This document shows positions 1 to 64,000 of a DNA stretch of 64,000 nucleotides, in pieces. The position numbers and the translations under genes were made by a program. Numbering within the stretch: the first letter of the stretch is position 1; each line of letters begins with the position of its first letter. Origin of the DNA: Eledone cirrhosa (lineage: Eukaryota); NCBI GenBank assembly GCA_964016885.1, contig OZ024758.1, forward strand, positions 32,054,001 to 32,118,000, read 5' to 3'. The notes beneath the pieces were generated by a model. That model was not told the origin of the DNA. It ran no database searches and saw only the letters and a list, made by a program, of their open reading frames with translations.

Positions 1-599
1 AAAAATAGTCTTTTACAATTAAATAGCTCTCTATTTATATATATATATATACACATATACATATATACACATACATATACATAAAAATATACACACTTAT
101 ATACAGTACAAACATATACACAGTTAAGTATATTACATACAAATATATATACACACACACATATATACACACACATATATATATACACACACACAATACA
201 CACATATACATACTCACATGCATACACACGCATATACTCTCAACCACACGTATAGGTACATATAGACAATTTTTGGTGTATACACATATATAAAAAAAAT
301 ATAAATACATTCACACACACACATATACATGAGAAAAAATACATTCAACCACATACACACATATATATAAATAATTACTTATATATAAAAATATAAATAC
401 ATACACACATACGAATATGTACACGTACATACGCACGCATATATATATATACATATATATCTAAATCAGTTAAAAACATTTATATTTTTATTTATATTTG
501 TCGGATTTCCAACTAATTGAATACCCCTTCCACTTTTATATATATATATATAAATATATATATATATAAATATATATATATATTGGTAAAAGGAAAAGA

Positions 600-1101
600 A
601 AATGCTGACAAATTGTTCCCAGTGAAAAATAGTTTAATTAGGAATAAATAAAAATTAGTAATAAGTATTGGTTAGTATTCAGTTTTGGTTTTAAGTTTTT
701 ACCGGTTGCGCATTTCTAATGCTTTTCAAAAATAATTTTGAGATAGAGCGCCCGTGATGTTTGCTCTAATCTGATTAGTTTTGGAAATTCTACCTGTTTT
801 ATGTGAAAAAAGTGGCTCCAGATGTATTAAAATAAGTTACGCGCCAATTCGTGTTGCAAAAATTCTTGTGGTCAAAACAATTTTGATTGGTCGGTAGAGG
901 TCATGTGAATGTTAAAAATTGATTTTGCGCCAAATGTAGGTTTGTCTTGGCTGATTGAGAAGTCACTGAAAAATAAGTCTTTTAAGACAAATATGTGTGT
1001 GTGTGTGTAGTAAAGAGGTTCATTGTTGTGATAATGGTCAATGTATGTGTGTGTGAATTGCAGTCATGTTGACAGGTCAACAGTTCAGGTGCCTATTAAG
1101 A

Positions 1102-1196
<95 letters not shown>

Positions 1197-3700
1197 CAGA
1201 GTAATTCGTGGTAGAGGGATCGGTCAGTAGGAATGTGTCTGAACGTGTGTGGGGGATATTTTAACATGTTAAAAGATACTTTTCAGCTCTTGTCTTATAC
1301 GGAGAAGTGTGTGTGTACGTGTGTGTGTGTGTATATGTCTCTTTTTATGTTAGTGTACGCGTGTGTATGTGGGTGTGTATATATGTGTGTGTGTGTGTGT
1401 GTATGTGTGTATATATGTGTGTGTGTGGGTGGGTGGACCAGTATTTTTGTGATACTGGTAAAAATGGTGTACATTATTCGATATTTTCAGTAAAAACGAT
1501 TCTCTCAATAGAACATCAAAAACCTTAATAATAAAAGGTGTGAAATGATATATAGTATTGTCATAACACGAAGGTGTGTGTGAGTGTCCAGATTGTACGT
1601 ACTGCAAGGGGAATCCATTAGGCCCTGCCGTATTGGAATACTTGTGTACAAATATGTATGTGCCCATCAGTGTGCAATGCATGTGTGTGTGTCGGCATGT
1701 TTATATCTATAGACATCAAAAGGTATGCAAATTGGTGTATATTTGTGTTGCACCATAGAACATGTGTGTTTACGTATGTCATTGTGTTTATATGTGGGTA
1801 GAGATGTATGTAGGATGTATGCTGATGTAGGTATGTATGTTGACGTGAGTATGTTGTGGGTTCGTCTTAGGGAGAAGTGTTTAGACGGAGTCCGTATTTG
1901 TTAATAAAGTGAGATTCCTTGCTGATGCGCTGGGTGTAGGTGGCATTATCTTTAAATTTGTAGAGGGGAAAGATTCTGAAGTTGGGATGATTTTGGGCGG
2001 CACAGGTATCAATGTGTTCACTCAGTGGTATTTTCCTGTATTCCCGTATTTTAATTTGGGATCTATGGACAGTCATGCGTTGGCGGAGGCTGTTTTTGGT
2101 CTGGCCTATGTATTGTTCTCGACAACCTGAGCAAGTTAATACATATATTAGATTTTCTGATGCGCATGTGAAATTGTGTTTTACTATAAAACGTTGTCCT
2201 TCTTTGAAATAGAATTCCGAACCCTCTATTAGGTTGATGCATATGTCACAGTTGGGTCTATCGCATTTTTTTTACTGTGGGTTTCGTTGTTGTGGTTGGC
2301 AGTACTTTGGCATGTGTTAGGATGTTTTTCGTTGACTTAGGTTGTCTTTTGCTCTTTATGATATCGTGTGTTCTTAGGATTTGGTTCATTCTGTGATGTT
2401 CTGGAGGATGGTGTCAAAGGCCTCATTGTTGAGGGGGTTGTGTGTGGAGATGTATGGAAGAGCTTTTAGTTTCGGTTGATTTACTTTAGGGTGTCTAAGG
2501 TCTTGGGTACTGAGTTTTAGGGCACGTTGTCAATTAGTGATGCAGGGTAGTGCCTGCCTATGAGTGTGTCCTTTAGTTCTTGTAGCCGTAAGTAACAGGT
2601 GTTTTTATTGGAGACTATAGTACAGATTCTCTTGGCTAAGTTGTAGGGAATATTAATTTTAACGTATCTAGGGTGGCAAGAGTTGAAAGGAAGATATTGC
2701 TTGGAGTCTGTGGGCTTGTAGTATATGTCTGTTTTTATTTTTTTGTTATGAATCTTAATGAGGATGTCGAGGAAGGGGAGTTGTTGATGGCTGTATTCCA
2801 TCGTAAAGTTAATATTCGTGTTGAGGCCATTTATAAGGTTGTGAAATTCTTTAAGTTTCTCGATGTTTTCGTGCCAAAGGATGAAGCAGTCATCGAGATA
2901 TCGCTTCCAGTTCCTTTCTATGTGTAAGTGGAGAGTGTTTCCAAATTTGTTTAGTACTTTAGCGTAGAGGGTGATTTCCAGGTATCCCATGACTAGGTTG
3001 GCATAAGTAGGGGCTGTTTTCGTTCCCATAGCGGTCCCAGATTTCTGCCTGTAGGATTTGTTATTGAAAACGAAGTAATTGTCCTCCAAGATAAATTTGA
3101 GTCCCTCTATCACGAATTCTTTTTTGATGCGTTGTGGGAGTTCATTGTGGTAATTATCCAGCCAGAATTGGATAGCTTCTATTCCTAGGTTGTGGGGGAT
3201 GTTGGAGTATAGGTTGACTACATCGAACGTCACTAGTAGGGTTTGTTCAGAAAGGGGAATATTAGGGAGGTGATTGAGCATATCTAGGTCGTCCCTTATA
3301 TAGCTTTTGATGTGTTTGAGAAAAGGCTTGAGAAGGGTATCAATGAAGTTGCTAAGGCGGTGGGTTTCGCAAGCGGAGCCTGCTATTATAGGTCTTAATT
3401 TGAGATCTTTGGGTGAGGGGACATTGATGACTATGTCTGTGGCTTCCTTGCATGCCTTACTTATTAATTCGCTTTTATGTACTTTAGGGATACCGCAGAA
3501 AAGGCTGGATTTACTTGTGAAGTCTGTGATGAAGCTGAATTCCTTGTTAGTGAGTCTTTCTTTGTATTGGTTAATCAGAGTTTTTAGGTTTCTCATAATT
3601 TTCTGTTGATTGTAGTGTTCAGCCTTTTCGTAGTATGTTTCGTTTTCCAAAGTGGAGAGCGCTAAGTTGATATAGAATTCTGTCTCCATTAGGACTACTG
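600..3700 (-). mobile_element. Penelope-like retroelement (RT + GIY-YIG), 5'-truncated and frameshifted, with long microsatellite-containing 3' region
   Basis: ORF 2517-3689 has PLE RT motifs (LRPIIAG, TFDVVNLYSNI, GTAMGTKTAPTYANL, WKRYLDDCF, LPFLD, DIYYKPTD). GIY-YIG remnant at ~1867-2210 (YIGQTKNSLRQRMTVHR). The 3' boundary is approximate; a decayed hammerhead-like motif lies at ~697-735. Confidence 0.85.
2517..3689 (-). pseudogene. Penelope-type reverse transcriptase (partial)
   Basis: RT motifs as above. Truncated at its 5' side near a (TA)n tract and frameshifted before the endonuclease. Confidence 0.85.
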
Positions 3701-3731
3701 TACTCCCTTTATCAGCCTCTTTAATTGTAAT

Positions 3732-3844
<113 letters not shown>

Positions 3845-3909
3845 AGTATATATAAATGGAATAGAATGAAACGAAATTTCATTTCTCACTCTTAGTACGG
3901 CACTTACTT

Positions 3910-4087
3910 AAATGTAAGTATGTATGTATACGTACATACATATATGTATACAGACGTACAGTAGTATGTATATATATACATAGATGCACACATATATATA
4001 TGTGTGCATGTATGTATGTATATACATACTACTGTACGTCTGTATACATATATGTATGTACGTATACATACATACATACTTACATTT
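3910..4087. repeat. imperfect foldback inverted repeat of TA/CA-rich sequence
   Basis: aaatgtaagtatgtatgtatacgtacatacatatatgtatacagacgtacagtagtatg is mirrored by catactactgtacgtctgtatacatatatgtatgtacgtatac...tacttacattt. It abuts the LINE 5' truncation point. Confidence 0.75.
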
Positions 4088-4088
4088 T

Positions 4089-4728
4089 ACGGTACTGAAA
4101 TATGCAGATGACATCAAGCTGTACCTTGAAATCAAAAGGACTGATCCTGAAATCTACAACTCTTTCCTACAATCAGACCTGGACACAATGCAGCAATGGA
4201 TCACAGACTGGCAACTGAAGCTGGACAAGTGTACCACCATACATTTTGGGAGGAAAAATCCAGCGTCCACATACTCCCTCTACAACACTGATATCAAGAA
4301 GTCCTCTTGTGAACGTGACCTGGGCATTACTGTCAGCAGAAATTTGCGTTGGACAAAGCATGTCTCTAAGATTGTCAAGAAGGCCCAGAGTGTCTTGGCA
4401 TCACTCAGCAAGACCTTTGTTAGCCGCTCTCCAGCCATCTATTTAAAACTGTATACAGCTATGGTACGACCACACTTGGAATTCGCATCATCAGTCTGGA
4501 ACCCCTATCTTGCTCAGAACATTGACCTCATGGAAACTGTTCAGAGACGTGCAACCAAGCGCATACCCTCCATCAGACACCTACCATACTCTGAACGCCT
4601 TGCTTCCCTGGGCATGGATTCATTGAAGCTCCGACGTCTGGCAATGGACTTGGTAAATACCCACAAAGTTATTAACCATCTCGCCAATTGCAACCCTGAG
4701 CACCTTTTTGATCTCCATGTGTCTAACA
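4089..4728 (+). mobile_element. CR1-group LINE, 5'-truncated ORF2 (RT C-terminal part), left flank of the viral insert
   Basis: YADDIKLY...ERDLGITV...LYTAMVRPHLEFASSVWNPY...ETVQRRATK. Nearly identical to the copy at 42898-43536. Confidence 0.9.
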
Positions 4729-4808
4729 GTGATTATCCCATTCCCACCCCTTTCGTCTATAATACAATGTAATAATAATCCGATGGTGTGGGAATGGGAT
4801 AATCACTG
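4727..4808. repeat. stem-loop at the left edge of the viral insert (candidate terminal hairpin/origin)
   Basis: cagtgattatcccattcccac (4727-4747) is the exact reverse complement of gtgggaatgggataatcactg (4788-4808). The loop is 40 nt. Confidence 0.85.
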
Positions 4809-4900
4809 CTGACCATTGATCACACTGGTATAAGAGGTGCCTGGTATAGTATTTTTAACCGATGACAGCGATGTGGTTTGATAGTTAACTAAAATCTCCC

Positions 4901-4934
4901 TATATAATAAGAAAAATATCGTAAAACCATCAGT
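4901..4934 (+). promoter_or_regulatory. putative VP core promoter: TATA box + TCAGT initiator immediately before the VP ATG
   Basis: TATATAA at 4901-4907 and TCAGT at 4930-4934 (~30 nt spacing), with ATG at 4935. A direct repeat ctggtata occurs at 4825 and 4841. Confidence 0.65.
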
Positions 4935-6779
4935 ATGCCGAGTACTCGCAAACGGAAGAAGCCTCCCGAAGAGAAACCAGGACCATCAAAGGAATATCAC
5001 GCACCAGGATACGATTTCCTTGGCCCAGGTACTGATATCAAAAAGAAAAAATATTGGGTACCACGTAATAAGCTAGACCAAGCAGCCAAAGAACACGATA
5101 TCGCCTATGAAAATAAAGACATCAGAACCTGGTACGCAGATAAAAAATTCATCGGAGAGGCTGTTAAATCCGGACCTACAGGTATACTCGCAGCAGCAGC
5201 AATCGGAGCTAAGCATTATCTGGGACTCGATTCATATTTTCGAGGTTGTCCTACCGATACTGTTGATTCTTGCGGGGCTGCTACTATGGCTGGGATGGAG
5301 ACGGACGCGGAGACTGAGAGAGCTGATGGAGGAGGTGGATGGACGGGTACACAACATGGTTCATCCGCCCAAATACCTACCCCGACTGGACCCTATCAAA
5401 GAGAGGTTACATTTACAAGAAAATTCCTTAATGTAGTTAAATCTCAGAATATGAACACTGCAACGGGAACATTTACGAGTATCAAACAGGCCGGAGATAA
5501 CCAACCCAAAATCAAAGATCTCATGACAAGAGGAGTCTGTAAATCGCAGGACTTCCTGGTTCCCTATTGGTTAACTACATGGGTTAAACCAATCGAATGG
5601 GAGGCGCAATTGAGTATGGCTACATCGTATCGTGTTAAAGATATGGGATTTAAGATATCAAACATAACATGCTCAGAGTGGATAGTAGCGAGAGGAGAAG
5701 ACCAATTCATCAACAATCCATTACCATATTTCCAAATATATATAGACAGAGGAAAGTATATTGGATACAACAATCTAAGAGGGATATCACATATACCAAA
5801 CGATGGCTTCCAACTCATACATCCCACTACTGTTAACGACCTACTATTACCAACATACGAATACTTTTACATGTGTAATAAACAAGTATTACTGGATATG
5901 GGACAAACATTTGAAAACGATGCGACAACTATAGAAATGCGAAAGCTACACGACTGGAGAGGATTATATGATGTCAAAGAGATTCGGCAAGGTGATACTT
6001 TCGTACATCGATGGCGCAACCATTCACAATTAACACATCCTCTCACCAATACAGAATGGAACGGAAATGTAATAATGCACGGTAATATACTAAACAGCGG
6101 AAAGTTTGCTAACAATCATCATCAAGCTGTAGGTAGTATATTAACTGGAGATGGAGGTCTAAATGTTACATCAGCGCCATATGGAGGAACATCATTCGAA
6201 AAAGGAGCCGGATGGTTAGATTATCAAAACCCCAGGACAATAACCCGATTAGGATGGATGGAGGATAACGCAATGACTGAATATAACGAAATGGGAATGA
6301 ACTACCAATGTATCAGAGAATCGACCACGGTACCCGGCGATTATGAGGGTGCCTCGGGAATATACACCGTGGCAAACAGAACACTAATAAATAACGTTTT
6401 GTACACGTCAGAAGACCCGCCAGAGATGATACTGATTAACGTACCAGTGAAAGTTAACGGTAATAATACACTGCAGACATTAATGTTTCAAATGGAAATT
6501 GAATACTTTATGACGATTGAGGCAGATTACGATCAACTGAACCACCCACAAATAATACAAACAACCAATGTAAATGCGTCACGTATGCAAAACACAGACA
6601 AGGAATATAGATACGATCTTCATAGTGTAACCGATCCTGGCAGACACTTTCATGGACACAGAGTCAAACACGCACAACACGGCAGAACTTTAGACGTGGG
6701 CGATAAAGATAGTCCTTATATTTATAAGGACTATCTTTATCGCCCACGTCTAAAGTTCTGCCGTGTTGTGCGTGTTTGA
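4935..6779 (+). CDS. VP1: parvovirus-like capsid protein VP1 with N-terminal phospholipase A2 domain
   Basis: Uninterrupted 614-aa ORF. Basic NLS-like TRKRKK, PLA2 Ca-loop PGYDFLGPGT, catalytic DQAAKEHDIAY, Gly-rich DGGGGWTG after a second Met in strong context (actATGg, 5286), and jelly-roll-like YRVKDMGFKISNI. Confidence 0.88.
   Translation: MPSTRKRKKPPEEKPGPSKEYHAPGYDFLGPGTDIKKKKYWVPRNKLDQAAKEHDIAYENKDIRTWYADKKFIGEAVKSGPTGILAAAAIGAKHYLGLDSYFRGCPTDTVDSCGAATMAGMETDAETERADGGGGWTGTQHGSSAQIPTPTGPYQREVTFTRKFLNVVKSQNMNTATGTFTSIKQAGDNQPKIKDLMTRGVCKSQDFLVPYWLTTWVKPIEWEAQLSMATSYRVKDMGFKISNITCSEWIVARGEDQFINNPLPYFQIYIDRGKYIGYNNLRGISHIPNDGFQLIHPTTVNDLLLPTYEYFYMCNKQVLLDMGQTFENDATTIEMRKLHDWRGLYDVKEIRQGDTFVHRWRNHSQLTHPLTNTEWNGNVIMHGNILNSGKFANNHHQAVGSILTGDGGLNVTSAPYGGTSFEKGAGWLDYQNPRTITRLGWMEDNAMTEYNEMGMNYQCIRESTTVPGDYEGASGIYTVANRTLINNVLYTSEDPPEMILINVPVKVNGNNTLQTLMFQMEIEYFMTIEADYDQLNHPQIIQTTNVNASRMQNTDKEYRYDLHSVTDPGRHFHGHRVKHAQHGRTLDVGDKDSPYIYKDYLYRPRLKFCRVVRV
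5107..5436 (+). CDS. putative overlapping (+1 frame) small membrane protein
   Basis: 109-aa ATG-initiated ORF inside VP with a hydrophobic segment IFEVVLPILLILAGLLLWLGW followed by RRTRR. Expression is unproven. Confidence 0.4.
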   Translation: MKIKTSEPGTQIKNSSERLLNPDLQVYSQQQQSELSIIWDSIHIFEVVLPILLILAGLLLWLGWRRTRRLRELMEEVDGRVHNMVHPPKYLPRLDPIKERLHLQENSLM

Positions 6780-6788
6780 CTCTGTGTC
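6655..6788. repeat. perfect 66-bp-arm palindrome (2-nt loop) between VP and NS1; candidate parvoviral telomere
   Basis: 6655-6720 gacacagagtc...agtccttata is the exact reverse complement of 6723-6788 tataaggact...gactctgtgtc. Confidence 0.92.
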
Positions 6789-6840
6789 AGGAGCGGCCAC
6801 TTCGTTAACAAGTAAGATTGTAACTTACAACTGAACGGAC

Positions 6841-8290
6841 ATGGACCAAGATCAGAAGCAGAAGTTCAACGACGAATTCTTTAATGACGCCACCAACATC
6901 AAGGGAACCACGGCCTACACTTGGGTCTACAGATGGCAAGAACCTAATGAGTTTACGTGGGCGGAGATAAATCTATTCAAGAGACCGTCTGAGACTATAA
7001 ATTATAAACCATTCAAAGAAGAACATTCGCTACTTTTCAGACTGTTGTGTACATTCACATCTATTGTTGTCTACCACCCTAAAGGACCTTCACGTATAAA
7101 ACATTGCGACGATGTGGATCACTTTCACATCATATCTTGGCATACGTCTCACCCAACTAATCAACACAGCTTTCTTAAGCTAAAAAGACTGTTACAAATG
7201 AACGATCCTAAACACCAATATGAGATGAAGGCGGCCAAAATTGAATCACCAGCTGGCTTTGCCGAATACCTACAAAAATATGACGTCATAGCTTGCAATG
7301 ATATCAAAACAACAGGGCAGAGAAAGATGTTAGCAACCATAACTAAGCAAGAGATGATGTCAGTACCGGTAGAGGATACAACCACTAACATTAAGACAAA
7401 CGATACAGTACGTGGCAACAAATTTAATTTCGTGAAAGACCTAATGAGCAAGTGCAACTCAACAGATCTTGGCGACATTATAAATTTCGTTTGTACTATC
7501 GGTAAAGACAAGTACGGACATGCATGGGACTCTGTCTATAGAAACACTCCTAATCTTTCATCACTACTACAACCAGCAGCAACCCAACTACAAATAGAAA
7601 ACCGGATCACGCCCATATGGGAGCAGATACAGGAGAAAAGACTAATGCTTGGCAGCGATGGTAATAGGTATTGGACTGTAAACACAAGTCTTGCGATATA
7701 TGAACAATGGTGTGCATTTCACCAGATTAATCATGTAAGATTTGCGAAGGACCTGTTTGACGTGTGTCACAAAATCCTACCGAAAAAAAAACAGTCTACA
7801 TATCACCGGAATACCAAACAGCGGCAAAAGTTATCTCCTAAGGAGTATTAGAAATGGACTTATGAACTGTGGCAGAATGCGATGCCAGGCCAGTGATAAT
7901 TTTACATTTGGGACCTGTATCGATAAAACACTAATATTTACCGATGAAATGTGGTTCACGAACATAAACATAGAAGAGGCGAAATGTATACTAGAAGGTA
8001 CTGAGACGTATGTCAATATTAAACATCAGCAAGAACGCATTCTGCACAGAACACCATGCATAAGTACTGGAAATTCGAACCCATGGGATAGAGTGATGCA
8101 AGATGAAAAAGCGTTAAGAGCAAGAATGTTCATCTACACTACCAACTCGGAGATGATAAAACTGAAAGAATGGGGACAAAAGGAGTTAAATCCTATGATG
8201 TGGTTGACTATATGGAGAGATTACATAAAGGAATACACTGCATCCTTTAAAACCCTCATGCTTCCCGAAATACGCCAAAACTACACCTGA
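6841..8290 (+). CDS. NS1: parvovirus-like NS1/Rep (HUH endonuclease + SF3 helicase); one +1 frameshift in an A9 run; last 17 aa LINE-derived
   Basis: HUH motif DHFHIISW and tyrosine motif EYLQK. After removing one A at 7783-7791 it reads PKKNSLHITGIPNSGKS (Walker A), LIFTDE (Walker B), AKCILEG...VNIKH (B'), PCISTGN (C) and ALRAR (Arg finger). Repaired length is 482 aa. Confidence 0.88.
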
Positions 8291-8432
8291 TGTACCCCTT
8301 CCATACACATGCACACATGTGTGTATCATGACTCGTGCACTGTTCATTTTCCTGATGTTTGTGCATTGCCCTATGTACTGTACATGCACTTTTTGATGAG
8401 TTGTGGTGCACCTGGGCACTGTACACAATATT

Positions 8433-8488
<56 letters not shown>

Positions 8489-8609
8489 ATATCATGACTC
8501 ATACACTGTTCATTTTCCTGACATTTGTACATTGTTCTGTGTACTATACATGCACCTTTGATGAGTTGTAGTGCACCTGAGCACTGAACACAATAATTTC
8601 ATTATTATT

Positions 8610-8610
<1 letters not shown>
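8235..8610 (+). mobile_element. CR1-group LINE 3' end (ORF2 C-terminus, 3' UTR, (ATT)n tail, partial 3' UTR duplication), right flank of the viral insert
   Basis: acactgcatcctttaaaaccctcatgcttcccgaaatacgccaaaactacacctga... matches 43660-43859 and the minus-strand copy at 9430-9840. Confidence 0.9.
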
Positions 8611-8644
<34 letters not shown>

Positions 8645-8685
8645 CGAAACATAAGTCAATTGCATGAACTCATAATCCTTTATTT

Positions 8686-8741
8686 ACTGCTATATATATT
8701 TCGATGATAGCCATTGAATGGCTATGACCTCATCAGGCAGT
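8686..8741 (-). ncRNA. minimal type I hammerhead ribozyme motif (PLE pLTR-type)
   Basis: Minus strand reads actgc CTGATGA ggtc atagccat tca atggctat catc GAAA tatata TA gcagt. Confidence 0.6.
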
Positions 8742-8799
8742 TAGTCAGTTCTTAGATATGCCAGCTCTGTGTTTATAGTGTTGATGGTACCAGAGCCTT

Positions 8800-8902
<103 letters not shown>

Positions 8903-9429
8903 GTAGTTAGGGAAGCAGAAAATTGCTTTTTGTGATCCAGTTCGTGGTTAAGAAAGCCAGTTTCATGGATGGTTTCAACGTATGGTTAGGGGTACCTCCA
9001 CAAGTTTGTAAGAATTCCGTTCATTCTTGGAGTATAAAGTATAAAAGAGAAAACACAGGTAAGCATTAAGAGAAGGATTTTATCCAGGTATTTACGACCG
9101 TTTCAGTGGTAAGTGCAACCTTATATTGGTATACTGCAAAAAAAATCCTTCTCTTAATGCTTACCTATGTTTTCTCTTTTATACTATATATATATGTATG
9201 TGCGTGCGTATGTACGTGTACATGTGCGTATGTGTGTGTATGTGTATATTTGTATATATAAGTAATTTTTTATATATATGTGTGTATGTGGTTGAATGTA
9301 TTTTTTCTCATGTATATGTGTGCGTGAATGTATTTATATTTTTTGATATATGTATATACACCAACATTTGTGTATATGTGTGTGTATGCATGTGAGTATG
9401 TATATGTGTGCATTGTGTGTGTATATATA

Positions 9430-9840
9430 ATAATAATAATAATAATAATGAAATTATTGTGTACAGTGCTCAGGTGCACTACAACTCATCAAAGGTGCAT
9501 GTATAGTACATAGAATAATGTACAAATGTCAGGAAAATGAACAGTGTATGAGTCATGATATAATAATGATAACAATAATGAAATATTGTGTACAGTGCCC
9601 AGGTGCACCACAACTCATCAAAAAAGTGCATGTACAGTACATAGGGCAATGCACAAACATCAGTAAAATGAACAGTGCACGAGTCATGATACACACATGT
9701 GTGCATGTGTATGGAAGGGATACATCAGGTGTAGTTTTGGCGTATTTCGGGAAGCATGAGTGTCTTAAAGGATGCAGTGTCTCGGCAGCTAACAATTGAC
9801 TCAGGCAGTTTGTTCCATGCTTCAGCAACTCTGAGCGTGA
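9430..9840 (-). mobile_element. CR1-group LINE 3' fragment
   Basis: Encodes ...AWNKLPESIVSCRDTASFKTLMLPEIRQNYT* plus the same 3' UTR and (ATT)n tail as 8235-8610, in inverted orientation. Confidence 0.85.
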
Positions 9841-10372
9841 AAAAAAAAAAATATATATATATTTATTTTATTTTGTTTTGTGCATTTGCTTACCACGTGT
9901 GTTTGTTTATTTATTTTCATTTGTGTTTTTTTCCTCTTTCGGATCACTGTCAACTGGCTAATTTTTTAATTTTTGATATTTGACTTTATTTTTTACTTTT
10001 ATTTATTTATTATTTTGATTTCATGTATATGGATTTATCTTTGCCAGTTGATGTGACTGCTTATTTTAGTATATGCGCATGGTCGAGTGTGTATATGTTT
10101 GTTTATTTATTTTTACTTATTTTTATAATTATGAGTGTGTGTGTATATATATATATGTGTGTGTATATATATATGTGTATATATATATACATGTGTTTGT
10201 GTATTTATGTGTATGTGTATGTATATTTATATATATATATATATGTGCATGTGTGTGTGTGTGTTTATATACTTATATATTTATAATCTTTCTTTCTTCT
10301 TCCCTCAGCCTCACTTCCATATTTCTTATATTTTTGTTTTCAAATCCACATTCAATAAAAACACCAGGATTT

Positions 10373-10432
10373 TTTCATTCTGACGACTTAAAGCATATTT
10401 GTTTGCTTTCAAGAAACCACTGGTAAATGAAA
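10373..10432 (+). ncRNA. type I hammerhead ribozyme motif
   Basis: tttcatt CTGACGA cttaaagca tatttgtt tgctttcaa GAAA ccactgg TA aatgaaa. It has a 7-bp stem I, an intact core and a GUA cleavage triplet. Confidence 0.7.
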
Positions 10433-10457
10433 TAATTATCTTATGTTGTTTATTACA

Positions 10458-10501
<44 letters not shown>

Positions 10502-10507
<6 letters not shown>

Positions 10508-11766
10508 GATAAATCTACCAAGAGTTTACGGTAGTGTCCAATCCGTATGAAGAACTCAATGTATTCCGGATATCATGGAAAGAAGAGATGTAATGAAAAT
10601 CCACTTTCGGTGAAAGATAAACGGTATACAGAGTCAAGATAAAATATTAAACAAATAATGAACAAACAATTCCTTATATTAAACAAAAAAAGTTCACTAT
10701 TTAACGATCGTTTCTAGGGCATATATGTGTTATAATTGGTATGCATATTTAACAGATCTATGTACAAAATTATACAAAATTATACAAATTATCAAGATTA
10801 AATATACATACCTAACTCATATATACGCCGTCTTCAGAAATAATGAAGTATATTTATTGATAATAACAACAATTCAAAATATCAGTTCAAAATTGACCAA
10901 TGAAAACACAAAGGGTTAAAAGCAGTTTGGTGTGTGTATATATATGTAAAAACCTTACACATATTTTACAATAATGTGTGTATAATTTGTATGTGTATAC
11001 TAAAAAGATGGATGTAAACACAAAATTTCAAGGTTAATATCTCTGTAAGCTTAATGCGCTGATAAGATACGCAAAGATACTTATGGAGTCAAGCATATAA
11101 ATATATTTTTTTCATACTCACACATATCAGTATAATCACATATACATGTGCGTATATGCATAAATATACACATAACCACGAACATACAAACACACACACT
11201 CCCCCACTCACATTTATATATGCGGATATAAAATCATAAGCAAATAGAAATTAAGTCACTCACATAAAACACTGGTACACACATTTCAAGATCAAGATAC
11301 AGAAATTAGGTGGGAGGGGGGGGGAGGGGTCAGTATTAGATTGTCAGACCAGACAGCCTAAAATAAATGTATCTATAAATTAAGAAAAATAAAAAAATAA
11401 AACCAATAAAATATAATAAATGTACATACACATACAGATATACATACACATACATACATGTACGCGCACATAGAGATATCTACACATACATACATACACA
11501 CATACCTATATTGTCATACACACACATACATTTACACGAACATACACATACACATATAAAAAGATATAAATACACACACACTCACGCGCAACACATACAC
11601 ACATACACATATATATATATATATATATATACATATACACATACACATATATATACACACACACATAGACTCATATATATATATATACACATATACATAC
11701 ACATATATATACAAACATATATATCCCCACACTCATACCACCATAAATATATATACAAACACCCAC

Positions 11767-11804
<38 letters not shown>

Positions 11805-12218
11805 CCACATACACACACATACACATATATATATATATATATATACACACACATACACACACATATATATATATATACACACACATATATATATATACAC
11901 ACACATATAAAAAACAGACATGCACATACATATATACATATACATACATATATTTCATTACCCTTATATATACACACAGTATATATACATACACAACCTC
12001 ACTTATACACATATACACATAAGTTATATTACAATAATAATAAAGAATAATATATATATATATATATACATATATACACACGTATATATATATACATATA
12101 CATATATATATACATACACACATACATACACATACATACATACACCTAAACATATATATATACACATAAATACACACGTACGAATAAAGACATATATTCA
12201 CACATAGACACATATATA

Positions 12219-12249
<31 letters not shown>

Positions 12250-13844
12250 ATCTATATATATACACATACATACATACATACATATACATACATATATACA
12301 CACATACACACACACACACACACACAGACACACATACACACTCACATATATATATATATATATATATATATGTGTATGTGAGTGTGCGCAAATACATATA
12401 TATATACACACACACATACAAACACACACAAACACATACATATGCATATATGCACACACACACACATATATCACATAGATACGAAGATAAACATATAAAT
12501 AGAGAGACATACGAATATATACAGAACCCATATACACATACATACAACCACGCATATACATATACATACATATATACACACATATATATTCCTATATACA
12601 AGCATACACATACATACACATATATACATACACATACACATATACTTACCACACATTCACATACACATACATATATAATATACATATATATACATACATA
12701 TACATACACATGTATGTACAATCATATATACACACTCAATCTTACATTCATATTTACATGCTCATATATGTATTTTTATATTTAGAAATAAAAACCTATA
12801 TAGACACCCTCCTACACATATATTCATACATATACTCTTACAAACACAGATGATAATAGTATGGGGGAAAGGGGGGGTTTGGAGAAGGGGATCAAAGTAA
12901 ATATATGTTTCAAGAAACATATAATATTTTCCGTATCTTAATTCAATGTATGTTCTTACATATTTTCAGTGCTAGGAAATGCGAAATCTATGCATCCCAA
13001 AATAAAAAAGTATACCATTAATCATATGTTAACTAAACCAAAGATAGTCAACATATTGATTTCCAAGGTGTAAATTAGTTAGGTTTATAATATTTGAAGC
13101 AAAATTATGAAGTCAAACAGTAGTAGATTATTAATTACATTATAACTAAATTAAAGTTAATAACGTTATGGTATCAATATTAGGAGATGAATTTAGTAAT
13201 AGGGAAAAGAAACCCAAATAAAAATAAAATAAAGTATTACATCAGTAGTAGCATATAAATTATATGTTAACTAAATTAAAAATTATATATTTATTTCAAT
13301 AGTATATGTTAATTAGTATATGTTAATTAGGTATACAATACATAAAGCAGATATTGTATTTCATCAATAGCATAATATAATTATATGCAAATAAAAATCA
13401 AAATTAATACGCATACATATACATATACATACACATACACATACATATACATATACACACATATATATATATATATACATATATATACACATACATACAT
13501 ATATATTCACATAAATATACATACAGGTACACATACAATACACACATATACATATACATATAGATATACAAATCTTTTTCAAAAAATTGCACAGAATATA
13601 TTAACTAGGTATATATCCAAAACACATCCCATTCTATGATTACATGACATTCTGCAATTCGTCTGTACAAGGATACTAATTTTAAGCAAATTAAAATTAA
13701 AGTTTTAGGTTGATTAAAACTAAAACCAAATAATAAATATATTTCCAAAATGTATATTAATTAGGTCTATAATACTAAAAATTCTTTCTCCGTCATAGGA
13801 TACAAGATATTATTTTGTTATATTTTATCTGTAAAAGAATTATA

Positions 13845-13880
<36 letters not shown>

Positions 13881-16222
13881 ATAATAAAAGGTTAAAATAA
13901 ATTAAAATTAATCTATAAATTAAATTACTGAGTATATATTGGTAATATTTAAAGGTTTTTCAAAATTTATTATTACAAAATATTTTCTCATCTGTAATAA
14001 AATATTAATTAAATTAAATTTATATGTTAACTAACATTTAAATTAAATTAAATTCTAGAATAATGTTATTAATTAGGTTTATAATATTTAAATGTTTTTT
14101 TTAGTTTATGATTACACGATATAATTAATTCCTGTCTTTTATTTAATAAGATATCCCTAGACTTCATTATTTCAAATAGTTCTTGGGAACATAATCTACA
14201 TTCCTTTCTATTATTTTGATAAGGGGTGGCTCTTTTGAGCACACTCCAGGTCAAATCATATTTTATATTTTTATTTTTATAACTATTTATTTTTTCTGCT
14301 AGAGATGTTGTATTAGCCAGTGCAGCATTTTTAAAGCTATGTTTGTGGGTATTATACCTTGTCTTAAAATTGTTAGAGGTAGCTCCTATATATGAGCAAA
14401 TAGAATCTTTAGTTTTAACATTACATTTATAGACTATGTTGTTAACAAGACAATTCCCTTTTAATGGGCAGTTTGTTTTGTTTCTACAGTTACATCCTTT
14501 CGTTAATTCTGTATTTGAGGAGATATTATTGTTAATTTGATGTACTGGTGGTATACTTATGGTTTTCTTACATTTATATGCATTATATGCACTTATATTT
14601 TGTTTTATGTTATTTGTTGTAGAGTATGAGAATTTAACTGTAGACCTATTTAAGATTTGATGGTATTTGTGGTTTGGCGGGAAGTTTTTCTCAAGGATAT
14701 AAAAAAATTTTTTAGCAATATTATCCTTAACTTGTAAATTAAAAGGAGCATTATACCAAGTAACTCGTCTATTACGGTTTCTATGTTGTTTATTATTTTT
14801 ATTATTTTTATATGTTGTATCATGATTTTTACTAGGAGGATTAATGTTAATGATCTCACCACAACTATTTTTAGTTATATTTGTAGATTTAGGTGTTTTA
14901 TCTTTTTTATTAGGAGTTTTATTATTAATATTTATTATAGTCGTATGATGAGTAGTTTTTTGAGGGTTACTATACTTTATATTAGAAGATTTAGTATTTT
15001 GGGGTATACTGTGGGTGGCATTTAGGTGTGTACTTTTCATTTGGCGTTTGTTGGTAATATTATGCTGTATGCTTTCAGTATTTTTAGTAGAAGGTATATA
15101 CTCTAATCTATTTTTGTGGCCACTTCTATCTAGAGCTTCATTATAAAAGGTCGCATTTTTATCAAATACATCTTGGTTAGAAGAAAGGTTAGAAATTCTA
15201 AGTGATATATTATATGCAAGGTTTTTAAGGATAGATTTAGGGTGATTAGATTGTGAGTGTATGTAATGTAAGTTTTGGTTAGGTTTATGGTAAGGTTGGT
15301 ATATACCCGTAGCTAAATCTAAAGTTATATCTAGGAAATTTACTACTTTACTTGTTTTTTCAAAAGTAATATTAAGATTATAATAGTCTTTAAGGAAAGT
15401 TCTAATATGCTTTTTGTTTTTTTCGATTTCTGAAAGGCTAAGGTTGTTAGAAAGAAGAAGACAGTCATCACGATATAAACCACCTTTGAGGTGGGGAAAA
15501 GAGGCATTTATGTTGAAAAGGAGAAAGAGGCCCACAAGATCAGTAATTTGGGCGGAATCGCTTGAACCCATAGTAATATCAAAAAGATTACTGTAAGTGT
15601 TTCTGGTCCAGTACTCATTCTGAAATTCAATAAGTGTTTGTCTAGCATGTATAATAATGTTAATGTCATCCGAAGTTAAATTAGATCTATTTTTAGCAAA
15701 TATTAATGCTTTGTTCAGGAGTATGGGTGATATAGAAGAATAGTAATTATCTATATCAAATTGTATGAAAGAAGTAGAAGATTTACACCTAATATTTTTA
15801 AACCAATTAATTACCTGGGAGGTGTTTTCCCAGAGTGGTAAAATAACGTATTTTCTTATTTGTGGGATGACTCTATCTAAAATTTTTTTGCTAATTATTC
15901 CAATATCTGATTTGGAGGGACATATAAGTCTAATAGAAGGATTAGAGTTAAAGTTAGATTTGTGATCTTTCAGGTTGAAGTGTGGACTTTTCAAAGCCAA
16001 AGGTTCAGTTCTATCTTCAATATTTAGTTTTTTTACTATGTTGTGTGTTTTGTTGTTGATGTTGGTGAGTGACACATTATTAGATTTTTTATAACTTTTT
16101 CTGAGTTCTTTATATATGAACTCATTATAATGTTCAATATCCATATGATACAAGTTACCAGTTTTGTCCGAGTGGACATGGATTTTTTTAGACTTTTTTA
16201 GGTCCAATAGGGTAGAATCAAG
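10502..16222 (-). mobile_element. Naiad-like Penelope element, copy A (5'-truncated, inverted)
   Basis: Reverse complement of the 21593-27185 unit plus ~140 bp of the next unit. Contains the RT+GIY-YIG ORF 14069-16207 and a ~3.5-kb microsatellite-rich 3' region. Confidence 0.9.
14069..16207 (-). CDS. Penelope-like RT + GIY-YIG endonuclease (N-terminally truncated, otherwise open, 712 aa)
   Basis: SDKTGNLY, RLICPSKSDIG, FIQFDIDNYYSSI, FDITMGSSDSAQITDLVGLF, GLYRDD, NFLDITLDL, CNCRNKTNCPLKGNC, IVYKC...SYIGAT, CRLC, SCNH. Confidence 0.88.
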   Translation of the reverse strand: MDLKKSKKIHVHSDKTGNLYHMDIEHYNEFIYKELRKSYKKSNNVSLTNINNKTHNIVKKLNIEDRTEPLALKSPHFNLKDHKSNFNSNPSIRLICPSKSDIGIISKKILDRVIPQIRKYVILPLWENTSQVINWFKNIRCKSSTSFIQFDIDNYYSSISPILLNKALIFAKNRSNLTSDDINIIIHARQTLIEFQNEYWTRNTYSNLFDITMGSSDSAQITDLVGLFLLFNINASFPHLKGGLYRDDCLLLSNNLSLSEIEKNKKHIRTFLKDYYNLNITFEKTSKVVNFLDITLDLATGIYQPYHKPNQNLHYIHSQSNHPKSILKNLAYNISLRISNLSSNQDVFDKNATFYNEALDRSGHKNRLEYIPSTKNTESIQHNITNKRQMKSTHLNATHSIPQNTKSSNIKYSNPQKTTHHTTIININNKTPNKKDKTPKSTNITKNSCGEIININPPSKNHDTTYKNNKNNKQHRNRNRRVTWYNAPFNLQVKDNIAKKFFYILEKNFPPNHKYHQILNRSTVKFSYSTTNNIKQNISAYNAYKCKKTISIPPVHQINNNISSNTELTKGCNCRNKTNCPLKGNCLVNNIVYKCNVKTKDSICSYIGATSNNFKTRYNTHKHSFKNAALANTTSLAEKINSYKNKNIKYDLTWSVLKRATPYQNNRKECRLCSQELFEIMKSRDILLNKRQELIISCNHKLKKTFKYYKPN

Positions 16223-17771
16223 AAATCGAAAAAAACAAAAAGCATATTAGAACTTTCCTTAAAGACTATTATAATCTTAATATTACTTTTGAAAAAACAA
16301 GTAAAGTAGTAAATTTCCTAGATATAACTTTAGATTTAGCTACGGGTATATACCAACCTTACCATAAACCTAACCAAAACTTACATTACATACACTCACA
16401 ATCTAATCACCCTAAATCTATCCTTAAAAACCTTGCATATAATATATCACTTAGAATTTCTAACCTTTCTTCTAACCAAGATGTATTTGATAAAAATGCG
16501 ACCTTTTATAATGAAGCTCTAGATAGAAGTGGCCACAAAAATAGATTAGAGTATATACCTTCTACTAAAAATACTGAAAGCATACAGCATAATATTACCA
16601 ACAAACGCCAAATGAAAAGTACACACCTAAATGCCACCCACAGTATACCCCAAAATACTAAATCTTCTAATATAAAGTATAGTAACCCTCAAAAAACTAC
16701 TCATCATACGACTATAATAAATATTAATAATAAAACTCCTAATAAAAAAGATAAAACACCTAAATCTACAAATATAACTAAAAATAGTTGTGGTGAGATC
16801 ATTAACATTAATCCTCCTAGTAAAAATCATGATACAACATATAAAAATAATAAAAATAATAAACAACATAGAAACCGTAATAGACGAGTTACTTGGTATA
16901 ATGCTCCTTTTAATTTACAAGTTAAGGATAATATTGCTAAAAAATTTTTTTATATCCTTGAGAAAAACTTCCCGCCAAACCACAAATACCATCAAATCTT
17001 AAATAGGTCTACAGTTAAATTCTCATACTCTACAACAAATAACATAAAACAAAATATAAGTGCATATAATGCATATAAATGTAAGAAAACCATAAGTATA
17101 CCACCAGTACATCAAATTAACAATAATATCTCCTCAAATACAGAATTAACGAAAGGATGTAACTGTAGAAACAAAACAAACTGCCCATTAAAAGGGAATT
17201 GTCTTGTTAACAACATAGTCTATAAATGTAATGTTAAAACTAAAGATTCTATTTGCTCATATATAGGAGCTACCTCTAACAATTTTAAGACAAGGTATAA
17301 TACCCACAAACATAGCTTTAAAAATGCTGCACTGGCTAATACAACATCTCTAGCAGAAAAAATAAATAGTTATAAAAATAAAAATATAAAATATGATTTG
17401 ACCTGGAGTGTGCTCAAAAGAGCCACCCCTTATCAAAATAATAGAAAGGAATGTAGATTATGTTCCCAAGAACTATTTGAAATAATGAAGTCTAGGGATA
17501 TCTTATTAAATAAAAGACAGGAATTAATTATATCGTGTAATCATAAACTAAAAAAAACATTTAAATATTATAAACCTAATTAATAACATTATTCTAGAAT
17601 TTAATTTAATTTAAATGTTAGTTAACATATAAATTTAATTTAATTAATATTTTATTACAGATGAGAAAATATTTTGTAATAATAAATTTTGAAAAACCTT
17701 TAAATATTACCAATATATACTCAGTAATTTAATTTATAGATTAATTTTAATTTATTTTAACCTTTTATTAT

Positions 17772-17807
<36 letters not shown>

Positions 17808-19402
17808 TATAATTCTTTTACAGATAAAATATAACAAAATAATATCTTGTATCCTATGACGGAGAAAGAATTTTTAGTATTATAGACCTAATTAATATAC
17901 ATTTTGGAAATATATTTATTATTTGGTTTTAGTTTTAATCAACCTAAAACTTTAATTTTAATTTGCTTAAAATTAGTATCCTTGTACAGACGAATTGCAG
18001 AATGTCATGTAATCATAGAATGGGATGTGTTTTGGATATATACCTAGTTAATATATTCTGTGCAATTTTTTGAAAAAGATTTGTATATCTATATGTATAT
18101 GTATATGTGTGTATTGTATGTGTACCTGTATGTATATTTATGTGAATATATATGTATGTATGTGTATATATATGTATATATATATATATATGTGTGTATA
18201 TGTATATGTATGTGTATGTGTATGTATATGTATATGTATGCGTATTAATTTTGATTTTTATTTGCATATAATTATATTATGCTATTGATGAAATACAATA
18301 TCTGCTTTATGTATTGTATACCTAATTAACATATACTAATTAACATATACTATTGAAATAAATATATAATTTTTAATTTAGTTAACATATAATTTATATG
18401 CTACTACTGATGTAATACTTTATTTTATTTTTATTTGGGTTTCTTTTCCCTATTACTAAATTCATCTCCTAATATTGATACCATAACGTTATTAACTTTA
18501 ATTTAGTTATAATGTAATTAATAATCTACTACTGTTTGACTTCATAATTTTGCTTCAAATATTATAAACCTAACTAATTTACACCTTGGAAATCAATATG
18601 TTGACTATCTTTGGTTTAGTTAACATATGATTAATGGTATACTTTTTTATTTTGGGATGCATAGATTTCGCATTTCCTAGCACTGAAAATATGTAAGAAC
18701 ATACATTGAATTAAGATACGGAAAATATTATATGTTTCTTGAAACATATATTTACTTTGATCCCCTTCTCCAAACCCCCCCTTTCCCCCATACTATTATC
18801 ATCTGTGTTTGTAAGAGTATATGTATGAATATATGTGTAGGAGGGTGTCTATATAGGTTTTTATTTCTAAATATAAAAATACATATATGAGCATGTAAAT
18901 ATGAATGTAAGATTGAGTGTGTATATATGATTGTACATACATGTGTATGTATATGTATGTATATATATGTATATTATATATGTATGTGTATGTGAATGTG
19001 TGGTAAGTATATGTGTATGTGTATGTATATATGTGTATGTATGTGTATGCTTGTATATAGGAATATATATGTGTGTATATATGTATGTATATGTATATGC
19101 GTGGTTGTATGTATGTGTATATGGGTTCTGTATATATTCGTATGTCTCTCTATTTATATGTTTATCTTCGTATCTATGTGATATATGTGTGTGTGTGTGC
19201 ATATATGCATATGTATGTGTTTGTGTGTGTTTGTATGTGTGTGTGTATATATATATGTATTTGCGCACACTCACATACACATATATATATATATATATAT
19301 ATATATGTGAGTGTGTATGTGTGTCTGTGTGTGTGTGTGTGTGTGTATGTGTGTATATATGTATGTATATGTATGTATGTATGTATGTGTATATATATAG
19401 AT

Positions 19403-19433
<31 letters not shown>

Positions 19434-19847
19434 TATATATGTGTCTATGTGTGAATATATGTCTTTATTCGTACGTGTGTATTTATGTGTATATATATAT
19501 GTTTAGGTGTATGTATGTATGTGTATGTATGTGTGTATGTATATATATATGTATATGTATATATATATACGTGTGTATATATGTATATATATATATATAT
19601 ATTATTCTTTATTATTATTGTAATATAACTTATGTGTATATGTGTATAAGTGAGGTTGTGTATGTATATATACTGTGTGTATATATAAGGGTAATGAAAT
19701 ATATGTATGTATATGTATATATGTATGTGCATGTCTGTTTTTTATATGTGTGTGTATATATATATATGTGTGTGTATATATATATATATGTGTGTGTATG
19801 TGTGTGTATATATATATATATATATATGTGTATGTGTGTGTATGTGG

Positions 19848-19885
<38 letters not shown>

Positions 19886-21150
19886 GTGGGTGTTTGTATA
19901 TATATTTATGGTGGTATGAGTGTGGGGATATATATGTTTGTATATATATGTGTATGTATATGTGTATATATATATATATGAGTCTATGTGTGTGTGTATA
20001 TATATGTGTATGTGTATATGTATATATATATATATATATATATGTGTATGTGTGTATGTGTTGCGCGTGAGTGTGTGTGTATTTATATCTTTTTATATGT
20101 GTATGTGTATGTTCGTGTAAATGTATGTGTGTGTATGACAATATAGGTATGTGTGTATGTATGTATGTGTAGATATCTCTATGTGCGCGTACATGTATGT
20201 ATGTGTATGTATATCTGTATGTGTATGTACATTTATTATATTTTATTGGTTTTATTTTTTTATTTTTCTTAATTTATAGATACATTTATTTTAGGCTGTC
20301 TGGTCTGACAATCTAATACTGACCCCCCCCCCCCCCTCCCACCTAATTTCTGTATCTTGATCTTGAAATGTGTGTACCAGTGTTTTATGTGAGTGACTTA
20401 ATTTCTATTTGCTTATGATTTTATATCCGCATATATAAATGTGAGTGGGGGAGTGTGTGTGTTTGTATGTTCGTGGTTATGTGTATATTTATGCATATAC
20501 GCACATGTATATGTGATTATACTGATATGTGTGAGTATGAAAAAAATATATTTATATGCTTGACTCCATAAGTATCTTTGCGTATCTTATCAGCGCATTA
20601 AGCTTACAGAGATATTAACCTTGAAATTTTGTGTTTACATCCATCTTTTTAGTATACACATACAAATTATACACACATTATTGTAAAATATGTGTAAGGT
20701 TTTTACATATATATACACACACCAAACTGCTTTTAACCCTTTGTGTTTTCATTGGTCAATTTTGAACTGATATTTTGAATTGTTGTTATTATCAATAAAT
20801 ATACTTCATTATTTCTGAAGACGGCGTATATATGAGTTAGGTATGTATATTTAATCTTGATAATTTGTATAATTTTGTATAATTTTGTACATAGATCTGT
20901 TAAATATGCATACCAATTATAACACATATATGCCCTAGAAACGATCGTTAAATAGTGAACTTTTTTTGTTTAATATAAGGAATTGTTTGTTCATTATTTG
21001 TTTAATATTTTATCTTGACTCTGTATACCGTTTATCTTTCACCGAAAGTGGATTTTCATTACATCTCTTCTTTCCATGATATCCGGAATACATTGAGTTC
21101 TTCATACGGATTGGACACTACCGTAAACTCTTGGTAGATTTATCTACATA
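16221..21150 (+). mobile_element. Naiad-like Penelope element, copy B (5'-truncated within RT), in tandem with copy C
   Basis: Starts at agaaatcgaaaaaaac (equivalent to 22384). Includes ORF 16612-17583 and the 3' region. Mirror image of 10502-15431. Confidence 0.9.
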
Positions 21151-23934
21151 ATTTTGCTCCTATTTTCACGGAAATATTCGTATTTTTGTACTGTATGTGT
21201 GTATTAATTTTATATTTATGTATAAACATTTATATATATGTATGATTTTGTAAACCCATATACATTTAGTTGAGCTCTTTCAATTGTCCATCATCCATAT
21301 CACAATGGAAAAACAATATTTAGGAACCTCCTTAAAAAACATACCAATACCTTCTAAGGACGACTTCTTACTCCTTATGATTCAGAAAACTAATAATTTT
21401 ATCAGAAGGGTTAGATGGAGAGCCTACCACTTCGATAGAAAATCTAAACAGGCAGATCGGAAATATATGTATGATTTCAACACTTACAAGAATCCACCAC
21501 ACAACTTTTTACTTGAAGACTTCGAGAAAGACCTTTTTAATTTAATTAAACACCTCAAATTTAAAAAGTATAAATCCGTCTTTCAAAAGGACCTTGATTC
21601 TACCCTATTGGACCTAAAAAAGTCTAAAAAAATCCATGTCCACTCGGACAAAACTGGTAACTTGTATCATATGGATATTGAACATTATAATGAGTTCATA
21701 TATAAAGAACTCAGAAAAAGTTATAAAAAATCTAATAATGTGTCACTCACCAACATCAACAACAAAACACACAACATAGTAAAAAAACTAAATATTGAAG
21801 ATAGAACTGAACCTTTGGCTTTGAAAAGTCCACACTTCAACCTGAAAGATCACAAATCTAACTTTAACTCTAATCCTTCTATTAGACTTATATGTCCCTC
21901 CAAATCAGATATTGGAATAATTAGCAAAAAAATTTTAGATAGAGTCATCCCACAAATAAGAAAATACGTTATTTTACCACTCTGGGAAAACACCTCCCAG
22001 GTAATTAATTGGTTTAAAAATATTAGGTGTAAATCTTCTACTTCTTTCATACAATTTGATATAGATAATTACTATTCTTCTATATCACCCATACTCCTGA
22101 ACAAAGCATTAATATTTGCTAAAAATAGATCTAATTTAACTTCGGATGACATTAACATTATTATACATGCTTGACAAACACTTATTGAATTTCAGAATGA
22201 GTACTGGACCAGAAACACTTACAGTAATCTTTTTGATATTACTATGGGTTCAAGCGATTCCGCCCAAATTACTGATCTTGTGGGCCTCTTTCTCCTTTTC
22301 AACATAAATGCCTCTTTTCCCCACCTCAAAGGTGGTTTATATCGTGATGACTGTCTTCTTCTTTCTAACAACCTTAGCCTTTCAGAAATCGAAAAAAACA
22401 AAAAGCATATTAGAACTTTCCTTAAAGACTATTATAATCTTAATATTACTTTTGAAAAAACAAGTAAAGTAGTAAATTTCCTAGATATAACTTTAGATTT
22501 AGCTACGGGTATATACCAACCTTACCATAAACCTAACCAAAACTTACATTACATACACTCACAATCTAATCACCCTAAATCTATCCTTAAAAACCTTGCA
22601 TATAATATATCACTTAGAATTTCTAACCTTTCTTCTAACCAAGATGTATTTGATAAAAATGCGACCTTTTATAATGAAGCTCTAGATAGAAGTGGCCACA
22701 AAAATAGATTAGAGTATATACCTTCTACTAAAAATACTGAAAGCATACAGCATAATATTACCAACAAACGCCAAATGAAAAGTACACACCTAAATGCCAC
22801 CCACAGTATACCCCAAAATACTAAATCTTCTAATATAAAGTATAGTAACCCTCAAAAAACTACTCATCATACGACTATAATAAATATTAATAATAAAACT
22901 CCTAATAAAAAAGATAAAACACCTAAATCTACAAATATAACTAAAAATAGTTGTGGTGAGATCATTAACATTAATCCTCCTAGTAAAAATCATGATACAA
23001 CATATAAAAATAATAAAAATAATAAACAACATAGAAACCGTAATAGACGAGTTACTTGGTATAATGCTCCTTTTAATTTACAAGTTAAGGATAATATTGC
23101 TAAAAAATTTTTTTATATCCTTGAGAAAAACTTCCCGCCAAACCACAAATACCATCAAATCTTAAATAGGTCTACAGTTAAATTCTCATACTCTACAACA
23201 AATAACATAAAACAAAATATAAGTGCATATAATGCATATAAATGTAAGAAAACCATAAGTATACCACCAGTACATCAAATTAACAATAATATCTCCTCAA
23301 ATACAGAATTAACGAAAGGATGTAACTGTAGAAACAAAAAAAACTGCCCATTAAAAGGGAATTGTCTTGTTAACAACATAGTCTATAAATGTAATGTTAA
23401 AACTAAAGATTCTATTTGCTCATATATAGGAGCTACCTCTAACAATTTTAAGACAAGGTATAATACCCACAAACATAGCTTTAAAAATGCTGCACTGGCT
23501 AATACAACATCTCTAGCAGAAAAAATAAATAGTTATAAAAATAAAAATATAAAATATGATTTGACCTGGAGTGTGCTCAAAAGAGCCACCCCTTATCAAA
23601 ATAATAGAAAGGAATGTAGATTATGTTCCCAAGAACTATTTGAAATAATGAAGTCTAGGGATATCTTATTAAATAAAAGACAGGAATTAATTATATCGTG
23701 TAATCATAAACTAAAAAAAACATTTAAATATTATAAACCTAATTAATAACATTATTCTAGAATTTAATTTAATTTAAATGTTAGTTAACATATAAATTTA
23801 ATTTAATTAATATTTTATTACAGATGAGAAAATATTTTGTAATAATAAATTTTGAAAAACCTTTAAATATTACCAATATATACTCAGTAATTTAATTTAT
23901 AGATTAATTTTAATTTATTTTAACCTTTTATTAT

Positions 23935-23975
<41 letters not shown>

Positions 23976-25444
23976 TATAATTCTTTTACAGATAAAATAT
24001 AACAAAATAATATCTTGTATCCTATGACGGAGAAAGAATTTTTAGTATTATAGACCTAATTAATATACATTTTGGAAATATATTTATTATTTGGTTTTAG
24101 TTTTAATCAACCTAAAACTTTAATTTTAATTTGCTTAAAATTAGTATCCTTGTACAGACGAATTGCAGAATGTCATGTAATCATAGAATGGGATGTGTTT
24201 TGGATATATACCTAGTTAATATATTCTGTGCAATTTTTTGAAAAAGATTTGTATATCTATATGTATATGTATATGTGTGTATTGTATGTGTACCTGTATG
24301 TATATTTATGTGAATATATATGTATGTATGTGTATATATATGTATATATATATATATATGTGTGTATATGTATATGTATGTGTATGTGTATGTATATGTA
24401 TATGTATGCGTATTAATTTTGATTTTTATTTGCATATAATTATATTATGCTATTGATGAAATACAATATCTGCTTTATGTATTGTATACCTAATTAACAT
24501 ATACTAATTAACATATACTATTGAAATAAATATATAATTTTTAATTTAGTTAACATATAATTTATATGCTACTACTGATGTAATACTTTATTTTATTTTT
24601 ATTTGGGTTTCTTTTCCCTATTACTAAATTCATCTCCTAATATTGATACCATAACGTTATTAACTTTAATTTAGTTATAATGTAATTAATAATCTACTAC
24701 TGTTTGACTTCATAATTTTGCTTCAAATATTATAAACCTAACTAATTTACACCTTGGAAATCAATATGTTGACTATCTTTGGTTTAGTTAACATATGATT
24801 AATGGTATACTTTTTTATTTTGGGATGCATAGATTTCGCATTTCCTAGCACTGAAAATATGTAAGAACATACATTGAATTAAGATACGGAAAATATTATA
24901 TGTTTCTTGAAACATATATTTACTTTGATCCCCTTCTCCAAACCCCCCCTTTCCCCCATACTATTATCATCTGTGTTTGTAAGAGTATATGTATGAATAT
25001 ATGTGTAGGAGGGTGTCTATATAGGTTTTTATTTCTAAATATAAAAATACATATATGAGCATGTAAATATGAATGTAAGATTGAGTGTGTATATATGATT
25101 GTACATACATGTGTATGTATATGTATGTATATATATGTATATTATATATGTATGTGTATGTGAATGTGTGGTAAGTATATGTGTATGTGTATGTATATAT
25201 GTGTATGTATGTGTATGCTTGTATATAGGAATATATATGTGTGTATATATGTATGTATATGTATATGCGTGGTTGTATGTATGTGTATATGGGTTCTGTA
25301 TATATTCGTATGTCTCTCTATTTATATGTTTATCTTCGTATCTATGTGATATATGTGTGTGTGTGTGCATATATGCATATGTATGTGTTTGTGTGTGTTT
25401 GTATGTGTGTGTGTATATATATATGTATTTGCGCACACTCACAT

Positions 25445-25479
<35 letters not shown>

Positions 25480-25572
25480 AGTGTGTATGTGTGTCTGTGT
25501 GTGTGTGTGTGTGTGTATGTGTGTATATATGTATGTATATGTATGTATGTATGTATGTGTATATATATAGAT

Positions 25573-25603
<31 letters not shown>

Positions 25604-26017
25604 TATATATGTGTCTATGTGTGAATATATGTCTTTATTCGTACGTGTGTATTTATGTGTATATATATATGTTTAGGTGTATGTATGTATGTGTATGTAT
25701 GTGTGTATGTATATATATATGTATATGTATATATATATACGTGTGTATATATGTATATATATATATATATATTATTCTTTATTATTATTGTAATATAACT
25801 TATGTGTATATGTGTATAAGTGAGGTTGTGTATGTATATATACTGTGTGTATATATAAGGGTAATGAAATATATGTATGTATATGTATATATGTATGTGC
25901 ATGTCTGTTTTTTATATGTGTGTGTATATATATATATGTGTGTGTATATATATATATATGTGTGTGTATGTGTGTGTATATATATATATATATATATGTG
26001 TATGTGTGTGTATGTGG

Positions 26018-26055
<38 letters not shown>

Positions 26056-27180
26056 GTGGGTGTTTGTATATATATTTATGGTGGTATGAGTGTGGGGATA
26101 TATATGTTTGTATATATATGTGTATGTATATGTGTATATATATATATATGAGTCTATGTGTGTGTGTATATATATGTGTATGTGTATATGTATATATATA
26201 TATATATATATATGTGTATGTGTGTATGTGTTGCGCGTGAGTGTGTGTGTATTTATATCTTTTTATATGTGTATGTGTATGTTCGTGTAAATGTATGTGT
26301 GTGTATAACAATATAGGTATGTGTGTATGTATGTATGTGTAGATATCTCTATGTGCGCGTACATGTATGTATGTGTATGTATATCTGTATGTGTATGTAC
26401 ATTTATTATATTTTATTGGTTTTATTTTTTTATTTTTCTTAATTTATAGATACATTTATTTTAGGCTGTCTGGTCTGACAATCTAATACTGACCCCTCCC
26501 CCCCCCCCCCCTCCCACCTAATTTCTGTATCTTGATCTTGAAATGTGTGTACCAGTGTTTTATGTGAGTGACTTAATTTCTATTTGCTTATGATTTTATA
26601 TCCGCATATATAAATGTGAGTGGGGGAGTGTGTGTGTTTGTATGTTCGTGGTTATGTGTATATTTATGCATATACGCACATGTATATGTGATTATACTGA
26701 TATGTGTGAGTATGAAAAAAATATATTTATATGCTTGACTCCATAAGTATCTTTGCGTATCTTATCAGCGCATTAAGCTTACAGAGATATTAACCTTGAA
26801 ATTTTGTGTTTACATCCATCTTTTTAGTATACACATACAAATTATACACACATTATTGTAAAATATGTGTAAGGTTTTTACATATATATACACACACCAA
26901 ACTGCTTTTAACCCTTTGTGTTTTCATTGGTCAATTTTGAACTGATATTTTGAATTGTTGTTATTATCAATAAATATACTTCATTATTTCTGAAGACGGC
27001 GTATATATGAGTTAGGTATGTATATTTAATCTTGATAATTTGTATAATTTTGTATAATTTTGTACATAGATCTGTTAAATATGCATACCAATTATAACAC
27101 ATATATGCCCTAGAAACGATCGTTAAATAGTGAACTTTTTTTGTTTAATATAAGGAATTGTTTGTTCATTATTTGTTTAA

Positions 27181-27185
<5 letters not shown>
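21151..27185 (+). mobile_element. Naiad-like Penelope element, copy C (complete ORF region + 3' region)
   Basis: Tandem period with copy B is ~6.17 kb (17583 vs 23746; 20927 vs 27102). It ends in a (TA)n tract. The B/C boundary is nominal because the copies are contiguous. Confidence 0.9.
21305..23746 (+). pseudogene. full-length PLE polyprotein (~813 aa) with one premature stop
   Basis: N-terminal SLKNIPIPSK...FIRRVRWRA followed by RT and GIY-YIG. In-frame TGA at 22172-22174 where copy A has AGA (Arg, 15641-15643 on the minus strand). Confidence 0.85.
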
Positions 27186-27246
<61 letters not shown>

Positions 27247-27249
<3 letters not shown>

Positions 27250-30200
27250 TCATCATGATCATCATTTTACGTCCGCTTTTCCCCGCTTGCAAGTGTGGGA
27301 CGGGTCTTATTCAGCACAGCACTTCTCCACTCGTCACGGTCCTTCGTTATCCCCACCGTGAGCTTCAGCAATCTGAGATCTGTTCTCACCACCTCCGCCC
27401 ATGTTTTTCGTGGTCTACCTCTATCACGTCTTCCTTCAACTGGCATTTCCTGGCACTTCTTCACCCATCGGTCATCCCCCATGCGCATCACATGTCCATA
27501 TATCAGTCTCCTCTCTCGTACACTACATGCTATCCCTCTCAGACACAGTTTCTCTCTCAACACATTCCTGCTGGGTCGTTCACGCACATTGACACTGCAC
27601 ATCCAACGGAGCATGCTTGCCTCATTTCTCTCCAGCCGTCGCATATCCTCTGCAGTTGCTGCCCATGTCTCACTACCATGCAGCATCGCGCTCCTCACAC
27701 AGGCATCATATAACCGGCCTTTCGTACGCAGGGAGAAACCCTTCTTCGCCAGCAGAGAAAGCAGCTACCTAAACTTCTTCCAACCCATCCTTATTCTAGA
27801 TACTATGGCCTCGGAACACCCCCCTCTCTCATGCTAATCTGATCTCCTAGGTACCGCAAGATATCAACCACTTCTATAGAACCCGTGTGCATTTGAAAAA
27901 TGTGTCTATCAATGCGACTTCTACTGTCTAATTTCCCTGTACATCTACTGCATACATATTTCTCCCTACCTGTTAGTTTGCCTTCTATCCCGCTACATCT
28001 CTTGTACCCAGGATCTGCATTGTGTGCATTTTATAGAATTTATGCCAGTTCTGCATATCGAACATGGCCATTTCCCTGACGGAATCAGAATTTTGTCCTC
28101 TTTTCTACTCATTAACACTTTTGTCTTAGCTAGGTTCACTCTCAGTCCTCTTACTTCCAACTGCTGTTTCCATAGCCAGAATTTATTCTCTAGCTCCTCT
28201 ACTGATTCTGCTATAAGAACCAGATCATCAGCATAGAGAAGTTCCCATGGACAGCCAGTATTAAACTCCCCTGTTATGGCTTGGAGGACTATAATGAAGA
28301 AGAGCGGGCTGAGGACCGAACCTTGTATCTGGAATTCCTCACTAAACTCCATTCCTACGCTGACTTTACTGACAGTACCTCTGTACAAAGTTTGCACCGT
28401 CCTCACAAGCTATTCCTCAACACCTAGTTTCCTTAGGAACCACCAGATGACAGATCGGGGTACCCTATCAAAGGCCTTCTCTAGGTCAAGAAAGGCTAAG
28501 TATAGTGGCTTATTCTTCTCTAAGAACCTCTCTTGCAATTGTCTGATCAAGAAGAGGGCATCTGTTGTACTCTTCCCAGGCACAAAACCAAACCGCATCT
28601 CATCTAGTTTGACCCTTTCTCTAATTAGTTGTGCTATGTATGGAGGCACATGGCTTAGTGGTTAGAGCATTGTCCTTGCAATAGAAAGGTTGTGAGTTCA
28701 ATTCTCAGACCGGGTGATGTGTTGTTCCCTTGAGCAAGACACTTTATTTCACATTGCTCCAGCTTACTCAGCTGTAGAAATCAGATGATAGGGACTGAGG
28801 TCCATATCATTCCACTGCAAAGTGGAGGTGCCACGGCAAAAAAACACCCAGCACTCACTGTAAATGAGGTTGGTGTTAGGAAGGGCATCCAGCTGTAGAA
28901 ATCAAGCCAGAATCAGTTCCCGTCCCACCCTTGCAAGCAGGGAAAAGCGGACGTAAAATGAAATGAATGAATGAATGAATATCCTTTCTGCCACTTTCAT
29001 AACCTGATCCATCAGTTTTATACCCCTATAATTGCTCCTCTCCAAAGCATCCCCTTTACCTTTGTAGCAATTTATGAGAATACTGCTGCACCAGTCTTTG
29101 GGTATGACACCACCATAAATAGTCTGATTGATGATGCGTGCAACCAGTTTAGTGCCTACGTCCCCTGATGCCTTCAGCATCTCAGCAACTATCCCCGATG
29201 GTCCAGCAGCCTTACCATATTTCATTTCCTTAATCGCCTCTTGGACCCTATATTCGTCAATCTCAATAGCTGGTCCCTCTGTCGGATATACTGAGGGTAA
29301 CTTCTCTCTCTCCCATTCGTTCTCCACATTCATCAGTCTCTCATAATGACATTTCCAGGCCTCCTTTTTCTGATCATTCGTGACACTAAGTACACCGGCA
29401 TCATCCCGGATACATTTATCTCCAACAACATCCTGATTTGCATTGACACACTGCCTTGCAATGTGGAACACCGCATGCCTCTGATCTTCCCGTCGCAGAA
29501 CATTGGCAAACCTCCTACCCTCAGCCTCCCTGCGTGCTAAGTACACCTGACGTCTAGCTTATCTCTTAGCGGCTGTATATCCTTCTCTACTCCCACCCTT
29601 TTTCCATGCTAGTTTTTTGTTTCTAATGGCCTTATCTACTGTGCTGTTCCCCCACCAGGTTACTCTCTGTCTGGTTGGAGCTCTGCTCCAGCCACAAGTT
29701 TCATCAGTAGCCTGCAGTAAATTGTCACGTAAGAAATTCCAGTTATTATCTATGTCATACGTCTCTAAATCGTCTTCTTTTTCGTCATACACATCTTGAA
29801 GGGCTTTCCTAAATATGTATTTTAGTGAAAGGTCTTTTAGCTTCCAGACCTTTCTTCTCCACACCTTCCTGTATGTCTCATTCCATCTCTTGCTTACTGA
29901 GATATCACTAACGACTAATCTATGCTGTGGGGTACATTCTTCCCCAGGGTATGCCTGACCCGCTGCCTAACTAGTAAGAAGTCAATCTGGCTTATGTGCT
30001 CGCCAGATTTGTAGGTTATTAGGTGGTTGGCAGGTTTCTGGAAGTTAGTGTTGCAAATAGTCAATGTACTTGCATCACAAAATTCAAGAAGTCTCACTCC
30101 TTCATTTCTTGAGCCGTAACCGTGCCCACCATGTACTCCACTGTAACCATCCTGGAGCTGTCCAGCATGACCATTGAAGTCCCCCTGCTAGCATAACGAT

Positions 30201-30408
30201 GTCTCCGTCCTCTGTCATTGCGGTTGTTTGTAAAAGTTGCTCGTAAAAGCAGTCTTTCTCTTCTTTGCCTAGGCCTGCTTGGGGAGCATAGGCAGAGATG
30301 ATTGTCAGTAGTCTCCTGCCTACAACTAGTCTAAGCTTAATTATTCGATTACTAACTCGAACTACCTCTATTGTCTTATTGATCCATCTCTCAGCCAGGA
30401 AAATGCCT
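27247..30408 (-). mobile_element. RTE-clade LINE (family 1), near full-length, degenerate
   Basis: APE endonuclease (IISAYAPQAG, SQIDFLL) and RT (NYRGIKL, FLDLEKAFDRVPR, QGSVLSPL, LYADDLVL), then AMLHGSETW and GRPRKTW, with a (GAT)n tail. Multiple stops and frameshifts. Confidence 0.9.
28641..28980 (+). mobile_element. tRNA-derived SINE with RTE-like 3' end, inserted in the RTE
   Basis: A box tggcttagtggttaga, B box gagttcaattc, core cccttgagcaagacact, tail gcggacgtaaaatgaaatgaatg. Confidence 0.8.
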
Positions 30409-30508
30409 ATATATATATATATATATATATAACGAAGGAAATGTGGTAAGGAACCAGGTGGACCATAACGCACCAAAGTACTCAATACTTGAGGTAGTAG
30501 AGTGGGTA

Positions 30509-30624
30509 ATAGGAACCAGTAAGACCCCGACAGCTGAGCTCAAGCCGTTTCGACGGCTAATTCTGGCCAGAATTAGCCGTCGAAACGGCTTGAGCTCAGC
30601 TGTCGGGGTCTTACTGGTTCCTAT
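30509..30624. repeat. perfect loopless palindrome, 58-bp arms
   Basis: ataggaaccagtaagaccccgacagctgagctcaagccgtttcgacggctaattctgg|ccagaattagccgtcgaaacgg...ggttcctat. The left arm is related to 57470-57528. Confidence 0.9.
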
Positions 30625-30640
30625 ATATATATATATATAT

Positions 30641-30662
30641 ATAGTTTCCATTTGTTAATATC

Positions 30663-30714
<52 letters not shown>

Positions 30715-30736
30715 GATATTAACAAATGGAAACTAT
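30641..30736. repeat. inverted repeat centred on (TA)n
   Basis: atagtttccatttgttaatatcg-(TA)n-cgatattaacaaatggaaactat. Confidence 0.85.
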
Positions 30737-30739
30737 ATT

Positions 30740-32410
30740 TATAAAACCATATTTATTTCATTATACATATTTCAAGGACACCAAGATAAATTATGGTGTG
30801 CTTTCATCAGACAAAATATAACATAGATCAGTTTTATAAATAAATATTGACATACCCTTAAAAAATGCAACCATTACTGTTGGAAGCTCCCGGATAGTGG
30901 AGTTGTTTACTTATATTATTATTAGTATTGGATATTTTTATTTTTAAAATAAGCCGTTGGGTTACAGAGAAAGAAAAAGAAGGAGAGAGACAAAAAGAGA
31001 GAGAGAGAGAAAAGAGAGAGAGAGAGAGAGAGAGACCAAAACAACAGAGAGAGAAAGATAGAGAGAGAGAGAGAGAGAGGAGACAGAGAGAAGGGGAGAG
31101 AACGAAGACTCTAAGTCATAACTTGTTGAGTTAACTTAACAATTGAGATGAAATGAATAAATAAAATTAGAAATGTTAATAATCATGAATGGAATATACA
31201 TATATAATATGAGAAATTAATCATTGCTTAAATATGTTTAGTTAATCATTTAAAAATTGAGATCAATATATTAAAAATTGGGATCTATACATTAAGAAAT
31301 CCATATATTGCTAGAGAACTACATATCATATAACACGTATGCACACGCAAAAATACATATAAATATATATACACACTTATAAAATACATAACATATCTAA
31401 CTACGTATATAATATATACACACAAAGCATAAAGGATTCTTTAATTTAATTTAAGATATAGGAATCTTAAAAATGTTATAATTGTTAAGATATTAAAGGA
31501 AATTTTATGTTATACACACATATGTATATACACAATTCTCACATATACATATATATACATGTGTGTACCCTCAGCCAATAGGTAGATACGCATACATATA
31601 CATACAGACAGACATACATTCATAAAAACGCATAGAACATATGTATATGTATGTCAATACACACATATACATATATACTCACATACAGAGAGAAGTATAT
31701 ATCAATACAGTACATAGTATAATTGAGTACATAAAATACAAAAGGATTATATTACAATTTGGAAATATAATTATAAGCAATATAACTTTAAAAGCAATAC
31801 AATTTTAAAATATTATAGAATATTTTAAGTTATAATTTCAAAATAATAGTATGTTTAATAGATTTAGTATAGAAATTTATCTTACGTATATTTAACTCAA
31901 AATTTTGAAAGGATAAACATTCGAAAATAGGAGAAGCTATCAGAACAATAAGAAGACAATAAAAAATAAGAAATAGGAAATATTTTCTCCTTTCAAGAGC
32001 TCTCAATATATTTCTCTGGAATAGTTTATTATATTTATATTTATTTATATTTAGGAAGAAAAGTTATTTTTACTTGAGTGTATAATCAGTCAAAAAAGAT
32101 GAAGGAATCTAATGATTTATCGACAGGTTTCATATATTAATAAAATTAATTAATTAATTATATACTACATTTTAAATTTATATTTATATTTAAACGTTGA
32201 GTTCAATCTATGTCTGCAGCAACTGAATAAATTATTCCTTAAGTTCAGGGAATTTTTGGTCTTTAATATAAAGAATATTTCCACCATACAAAGATCGCAA
32301 TTTTCTGAAGAGGAGTTAATATCCTATGTTTACTCCAAATACTTGTTGAGTGCTTTATATCAGTTATAAAAATATTTGCTTGTTGTATCCCAACAATTTA
32401 AATAGAACTT
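30740..32410 (-). mobile_element. 3' fragment of another Penelope-like element (GIY-YIG C-terminus + 3' region with decayed hammerhead)
   Basis: Minus strand ~32200-32320 translates ENCDLCMVEIFFILKTKNSLNLRNNLFSCCRH. CTGATGA...GAAAtatgta motif at ~30765-30810. Confidence 0.6.
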
Positions 32411-32550
32411 TTGCATATATATATATGCAACATTGAGGACCGAGTAAGTTAGATTACAGATATAAAAGACAGCGAGAAGCGAAAACCAACCAAACAGTGT
32501 TCTGTTATTAATTCTAGCAATATTACACAAATATGACCCTCCCCAAGTAT

Positions 32551-32634
<84 letters not shown>

Positions 32635-32669
32635 CCTAATTATAAAATGCCTATATATATATATATATA

Positions 32670-35600
32670 GGGTCTAGTTCGGGAGTTCAGGAGCTGTGGG
32701 GAATGTGGAGTTACCCCTTAGTTGTTATAACTCCCAGGTCTGCTCTGGCCTGGAGCAGTAGTACCTGTTAGGGCTCCATTTATGGGTTAAATAACTACCT
32801 TATTCGAGTGGCGCCGGTAAGGTATTGTCAGCCATTGAAAAGAAATATGGAGAGTCTATCTAACAGCACTAGGGTTAGAGCCCCTAATTACACTGTCAAG
32901 GAGCAGCCTGGTCGTTATGACTCTGCTGGCTTAGAGCCACAGGGAGGGCCAATGGATGATGGATCAGCTGTCTCTGAGACAAATATAAAGAATGCAGTTT
33001 TGTCCTGCAGAAGAGCCATCAAAATGGGCACTTTGAATGTGAGGACTATTCGAACGCTGGAGAAGAGAGTGGAGTTGGGACATCTGTTCGAGGAGAGTGG
33101 TATACAGATACTTGCGATCCAAGAACACAGGATCCTACACGATGAGCCCGTGAGGAGTGTGATGATTAGGAAGATGAGCCAGCTCATCACTACATCGGCA
33201 GTGAGGAATATGACCAATGCTGCAGTGGGAGGAGTGGGTTTTGTTTTCAGCACAAAAACCAGTCTATTGGTGAGGGAAATAATACCTGTCTCCCCGCGAG
33301 TGTTGAGGGTGACCTTCAATGGAAACCCAAGACTGACAGTCATCTCAGCCTATAGTCCAACCGAGGGAGACAGTGGTGTGAGTGCGGAAGAGTTCCATGA
33401 GGAGGTGTGTAGAGCTCACAACATCATGCTTGTTTTGAGGGACTTAAATGCACATCTGAGTAAGGAGGGCAGTGAAGATCCTTGCTGGTACTTCCATAAC
33501 AACACCAACCGAAATGGAAGACTACTGAGAGACACCCTGCTGGAGGCGAATTTGATAGCGACCAACCTAAGGTTTAGGAAGAATCCGGAGAAGATGTGGA
33601 CCTACATCTCAGATATGCACCTGTCGAAGTCCCAGATTGATTTCATTCTGGTGAGGAAAAAGTGGCGAAATAGTGTTCTGAACATAGAACCATACAACTA
33701 TTTCAGTACACTGGGTAGTGACCACCGGCTTGTTATGAGTGAGGTCCGGTGAGCTTAAGAAAGAGCAAGGCTCAGCCCTGGAGAGCAATCTATGACTGGG
33801 GAGCTTTCAAGGAAGATGATAAGCTACAGGAGAGGTTCACAGTGGAAGTGAGGAACAGGTTCAGTGCTCTGTGTGGAGAGACAGAGGAGAGAGAGATTGG
33901 ATGGACTCAGGAGAGTGTGACGAGGAGGTACGGGCACTTCACCAATGCAGTGGCGGAAGCAAGTGAGACCCTGGTGCCGAGGAAAAAGAACAAAGGGAAG
34001 CACGTCAGCTCTGCAGACCCAAAAGTGTGTGCAGCCAGAGAACACCTGAAAGCTGCCAAGGACCAATTCTATGCTGATCCTACGGAGGAGAGGATGGAGA
34101 CTGTGGAGGTGATGAGGGAAGAACTCTGTACCGCTTACACTGAGGCCAGAGAAGAGGCACTGATAGAGAAGATCAGAAGTGTGGAGAGAGCGGTTGACAG
34201 GTCTGGATGTAAGGAGAGCTGGATGATCATCAACGAGATCACAGGGAGGAAGAGAAGGTGTTTGAGTCAGATCAATCAAACAGGGCCCGAAGATAGGAAG
34301 AGGAAATGGCTAGACCATTTTAGGACCCTACTAGGAGAGCCACCCTCCACAGCCCAGAGCACTGGGGGGATCAGGCAGCTGTTTGAAGAACTGGATATTG
34401 AGAGAGATCTCTTCACCAGAGAGGAGCTTCAGAGAGCCAAGAAGAAGATCAAGGAGGGCAAGGCTCATGGAGAAGATGGAGAGGCATCAGAGGTGATGAA
34501 GAGGTGTGATTTTGATGATATCATCCTGGGGTTCTGTAACCTGGCACTGGAGAAAGGAGTTGCCCCGAATCAGTGGAGGATCAGTAACATCGTCCCAGTG
34601 CCAAAGAAGGGAGATCTCTCTAACACCAACAACTACAGAGGGATCTCACTGACGTCACTTGTGGCAAAGACCTCAACGGGATGATTCTTAACAGGATCCA
34701 GCCTGAGATGGAGAAGAAGCTCAGGGACAACCAGAACGGCTTCAGAGAGGGAAGATCAACCACAATCCTGATGCTGAGGAGGATATTAGAGGGAGCTAAA
34801 ACAAATGCCTTCCTGCGGTCATGGTTTTCATTGAAGGCCTTTGATTCTGTGGACCGTCACTGCCCGATGAAGATCTTACAGGCTTATGGAATCCACAAGA
34901 AGATAGTGGACCTGATTTCACTGCTCTACACCAACACCAAAGCCCAAGTCATTACACCTGATGGGATGACAGAGTTCTTTGAGATACTGGCTGGAGTGCT
35001 CCAGGGAGATACATTGGCTTCCTACCATTTTATCATCGTAGTGGACTATTGTATGCGCCTTGCACTGGAAAAACACCAGGACTCTGGCTTTACTGTAACA
35101 CCGGCTCAGAGCAGGAGAGTTAAGGCGAAAAAGATATCGGATGCTGAATTTGCCGACGACATAGTTTTGGTGACAAATACAGTGAAGGAGGCAGAGGATT
35201 TGATGCAGGAGGTTGAGACTGTGTCGATGAGTGTGGGGCTGAGAATGAATGAGACTAACACAAAATATCTGGTAGAGAATGTTGAGAAGACAGAGGGGAT
35301 CACTAATGTAGGCGGGAAGCCGCTAGAATTTGTTGAGGACTTACTGTATTTGGGAGCAAAGATTGGGAATACGGAAGATGATGTGGTTGAGAGGAAGAAC
35401 AAAGCCTGGGCGGCGTGCCACAGCTTGAGATCGGTGTGGAAGTCGGACCTTCGTAAAGACCTGAAAATCTGCCTCTTCATTGATGTAGTGAAGTCTGTGC
35501 TGCTGTACGGGTCTGAGACTTGGACACTGACCAAGAAACTCACTCAGATGGTGGATGGGTGTTATACGAGAATGCTGAGGATGGCTCTGAACATTAATCA

Positions 35601-35910
35601 GTATACACTGAGGATGAAAAACTCAGCTGTATGGGAGCCTCCCAAAAGTCAGCTCAAAAGTGACACAGGGGAGACTGAGGTTAGCTGGACATGCTCACCG
35701 GTACCCAGAGATGATATTGCACTCAGTGCTCCTGTGGGAGCCCCTACATGGACACACTGGAAGAGGAAGCCCAAGGTTAATGTATGTTGATGCCCTAAGG
35801 ACAGACACTCGTCTGTTGGAGACGCAGGACATGGCAGCGATAATGAGGGATAGAGATCACTGGAGAGAACTAGTCCATGGATCTCGGCAATTTTACCCGC
35901 CCTAGAATAG
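32670..35910 (+). mobile_element. RTE-like LINE (distinct family), apparently full-length, frameshifted
   Basis: APE (MGTLNVRT, LAIQEHR, VISAYSPT, SQIDFIL, GSDHRLV) and RT (NYRGISL, QNGFREGRST, GVLQGDTLA, FADDIVL, LLYGSETW) across ORFs 32808-3752-style splits at 33752, 34684, 35790 and 35905. Confidence 0.9.
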
Positions 35911-35969
<59 letters not shown>

Positions 35970-36065
35970 GACGGCGATGAATTTGTTTTGCAAGGTTTTT
36001 TTTATATGAAATCGTGTGTCGAAACAAATATTGTTATACTTGGGGAGGGTCATATTGTTTTAATA

Positions 36066-36454
36066 ATATTGCAAGAAATAATAACAGAACACACTCACTG
36101 TTTGGTTGGCTTTCACTTCTGTATCTTTTATATCTCCATATTTAATTCATTTGGCCATCAATATTTATCATAGATTGACCAATGGAGACAAAAATAAATA
36201 AATAAAATAGAAATGGCATAAACATTACAATACAATAGAAGAAAACATGATAATAGTACCACTGATGATGTTGCAGATGTGCAACGAAAGAACTTTAATA
36301 GACTATGTATATACATTTATATCTGTATTTTTAACCGTTGGTCAGTCAATGATAAACATTGATGGTCAAATGAATTAACTATGGAGATATAAAAGATACA
36401 AAAGTGAAAACCAACCAAACAGTGAGTGTGTTCTGTTATTATTTCTGGCAATAT
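36066..36454. repeat. diverged inverted repeat (~120-bp arms) with a hammerhead-like core in the spacer; probable inverted PLE pLTR remnant
   Basis: 36066-36185 mirrors 36335-36454. CTGATGA tgttgca gatg tgcaac GAAA gaactt at ~36262-36295. Confidence 0.65.
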
Positions 36455-36513
36455 CATCATCATCATCATGGTTTAACGTCTATCTTCCACGCTAGCATGG
36501 GTTATATATATGA

Positions 36514-36590
<77 letters not shown>

Positions 36591-36593
36591 TAC

Positions 36594-36917
36594 ATCATCA
36601 TCATCATTTTACGTCCGCTTTTCCTTGCTTGCAAGAAACTCATTCTGGCCTGATTTCTACAACTGGATGCCCTTCGTAACACCAACCTCATTTACAGTGA
36701 GTTCTGGGTGCTTTTCTTTTTGCCGTGGCACCTCCACGACAACTTTACAGTGGAATGATAGGGACCACAGTCCTATCATCTCATTTCTACAGCTGAGTAA
36801 ACTGGAGCAATGTGAAATAAAGTGTCTTGCTCAAGGAAACAACACATCACCCGGTCTGAGAATTGAACTCACAACCTTTCGATTGCAAGCCCAATGCTCT
36901 AACCACTAAGCCATGTA
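36594..36917 (-). mobile_element. tRNA-derived SINE (same family as 28641)
   Basis: Reverse complement of the A/B boxes, core and gcggacgtaaaatgatgatg tail. Confidence 0.8.
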
Positions 36918-36918
36918 C

Positions 36919-37043
<125 letters not shown>

Positions 37044-37142
37044 CTCTCCTACGCCATCTTGTTTTTGTGTGTGTTCACATAAAAACAAGATGGCGTAGGA
37101 CAGAACAAAGGAGAGGCACAAAAACAAAGAAAATAATACCCA

Positions 37143-37185
37143 GTCACTGAAGAGGTTACATAATGTGTGACGAAAGAACTTTGAC
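37143..37185 (+). ncRNA. minimal hammerhead ribozyme motif
   Basis: gtca CTGAAGA ggttaca taatg tgtgac GAAA gaac TT tgac. Part of a ~200-bp repeat also present inverted at 49400-49600. Confidence 0.6.
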
Positions 37186-37412
37186 AATATATGAACAAAC
37201 GTCCGGTTAAGGAACCAACCAACCAACCGGAAATTTATAAATTCTTAAATTTATAAATTTAATTTATAATAAATTGGAGTGAAAGCAACTGGTGCGTGTG
37301 TTTCTTATTGGCAACATGACCCTCCCAAAGCATAACAATATATATATGTATATATATATGAATATATATATATATGAATATATATATATATATGAATATA
37401 TATATATACATA

Positions 37413-37450
<38 letters not shown>

Positions 37451-37622
37451 TACATATATACATATATACATATGAATTTATATATATATATAATCTGAGC
37501 TTTTTGAATATTAATAATAATATTCGATTCGTTTGCAATTATGCAAACAGTCTCTTTCTTAGAGCTATGTCAGTAGAATGAGCCCTCATCCTTGCTATTG
37601 TGTTGGCATGTACATATATATG

Positions 37623-37674
<52 letters not shown>

Positions 37675-37678
<4 letters not shown>

Positions 37679-38038
37679 TCCTATACGAGCAAGACCCGTC
37701 CCACACACCCTGTCCCACCACATCCACAACGCCCCTTTCAATGTAAAGTTATGTTGGTGCCACAACATCCAGGCCGAAACAAATGAGATCGTGTAGGTGT
37801 CACGACAAAAAAACACACAGTCCACGCTGTAATGTGGCCGTGTAGGCAACACGGTAAAAACCTCCCAGTCCCACACTGTAAATGTGATTGGTGTTAGGAA
37901 GGGCATCCAGCTGTAGAAAACCCGCCAGACAGTCCTATGCGAGCAAGACAACCACTCTTGCCTCAAGTGGGAAAACTCCCGTCCAAACCCATGCAAGCGT
38001 GGAAGATGGACGTTAAACGATGATGATGATGATGATGA
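37675..38038 (+). mobile_element. 3' end of an RTE-related element
   Basis: Contains ggtgttaggaagggcatccagctgtagaa and ends ggacgttaaacgatgatgatg. Confidence 0.6.
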
Positions 38039-38084
38039 TAAATAAATTATACAATCATCAAAGTTGTGTTCAAATCATTTAATA

Positions 38085-38129
38085 GCTGACAATCGTTTCT
38101 TCCAAACTCTCATTTGGAATCATCGGAGC
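38085..38129 (-). ncRNA. hammerhead ribozyme motif, CCGAUGA variant
   Basis: Minus strand: gct CCGATGA ttccaaa tgagag tttggaa GAAA cgattg TC agc. Homologous to 62405-62451. Confidence 0.55.
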
Positions 38130-38335
38130 ATTATCAATGTTTGCACATATAAAACATGTAAAACATGTAAAACAACTGATGTTCATACATTGAGCTATTT
38201 TTCTTACTGGTAATAAGGTAATAAAGAAATTACTGACCTTCCTGTTTATAGTTGTTTATACTATATACATAACTATAAATAGTATTATTATAATATATAT
38301 ATATAAATGTATATACATAAATATATAATATATAC

Positions 38336-38390
<55 letters not shown>

Positions 38391-38392
<2 letters not shown>

Positions 38393-38470
38393 ATATAAGA
38401 TCAAAAGATGGTTAAAGGAGTTCCAATAAAATACATGGAACTCCTTTAACCATCTTTTGATCTTATATTA
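38391..38470. repeat. perfect hairpin, 35-bp arms, 10-nt loop
   Basis: taatataagatcaaaagatggttaaaggagttcca ataaaataca tggaactcctttaaccatcttttgatcttatatta. Confidence 0.9.
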
Positions 38471-38947
38471 TGTATACTCCAGTCCTACAAACTGTAGAGT
38501 GCTTCTTATCCGATATCTGCATTGCTTTATTGTACTACAATAAAACTCACCTCCTATATATATATATATATATATACATACATATATACATCAGGAGCGA
38601 AGGGTGCGTGCATGCGCTATAGAATCTTCAGTTGATCAATTGCGTTGGTTGAAGCAAGCAAAATTTTGACTGCTTACTAAATCGTAGACACATAAAAAGA
38701 TAACACACACACACACACACACACACACTAGATAACACTACATGTGGCTTTGACTGGGAGGGGCATTTAGAGGGAATTGGGGGGGGGGGGGCATCACAGC
38801 CCCACTTTTCGCCATGGCGATTGGACTGCATGCTCTGCTTTCCAGGTTACCCTTCACCACTGATATATGTATGTATATACATATATATACATATATATAT
38901 ATGTATATATATAGATATATACATTTTATACATATATATATATATAC

Positions 38948-40444
38948 ATCCTCATCATCATCATTTTACATCTGCTTTTCCCTGCTTGCAAGGGTGGGAC
39001 GGGTCCTAATTCAGCACAGCATCTCTCCACTTATCACGGTCCTTCGTCATCTCCACTGTGAGCTTCAGCGATCTGATGTCTGCTCTCACCACCTCCGCCC
39101 ATGTTTTTCGTGGTCTTCCTCTACTGCGTCTTCCTTCTACTGGGATTTCTTGGCACTTCTTTACCCAGAAGTCATCCTCCATGCGCATCACATGTCCATT
39201 CCTTCGCAGTCTTCTCTCCTGCACACTACAACTTATCCCTCTTATACACAGTTTCTCTCTCAACTCATCTATGCTTGATCGTTCATGCACATTGATATTG
39301 CAAATCCACGGAGCATGCTTCATTTCTCTCCAGCCGTCGCATATCCTCTGTAGTTTCTGCCCATGTCTCACTACCATGCAGCATAGCGCATCTCATACAG
39401 GCAGAAACACTTCTTTGTCAACAGAGGAAGCAGCTCCCTAAACTTCTTCCAGCCCGTCCTTATTCTAGATACTATGGCCTCGGAACATACCCCTCCCATG
39501 CTAATCTGATCTCCTAGGTACCAGAAGCTATCAACCACTTCTATAGCACCCGCCTGCATTTGAAAAATGTGTCTATCAATGCGACTTCTACTGTCAACTT
39601 TCCCTGTACATCTACTGCATACGTATTTCTCCCTACCTGTTAGTTTGCCTGCTATCCCACTACATCTCTTGTCTACCCAAGATCTGCATTGCGTACATTT
39701 TATAGAATTTATGCCAGATCCTTTCCTACATATCGAACATGGCTATTTTCCTAATGGAATCAGAATATTGTCCTCTCTTCTACTTACCAACACTTTTGTC
39801 TTAGTTAGGTTCACTCTCAGTCCTCTTGATTCCAACTGCTGTTTCCATAGCCAGAATTTATTCTGTAGATCCTCTACTGATTCTGGTATAAGAACCAGAT
39901 CATCACCATAGAGAAGTTCCCATGGGCATCCAGTCTTAATCTCCTCTGTTATGGCTTGGAGGACTATAATGAACAAGAGCGGGCTGAGGACTGAACCCTG
40001 ATGTACACCTACCTGTATCTGGAATACCTCACTAAACTCCATTCTTTCTCTCACTTTACTGACAGCACCTCTGTACATAGCTTGCACTGTCTTCACAAGC
40101 CATTCCTCAACACCTAGTTTCCTTAGGGACCACCAGATGACAGATCGGGGTACCCTATCAAAGGCCTTCTCTAGGTCAACAAAAGCTAAGTATAGTGACT
40201 TATTCTTCTCTAAGAACATCTCTTGTAGTTGTCTCACTAAGAAGAGGGCATCTGTTGTACTTTTCCCAGGCACAAAACCAAACTGAATCTCATCTAGTTC
40301 AACCTTTCTCTAATTAGTTGCGCCAATATCCTTTCTGCCATTTTCATAACCTGATCCATCAGTTTTATACCCCTATAATTGCTCCTCTCCAGAGCATCCC
40401 CTTTACCTTTGTAGCAATTTATGAGAATACTGCTGCATCAGTCT
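38948..40444 (-). mobile_element. RTE LINE family 1, 3' part (continues at 43860-44445)
   Basis: RT motifs FVDLEKAFDRVPR, GVHQGSVLSPL, LYGDDLVL and GRPRKTW, with a (GAT)n tail. Confidence 0.9.
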
Positions 40445-43400
40445 GAGAAGACTGGGAAATCTGCTACCCATGAAGTAATTGCCACTGGGGTACCAGAGGA
40501 CAAGGCTGATCTTCAGGCATTTTCTGCCAGCTCAGCCAAAGACCTAGGCTGGTTCTCCCAAAGGGTGCTCTCTGCCTTGGTCGACCTGGTCCAAAACCCA
40601 GACTCATCAGGCTGTCTTTTTCGGAACACGCCGAGGCAATTTCATATCATCTGGCCTCTGTTAAAGCTGGGCGTGAAAATCGGATTACCTTCCGAACACG
40701 CCCAGGCCTACCACCCCATGTACGTCCAAAGCTACGTGCTGCAGCTTCCGTGAATCGGAACTCAGCACAACATGAAAGTTTTAGTCTGCGTAATGATGGT
40801 CAGATCTGGAGGTTTGTTAAGGCTGGTGAAACGTGGAAGAGAGATACTAGCTGGTCTGAGTGTGCTCTACCCACAATAACTGGCAATGAAAAAACTGCAA
40901 CAACTCTGGGAAACTAAACCAGAACAACCTGCCATCCTCTACACACCATCATAAACTGCAAGCAGGGTACAAATTGTTGTCCTTAAATGCTCGCAGTTTA
41001 TGCAACATGATACATCTGTTTAACTCCTACGTCAGAAGCATCGACCCTGACTTCATCACAGTCACGGAAACATGGGCACATTCCTTACTGTGTGATGGGG
41101 TATTCAGCATTACTGGGTACTACCTTTTCCGCAAGGACCGCATTAATCGCCGTGGTGGTGTGATGGTCTACGTTCTTTCAAACTTTTCGGTAATTCCTTG
41201 CGTTGATTTGAACGAATCACAAGAAGAATTTTTTTTTTGTGACATACGTATGACCATGTCAACACTTCTGCTTGGTGTTGTTTATCGCCCCCCAAACTAC
41301 CATCAAGACACACAGCTTTGCGATATCCTCAGAGCTGCTGCCAGGAAAACAGCCACTTATGTGTTTATTGCAGGTGACTTCAATCATCCTGAGATCGAAT
41401 GGGAAACCTTTCGTTGGCCACAAAGTGCAAACGATTTCCTTGAGCTAGTGCTGGACTCAAACTGGTCACAAGTAGTCACCTCTCCAACAAGAGGTGACAA
41501 CACTTTGCACCTGATCTCCACCACTACTCCTGAAGTGGTTATCAGTTGTACTACTGAGGAACCTCTAGGTGACTCTGATCATGCTATGATCATTGCCAAT
41601 CTGGCTCTTGCGGGCAGCAACAAAAACCAGAACCATCTCCAATCTGCTTGCTTTATATTGGAAGAAAGCAGATTGGAACTTGTACTGCACTGAGATACAG
41701 CGCCCAAACTGGCATGAGTTCTATAACTCTGGAGATGTGAACACTATATTCTAGAGCATCCTGGACTCAATATGGATAGCGTGTGCAGCATCAGTGCCAC
41801 GTAAGCAGAAAAAAACCACCCCAAAAGTGCAAGTTGGGAAACTTCAGCGGTCCGACTTGCCAGGAAAGAACGTCGGAACGCTGAACGGGAATATAAACTG
41901 CATAGATCAGATGCCAACAGAAAAAAGCGGAATAAATCTTCCAACCATCTCAAGCAAGTGACAAAAAAGGCAGTGCTTGAAATTGAACAGTGCATAGCAA
42001 CCAATCCTGACAGTAAGGTGTTCTGGAAATATGTTCATTCAAAGCAGAGACCTCACTCTCCAGTTGGTCCTCTTCGCAATCCCCACACTGACGATCCCAA
42101 AGAATGCACAGAACGCATTGCTGAGTGCTATGCAAGCATTTTTACTGTTGAAGACCAGAGTGTACCATCTCCACCATCTCTAACATCAAATTCCATAACA
42201 ACTATGGAATTTAGACCTGCAATGCTGCGACGTCCTTAAGAATAAGCGCAACTATGCCTCCCCTGGTCTTGATGGTGTTACATACCTGCTTCTCAAACGT
42301 GGCGGGTACTTCTTTTGCACCAGCTTTCTTTCTTCTTTCAATACTGTCTCAACAATGGTGCTACTCCGGAGCAGTGGAAAACTGCCAGTGTCATTCCCCT
42401 GTTCAAAAAGGGCGACCGCACGTGACCTGTCAACTATCCACCAGTTAGTCTTACTAGTTGTATTGCCAAACTGATGGAATCCTGTGTCAGAGAAACACTT
42501 TGGAACTTCTGGAACTCTCACAGTCTTATCCGGCCCTCACAATTTGGATGTATCCCTAACTCCAGCTGCTGTGATCAGCTTATCGAGTTCCTTGAAGACA
42601 TCACCCGGATCACTGACAGCGGCTCATGGGTGGATGTTGGTTACCTTGATTTCGCTAAGGCTTTTAATTCTGTGCCACACAAAAGACTTATGGCGAAACT
42701 CTCTGCAATGGGTGTGAGGGATGATCTTTTTAACTGGTTGAAATCCTTCATTCTCAGCTGAAAAGAGGTAGTCACGGTTCTAGGACAGTATTCTTCACCA
42801 TATGAGATGTCATCTGGTGTACCACAGGGATCTGTTCTTGGTCCCCTCTTGTTTGTGGCATATATTAATGACATAGATGCCAACTTAAAGAATGCCACAG
42901 TACTGAAATATGCAGATAACATCAAGCTGTACCTTGAAATCAAAAGGACTGATCCTGAATTCTACAACTCTTTCCTACAATAAGACCTGGACACAATGCA
43001 GCAATGGATCACAGACTGGCAACTGAAGCTGACTGTGGACAAGTGTACCACCATGCATTTTGGGAGGAAAAATCCAGCGTCCACATACTCCCTCCACATC
43101 ACTGATATCAAGAAGTCCTCTTGTGAACGTGACCTGGGCATTACTGTCAGCAGCAATTTGCGTTGGACAAAGCATGTCTCTAAGATTGTCAAGAAGGCCC
43201 AGAGTGTCTTGGCATCACTCAGCAAGAACTTAGTTAGCCACTCTCCAGCCATCTGTTTAAAGCTGTATACAGCTATGGTACGACCACACTTAGAATTTGC
43301 ATCATCAGTCTGGAACCCCTATCTTGCTCAGAACATTGACCCCCTGGAAACTGTTCAGGGACGTGCAACCATACCCTCCATCAGACACCTACCATACACT

Positions 43401-43859
43401 GAACGCCTTGCTTCCCTGGGCATGGATTCATTGAAGCTCCGACGTCTGGCAATGGACTTGGTAAACACCCACAAAGTTATTAACCATGTCGCCAACAACA
43501 ACCCTGAGCACCTTTTTGATCTCCATATATCTAACACACGTGGACATGCCTACAAAATCAGAAAACAGCACAGCTCCCATGACTTTCGGAAACATTTTTT
43601 CAAGCTTAGAGTTGCTGAAGCATGGAACAAACTGCCTGCGTCAGTTGTTAGCTGCTGAGACACTGAATCCTTTAAAACCCTCATGCTTCCCGAAATTCGC
43701 CAAAACTACACCCTTCCATACACATGCAGACATGTGTATATCATGACTCATGCACTGTTCATTTTCCTGACGTTTGTACATTACCCTATGTACCATCCAT
43801 ACAGTTTTTGATGAGTTGTAGTGCACCTGAGCACTGTACACAATATTTTCATTATTATA
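40445..43859 (+). mobile_element. CR1-group LINE (ORF1 end, APE + RT ORF2, 3' UTR, ATT tail) nested in the RTE with an 11-bp target-site duplication
   Basis: LNARSL, VTETW, GVVYRPP, AGDFNHP, GDSDH, YLDFAKAFNSVPH, GVPQGSVLGPLLF, YADNIKL. TSD tgcatcagtct (40434-40444) / tgcaccagtct (43860-43870). Confidence 0.9.
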
Positions 43860-44445
43860 TGCACCAGTCTTTGGGTATGACACCACTATATATAACTTGA
43901 TTGATGATGCGTGCAACCAGTTTAGTGCCTACGTCCCCTGATGCCTTCAGCATCTCAGCAACTATCCCCGACGGTCCAGCAGCCTTATCATTTTTCATTT
44001 CCTTAATCGCCTCTTGGACCCTATATTCGTCAATCTCAATAGCTGGTCCCTCTGTTGGATCTACTGAGAGTAATTTCTCTCTCTCCCATTCGTTCTCCAC
44101 ATTCATCAGTCTCTCATAATGACATTTCCAGGCCTCCTTTTTCTGGTCATTCGTGAGACCGGCATCATTCCGGACACATTTATCTCCAACAACATCCTGA
44201 TTCCCACTGATACACTGCCTTGCAATGTGGAACACCGCACGCCTCTGATCTTCCCGTCGCAGAACATTGGCAAACCTCCTACTCTCAGCCTCCCTGCGTG
44301 CTAAGTACACCTGACGTCTAGCTTCTCTCTTAACGGCTGTATATCCTTCTCTACTCCCACCCTTTTTCCAAGCCTTCCATGCTAGTCTTTTGTCTCTAAT
44401 GGCCTTATCTACTGTGCTGTTCCACCACCTGGTCACTCTCTGTCT
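43860..44445 (-). mobile_element. RTE LINE family 1, 5' continuation of 38948-40444
   Basis: TRWWNSTV...KAAGPSGIVAEMLK...IPKDWC, collinear with the copy at 29087-29672. Confidence 0.85.
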
Positions 44446-44479
44446 GTACATACACACACACACACACACATATATATAT

Positions 44480-46160
44480 GTATGTACACAACGCACGAAC
44501 AGAAAAGGGGCTCCAAACCACCGCCTGCTGCAGTAATGCGGCTCCAGTCTTTTCACAAAGACACAATTACAACAACAACAACAAATACAACAAAAACAAA
44601 AGTAATGCTGCTCCCTGAACAAGAACATTTTTCTCTTTTAGCCATGTTGAACCTGGCAAAAGAGATACAGAAAAACATTTTAGCCATCACCCAATACTCA
44701 TTGCTGTCACTAACACACAATCTTAAAACAAGCCCCCTGCAACAGTCAAAACCAGCCACAACAGTAGCCTCCACATTTTTACTCAATGCACAGAAATGGA
44801 AGATCCAATTCATTGAGGATTGTGTTGGTAACCATCCATTTCATATCCCCTTCTTCATTCTTACTGAGACCCACCTTGACAACTCCCACTTGGAGGCCGA
44901 AGTAAGAGTGAGGAATTTCACAACCATTCGCGTGGATCGTGTTGACAGAAGGAAAGGTGGAACTGCCATTTTCCTGCATGATTCCTTTACGGCAGATGGT
45001 AACACAACATTCTCCAATGGCTACTGTGAATCAGTCACTGTGCACAACAAAGCCAAAACCTGATATTAGTTGGGCTCTATAGGCCACCCCAAACACCCAT
45101 AATGCACTTCAAGGAATGCCTCAACAAGATTAAGTGCTTTATTCAACAGTGCCATTCTAGTAACATACTTTTGATGGGAGATTTTAATCTACCCTGTGTC
45201 GATTGGTCTCCAAACAATTTGAAATCAGGCAACCACTGACAAAGAAGCAGTCAAGTCACTTCTCGACTTTATGAATGAGTTTTTCTTATCCCAACTTGTC
45301 CTTGTACCAACAAGGCATCAGAAGAACATTCTGGACCTAGTAACCACACTAATACTCTACATAATATTACAGTAAAAAAAAACCTTCTCTCAGACCATGA
45401 CATGGTTCTTTGTAACCTGAGATTCTACCAGCCGAAAGCTAACCCTAGGGAGCTCTTTCCAGCCCACCCATTTGATAACATGGATCTCTACAATGCCAAG
45501 TGGGATGCAATTATGAACCAACTATCACTTGTTGACTGGTCTTTTACACATGCACTCATTTCCACCAACATCAAAACATCTTGGCAGATCTTTGTAGACA
45601 CTGTCACAAATATATGTACAAAACACACCCACCAAAACCTGTGAACAAAATTAAGTGCAGTATCCCCCAAAACAGAAAAATTATTATCAGAAAAATAAAA
45701 AGAACAAACAAAAAGATTAACACACTAAAATACTGCCAACAGCAACACACACGTTCGACGGCTATCGCACTGCTTGAATCAAATAAATATAACTTCCAAC
45801 AATGCATGACGACCATCATCAATAGCCAAAGAACAGCTGAAGAGAGGTGGGCTATTGAGAAAATCAAACTCAAACCCAAAGTGTTTTTTTCATTTGCGAA
45901 AAAACACAAGGTCACTGTCTCCACTGTTGGCCCCCTAGTTGATGAAAATGGCACACTCCAAGATAATGCCAAAACCATGGGCGAGATACTGCAAAAACAA
46001 TACTGCTCTGTTTTCAGCAATCCTGATATGGCCGATTTGGGCTGTGTCAGTGAGGTTAATCCCCAACACACTATATCGGACATAACGTTTGGCGCCCCTG
46101 ATGTCTTAGCGGCAACAAATTAAACACAATTCAGCAGTAAGCTCCGATAGGTTCCCTGAG
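44480..46160 (+). mobile_element. degenerate CR1/L2-group LINE ORF2 fragment (APE endonuclease region)
   Basis: ILTETHL...RVDRVDRRKGGTAIF, GLYRPP, MGDFNLP, SDHD, PKVFFSFAK. Several stops. Confidence 0.75.
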
Positions 46161-46199
46161 GAGTTGATATTCAGTAGAGTGTTCAAGCAGAGCAGGTAA

Positions 46200-48035
46200 A
46201 AATAGATACAGGCAGTTCATCTCCAATGAACTAGACAAAAGTTACAAAAAACACCTACTAACACACTCAACAACATAAATAGATTAGGTAAGAACATAGT
46301 AACAAGCTTGGATATTGATAAATACATAGACCCTCACAAACCTATGACACCGAAATTCTCTCTTAAGGATCACAAATGTAACTTTAACCAAAACCCCTCT
46401 GTTAGATTGATATGCCCCTCCACTTCGGATATAGGTAGAATTAGCAAAGTAATCCTAGATAGAATAATACCTGTGCTAAAAAATAAGGCTAAGATTCTAC
46501 TTTGGAATAATACTGACCAGATCATCAAATGGTTCACTAATATACAAGATAAGGATTCACTAAAATTTATTCAATTCGACATAGATAATTATTACGCCTT
46601 TATCTCCCCTATACTACTAAACAAGGCCCTTATCTTAGCTAGGTCAAATACTTGTTTAACTAAAAAAGAAATAGACATGGTACTAGCAGCTAGACGAACC
46701 ATCATTCACTTCGACGGCTCATACTGGACCAGAGCCAACCATCCTGATAATTTTGACATCATGATGGGGTCGAGTGACTCTGCACAGGTAACCGACTTAG
46801 TTGGTATATACCTCCTGCATAAGCTTAGAGAAGAGATCCCCGCACTACAAGGAGGTGTATATAGAGACGATGCTCTATTTACTGTAAGGAATCAGAACTC
46901 CCGTAGAATAGAAAACCTCAATAAGCTTATCCATAAATTCTTTAAAACGTACGGCCTCTCAGTAACAATAGACCATAACCATAAGATAGTTAACCTCCTT
47001 GATGTAACATTAGAGTTAGATACAGGCCTCTATAGATCGTACCATAAGCCAGGTGAGGTACTCTCTTACATTAACAAATCCTCTAACCATCCCACATCTA
47101 CCCTTAACTCTATAGTTAGAAGCGTCTCACACAGAATCTCGAACCTATCGGCCAGCAAGGGCCTTTTTGACTCCACCGCTGATTACTACAACAACGCACT
47201 GGCCGAATCGGGATATAGAATAATAATAATAAAGATAACAGCGGCCTTTACCACACTAGAAATAACAACAAAAAGCATTGCAATTGCCGAAACCCTAACA
47301 ACTGTCCACTCCAGGGCTACTGCCTGATTAAAAATGTGATCTACAAATGCACAGTGACCACCAACAATAGCACTAAGTCTTACATAGGCGCCACTTCTAA
47401 TGAGTTCAAGACTAGATTTAGAAACTCAGGTTCTCTACCTTCCTTGCTAGCTATATCACACAATTAATGGAATCTTACAATAGCTATACTACCCAGTGGA
47501 GTATAGTAGAAGGAAGAATTGTCAGCTAGGCCTAATGGAAACTTATTATATAGTAAGCTCAGCCCACACACTTATTAATAGCAGAGCTGAGACTGTAATA
47601 AACTGAAACCACAGACTACAACACTTATTCTATAACTGGTCGTTCTACCAAGGGTAACCTTCAATCTCGACAGCAGCCTACATTACACCACCATTAAATA
47701 CTTCCTATAATAGTTCAGCTTAAGTACAATATTTAATGATGCTCTTAACCAGCCACCTAACATTTGCCTATGCCCTATCCAACGCTTACTGAATTAAACC
47801 CACTCTGCCAAATCATCCCTATAGCTGGTATATACAATATTTTCTAGGAGTGCTTTCGAACCTTTTCACCATGCAGTTACCTTCCTTGGGATTATGCCCC
47901 TTTCACAGTCACCATTATTATTTTTTGTTTACGATGCACAGAGACGTGTATATACAGTGAATATAGTTTCACCCAGATTGGACGGTATAATTATTGACAG
48001 ACATTGTATTAACAAACACATTTCTCTGAAGAGCC
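46200..48035 (+). mobile_element. second Naiad-like Penelope family, 5'-truncated and internally deleted
   Basis: ORF 46308-47327 (LKDHK...RLICPS, FIQFDIDNYY, MGSSDSAQVTDLVG, GVYRDD). A shifted frame gives CNCRNPNNCPLQGYC...VIYKC...SYIGAT. Confidence 0.85.
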
Positions 48036-48047
48036 CGCATTATTATT

Positions 48048-48412
48048 GTGGCAGTGTCGGTAGAGGGTCGGACGCCATGCTTTGACGCATAGAGTGACGC
48101 CCCTTTATGATCTGAGTTCAAATCCCGCCGAGGTTAACTTTGCCTTTCATCCTTACGGGGTCGATAAAATAAAGTACCAGCAATACACTGGATAATTGCT
48201 GGCCTTGTGCCAAAAGTAGAAACAATTATTATTGGCAGTATCGGTAGAGGGTCGGACGCCATGCTTTCCAGCATAGTTACGTCCCTTTAGGATATGAGTT
48301 CAAATCCCGCCGAGGTTGACTTTGCCTTTCATCCTTACGGGGTCGATAAAATAAAGTACCAGTAATGCACTGGATAATTGCTGGCCTTGTGCCTAAAGTA
48401 GAAACAATTATT
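48048..48412 (+). mobile_element. tandem dimer of a tRNA-derived SINE (~183-bp unit)
   Basis: Two copies of ggcagtRtcggtagag...gagttcaaatcccgccgagg...ctttgcctttcatccttacggggtcgataaaataaagtaccag...agaaacaattatt. Confidence 0.85.
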
Positions 48413-48522
48413 CTTTAATGAAAGAATTGTATAAATAATTTGTTTTACGGCTAGCGACTCCTTCATTTATTCACTTGCTTATATATACATATATATCTAT
48501 ATATATACATGTATATTTATTA

Positions 48523-48602
<80 letters not shown>

Positions 48603-48929
48603 TGTGTATAAATATATATAGAGAGAAACTCAGTTAAAATAGCTCATTGAAAAAATTTTCCGGACCGTGTAATGTAATTCAATATAATAAAGAGAGATAA
48701 ACACAGATATATATGTGTTCAAAATTATAAGTTGGGTTTCTAACTCAATATATACTTTTCATAAATACTGCTCCTTGAATTTTGTAGAGCTTAATAATTG
48801 TCGCATGAACCAGGCTGCTATTTTTAGCAGTATATGTTTTACAAATTTAGCGAATCTGGTCTCTTATAATTTTGAACACAGATATGTATATATCTGTGTT
48901 TATCTCTCTTTAATGTATTGAATTATATT

Positions 48930-49008
<79 letters not shown>

Positions 49009-49012
<4 letters not shown>

Positions 49013-49312
49013 TTCAATTCTCAGACCGGGTGATGTGTTGTTTACTCAGCTGTAGAAATGAGATGATAGGGACTGGGGTCCCTATCATTCCACTGCAAAG
49101 TGGTTGTGGAGGTGCCACGGCAAAAAGGCACCCAGCCCACACTGTAAAGTGGTCATGTAGGCGCCACGGAAAAAAAGCACCCAACACTCACTGTAAATGA
49201 GGTTGGTGTTAGGAAGGGCATCCAGCTGTAGAAATCAAGCCAGAATCAGTTCCCGTCCCACCCTTGCAAGTAGGGAAAAGCGGACGTAAAATGATGATGA
49301 TGATGATGATGA
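49009..49312 (+). mobile_element. 5'-truncated SINE of the 28641 family
   Basis: gagttcaattctcagaccgggtg...aagggcatccagctgtagaaatcaagccag...gcggacgtaaaatgatgatg. Confidence 0.8.
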
Positions 49313-49336
49313 TATATATATATATATATAAATTTG

Positions 49337-49404
<68 letters not shown>

Positions 49405-49548
49405 ATGCTTTGGGAGGGTCATGTTGCCAATATGAAACACACGCACCAGTTGCTTTCACTCCAATTTATTATAAATTAAATTTATAAATTTAAGAATTTA
49501 TAAATTTCCGGTTGGTTGGTTCCACAACCGGACGGTTGTTCATATATT

Positions 49549-49591
49549 GTCAAAGTTCTTTCGTCACACATTCTATGACCTCTTCAGTGAC
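49549..49591 (-). ncRNA. minimal hammerhead ribozyme motif
   Basis: Minus strand: gtca CTGAAGA ggtcata gaa tgtgtgac GAAA gaac TT tgac. Confidence 0.55.
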
Positions 49592-49860
49592 TTGGGATTC
49601 TTTATATATATATATATAAACAATGAGTTATATGGTTTGTTGATTATTCAACAAAGTTAATTTTATAACACATTAGAAGCACTCTACAGAATTTTTATCT
49701 TGAGTATCAATAATATTAATAAATGGAAAATATGTCACTATCTTTACACCAAATATTGTATTTTATCTGACAAAAGCGTATTTAAATATTAGTACCCTTG
49801 AAATACGTATAATAAAATAAATATGGTTTTATAAAGATATTTTCCATTTATTAATATTAT

Positions 49861-49903
<43 letters not shown>

Positions 49904-50126
49904 ATAAAAACACTTGAGTGCATTAGATTCAAAGACACTCGTCGAATTAGAGAAATGACAGTACAAGAGATAGCTCAATGTTATCAAACAGAGCCGAAAA
50001 AATTATGTAAATCAACAAAGAAGCCTTTAATACATTAAAAATCTTTATTTGCTGACAATGTTTTGTCCCAGTAATTAGGACTCTTCATATATATATATAT
50101 ACACGTATATGTATATATATTTATAC

Positions 50127-50211
<85 letters not shown>

Positions 50212-50526
50212 CATATATATATACATTTATATATATACTAGCATTAAAGCCCGGCGTTGCTCGGGGTCAGTAAGTTACCAAAGTTAGGTTGCACCACCCA
50301 TTTTATGGCACCACTTTTTTGTCTGCCAGGCACTGGGTGAATGAATTGCAGACCTGGACTGCCGAAGCACGAGCTGTGCCAGCAGTGACAAGAAAATGTG
50401 TTAAAATTTATGTGCAAAGAAATGTGTTAAAATTTATTGTTTCACAGTACTTGCGCAACACGTGCGTAGACGATGCTAGCCGAACAACAGAGCTGCGATG
50501 GAGTTGTTCTGCATGGTTGTCTAATG

Positions 50527-50712
50527 TGTGTTTTCTAAATTTAAGACAGTAGGGAGGGGTGTGATATGGGGGAGAGTTAGCTGCTGTTTCTAGCAGGTTT
50601 AGTGACCTCATAGAGGATATGTGTTTTCTAAATTTAAGACAGTAGGAAGGGGTGTGATATGGGGGAGAGTTAGCTGCTATTTCTAGCAGGTTTAGTGACC
50701 TCATAGAGGATA
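50527..50712 (+). repeat. 2 x 93-bp tandem repeat
   Basis: tgtgttttctaaatttaagacagtagg...gacctcatagaggata repeated at 50527 and 50620. Confidence 0.9.
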
Positions 50713-50746
50713 TTATTGTGTATCATTATCTATAAAAGGCAGATTT

Positions 50747-51030
50747 TTTGCACAATTTCAAACCGATTCAACTCAAAGTCTGTAAGAATGTTGTAAATGG
50801 TCTAACTTAGGTCAATGACTATTTATTAATTTCAAACTCGCCCACAATTACGGAAATAATTGATAAAACTAAATACATGACGCTTTACCCCTCTAATACA
50901 ATCTGATAACCTCTCTCTACTCCCCTTAAATTTCGATAAAACTACATACATGCTGCAACTTTCTCTTATATACGCTTAAACTTACAAACTTCCTTTAGGA
51001 ACGCCGAAGAAAGAAGAGAGAAAGAAATGA

Positions 51031-51095
<65 letters not shown>

Positions 51096-51444
51096 TTTGT
51101 TTTTGAGTGTGGAATGGTCAAACATTTATTTACTTCAATGACAACAATTATTCAAAAGCAACAGATAAATTTATTCAACAACAAAAAAAAAATACCGGTA
51201 AATTTTTTTTAAAACATCTCTCAACGAACGTGGAAGAAAGAAGTATCAGTTTATTTACTATACACAATAATATCCTCTATGAGTAAATAAACTGATACTT
51301 CTTTCTTCCACGTTCGTTGAGAGATGTTTTAAAAAAGATTTACCGCTATTTTTTTTTGTTGTTGAATAAATTTATCTGTTGCTTTTGAATAATTGTTGTC
51401 ATTGAAGTAAATAAATGTTTGACCATTCCACACTCAAAAACAAA

Positions 51445-51495
<51 letters not shown>

Positions 51496-51787
51496 TCTCT
51501 CCTTCATTTCTTTCTCTCTTCTTTCTTCGGCGTTCCTAAAGGAAGTTTGTAAGTTTAAGCGTATATAAGAGAAAGTTGCAGCATGTATGTAGTTTTATCG
51601 ATTTTTAAGGGGAGTAGAGAGAGGTTATCAGATTGTATTAGAGGGGTAAAGCGTCATGTATTTAGTTTTATCTATTATTTCCGTAATTGTGGGTGAGTTT
51701 GAAATAAATAAATAGTCGTTGACCTAAGTTAGACCATTTACAACATTCTTACAGACTTTGAGTTGAATCGGTTTGAAATTGTGCAAA
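50747..51787. repeat. ~510-bp-arm inverted repeat with 22-nt spacer
   Basis: 50747-51258 mirrors 51281-51787 with few mismatches, including (GA)n/(TC)n tracts. An outer short IR spans 50721-50748 / 51818-51845. Confidence 0.9.
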
Positions 51788-51974
51788 TGTATAAAATTGA
51801 AACATACATACAGACACAAAAATTTGCCTTTTATAGATAATGATATAAATATATACATACATACATATATATACATTTATCTCTCTATATATAAAACAGA
51901 AGATGTCTATCTGTTTGTCTGAGTAAATCCCTAAAACTCGAGAAGTACCCGATCGATTTTACACATGCATTACT

Positions 51975-53350
51975 TATATTTCTTGAAGAATTTTAACGGA
52001 ATTTAACATACAGGTTGGTGTCCACTGGGGCTCTGTTCTTAGCCCTCTCCTATTCATCATAGTTCTGGAGGCAATAACGGAGGAGTTTAAGTCCGGATGC
52101 CAATGGGAACTCCTGTATGCAGATGACCTCACACTTATAGCTGAATCTATGATAGGACTAGAGAAGAAATTCCAAACTTGGAAGCAGAGACTAGAGAGAA
52201 AGGGTCTCAGGTCCAACCTGACAAATACTAAGGTCCTTGTAAGTAGACGAGAAAACAGAACCCAGATCCCCCCAGGGAAATGGTCTTGCTCAGTATGTAG
52301 GAAAGGTGTAGGTAGGAACTCCATTCTCTGCCCCAAATACAAACAATGGGTACACAAGAGATGTAGCGGGATCTCAGGAAGCTTAATTAAGAATGTAGGC
52401 TTCACATGCAGCAGCTGTACTGGGACAGCAAGCAGCAAACAGCCACAGGAAACAAGTACCACCAAACACTGGGATGGCTCTGTAGAAACAGTAGACAGCT
52501 TCTGCTACCTAGGTGACAGAATTAGCAGCGGAGGTGGGTGTTCGGAAAGTACAATAACTAGGGTAAGAACGGGATGGAAGAAGTTCAGGGAGCTACTGCC
52601 ACTGCTAGCTGCAAAAGGCTTTTCCCTCAAAATGAAGGGCAGACTGTATGATGTGGGTATACGAACAGCAATGTTACATGGTAGTGAGACCTGGGCGCTG
52701 AAGGTGGAAGACTTACGTAGATTAGAAAGAAACGAAGCCTGCATGCTCCGATGGATGTGTTATAGTAATATACGCGAAAGGCAAAGCATAAATGAATTGA
52801 GAGAGAGACTGAGCATAAGAGGAATCAATTGCTGTGAGCAGGAGAGGCGGTTGCGTTGGTATGGACATGTGATGCGTATGGAGGATGACAGCTGCATAAA
52901 AAGGTGCAGAGCACTAGAAGTTGGTGGAAGCCGCAGAGTGGGGAGACCCAAGAAGACCTAGGATGAGGTGATAAAAGCCGACCTTACCCAATTACACCTC
53001 TCAAGAGCAATGACACACGACCGTGACCTCTGGCGTCACGCAGTAATACAGAAGACCCAAACCCCCACAGGTACAAGCCAAAGCTGAAGCCTATAGACAA
53101 TATGCCCTCGCACCCTCCCACTGCAAAGTGGTCGTGGAGGTGCCACGGCAAAAAAGCACCCTCCACTCACTGTAAATGAGGTTGGTGTTAGGAAGGGCAT
53201 CCAGCTGTAGAAATCAAGCCAGACTCAGTTCCCGTATGAGCAAGACAAGGTCAACCGACCGGGCACTGCCCACAACAGGACAACCCGTCTCACCCATGCT
53301 AGCGTGGAAGAATGGCCGTAAAACGGTGATGATGATGATGATGATGATGA
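51975..53350 (+). mobile_element. RTE LINE family 2, 3' fragment
   Basis: GSVLSPLLF, LYADDL, Cys-rich insert, AMLHGSETW and GRPKKT, with a ~250-bp 3' UTR and (GAT)n tail. Confidence 0.88.
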
Positions 53351-53396
53351 TACATATATATACTTTATATATATATATATATAAATATATATACAT

Positions 53397-53483
<87 letters not shown>

Positions 53484-53571
53484 GATCGATCGACTTTTGT
53501 CAAATCAGACCTAGGAAACAATGTTTCCGTTGATCTTTCCAGTTGCTAAGACTATCTATCTGTCACAACTC

Positions 53572-53686
53572 CAGGTACAAGGAGCAACGTGAAATAAAGT
53601 GTCTTGCTCATAACGCTCGCGCGGTCCAGGAATCGAACTCACAACCTCAAGATTGTGAATCCGATTCTCTAACCACTCAGCCACAT
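53572..53686 (-). mobile_element. SINE 5' head fragment
   Basis: Reverse complement reads tgtggctgagtggttagagaatcgg...gagttcgattcctggacc...gagcaagacactttatttcac. Confidence 0.65.
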
Positions 53687-54109
53687 ATTATGTCCCTTAC
53701 CCATTACCCCCCTTCTTCTCATTCATTCATTTCGAGGTTTACGAAGCTAGATGACCATCTTTGAAATCCTCGCCTATTCGCCTTGTCAAATATGCCTACT
53801 TGTACCAGCTTTTTTCACCCAAATCTCCTGATGATATACGCATGATAGCTACCTATCTGACAATTTCCCTACCACCCTCCCCCACACACCACCATAGGCT
53901 ATTCAACCAATCAAACCTCAGCAACATGTCCCCACCCATTACCAGCCCCAACAAACTCTGCCATTACCACTACTGTCCTTCTAGCCCTTACCAGCCCCAA
54001 CAAACTCTGCCATTAATACTACTGTCCTTCTAGCCCTGCACCAAAGAATTCTTTTACCATTATGTATGGATGAGGTGAGGATAAATGGAACAACCCCTAA
54101 TTAATAAAT

Positions 54110-57100
54110 GAATAGAGATGTTAGAGCGAAAGGAAATTGATGCATGCTGTGTGCAAGAGACTAGATGGAGAGGAGAGTCTGCTAGAGTCCTTGTAGGCAA
54201 AAGTCAATGCTACAAATTTTTCTGGGTGGGAAATGACAACGGAATGGGAGGTGTAGGTATACTATTAGCTGACAAATGGGTTGATAAGGTAATCTCAGTG
54301 AACAGGGTAAACGCGAGAATCATTAAACTCAGACTAGTCCTGAATAAAACAATTGCCACAATCATATCAGCTTATGCACCCCCAATCGGGGTTGCCAGAC
54401 GAACTTAAGGATATGTTTTACGAGTCCTTAATACACACTACTGCCCTAACAAATGACAATGACTTCCTAATCATTGCAGGAGACTTTAACGGACACGTTG
54501 GGAAACACCGTGACGGCTTCTATAGAATCCATGGAGGCTACGGGTTTGGCACAAGAAATGAAGAAGGCTTCAGGCTTCTAGAATTCTGCGACGTCAATGA
54601 CATGTCGATATGTAACACAAACTTCAAACAACCTGACAACCATCTGATCACCTATAGATCAGGGGAGCATTCTAGTCAGATAGATTTTATCCTCATCAGA
54701 GGACGTGACAGATGGACGGTCGTAAACACAAAAGCCTTCCCTAGTGAGGAATGTATCTCCCAACATAACTTAGTTGTCAGCGACCTCACTGTCAGAACTA
54801 GACGAATTTGAAAACAGAAGGCAACCTGGAAAAGAAAAATCTGGAAGCTGAAAGACCCCTCAGCCAATAACAGATTTAAAGATATCTTACTTGGTGCCGA
54901 TGACAGTAAAGAAGAACAGATAGAGACATTCAATGTAGAAGAGCACTGGGAGTTCCTAAAAAATAACTTACTTAAAGGCGACAGATGAGACTTGTGGTTG
55001 GAGCAAGACCACAGGGTGGAGGAGAGTGACTTGGTGGTGGAACAATAAGGTAGATGAGGCAATTAAGGCCAAGAGACAGGCATGGAAAGAATGGAAGAAA
55101 GGGGGAAGTAGGGTACATTACATAGGACCAGGAGGGAAGCTAGGCGACAAATATACTTAGCTAGGAGGGAAGCGGAGGATAGAACATTCAAGCATGTTTT
55201 GCAACGTGAGGAGTAGAAATAGGAAGTGTTCAGGATTACGAGGCAGTGTGTCAGAGAGAATTGTGATGTCATTGGGGAGAAGCGTGTCTGGAATGACAAA
55301 GGTGAGCTTGCCCTCATAAGGGCTGAGAAGGAAGATGCATGGAAGAGCCATTATGAAAGATTACTAAATGAGGAGAATGCATGGGAGAAAGAGACCCTAC
55401 CCCAAGTGGACCATATAGAGGGGCCAGCAGTACAAGTCCGCAGCAGCGTAGTAAGTAACGCAATTAAAGATATGAAGACTGGGAAGGCAACCGGTGCATC
55501 GGATATAGCTGCTGAGATGCTGAAAGCATCTGGGTCGGTAGGTCACACGATAACCACACGTATTGTTAACCAGGTAATACTAGGTGTCATACCAAAGGAT
55601 TGGTGCAGCAGCATCATTGTCAACTGCTACAAGGGTAAAGGTGATGCACTAGATAGAGGAAACTATAGAGGTATAAAGCTGATGGACCAGGTCATGAAAG
55701 TAACGAAAAGAAACAGTAAAGAAAAGAACAGTTGATTAGGGACTGGGTGAAACTAGATGAGATGCAATTTGGGTTTGTGCCAGGAAAAGGCACCACTAAT
55801 TCCCTCTTCCTTGTGAGGAAGTTACAGGAAAAGTTAGTCGCTCTACATGGCATTTGTCGATGTGGAAAAGCCTTCGACAGAGTCCCCCATGCAATAATCT
55901 GGTGGGTTCTTAGAAAACTAGGAGTAGATGAATGGCTTGTGAAAGCTGTACAAGACATATATAGGGGAGCAGTCAGCAAAGTTAGGGTTAACAATGACTA
56001 TAGCGAGGAATTTAGCATACATGTCGGTGTCCACCAGGGCTCTGTTCTTAGCCCTCTTCTGTTCATTATAGTATTGGAGGCAATAACAGAGGAGTTTAAG
56101 ACCAGGTGACCATGAGAATTCCTATATGCGGATGATCTCACACTTATAGCTATGGAAGAACTAGAGAAGAAATTCCAAACATGGAAGCAGGGACTAGAAA
56201 GAAAGGGTCTCAAAGTCAACCTGACAAAGACTAAGCTCCTCATAAGTAGACAAAAAAACCGGACCCAGATCCCCTCAGGGAAATGGCCTTGCTCAGTATG
56301 TAGGAAAGGTGTAGGTAGGAATTCCATTCTCTGCCCCAAATGCAAACAATGGGTACACAAGAGATGTAGTGGGATCTCAGGAAGCTTAGCTAAGAATGTA
56401 GGTTTTACATGCAGCAGCTGCGCCGGGACAGCAAGCAGCAAACACCCACAGGAAACAAGCACTACCAAACACTGGGAGGGTCCTGTAGAAACAGTAGACA
56501 GCTTCTGTTACCTAGGTGACCGAATTAGCAGCAGAGGTGGGTGTTCGGAAAGTACAATAACTAGGGTAGGAACAGGATGGAAGAAGTTCAGGGAGCTACT
56601 ACCACTGCTAGCTGCGAAATGATTTTCCCTCAAAATGAAGGGCAGACTGTATGATGCGTGTATACGAACAGCAATGTTACATAGTAGTGAGACCTGGGCG
56701 TTGTCTGTGGAAGACTTGCGTAGATTAGAAAGAAATGAAGCCTGCATGCTCCAATGGATGTGTAATAGTAATATACGCTAACGGCAAAGCATAAATGATT
56801 TGAGAGAGAGACTGAAGATAAGAGGAATCAAATGGTGTGTGCAGGAGAGGAGGTTGCATTGATATGGACATGTGATGTGTATGAAGGATGACAGTTGCAT
56901 AAAAAGGTGCAGAGCACTAGAAGTCGATGGAAGCCACGGAGTGGGGAGACCCAAGAAGACCTGGGATGAGGTGATAAAGCCGACCTTACCCAATTACACC
57001 TCTCAAGAGCAATGACACACGACCGTGACCTCTGGCGTCACGCAATAATACAGAAGACCCGAACCCCATGGGTACAAGCCGAAGCCAAAGCATATAGACA

Positions 57101-57340
57101 ATATGCCCACCCCCTCCCCACTGAAAATTGTTCGTGGAGGTGCCACGGCAAAAAAGCACCCAGCACTCACTGTAAATGAGGTTGGTGTTAGGAAGGTCAT
57201 CCAGCTGTAGACAACAAGCCAGAATCAGTTCCCGTATGAGCAAGACAAGGTCAGCCTACCGGACACTGCCCACAACAGGACAACCCGTCTAACCCATGTT
57301 AGCGTCGAAGAACGGACGTAAAACGGTGATTATGATGATA
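54110..57340 (+). mobile_element. RTE LINE family 2, near full-length, degenerate
   Basis: CCVQETRW, IISAYAP, AGDFNGHVG, SQIDFIL, NYRGIKL, KAFDRVPH, GVHQGSVLSPL. Same 3' UTR as 53000-53350. Confidence 0.9.
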
Positions 57341-58740
57341 TATATATATGTGTGTGTATATATATATATATATGTGTATATATATATATTAAACGAAGGA
57401 AGTGTGGTAAGGGACCATGTGGTCCATAACGTACCAGAGTACTCGATACTTTGGGTAGTAGAGTTGGTAATAGGAAAAGAATCAGGACCCCGACGGCTGA
57501 GCTCCGACCGTTTCGACAGCTAGTTCTGAACTAACACAGTATTGTTAGCACAGCAGTAGTCTGGCTGAACTTATCAAGGGGAAATTCCATATATGGGCAT
57601 GCACTCCTGCCAAACAGTTCTCAAAGTTGTTTTCATCGGGAGGGGGGGGGGGGTCACAGTTTTTGTAAACCCAGTTAAATTCCTTCATAGCAGCGGGTGG
57701 GGGTGGGGGTGGCTGAATTTGCCTGTAGGACAAGGGGGAGGGAGTAAGATCACAATCTGACCTGTGGATGTAAGCTGGTCATGTGTTAAGAGGGAATTCT
57801 ATATAGCTATCTCTAAAATGGGTTAGGGAACTTATGATCAATAAAGAAATCGTGAAATTAAGCGTTGGCTAGGAGGCAAAGCAAATAGAATCTGATACAA
57901 AATTCCAAATTAATACAATCTACAAAATTTAGTTATTAGTTCATCCAAAACACTAAAACATTGTCCCATAATGGTAAATTATCAATAATATCGTCCGTAA
58001 TGATGCACACCTCCCCCCACAAAAAAAGAGGAAACACTGGCCACATTTTCAGCCAGTGCTATATAAATACCACAGGGGTGGAGATAGTAGGGTTAATCAA
58101 AGGAAGAATGAGGCTGAAAATAAGCAGAGGGCCGCCTAAGTGTAAAGGAGTGTGCAACTAATGAAGAGAAAAGGAAAGTAAAAAGAGAGGGAGGGGAAGA
58201 AAGTGAGAAAGAAGAAGAAAGAAAATTGTTACTTCTACCTAAGTATGTGGGGTCCTGAATCTTTTCCTATTACCCACTCTACTACCCAAAGTATTGAGTA
58301 CTCTGGTGCGGTATGGTCCAGCTGGTCTCTTACCACACTTCCTTCGTTATCTAGCCCCTACCTCCGTAGTGGAGCACTTTTCGACCCATACCACAGCCAT
58401 ATCCTGACATTTCTACCAATCTCCTGTTTCTTACTTGAACTACCTACCATGCGAAAACACACTATCGACTTTTCCAAGAACATCCCAGTTCAACCGAGAA
58501 AACTTTACCTACGGATATTAACCAATATTTTAATACATATATTTCTGTTCCAAACAGTAAATTTTAGGAGAGATGGCAAACTAGCTTAGGGTTTTAGACA
58601 AACGAAGGGCTTTAGACAAACTAAGACTAAATATTAAGATAGTTGAAAGAACAGGTATTCCTATAAAAACCCTAATTGGAAAAAAATATGCGTTTCAAAG
58701 ACCCCATAGTCTGCAAATATATATATAAATATATATAGTC

Positions 58741-61000
58741 TATCAAAGTTCTTTCATCACACACCTGTGATATCGTCAATGGTACTATTATGTTCCCCCC
58801 TTTGTATTGTAATGTCTATTCCATTTTTCCTTTTTTTATTTTTTTTCTTGTCTCTGTTTGCTCTGAGTTTGTGTGTGTTTTCTGTTTGGTGTGTGTTGGT
58901 GTCTGAATTTGTGTGTCTTTGTATTCTATCTTTGGTCACTAGTGTATGTTTATGTGTGGTTGTTGTTATTGTACCTGTGTATATTTATTTATATTTATCT
59001 TAGGTCAGTATTGTGTTTGTGTATGGTTGTTGTTATTCCATTCATTTTTTTTCTGTTCAACTTTGGTTTTCTGAGTTCTATTTCAGTTGCTTCTCTGATT
59101 TGTCTACCTGTTGAGTCATTTCTATGTTTAGATATTATTTTAAATTCTATGTTGTCTATATTACCATCATATCTTTGTCTGGTGTGTTCATATAGTAGGA
59201 AACCGTCTTTTTGTCCTTTTAATTCTCCCCAGTGCTGGTCTATCCTTTCTCCTATGCTTCGAGCTGTCTCACCTATGTATGTCATTGTCATGTTTCTGCA
59301 AGTACCCTCTGTACATCTTATGCTATAGACTACATTTTTAGTTTTACAATTTACATTTCTTATAAGTACAGTGGGTTTTGTTAAAGGGGTGTGTTTTGCT
59401 GATTAGGGATTTTATGGTAGTTCCTGGCTTTTCTACCACTTTAATCTTTAAATGGGTCTTTCTTAGGGCCTTTCTACATTGGTTAGCTAATTTCCCTCCA
59501 GGGGTAGCATCCACTAACATGACACTCTGGTATCTCTGGTTGTCGTATCATGAGGTGGCTTTCCCTATTTTATGTTTAGTCCTATCTAAGCTATTCCATG
59601 ATTTGCTCCTGTACAATGGGCAAATCCCTTTCATGTCCATCTCTATGAGGGTCTTATATTTCTCCGTGGCTCCTTTGTACACCCTGATTCTGTCTCTTTG
59701 GTTGTAGCCAGAGAACAGCATGCAATTGATGAAGTGTTGGATATGTCTTTCCATTTTAGTTGGATAGCACATGCGGGACACATTCTTCATCACTCTTACC
59801 AAGTCTGCAATCAGAATATTAAACTTAGCACTATTGCTGAGTTTTTGAGTATAAGGGATTTGGAGGCCATGGGTTTAGCATAATGTGAGTGGAGAATTTG
59901 TGTTTTCTCATTTATAGTGTACAACCAGAGTTCAGTGTCTAATACTGGTAGTCTATTGTTAGGGTGTTTGGAAGGGCAGTCAATAGTTACTGTGATGCTC
60001 TGGTGTATGGAATTAGCTATCTGCTGAATGCTCTCCATGGTGTTAGTTTCTAATTCGGGTTTATTGGTACTCTCTTGTGGGGATGTTTTTATTACTATAT
60101 TGATATCATCTACGTAATTAGATGATATCAATATAGTAATAAAAACACTCCTCTTATTGGGATACTGGGGCAGAAACTGTTAAGGTTATAATTACTTAAA
60201 TATTCTCTGTCACATGTAAGTCTAAGTAGGAGGCCCAATTTGTCTGTGTCAACATTACAGAACTCTACGTCACTCTCACTAATTATTTCCACAGCAAAAT
60301 CAATGTCCATGGATGAGTACAGGGACACTACATCCATACTGCCTATTATGCAATTTGTCAAGCCTTTGGTGTAGTTGCTGTCATTGATTCTACTGAGGAG
60401 GTCTTCTGTGCTGTCACATATATCTGAGGACATCTTAATTATGGGGTGTACAATCATAGAGAAGATGTAGGAGATCCTGTAATTGCTAGCAATATTGGCT
60501 TAACATACAGGTCTTGTTGTAGGGTCATTAGTTGTCTTATGGTCTTTGTGGAGCCCATACAAGAGTGGTATGTCATTGTTAGAGGTTTGGAAATTATTGG
60601 CTGTGTTTACTTGGTTTTAGGATGTCAGTCTACATCATCATGTGAGCATTAAGGACCCTTTCTCTTTCCTCATGTTGGTGATGTGGTGCTGCAACGCCTT
60701 GATGTAGTTTGGCATGCTGTCTATTGACATCCTACTGGATTTCTCTGTGGGTAGACACACTACCTCACCCTCCCTTGTGCGCTGCATGAGGCTAAGTAGG
60801 CCTTCTACAGGTTTTCTTCCAAGTTGTTGGACTTCTGCTGTTTTGTCTCCTAATATATAGTTATACAACCTGTCTAAGTATATTTCTAGCTATGGTAAAC
60901 TGAGCCTCTGTTTGGTCATGTATTTGTTGTACTATAAAAAACCCTTTTATTAAAAGGTAATTTTGTTCATCTTATATGTTTTGTCAGCTGGGTGTAATTG
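58741..61000 (-). mobile_element. degenerate Penelope-like element (RT + GIY-YIG) ending in a hammerhead-like motif
   Basis: PTEKSSRM, GSMDVVSLY, YVDDINIV, LPVLD, HYAKPMAS, TYIGETARSIGERIDQH, RQIREA. tagtacca ttgacga...GAAAgaactt at ~58741-58787. Confidence 0.8.
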
Positions 61001-61121
61001 TGTGTACTATTATTATTGTTATTATTGTTGCTGCTGTTTTCCCTATTGTTATCATTGTTACTGCTATTTCCATTGCTGTTATTATAGTTGTTGTTGTTCT
61101 CTCTATTGTTATCATTGTTGT

Positions 61122-61225
<104 letters not shown>

Positions 61226-62404
61226 TCAGTTATTTTTTGAGGAACCTAAATTGACTTGATATATTTCTGTTTATTTTTTTCTTTTGCCTGGAAAAATCCT
61301 CCAAGATTGCCTACTCTTAATATGCAAAAATATGAGTTTCATATATTCTGTTGTAGCATGTACACATTAACATTTATTACTCTTATTGTCTTCTGCAGAC
61401 AAATGGAGATTCAATCATAGAAATTCATATTTTGCATGTTTCAGGCTTAAGAATTACACTTATGGTATATATTATTACTAAAATGTTATATATATGATGT
61501 GAGAAAAACCACAAACCCTCCATCCAGCAAATGTATTATAGGAAAATAGACTGTATTTAAAATTAAATATAAATAAATAACATTATATAAAAGGGATTCG
61601 CTTGTAACACAATATAATGTATATTAGCACAAAGAATTTAACTAATTGAAACTGTAAACAACTATACATTTTTTCCATTTTTTCTTCTTTTTACTTTCAT
61701 ATACAATTTAATCGCTAGTTACCTCCTCTTTCGCATTAGCTCCCCTTAATATAGATCTCAAACTCACTTCCGGAAATTAAACCGTTAGAAGAATCGCTAT
61801 AGAACAACTCGAACCAAGGATAACAATATAATAGGACCAATATACAATCCATAGCTGTAACTAACGAAAAACATTCACTAAAATTAAATTTAACCAAAGA
61901 TAGCAATACCATTGATACTCTCAACACATACACATTTGAACATTACAGAAACAATCATCATATTACATCCACCATAAACTCGTAATTTTAATACACAAAC
62001 ACCTTTGCCTGCTTGATATGCTTGTAAACCTATGTTATTTTTTATGTGATACCTTTGCCATACAGTAATTATATATGCCTACTACCATTGCTTGTCTCCT
62101 TCCTATATATACCTAACACATTTGCACTCTCTACACGCTTGCATATGTACTGCTGGTGTCCTCGTTTTACGAGTAACCTTAATGCCTCTTTAATTATTAG
62201 ACTATTGCCTTGTGATATCTGTCGCATGCATTCCACTCTGTGCTTTTTAATTTTAATTTTAATTATTGTACAATTCTCTTGTAATATATGTCGCATCCAT
62301 TCCACTCAGTAAATACGAAACTGTTGTTGACAGCACTAATATCCATGTATCTACATAATTGTTCAGTTGAATAGGAGGTTAACTATATGTACAAACATTG
62401 CTAG

Positions 62405-62451
62405 TGCTCCGATGACTCCAAACGAAAGTTTGGAAGAAACGATTGTCAGCA
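62405..62451 (+). ncRNA. hammerhead ribozyme motif, CCGAUGA variant
   Basis: tgct CCGATGA ctccaaac gaaa gtttggaa GAAA cgattg TC agca. Confidence 0.6.
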
Positions 62452-62507
62452 ATAAAATGATTTGAACATAACTTTGATTATTGTGTAATTTATTTATATA
62501 TATATAT

Positions 62508-64000
62508 CATCATCATCATCATCATCATCATTTTACGTCCGCTTTTCCCTGCTTGCAAGGTTGGGACGGGTCTTATTCAGCACAGCATCTCTCCACTTGT
62601 CACGGTCCTTCGTCATCTCCACCGTGAGCTTCAGCGATCTGAGATTTGTTCTCACCACCTCCGCCCATGTTTTTCGTGGTCTAGCTCTACCACGTCTTCC
62701 TTCAACTGGCATTTCCTGGCACTTCTTCACCCATCGGTCATCCTCCATGCGCATCACATGTCCATACCACCTCAGTCTCCTTTCTCGCACACTACATTCT
62801 ATCCCTCTCAGACACAGTTTCTCTCTCAACACATTAATGCTGGGTCGTTCATGCACATTGATGTTGCACATCCAACGGAGCATGCTTGCCTCATTTCTCT
62901 CCAGCCGTCGCATATCCTCTGCAGTTGCTGCCCATGTCTCACTACCATGCAGCATCGCGCTCCTCACACAGGCATCATATAACCGGCCTTTCATACGCAG
63001 GGAGAAATCATTCTTCGTCAGCAGAGGAAGCAGCTGCCTAAACTTCTTCTAACCCATCCTTATTCTAGATACTATGGCCTCGGAACACCCCTCTCCCATG
63101 CTTATCTGATCAACTAAGTACCGGAAGCTATCCACCACTTCTATAGCACCCGCCTGCATTTGAAAAATGTGTCTATCAATGCGACTTCTACTGTCTAATT
63201 TCCCTGTACATCTTCTGCATACATATTTCTCCCTACCTATTAGTTTGCCTGCTATCCCACTACATCTCTTGTGTACGCAGGATCTGCATTGTGTGCATTT
63301 TATAGAATTTATGCCAGTTCCTTTTCTACATATCGAACATGGCCATTTCTCTGACGGAATCAGAATTTTGTCCTCTTTTTTACTCATCAACAATTTTGTG
63401 CTCCCAACTGCTGTTTCCATAGCCAGAATTTATTCTTTAGCTCCTCTACTGATTCTGCTATAAGAACCAGACCGTCAGCATAGAGAAGTTCCCATGGACA
63501 GCCAGTCTTAAACTCCTCTGTTTTGGCTTGGAGGACTATAATGAACAAGAGCGGACTGAGGACCGAATCTTGATGTACTCCTACTTGTATCTGGTATTCC
63601 TCACTAAACTCCATTCCTACCCTGACTTTACTGACAGTACCTCTGTACAAAGTTTGCACCGTCCTCACAGCCATTCCTCAACACCTAGTTTCCTTAGGAA
63701 CCACCAGATGACAGATCGAGGTACCCTATCAAAGGCCTTCTCTAGGTCAACAAAGGCTAAGTATAGTGGCTTATTTTTCTCTCAGAATCTCTCTTGTAAT
63801 TGTCTCACCAAGAAGAGGGCATCTGTTGTACTCTTCCCAGGAACAACACCAAACTGCATCTTATCTAGTTTGACCTTTTCTCTAATTAGTTGTGCTAATA
63901 TACTTTCTGCCACTTTCATAACCTGATCCATTAGTTTTATTCCCGTATAATTGCTCCTCTCCAGAGCATCCCCTTTACCTTTGTAGCAATTTATGAGAAT
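62508..64000 (-). mobile_element. RTE LINE family 1, 3' part (runs off the window)
   Basis: EKAFDRVPR, GVHQDSVLSPL, LYADGLVL, AMLHGSETW, RLRWYGHV, ending LASREKRT* plus (GAT)n. Confidence 0.9.

Follow-up and report, generated by a model that had tools for sequence, protein, structure and literature searches.

In the available text of PMC11357303, all parvoviruses carry NS on the left of the genome, with VP either on the right of the same strand or on the opposite strand. In the monosense Parvovirinae (AAV, Bocaparvovirus and Erythroparvovirus B19), NS takes up the left, 5' half of the genome and VP lies to its right (PMC12298888, PMC11357303), and one-promoter-plus-splicing and multi-promoter strategies both occur in this subfamily (PMC12298888). 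The ambisense Densovirinae, such as Aquambidensovirus and Clinch densovirus 1 of mussels, include viruses of aquatic invertebrate and mollusc hosts (PMC11357303, in part). The bipartite Acheta domesticus segmented densovirus is a precedent for departure from the architecture rule, and the megaparvovirus SwaBA-MePV-1, of about 6.4 kb with four large ORFs, has a PLA2-bearing ORF ahead of NS1, although its capsid gene still lies downstream of NS1 (both from an excerpt of PMC13426907). Newly described bird-cloaca viruses have NS on the left (PMC9896142, in the part available), and a marine or unclassified group with QKE54998.1 and QTE03867.1 is placed between Parvovirinae and Densovirinae (PMC11357303, in part). 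A literature search, with most subscription papers outside its reach, returned no capsid-first monosense parvovirus. It also returned no cephalopod parvovirus among the main texts covered; PMC5013282 lists, in its supplementary tables, parvovirus-related sequences from six species of mollusc, among which there may be octopods.

We analyzed a 64,000-nucleotide stretch of the Eledone cirrhosa genome (the window; contig OZ024758.1, positions 32,054,001 to 32,118,000 of the forward strand), which contains a parvovirus-like element at positions 4727-8234, with VP followed by NS1, both on the + strand, inside a LINE. Pfam hits and reading frames agree with the preliminary description of an endogenous parvovirus-like element with the capsid ORF upstream of NS on a single strand. 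The element resembles the monosense Parvovirinae in its HUH and SF3 NS1, PLA2 VP1, terminal hairpins and single coding strand, and these viruses supply the best solved matches for both proteins (AAV2 Rep40; AAV, bocavirus and B19 capsids), but its gene order is reversed, its host is an invertebrate and capsid identity is 11-16%. With the ambisense Densovirinae it has in common the PLA2 and a VP cassette that starts at the genome end, whereas their cassettes are on opposite strands and those of the octopod element on one, its 3 convergent pairs being inverted duplicates. SwaBA-MePV-1 is likewise a divergent invertebrate lineage with both viruses and endogenous copies known (PMC13426907, in part); the octopod element differs in having the whole capsid gene before NS1 and a length of about 4 kb. 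The segmented densovirus of Acheta domesticus has NS and VP on two segments, the octopod element on one molecule. We conclude that the window very probably holds the damaged, integrated remains of a parvovirus-like virus, with octopods as its likely hosts, a linear monosense genome of about 4 kb and the native order hairpin-VP-NS1-hairpin.

Comparison with an uninterrupted LINE paralogue placed both limits of the element, 4727 and 8234, exactly where the preliminary description had put them. The left host flank (4089..4728, + strand) is the 5' portion of a LINE (RT) copy that the insertion interrupts, with 94% identity to the paralogue at window positions 42897-43536 and a weak RVT_1 match (E 0.008). 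The right flank (8235..8628, + strand) is the 3' part of the same copy, and the paralogue continues the left flank after 123 nt, at 43660-43858. The insertion cost the LINE target these 123 nt, microhomologies of 2-3 nt are present at the borders, and no target-site duplication was found against the paralogue. Read ends hanging loose at 4728 continue as LINE, and read ends also hang loose at 8235, the right border of element and LINE. The viral DNA would likely have been captured in double-strand-break repair.

The VP frame (4935..6779, + strand) is open over 614 aa, as had been claimed, and encodes a basic N-terminus, a PLA2 domain (about 4989-5114; PF08398, E 6e-10) and a glycine-rich stretch. 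Its profile matches AAV capsids in the PLA2 region (E 3e-13), and its structure model, of low confidence (pLDDT 41), matches bocavirus, AAV and B19 capsids in Foldseek (E 9e-8), to which VP is just 11-16% identical. QKE54998.1 and QTE03867.1 are, or cluster with, distant matches of the VP profile (E about 2-3e-15). VP is 38-39% identical to three Logan proteins, and the score for Atlas VP1 clusters was 0.95. The AATAAA sites of the window element all lie within VP.

NS1 starts at ATG 6841 and is composed of an N-terminal part with the HUH nuclease and a helical linker (6841..7791, + strand; HFH at 7120-7128, YLQK at 7267-7278), a frame break at an A-run (7783-7791), and an SF3 helicase truncated at 8234 (7792..8234, + strand; Walker A at 7808-7831, B and C; PF01057, E 2.5e-16), which confirmed the HUH/SF3 assignment made earlier. 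The best solved match of its profile is AAV2 Rep40 (E 1e-16), and the score for Atlas NS1 clusters was 0.97. The HFH motif is aligned and conserved in both lineages described below, and the top Foldseek matches of a low-confidence model (pLDDT 58) are the HUH initiator RepB (E 3.6e-4) and AAV2 Rep68 (E 0.04). No Pfam nuclease domain matched NS1, so support for an HUH endonuclease is moderate; a VIA-align search gave no match at Z >= 5. The N-terminal part is 88% identical to that of a related copy, L021. The element had been called near-intact but is less so: NS1 has a frame break and lacks its C-terminal part, and the right terminus is missing. The window copy is probably inert as a virus.

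At the left end, the first hairpin of the preliminary description is present (4727..4808), with a 21-bp perfect stem and an AT-rich loop (z -8.0; 0 of 200 shuffles fold as well). L024 (39 bp, z -14.5) and L034 (43 bp, z -19.4) also fold into a hairpin at the equivalent position; the fold is weak in L023 (z -1.3), L021 is cut there, and L022, L026 and L033 have none. In an alignment of 3 sequences, 10 of 32 consensus pairs are altered on both sides. We infer that this hairpin is the remnant of the viral left terminus. It is followed by a predicted promoter region (4809..4934, + strand) with the conserved motifs GACCATTG (4811) and AGAGGTG[C/T] (4833), both present in 6 of 8 lineage-A left ends, and with the anticipated TATATAA (4901-4907) and Inr TCAGT (4930-4934) directly before the VP ATG (4935). 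The TATA-Inr-ATG spacing is conserved in 6 of 8 aligned copies, and lineage-A left-end matches start at the hairpin, not in host flanks.

The second reported hairpin (6655..6788) also exists, as a 66-bp perfect palindrome (arms 6655-6720 and 6723-6788), but it sits inside the 3' end of VP and not between the genes, as had been thought. It arises from a 63-nt inverted duplication (6725-6787) that is private to the window copy (1 of 8 aligned copies), the insertion being missing from all 7 others. As a result, the 614-aa frame ends inside the insertion. The stranded C-terminal codons and stop of VP lie behind it (6789..6815, + strand) and align with the VP ends of six other copies, while the seventh, L030, diverges at the VP end. 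In the two relatives tested, the VP-end stretch folds no better than shuffles (L021, z -0.5; L022, z +0.6). Judged from these alignments, the second hairpin is a copy-specific fold-back insertion inside VP, not a viral end. The repair event that captured the viral DNA, or a template switch just before, would likely have created it and cost the copy its right end. Fold-back palindromes abound in this genome, host repeats included (window 3914-4079; L025, L027 and L033), and each one taken singly might therefore have arisen by repair.

Our survey took in 44 stretches of this genome, which together include every one of the 29 NS1 and 28 PLA2 Pfam hits, and 41 of the 44 had hits. The copies belong to two lineages, A (that of the window) and B, which are only about 25% identical and are separated (100/100) in a tree whose taxa include no classified parvovirus. 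VP is followed by NS of the same lineage in 28 neighbouring pairs, 18 of which are clean VP-end/NS-start junctions within 80 nt (4 of lineage A and 14 of lineage B, 5 of the latter near-identical). In relatives, the VP stop and the NS start are about 17-60 nt apart; the lineage-B spacer is 51-57 nt in 13 of the 14 clean junctions and 80 nt in one, and no hairpin lies ahead of NS in 7 of 8 aligned copies. No same-lineage junction of an NS end with a VP start was found among the 44 stretches: the 7 NS-to-VP neighbours are 3 same-lineage pairs, all internal fragments, and 4 cross-lineage pairs, and the 3 convergent pairs stem from inverted duplications. The positional evidence comes from one host assembly throughout. 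The VP-NS junction is thus not unique to the window, which the preliminary description had named as a sign of a one-off rearrangement, and since the order recurs across the genome it is likely to be the virus's own layout and no accident of insertion.

Comparison of the window VP with 9 copies gave dN/dS values of 0.095-0.149 in 6 computable pairs, 3 being saturated; NS synonymous sites were saturated in 10 of 10 comparisons. By these estimates the copies have diverged under purifying selection (dN/dS about 0.1), which argues that they likely integrated independently. The copies L032, L034 and L047/48, with a VP identity of 38-45%, also form their own NS clade (100/98), indicating that VP and NS co-vary. 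Most sub-lineages are single-copy, and in lineage B one family counts at least 7 near-identical units, spread over 4 contigs (VP pS 0.006-0.009). Proteins named from Octopus vulgaris and O. bimaculoides match lineage-B NS at 61% and 72% identity and nest among the E. cirrhosa copies in the tree, in support of the earlier suggestion of a mollusc host. The earlier suggestion of an undescribed lineage is also supported. Intact VP relatives are encoded on Logan contigs of 3.8-4.5 kb. Scans of IMG/VR and JGI metagenome contigs with VP, NS-A and NS-B queries yielded no confirmed relative and no free viral genome. A search of sequencing runs listed no RNA data set among the holders, which has no bearing on expression.

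Lineage-B left hairpins were found in L036 (an 808-nt head-to-head palindrome), L038, L039 and L044, and a right end in L035 (a 1018-nt tail-to-tail palindrome). The motif TGCACTG...CCGG..(GGGA)n is inverted at both ends in L035/L036 and L044, and is also present at the right end of L051. Lineage-A right-end hairpins were observed in L047 (z -10.3) and L021 (z -4.9, a fold with AT repeats and an unstable centroid), the right ends of this lineage resting on 2-3 copies. The sets upstream of VP and downstream of NS have no viral sequence in common (blastn, E 1e-3). In natural related copies, one left and one right hairpin bracket the two cassettes. The hairpins upstream of VP and downstream of NS, together with the head-to-head and tail-to-tail junctions, suggest a linear hairpin-VP-NS-hairpin genome, and its linearity and length of about 4 kb are inferred from these natural copies. 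NS1 would nick origin motifs beside each hairpin and drive rolling-hairpin replication, and the head-to-head and tail-to-tail palindromes of lineage B resemble what may be captured replicative intermediates.

In lineage A, VP would be expressed from the terminal promoter, starting at the ATG directly behind the Inr, and NS1 from an internal promoter with a TATA-like box that overlaps the final codons of VP; this box coincides with conserved codons. In lineage B, there would be a single left promoter; NS1 would be made from RNA in which an 18-codon leader exon is spliced over the entire VP gene, and VP would be read from unspliced RNA. The predicted leader exon and donor position were found at 15 places, with GT intact in 13 (9 distinct copies, 7 intact), in a census that chose loci by the exon start pattern. 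The predicted acceptor, a pyrimidine tract and a phase-0 CAG situated five codons ahead of the NS body, is present in 10 of 10, and the first NS Met is replaced by Leu in 6 of 9. VP of lineage B is predicted from these signals to lie inside an NS1 intron. No leader exon or conserved acceptor of this type was seen by eye in the aligned copies of lineage A. The predicted leader peptide starts no protein compared, nor would gene calling on DNA contigs be expected to yield such a protein.

A circular virus, or one replicating through a circle with a single origin hairpin, would give the VP-NS order as a permutation opened at the origin. The copies do start at a hairpin, the loop of the window hairpin contains the nonamer TATTATTAC on the minus strand (4769-4777), which we take to be a nanovirus-type origin motif, and an Atlas PLA2-capsid cluster is mostly Cressdnaviricota (score 0.89, a lead only). 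However, the left and right hairpins are distinct, with inverted common motifs, and the upstream and downstream sets do not match; same-lineage junctions are head-to-head or tail-to-tail and never head-to-tail, the nonamer is not retained in L023 or L024, and NS is closest to parvoviral Rep/NS1. This reading is very unlikely and already largely refuted. It is highly unlikely that the copies represent a parvovirus-derived mobile element of octopod genomes, a virus-like transposon and not an infectious virus: the presence of > 40 stretches in one genome, the near-identical lineage-B family and the blank viral and metagenome scans would fit, but the PLA2 capsid is under purifying selection, the ends are ragged with target deletion and no target-site duplication, relatives are found on genome-sized stand-alone contigs, and most sub-lineages are single-copy.

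The preliminary description had offered models of its own. A standard NS-VP genome that was circularised or concatemerised and opened once between NS and VP, with the other copies as host duplicates, agrees with concatemer-like lineage-B pieces (L035, L036 and L038), yet it is extremely improbable, because a head-to-tail junction needs two termini and a promoter where only the short spacer is found, the second hairpin is no terminus, and the order recurs in 18 clean junctions across two lineages, with purifying selection acting as their copies diverged. That ambisense arms, or two hairpin-bearing segments, were joined head to tail at integration is barely conceivable. Cross-lineage co-integration does occur (L021, L026), and the VP cassette resembles that of ambisense densoviruses in having a terminal promoter with the ATG just after the Inr. 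Against this, 7 of 8 aligned copies have no hairpin in front of NS, the lineage-B spacer is fixed, and the predicted lineage-B NS1 exons flank VP. The ambisense model falls with the second hairpin, a copy-specific insertion and not a terminus; of the remaining proposal, the genuinely new architecture is upheld by the recurrent order and the bipartite genome is not, both cassettes lying between one left and one right hairpin. There may have been an ancient inversion in the virus's ancestry. An assembly artefact has practically no chance of explaining the order: no single unitig covers the whole element, but a 1506-nt Logan unitig covers 6759-8264, and with it the VP-NS1 junction that the preliminary description wanted checked for misassembly, with 0 differences and 0 gaps. 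The unitig breaks, at 6684 and 6759, are those expected from a 66-bp inverted repeat, over which depth is raised. The A and B junctions of L021 are also bridged with 0 differences; these unitigs derive from one sample's runs, possibly the source of the assembly itself. The order moreover recurs on many contigs. RAD-seq reads of three other samples gave nil or trace coverage of the viral stretches, which is uninformative for libraries of reduced representation.

The virus that we reconstruct, linear and capsid-first, has the Parvoviridae traits of an SF3 NS1, an N-terminal HUH and a PLA2 capsid with a parvovirus capsid-fold match (in the pLDDT-41 model), and two cassettes between terminal hairpins are seen in related copies, the window copy being without its right end. 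In place of a left-hand NS with VP to its right or on the other strand, it has VP on the left and NS on the right of one strand, and it is therefore filed as parvovirus-like, in no existing subfamily. Membership in the Cressdnaviricota was rejected on the two different ends, the lack of a same-lineage head-to-tail junction and the non-conserved nonamer; in the ambisense Densovirinae, on NS and VP being on the same strand; and in a bipartite group of the Acheta type, on the lack of a terminus between VP and NS in 7 of 8 copies and the short fixed spacer.

Hairpins within endogenous copies can be repair products and call for caution. The copies nevertheless keep termini and replication junctions that metagenomes usually miss, and they connect many unnamed public sequences with a host group. 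Flipping a known parvovirus genome cannot give a capsid-first order on the same strand, so this would be a third plan. We consider it fairly probable that octopods host an undescribed, subfamily-level parvovirus radiation with this capsid-first monosense plan, in which lineage A has an internal NS promoter in the VP tail and lineage B has VP inside an NS1 intron, and whose virus perhaps still circulates and enters the germ line, as suggested by the near-identical lineage-B copies with perfect kilobase palindromes. The plan raises the question of how the switch from early (NS) to late (VP) expression is made with the capsid gene next to the terminal promoter, to which lineage B predicts a clean answer in the form of a splice that spans the entire capsid gene. 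The finding is of relevance to parvovirus taxonomy, octopus health and aquaculture.

The element at 4727-8234 of the window begins with a left hairpin (4727-4808, 21-bp stem, z -8.0), followed on the + strand by TATATAA at 4901, TCAGT at 4930 and, from an ATG at 4935, a capsid (VP) frame of 614 amino acids with a PLA2 domain (PF08398, E 6e-10). NS starts at 6841 on the same strand, with HFH and YLQK motifs followed by an SF3 helicase (PF01057, E 2.5e-16). The coordinates and Pfam matches bear out the preliminary description of a first hairpin, a TATA/Inr, an open PLA2 capsid ORF and an HUH/SF3 NS1, all on the + strand. The further description as a near-intact genome holds for the gene content but not for the NS end: the NS frame is broken at an A-run (7783-7791), beyond which the helicase frame continues, and the copy contains neither the NS C-terminus nor the right end. 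Comparison with an uninterrupted paralogue at 42897-43858 showed that one LINE copy is split into both flanks, and that 123 nt of the LINE target were replaced by the virus with microhomology of 2-3 nt and without duplication of the target. In one sample, possibly the assembly's own source, Logan unitigs matched 6759-8264 with no differences and no gaps, and broke at 6684 and 6759, as predicted by a 66-bp inverted repeat. Thus, the VP-NS junction, the frame break and the palindrome are present in the reads, and the unitigs spanning the junction without differences speak against a misassembly.

The surrounding host sequence contains a further fold-back, an 83-bp palindrome (96%) in TA/CA-rich sequence just 5' of the LINE (3914-4079). 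Microsatellite-rich sequence is present as large inverted and repeated duplications (11379-12782 / 18870-20273, about 20650-21150, and 25775-27185), which adjoin RT frames at 2517-3730, 14072-17580 and 21254-23743, which we take to be of the Penelope-like type.

A second hairpin, with perfect 66-bp arms at 6655-6720 and 6723-6788, had been regarded as a viral terminus. Two models were built on it: a standard genome, circularised or joined head-to-tail, was opened between NS1 and VP, or the two arms of an ambisense genome were rejoined head-to-tail. Among eight copies aligned at the VP end, a 63-nt insertion at 6725-6787 was present in the window copy only, and is followed at 6789-6815 by codons and a stop matching the VP C-terminus of the relatives. 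The equivalent stretch in two other copies folded no better than shuffles (L021, z -0.5; L022, z +0.6). The second hairpin is a scar confined to the window copy and not a viral terminus, and both models thereby lose their basis.

Another alternative is that the gene order reflects a one-off rearrangement, in which case the junction would be unique. Searching the 3.0-Gb host genome at the DNA level returned 53 matches, and Pfam searches yielded at least 29 NS1 and at least 28 PLA2 places; all of these Pfam places were fetched. The copies fall into two lineages, A (including the window) and B, which are 20-30% identical to each other and receive a tree support of 100/100. Adjacent unlike genes were classed by order, strand and lineage in 44 stretches, 41 with viral matches and the remaining three being host target-site controls. 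In this census, VP preceded NS in 28 same-lineage pairs and one cross-lineage pair. Clean junctions from VP end to NS start of at most 80 nt were observed in 18 of the 28 (4 in A and 14 in B, five of the latter near-identical), and the junction is thus not unique. NS preceded VP in three same-lineage pairs, every one between internal fragments, and in four cross-lineage pairs. Inverted duplicates gave rise to the three convergent pairs, and the window was classed as divergent owing to its inverted arm. The A and B junctions of L021 were also spanned by unitigs. For the window VP compared with nine copies, dN/dS was 0.095-0.149 in six pairs, with saturation in three, and NS synonymous sites were saturated in 10 of 10 comparisons. 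The divergence among copies is that of genomes under selection, a pattern that host duplication of a single rearranged insertion cannot yield. We consider it highly probable that a capsid-first order is the lineage's native layout.

Between the window (4935-8233) and L021, 73/185 four-fold sites differ in VP, and 57/91 and 29/37 in two parts of NS, even though the NS protein is better conserved than VP. This contrast suggests that lineage-A viruses have exchanged VP and NS cassettes by recombination.

In lineage A, the TATA, Inr and VP ATG are in register in six of eight aligned left ends. A conserved NS ATG is located 17-60 nt 3' of the VP stop, and the final codons of VP coincide in part with a TATA-like box. 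In two more distant copies (L032 and L034), the VP-NS spacer is longer and contains a GC box; a clear TATA is also present in L032. The simplest reading is that NS would be transcribed from a predicted internal promoter, although codon conservation could mimic the box. In lineage B, an 18-codon leader exon with a donor a few bases 5' of the VP ATG was found in 15 places, the GT being intact in 13 (seven of nine distinct copies). A predicted acceptor with a pyrimidine tract and CAG lies in phase 0 five codons 5' of the NS body (10/10), and the first NS methionine is changed to leucine in six of nine. As predicted from sequence, NS1 of lineage B would arise by splicing across the entire VP gene.

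Among the lineage-A left ends compared, a hairpin at the equivalent position was observed in L024 (39 bp) and L034 (43 bp), was weak in L023 and cut in L021, and was not seen in L022, L026 or L033. In an alignment of three sequences, on which the count depends, 10 of 32 consensus pairs were changed on both sides. Located 3' of NS in L047 is a long hairpin (z -10.3), with arms carrying the left-end motif GACCATTG; the hairpin 3' of NS in L021 is decayed (z -4.9). In lineage B, the left hairpins of L038, L039 and L044 are unpaired at the centre. Palindromes run through the left end of L036 (808 nt, head-to-head) and the right end of L035 (1018 nt, tail-to-tail). The motif TGCACTG...CCGG..(GGGA)n is present at both lineage-B ends, inverted relative to each other, and its variant agrees between the two ends within one sub-lineage. 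Regions upstream of VP and downstream of NS gave no viral sequence match to each other at blastn E 1e-3. Since fold-backs also occur in host repeats of the same genome, the case for termini rests on shared motifs and position rather than on single palindromes. Rolling-hairpin replication of a linear hairpin-ended genome yields head-to-head and tail-to-tail junctions, and the lineage-B palindromic junctions would be products of such a genome.

Four of the lineage-B stretches (L035, L036, L038 and L039, on contigs C998, C10, C14 and C5) represent a family of at least seven near-identical units whose VP frames are open and whose palindromic junctions, 0.8-1.0 kb long, are near-perfect; the units are likely to be very recent integrations. 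By eye, the loop 3' of the B right-end motif (L051 about 7530-7560, and L044) resembles that of the A left hairpin (window 4760-4787), the likeness being AATACAATG...AATAATAA.CCGAT. Inside the right end of four diverged B copies (L041, L051, L044 and L040), a short GC-rich hairpin and then a T-run come directly after the stop and poly(A) signal of NS; this arrangement could serve as an element for termination or 3' processing. Lineage-A right ends have GGC[GG]CCATGACAC in common (L047 4460-4690, L021 3480-3680, L034 about 6290-6320); L047 and L021 also share AAGATGGCG, presumably a YY1-like site.

At about 9,072,000-9,088,700 of G000:C12, B, A and B units (L040, L021, L030) and fragments form a tandem array, all on one strand, within ORF1 of an apparent Tx1/L1-type retrotransposon, as typed by eye. 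Between the units are repeats of a 36-nt piece of the target; five of the eight genomic matches to this piece are at this locus, and further lineage-A fragments lie at about 8.975-8.998 Mb. Either a complex capture of several viruses or a piRNA-cluster-like hotspot could account for the locus. Elsewhere, NS coding pieces are expanded to long tandem arrays within two copies (L023 5283-6177, L052 1451-4611), and a C2H2 zinc-finger array adjoins another (L026 2-610); such arrays are expanded in octopods.

The window VP has four relatives at 38-40% identity, all unnamed Logan proteins, three of them (P0001-P0003) full-length on contigs of 3.8-4.5 kb; lineage-A NS has ten at 46-60%. A further intact relative, P0169, is encoded on a public contig of 5.2 kb. 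A VP profile search recovered 171 representatives at E up to 1e-10. Look-ups of 30 proteins gave names for three clusters, of which one was an Octopus vulgaris protein and two were capsids labelled "Parvoviridae sp.". Proteins attributed to O. vulgaris and O. bimaculoides share 61% and 72% identity with lineage-B NS and nest among the host-genome copies in the tree, which points to an octopod host. The related public proteins P0026 (VP) and P0174 (NS) are each on an ENA contig of 4017 nt, possibly one and the same contig. Solved-structure matches were AAV Rep40, B19V NS1 and AAV capsids. Low-confidence structure models matched parvovirus capsids (VP) and HUH initiators (NS), and no VIA-align match reached Z 5. 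No confirmed relative emerged from scans of IMG/VR and JGI contigs.

No capsid-first monosense parvovirus was found in the literature searched, most subscription papers being outside its coverage. According to PMC11357303, NS is on the left in all parvoviruses; PMC12298888 and PMC9896142 also describe NS on the left. PMC13426907 describes six subfamilies and mono-, ambisense and bipartite genomes; the bipartite parvovirus is a cricket virus. One lineage in PMC13426907 has a PLA2 ORF 5' of NS1 with the capsid still 3' of NS1, whereas in the present element the whole capsid gene is upstream. Parvovirus-related sequences from six molluscs are reported in PMC5013282, the main text of which does not contain the word "octopus", and its supplements may bear on prior reports. 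The element resembles parvoviruses in its HUH/SF3 initiator, PLA2 capsid and hairpin ends but departs from their NS-left layout. Because of this departure, it is provisionally filed as parvovirus-like, in no subfamily.

What the first reader, a model, noticed from the sequence alone, without database searches (positions are those of the whole stretch)
4089..8610. Virus sits inside a CR1-group LINE, replacing ~123 bp: a LINE-virus-LINE chimera
Seen: against the uninterrupted family member at 42898-43859, the LINE breaks after ...gtctaaca (4728, equivalent to 43536) and resumes at acactgcatcc (8235, equivalent to 43660). That removes 123 bp and leaves no target duplication. The last two LINE bases (CA) are also the first two bases of the hairpin stem. 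The LINE 3' UTR and (ATT)n tail are retained downstream. Inference: capture occurred by template switching during target-primed reverse transcription or by microhomology-mediated repair. Sequence upstream of the viral TATA box is included, which argues for a DNA rather than mRNA template. With an intact LINE 3' end, the viral cassette could in principle be mobilised in trans.
Basis: partly seen in the sequence, partly recalled or inferred. Interest (0 to 1): 0.8.

Follow-up and report, generated by a model that had tools for sequence, protein, structure and literature searches.

The report
Capsid-first parvovirus fossil inside octopus LINE
A 3.5-kb piece of a parvovirus-like genome sits inside one copy of a young jumping gene in what is likely an octopus genome, likely pasted in once by DNA repair and not copied since; it belongs to a virus family in this genome whose capsid gene comes before its replication gene, the reverse of the usual parvovirus order.

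Summary
A CR1-type LINE stops at 4728 and resumes at 8235, 123 bp of it are missing, and 3,506 bp of parvovirus-like DNA lie between: hairpin, capsid gene with PLA2 domain, NS1. Both LINE halves trace to one young subfamily. Each junction occurs once in the 3-Gb genome, so there is no sign of mobilisation. The genome holds dozens of related viral pieces; none of 40 fetched stretches joins them to this LINE, and their left ends also fall in or at the hairpin. Best reading: viral DNA patched a break in a resident LINE through short homologies (0.68); double template jump during LINE insertion is the rival (0.17). The larger result lies outside the finding: two deep clades of these elements carry capsid before NS on one strand (13 of 40 stretches, reverse order 0 of 40), bracketed by two unlike hairpins. 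Cephalopod NS fragments were reported in 2016; my searches found no description of this gene order.

The parts
4089..4728 (+). 5' half of a 5'-truncated CR1-type LINE (end of RT domain and C-terminal part of ORF2); 4 private substitutions and a 6-bp deletion
   Evidence: protein 71-76% to Octopus RT-like proteins, CR1-like bird and turtle hits further down
4341..4389 (+). patch of three rare variants shared with the LINE copy at 43153-43203: likely gene-conversion tract from that neighbour (limits 4286-4413)
   Evidence: the two-variant 25-mer occurs at 2 places in the genome, both in this window, against 1,382 family matches
4727..4808 (+). remnant of the viral left terminal hairpin; first two bases shared with the LINE; its 5' arm is shorter than in relative L017 (138-nt hairpin)
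4901..4907 (+). TATA-like box upstream of the capsid gene (function inferred)
   Evidence: sequence
4935..6779 (+). capsid gene (VP), open for 614 codons; PLA2 domain at residues 19-60; C-terminus altered by the fold-back
   Evidence: PF08398 E 6e-10; fold matches to parvoviral capsids, E 4e-9 in PDB, 2e-15 in BFVD, model pLDDT 47.5; atlas 0.97
6655..6788 (.). perfect fold-back (66-nt arms, 0 mismatches), private to this copy, not a viral terminus; 63 nt longer than three relatives here; centred on a TATA-like motif that relatives show upstream of NS
6841..8234 (+). NS1 gene (HUH-like motif, SF3 helicase); frame broken in or beside the A-run at 7783-7791; 3' end cut off by the LINE; viral right end absent
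   Evidence: PF01057 E 2.5e-16; break present in the read contig
8235..8290 (+). last codons and stop of LINE ORF2, in frame with the NS 3' piece; two older-type variants at 8251 and 8254 shared with the copy at 43660
8291..8612 (+). LINE 3' UTR with two tandem tail units, expanded (ATT)n between them (8434-8488) and short terminal ATT tail
9422..9845 (-). separate, younger 3' fragment of the same LINE family (not a local duplicate of the chimera)
   Evidence: 39 other places at 99%
42300..43858 (+). older-type copy of the LINE used as reference; likely donor of the conversion patch

Best explanation
This is a single endogenous parvovirus-like fragment that likely entered a CR1 LINE copy already sitting in an octopod chromosome, when a double-strand break in the LINE was likely repaired with viral DNA as the patch. 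Steps: (shown) one young 5'-truncated LINE copy is split, 123 bp are gone, the viral piece starts within its left hairpin and stops within NS1; (inferred) the break ends were trimmed, the left end paired through CA plus imperfect further complementarity, the right end through about 1-4 bases, and host synthesis filled in from a viral DNA strand or replicative form; (shown) the copy later or meanwhile gained a frame break in NS and a 66-nt fold-back, and has not been copied elsewhere; (inferred) it cannot replicate as a virus, having lost the NS end and right terminus, and at most yields a transcript from the viral promoter that ends in the LINE tail. The donor virus likely had a linear genome of about 4.4 kb with two unlike hairpins and capsid upstream of NS on one strand.
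For: One LINE copy: the best matches to each half include the same three elements and the gap equals the family spacing. Single event: junctions unique. LINE not needed: 38 of 40 fetched stretches hold viral pieces, only 1 of 40 has any match to this CR1, 104 nt on the other strand about 1.5 kb away; 5 of 5 relatives examined at the left end also start in or at the hairpin, with other flanks. DNA forms integrate: L117 and L118 hold 99.9-100% identical inverted viral arms of 1.5-2 kb, as rolling-hairpin intermediates would (recalled). This LINE copy has exchanged sequence at DNA level with its neighbour. Left-junction complementarity ranks in the top 2.1% of 1,687 LINE positions (post hoc). NHEJ-type entry of parvoviral DNA is the standard model (PMC3205384, passages). 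LINEs are 12.9% of the O. vulgaris genome (PMC13282606, passages), so some hits in LINEs are expected among dozens of insertions.
Against: No empty-site allele was seen, so the order LINE first, virus second is not shown. Dating does not separate them: the LINE has 4 private substitutions in 839 nt (family median 4.5, 58 copies) and a viral insert of equal age would still lack stop codons with probability 0.2-0.5. This particular family is a small target (1,382 matches at one site), the virus is in the LINE's sense, and it ends near the 5' end of its plus strand, all as a jumping RT would give. Right-hand microhomology is inferred from relatives only (Tyr codon at that place in 5 of 8). Tails of other LINE families were not searched beside the relatives. 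The left junction has no read support here.
Confidence: 0.68

Rival explanations
1. During target-primed reverse transcription the CR1 RT copied 375 nt of its own RNA, jumped onto a plus-strand viral DNA or long RNA inside NS, copied to the hairpin, and jumped back to the LINE RNA 123 nt further on.
For: Same orientation; LINE and virus both young; viral piece ends near a template 5' end; double jumps are documented for LINEs (PMC2104539, abstract and section 8).
Against: The documented tripartite cases join three different RNAs and are rare beside two-part chimeras (1 against 33 in that paper); no two-part chimera with this CR1 in 40 stretches; relatives end in the hairpin without a LINE; no target duplication can be read because both flanks are simple repeats.
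Confidence: 0.17
2. The viral NS1 nicked the LINE and joined the viral hairpin end to it, in the manner of AAV Rep-directed integration.
For: NS has HUH-like and SF3 motifs; the left junction is in the hairpin; Rep-directed integration is known for AAV2 (PMC3205384, passages).
Against: Relatives sit in unrelated flanks, so no target site; right junction is mid-gene; left cut points differ among copies.
Confidence: 0.08
3. The virus bridges two different LINE copies after a larger deletion, and the near-register is chance.
For: Two variants just right of the junction (8251, 8254) differ from nearly all of 58 related copies (frequencies 0.03 and 0.00).
Against: Both halves share their nearest relatives; the rest of the 3' half is young-type; register within 123 bp by chance is unlikely.
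Confidence: 0.04
4. Assembly chimera of a free virus with host LINE reads.
For: Left junction not bridged in the listed contigs.
Against: A short-read contig carries the right junction with 0 differences; flat depth of about 9 along most of the insert; frame break and fold-back are marks of a resident copy; dozens of decayed relatives on many chromosomes.
Confidence: 0.03

Closest known systems
Endogenous parvoviral elements (Parvoviridae EVEs), including the cephalopod parvovirus-related sequences of Francois et al. 2016 (PMC5013282)
   Same: NS1 SF3 helicase and PLA2-bearing capsid, both genes together, entry from DNA. That paper's supplement lists NS fragments from Octopus bimaculoides, Sepia officinalis and Euprymna scolopes and a VP fragment from O. 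vulgaris, one with an adjacent transposable element. By eye the Sepia fragment resembles this clade and O. bimaculoides KOF81493 the second clade (not tested by tool).
   Different: Those were short fragments; here hairpins, both genes and their order are visible, and VP precedes NS on one strand. The usual NS-left, VP-right or ambisense layout is recalled.
Tripartite LINE chimeras made by double template jumps (Magnaporthe WEIRD-SINE-LINE; mouse B2-U6-L1; PMC2104539)
   Same: A foreign sequence fused upstream of a LINE 3' end.
   Different: Three different RNAs with flanking direct repeats there; here LINE-virus-same LINE almost in register, a DNA virus including its hairpin, no readable duplication.
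L1-mediated endogenous bornavirus elements (EBLN; PMC3205384)
   Same: Non-retroviral viral sequence associated with LINE machinery.
   Different: EBLNs are single mRNAs with poly(A) and target duplications; this insert spans a terminus and two genes and has neither.
Teratorn (piggyBac-herpesvirus fusion; PMC10175614, search listing only)
   Same: Transposon and virus sequence in one unit.
   Different: Teratorn is described as a mobile composite element; this chimera is single-copy with a truncated LINE and broken NS.
IHHNV EVE clusters of shrimp (PMC12287923, passages)
   Same: Parvoviral EVEs gathered in clusters proposed to yield piRNA-like RNAs; this genome has same-strand arrays of relatives.
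   Different: The window's copy is solitary; no small-RNA data were available here.

Membership tests
Parvoviridae-derived EVE | NS1 with SF3 helicase | tested here: met
   PF01057 E 2.5e-16 above cut-off; Walker A and B visible in alignment
Parvoviridae-derived EVE | N-terminal HUH endonuclease domain in NS1 | tested here: inconclusive
   an HFH motif shared by 4 rows of the alignment; no Pfam hit on the N-terminal piece; motif meaning recalled
Parvoviridae-derived EVE | parvoviral jelly-roll capsid, with PLA2 in most genera | tested here: met
   PF08398; all listed fold matches are Parvoviridae capsids though TM about 0.3 and pLDDT 47.5; atlas 0.97
Parvoviridae-derived EVE | terminal hairpins on a linear 4-6 kb genome | tested here: met
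   left hairpin in window, L017, L118; a different hairpin about 0.6 kb after NS in L011, unit about 4.35 kb
Parvoviridae (described genera) | NS left and VP right, or ambisense (recalled) | tested here: not met
   VP end 4-427 nt before NS start on one strand in 13 of 40 stretches and the window; reverse 0 of 40
Parvoviridae (described genera) | placement in a named genus by NS1 tree | tested here: inconclusive
   tree had only unnamed outgroups; window clade 100/100, long branch
Parvoviridae (described genera) | ssDNA packaged in T=1 particles | not testable with these tools
   no free virus contig found
CR1-group LINE | RT-like ORF2 with CR1-type C-terminus and short repeat tail | tested here: met
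   clade label rests on hits to bird and turtle proteins and a recalled C-terminal motif, no tree built
LINE template-switch chimera | target-site duplication around the whole chimera | tested here: inconclusive
   both flanks are simple repeats
LINE template-switch chimera | components are copies of RNAs | tested here: not met
   insert includes the hairpin upstream of the TATA-like box
Non-autonomous element mobilised by CR1 | several copies with the same junctions and different flanks | tested here: not met
   1 match each

The most novel reading that the evidence does not exclude
An active CR1 reverse transcriptase copied a single-stranded DNA virus by jumping off and back onto its own RNA, creating a virus-carrying retro-element whose own promoter now reads into a live CR1 tail, and the virus is a member of an undescribed capsid-first parvovirus lineage that keeps invading octopod germ lines. 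The capsid-first lineage alone, without the RT capture, I put at about 0.5 for being both genuine and undescribed.
Probability: 0.1. Interest if true: 0.8.

Novelty: new variant of a known kind. Interest (0 to 1): 0.52.

Why it matters
The chimera itself is one well-preserved snapshot of how a DNA virus gets into an animal germ line, with both junctions readable against 98-99% identical LINE copies; one empty allele would settle repair versus retrotransposition. More broadly, the genome records repeated and recent invasion by two deep parvovirus-like clades with capsid placed first and NS behind a likely internal promoter, which would widen the known genome plans of the family and give cephalopods their first parvoviral genome layouts. 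Same-strand arrays of these elements make a piRNA-type antiviral memory in cephalopods directly testable with small-RNA data.

Tried and rejected
Inverted LINE fragment at 9422-9845 as a pre-insertion duplicate: rejected, it is one of many 99% copies. Fold-back at 6655-6788 as a viral terminus or concatemer joint: rejected, absent from 3 of 3 relatives aligned. Shared right boundary among relatives: an artefact of the query end; relatives run on 40-80 residues. Three RAD runs from other individuals had no reads on the virus, but read ends point to EcoRI plus NlaIII, whose fragments in the virus are 35 and 645 bp against roughly 135-250 bp seen: no evidence on presence or absence. No RNA holder listed. 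Dating LINE against virus: inconclusive. Target duplication via the 3' flank: that flank is a short repeat in (TA)n, uninformative. Free relatives with gene order: viral contigs gave only PLA2-domain matches or nothing, metagenome contigs nothing, phages nothing. Unnamed VP relatives at 39% lie on 3.8-4.5 kb contigs whose layout I could not see. Earlier scan findings: none. Paper searches for cephalopod parvoviruses or reversed order found only PMC5013282; the library lacks most subscription journals.
Full report
Setting. The window lies at G000:C19:32,054,001-32,118,000 of a 3.0-Gb assembly. The LINE protein's best named matches are Octopus proteins at 71-76%, so the host is likely an octopod.

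Observation. Window 4089-4728 and 8235-8442 align to 42897-43536 and 43660-43858; 123 bp are missing. The same spacing holds in 17 of 19 and 23 of 25 other family copies. The missing part is 41 codons of ORF2, and the LINE resumes with its last 17 codons in frame with NS. The family has two tandem tail units, so the element ends near 8612. CA at 4727-4728 starts a 23-bp stem.

The insert. An open 614-codon gene has the parvoviral PLA2 domain (E 6e-10); a low-confidence model (pLDDT 47.5) matches parvoviral capsids only among the listed hits, as does the language-model search. Downstream on the same strand is NS1 (E 2.5e-16), broken in frame at or beside the A-run 7783-7791 and cut at 8234; relatives continue 40-80 residues. 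The perfect palindrome at 6655-6788 is private: three relatives lack 63 nt here.

One LINE, one event. Searches with each half return some of the same elements. Over 58 copies spanning both halves (from 87 loci), this copy has 4 private substitutions in 839 nt, plus a 6-bp deletion; the median is 4.5. Each junction 24-mer matches once at up to 2 mismatches. A short-read contig carries the NS break and runs 30 letters past the right junction without a difference; the left junction is not bridged in the 8 listed pieces, and the run may be the assembly's own sample.

Family context. DNA and protein searches gave 42, 56 and 49 matches (matches, not copies). I fetched 40 stretches of up to 10 kb around a selection of them; 38 hold viral pieces and 1 has a 104-nt match to this CR1, unlinked. 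Left ends of 5 of 5 relatives examined fall in or at the hairpin, next to microsatellite, minisatellite, other viral or unassigned DNA. So hairpin-ended entry is the family habit and needs no CR1. Tails of other LINE families were not searched.

Mechanism. Repair into a resident LINE explains the near-register, the 123-bp loss, the missing duplication and the short homologies: CA plus further complementarity in the top 2.1% of LINE positions on the left (post hoc), and about 1-4 bases on the right inferred from relatives. A three-variant patch is shared with the copy 39 kb away; its two-variant 25-mer is found nowhere else among 1,382 matches, showing DNA-level exchange at this copy, though not its timing. 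NHEJ-type entry is the standard view for parvoviral EVEs (PMC3205384, passages). Against it: no empty allele seen, dating cannot order the events, and a young family is a small target. Double template jumps exist (PMC2104539, abstract and section 8) but join three different RNAs and were 1 against 33 two-part cases there. I give repair 0.68 and TPRT capture 0.17.

Mobilisation. The viral right end, which in L011 holds a poly(A)-like signal and a second hairpin, is replaced by the tail of a young LINE family, so the idea is mechanistically sensible; but there is one copy and no RNA evidence either way.

Gene order. VP end lies 4-427 nt before NS start on one strand in 13 of 40 stretches and the window, the reverse in 0 of 40 (L122 is weak, some stretches are neighbours or inverted duplicates). 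NS pieces do lie upstream of VP pieces in arrays such as L020, L021, L028 and L030; I read these as joints between truncated neighbours. In L011 a left hairpin remnant, VP, NS and a different right hairpin span about 4.35 kb with 29 nt and no hairpin between the genes; L118 also has its hairpin upstream of VP. A helicase tree splits the elements into two clades, each 100/100, both with this order (36 rows, fragments over 105 residues only, unnamed outgroups).

Known work. Francois et al. 2016 (PMC5013282; passages and supplement search) list cephalopod NS and VP fragments and call mollusc sequences new lineages; I saw no gene order there. PMC13282606 and PMC9068888 have no occurrence of 'virus' or 'viral' in the main text (supplements not seen). 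PMC12287923 was seen as passages. Searches found no paper on capsid-first parvoviruses or on a parvovirus inside a LINE; the library is incomplete. The usual parvoviral gene order is recalled.

Verdict. The anatomy is real; as a mobile LINE-virus chimera it is unsupported and as a single insertion it is a new member of a known kind. The capsid-first family it belongs to makes the whole a new variant of a known kind. Interest 0.52.

Noticed in passing
G000:C12:8.97-9.09 Mb (L011-L015); C2:345.36-345.39 Mb (L119, L030, L120); C25:7.43-7.46 Mb (L019, L020); C841 (L027-L029): Arrays of parvoviral pieces from both clades, all on one strand within each array, resembling single-strand piRNA clusters (resemblance recalled).
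   Followed up: partly
L117:1458-4586; L118:2164-4229 with 5460-7525; L114:4579-6002: Inverted duplications of viral DNA at 99.5-100% identity: very recent insertions that look like replicative-form dimers, or assembly fold-backs.
   Followed up: partly
window 4341-4389 and 43153-43203: Two LINE copies 39 kb apart share rare variants; the tested 25-mer occurs nowhere else in the genome: likely ectopic gene conversion.
   Followed up: yes
window 6655-6788, 9033-9190, 30509-30624, 50747-51787; many in L015, L017, L018, L022, L023: Near-perfect fold-back palindromes of 100-1,000 nt are frequent in this genome; cause unknown.
   Followed up: no
window 2520-3722 (minus strand): Open 400-codon RT fragment of another retroelement (RVT_1 E 4.5e-7), Penelope-like by recalled motif.
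   Followed up: no
window 8640-8800: Short repeat with at least 20 copies at 90-99% that sits in (TA)n tracts.
   Followed up: partly
L039:1786-3286: The LINE's 130-nt tail unit is amplified into a tandem array of about ten or more copies.
   Followed up: no
P0003 and P0179 (unnamed public proteins): A VP relative and an NS relative both list a longest contig of 3,807 bases, possibly one free or endogenous virus contig; layout not seen.
   Followed up: no

Follow-up and report, generated by a model that had tools for sequence, protein, structure and literature searches.

A perfect 134-nt palindrome at positions 6655-6788 of the window (the whole 64-kb stretch of DNA analyzed here) joins the capsid gene (VP) to the region upstream of NS1 in an endogenous parvoviral element, and is most probably a one-off fold-back inverted duplication of native capsid sequence formed at a rearrangement junction. 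This junction combines a left arm of native VP, a right arm that is its exact inverse, a missing native VP end and an intact NS1 start. Of the two origins offered in a preliminary description of this DNA, the snap-back product is supported, with the left arm as the native sequence and the right arm as its inverse copy, while the fusion of a viral telomere to a truncated VP is contradicted by capsid homology.

A parvoviral element interrupts a host LINE copy

The window is A+T-rich animal DNA, rich in microsatellites and retroelements. Judging from sequence, positions ~4729-8234 (3.5 kb) are occupied by an endogenous parvoviral element with host DNA at either end; its parts follow one another as hairpin 1, VP, palindrome and NS1. 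Parvoviral hallmarks are present in the form of an NS1 with an SF3 helicase (PF01057) and a jelly-roll capsid with a PLA2 domain. The left flank (4089-4728, forward strand) is a host LINE copy identical at 608 of 634 positions to an uninterrupted copy at 42897-43536, and the right flank (8235-8442, forward strand) is a LINE 3' end that matches 43660-43858 at 181 of 196 positions. Both flanks are collinear with one LINE copy, about 123 bp of whose 3' end is replaced by the insert. The host-virus junction on the left is occupied by hairpin 1 (4727-4808), a 21-bp perfect stem with a 40-nt imperfect loop that has 2 nt (CA) in common with the LINE; it may be a second fold-back scar or a telomere remnant.

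The surroundings of the insert hold further inverted structures. The LINE copy that hosts it carries a hairpin with 57-bp perfect arms (3918-4075) exactly at its 5' truncation point. To the right, two LINE 3' ends, at 8235-8628 and 9422-9780, stand in opposite orientation and form an inverted repeat of 87% identity.

VP (4935-6779, forward strand) encodes 614 aa with an N-terminal PLA2 domain (PF08398, E 6e-10) and a jelly-roll fold, and is 38% identical to its relative P0001 at 96% coverage. The region upstream of it (4809-4934, forward strand) contains a TATA-like element, which lies at 4901 and precedes the ATG by 34 nt. The AlphaFold model of VP has a mean pLDDT of 60.5, and its best Foldseek matches are AAV and bocavirus capsids (E ~1e-10 to 1e-8, with a TM score of only ~0.3). 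The model is uninformative at residues 557-614 (pLDDT <50), which is the palindrome-encoded part, and a sequence search of the PDB with VP gave a match confined to the PLA2 stretch.

NS1 (6841-8234, forward strand) has an intact start, whose position agrees with that of its closest relative, a frameshift at an A9 run (7783-7791) and a 3' end cut at the LINE junction. Its two pieces are 41% and 72% identical to P0003, and the helicase is recognized by PF01057 (E 2.5e-16); the N-terminal piece has Rep origin-binding domains as its look-alikes in the Atlas, a resemblance of low recognition value. All nine relatives tested extend 33-193 aa further than this NS1, and the last 18 codons of the helicase open reading frame (8235-8290) are LINE-derived, not viral. 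NS1 has no TATA element of its own. The 52-nt leader before it (6789-6840, forward strand) has a sense-like AT skew of +0.24.

A perfect palindrome at the end of the capsid gene

The palindrome differs from its own reverse complement at 6721-6722 alone, so that its asymmetry amounts to a 2-nt TT spacer. Its 66-bp arms, within which we found 0 mismatches, are bounded by unpaired bases at 6654 and 6789. The left arm (6655-6720, forward strand) spans VP codons 575-596, and the right arm (6723-6788, reverse strand), an inverted copy of 6655-6720, encodes an 18-aa VP tail and the stop codon (6777-6779). Simple repeats excepted, this is the longest perfect short-loop hairpin in the window; the number expected by chance in 64 kb is ~2e-34, and a chance origin is excluded. 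The DNA has a predicted folding energy of -94.5 kcal/mol (z -20), equalled by 0 of 200 shuffles. Its G+C content of 45% is similar to that of the VP gene, and it has nothing in common with the rest of the window beyond 11-mers.

These measurements bear out the geometry given in the preliminary description. The comparison with the reverse complement confirms arms of 66 bp without mismatch, a TT loop and a TATA-like axis (TATA-TT-TATA). The last ~41 VP codons and the stop had been placed inside the palindrome, which indeed begins within codon 574, and the NS1 ATG, at 6841, does lie 53 nt past the arm end. The absence of obvious sequence in common with hairpin 1 was also recovered, the best local match between the two being only 6 nt.

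Capsid homology and strand composition identify the likely native arm

If the palindrome had been fused to a truncated VP at ~6654, similarity to other capsids should end there. Alignment with homologues shows no break at that point. We compared the window VP with seven relatives that reach the C-terminus in frame and represent six distinct C-termini (P0014 and P0146 end alike). The remaining 5 of the 12 rows of the alignment were left out, P0139 as near-identical to P0001, and P0012, P0023, P0049 and P0050 since each of them stops or changes frame ahead of the C-terminus. Identity was 38% (58/154 cells) over the 22 codons before the arm and 37% (36/98 cells) over codons 575-588 within the left arm. 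It fell to 6/55 cells over codons 589-596, which adjoin the axis and are not conserved, and to 6/75 cells in the right arm. Alignment to the closest full-length relative reaches residue 588, and the conserved His/Gly/Lys/His-Gly-Arg-Thr positions fall at codons 570-588, spanning the arm boundary. In an alignment-free test, 0 of 2000 shuffles reached the score of the left-arm peptide, while 672 of 2000 did as well as the right-arm peptide.

The wider family behaves in the same way. Among the 212 proteins fetched, 28 have plus-strand matches that reach at least position 6612; 26 of these extend to 6698-6713 and one stops at 6623, and none of the 212 aligns past 6713. The remaining one of the 28, the frameshifted relative P0012, is 65% identical to 6632-6682 in another reading frame, and since this match spans the boundary it provides DNA-level evidence of homology across 6654/6655. 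The 26 relatives comprise six distinct C-termini, all ending 20-23 aa after the conserved motif, and a common terminal motif is found in 24 of them (5 of the 6 distinct ends). The window VP lacks that ending and has 11 aa between the conserved motif and the axis.

Strand composition points the same way. The sense strands of the viral genes are A-rich, with an AT skew of about +0.24. The left arm has a skew of +0.39 and the right arm of -0.39, a value equally low in only 3 of 508 viral coding windows. On the basis of VP homology across the boundary and of strand composition, the left arm is native capsid sequence and the right arm a derived inverse copy. The native VP end has been lost beyond the axis, given that relatives continue for 20-23 aa after the motif, against 11 to the axis here, and that the terminal motif is absent; the right arm thus replaces about 9-12 native codons and the native stop. 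The non-native part of VP is only codons 597-614, its final 18 residues. Codons 589-596 are taken as native from their continuity with the arm and from the variability of this stretch among relatives. The proposal that the VP C-terminus is non-native thus holds for codons 597-614 and fails for the rest of the ~41 codons, where homology runs into the left arm. More generally, protein homology can reveal which arm of a palindrome is native.

A probable fold-back at a rearrangement junction

A simple series of events would account for this arrangement. A viral DNA strand would have ended ~30-40 nt short of the VP stop, and its 3' end would have paired with itself at TATA-TT-TATA, the TT acting as the spacer of a putative priming mini-hairpin. 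A polymerase would then have copied back ~60 nt, after which the new strand would have been released and joined to a piece carrying the NS1 leader. The beginning of that leader may itself record a further short templated patch of 8 nt, as 8 of the 9 positions in 6788-6796 agree with 6631-6639 read in reverse complement (chance 0.4%, found post hoc); a test over the whole leader was weak (145/3000). Extension of the inverted copy itself past 6788 yielded two weak, mutually exclusive alignments, and we rejected it.

Comparable products are known from cellular repair. Fold-back inversions of 2 to ~150 bp are described at breaks in yeast, captured with 0-5 nt of microhomology (PMC11724301), and snap-back SD-MMEJ is reported to favor primers of 3-4 nt lying <10 nt apart (PMC5728401), a preference that TATA-TT-TATA would fit. 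The palindrome has in common with the local fold-backs and SD-MMEJ products described in these two studies a junction-side inverted duplicate, a small spacer, a self-complementary word at the axis and an end joined elsewhere, and hairpin 1, with its stem, loop and 2-nt junction, resembles a yeast case with a 41-nt spacer. It differs from the yeast events in that its substrate is viral DNA, and its 66-bp arm is at the long end of the range where most of those reported are <14 bp (PMC11724301), which counts against the fold-back reading. Parvoviral replication offers a second precedent, as snapback, secondary-derivative and multiply rearranged AAV genomes have been reported (PMC9463555; PMC8235507). 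As in these genomes, parvoviral DNA has folded at an internal site within a multi-fragment rearrangement. The AAV snapback genomes described there retrace to an ITR, unlike the copy seen here, which breaks off at 66 nt, where the NS1 leader takes over.

Between these two settings, we lean slightly toward host end-joining at integration over the replication of a defective genome, since similar scars occur in the host DNA of the window. Seven of the nine hairpins with perfect arms of at least 20 bp in the window lie in host DNA. One host repeat (30509-30624) is a perfect 116-nt palindrome with no spacer, whose homologue at 57367-57528 aligns to the axis and no further; by sequence comparison it appears to have the same fold-back anatomy as the VP palindrome. 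The palindrome is probably without function, as the outcome is a VP open reading frame with a foreign tail, followed by an NS1 that bears a frameshift, has lost its 3' end and lacks a TATA element. On this reading it is an ordinary rearrangement scar made by an ordinary mechanism.

Alternative origins of the palindrome

We consider it quite improbable that the palindrome is a sequencing, library or assembly fold-back artefact. The window does contain several near-perfect inverted duplications, and its VP and NS1 are absent from a collection of 15 billion proteins. Read fold-backs typically retrace long stretches or terminate a contig. Here, the arm is just 66 bp long and gives way to viral sequence that is unique and includes an undamaged start of NS1, and a single LINE copy runs collinear with the two outer junctions of the insert. 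Elsewhere in the window there are palindromes whose arms have diverged (96% identity at 50747-51787), evidence that structures of this kind belong to the genome itself.

Slightly less probable still is an origin in which both arms are native, where the ITRs would reach into the 3' coding end of VP and the palindrome would be a head-to-tail ITR junction collapsed symmetrically to a 2-nt spacer. The right arm stands where a left ITR would be expected, 53 nt before the intact NS1 start, with a TATA-like word at 6723, and the VP fold is nearest to the capsids of Parvovirinae, which are monosense. Such an overlap would, however, require that conserved codons of the capsid also serve as promoter region for NS1 and that a deletion fell symmetrically about the axis with no more than 2 nt to spare, and the right arm is antisense in composition where the leader is sense. 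We know of no parvovirus with VP codons in its ITR, which counts against this origin. The closest parallel is found in tapeworm genomes, where densovirus integrations present, as here, a VP end, then a palindrome, then NS1 in host DNA, in head-to-tail NS1-VP-ITR arrays with perfect stems (PMC6880638). In the arrays described in that study the ITR begins 37 nt after VP, not inside it, and is a repeated element with a stem of 95-165 nt and a 37-nt loop; the palindrome here is instead single-copy and made of VP codons.

Very improbable in our judgment is a fold-back that has been kept, with read-through transcripts forming a 66-bp dsRNA hairpin as a source of small RNAs directed at the parent virus. 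Transcription would probably run across the palindrome, given the TATA-like element before VP and the absence of AATAAA between 6386 and 6788. Against this, all eight Rfam matches to miRNA precursors fall below the gathering score and any perfect hairpin gives such matches, while the youth of the insert accounts for the perfection of the arms.

The chance is slightest for the fusion of an I-shaped viral telomere to a VP cut short at ~6654, with all 41 terminal codons non-native: the palindrome lies just upstream of NS1, its 134 nt fall within the 100-550 nt given for parvoviral telomeres, and I-shaped telomeres and their survival in endogenous copies are both described (PMC12297876), but in all 6 distinct relatives VP homology continues unbroken across 6654/6655 and covers the first 14-19 codons of the arm, the stem is perfect, without bubble or branch, where that source describes telomeric palindromes as imperfect, and a telomere should flank the coding region, whereas the left arm shows homology to the VP codons of relatives. 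Endogenous parvoviruses can thus contain perfect palindromes that are not telomeres.

Gene order of the parent virus

VP precedes NS1 on one strand of the element, which is not the NS-left order described for the family (PMC11357303). We weighed several layouts of the parent genome, the weights being a matter of judgment. At a little under even chances, the parent was a monosense NS1-VP genome joined tail to head, as a circle or concatemer, with both telomeres lost at the palindrome junction. Such a tail-to-head junction is the most likely explanation of the VP-NS1 order, and may be compared with the head-to-tail arrays of tapeworm genomes (PMC6880638). An ambisense genome with an inverted NS half is a doubtful parent, though the inversion would account for the missing 3' end of each gene. 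Some other layout is unlikely, and a segmented genome distinctly so. Relatives' contigs of 2.0-2.6 kb suggested segmentation, but contigs of 4470 nt and 5245 nt carry a full VP relative and an NS1 relative, respectively, and segmentation was marked down on this account; taken together, the contigs of relatives (2.0-5.2 kb) weakly favor a single segment.

It is similarly improbable that the insert is collinear with a naturally VP-first parent, with hairpin 1 as the true left telomere and NS1 second on the same strand, or, in a variant, with one gene per segment. The palindrome would then be, at the same low probability, no more than a small local lesion at which the stop of VP and a little intergenic sequence were lost. 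This would take fewer events than a circular permutation, and hairpin 1 lies exactly at the host junction, 93 nt before the TATA-like element. Were it true, a cephalopod-associated lineage would have the reverse of the family's NS-left order as described in PMC11357303.

Comparison of the NS1 C-terminal tails of six relatives with the three forward frames of 4729-4934 gave, at best, a score reached by 6 of 300 shuffles (two members of one cluster) and, for the other four, by 32-246 of 300, and we did not accept the NS1-VP order from this test. Chimeras of VP and NS1, or read-through in antisense, could also betray the gene order; two of the 212 proteins were flagged in a search for them, both on weak second matches (E 0.007-0.027). 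A sigma-70 promoter scan stayed at chance level and is not applicable to a eukaryotic virus.

The layout of the genome in this lineage is a question worth following. The palindrome would matter more if relatives had a capsid-first or segmented genome, or terminal repeats that overlap capsid codons.

A young insert from a cephalopod-associated lineage

We estimated how far the insert has decayed. The 0 mismatches over 132 arm bases set a 95% upper bound of 2.2% per site on divergence, and the 0 in-frame stops in 3171 coding sites a bound of 1.9%, where the host LINE flanks diverge by 4-8% from their sister copy. By these bounds the insert appears young, having decayed by less than ~2%. The arms are no more perfect than the rest of the insert, and gene conversion is therefore not needed to explain them. 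The preliminary description had taken the perfection of the arms to imply a very recent insertion or arm-to-arm conversion; a young insert is upheld by both bounds, "very recent" overstates the case, and conversion is superfluous.

Two cephalopods, Octopus vulgaris and Sepia pharaonis, are the sources of all named relatives of the viral proteins, and a cephalopod host is therefore likely. VP directly matches CAI9735766.1 (Octopus vulgaris) at 45%, and NS1 directly matches CAE1177333.1 (Sepia pharaonis) at 64%. The relatives, P0001-P0212, make up a sizeable family in which many members are truncated or frameshifted, suggesting repeated endogenization. When bacterial and archaeal genomes were scanned for relatives whose surrounding DNA could be read, 26 pattern matches came up, of which 0 were confirmed.

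Short cephalopod sequences nearer to Parvovirinae and outside known genera have been described from Sepia officinalis (FO193416), Euprymna and Octopus vulgaris (JR446908) (PMC5013282), and the Sepia fragment given there resembles the window NS1 by eye, in a comparison made without an alignment tool. Unlike these fragments and the two named proteins, the present locus has a near-complete VP and most of NS1 together with their flanks. For taxonomy and telomere features we relied on PMC13426907 and PMC12297876. The lineage appears to be an unclassified, cephalopod-associated parvovirus whose capsid fold, as modeled, is nearest to those of vertebrate parvoviruses. We found no earlier description of such a locus in the open-access literature, which misses most subscription papers. 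The locus is worth more than its palindrome, as a young, near-complete VP and NS1 with all three junctions readable.

Other structures in the window

The region 10502-27185 contains inverted and tandem duplications of 4.9-5.6 kb, 99.7-100% identical. Within them lie reverse-transcriptase open reading frames at 14069-16246 (reverse strand), 16216-17583 and 21254-23746 (both forward strand), which we take to be Penelope-like from their appearance; a Pfam search of 14069-16204 gave no match. The structure at 50747-51787 is a 1049-bp palindrome whose 96% identical arms are separated by a 22-nt loop. Two smaller host hairpins are perfect, one at 38390-38471 with 36-bp arms and a 10-nt loop, and the other at 60084-60147 with 29-bp arms and a 6-nt loop.
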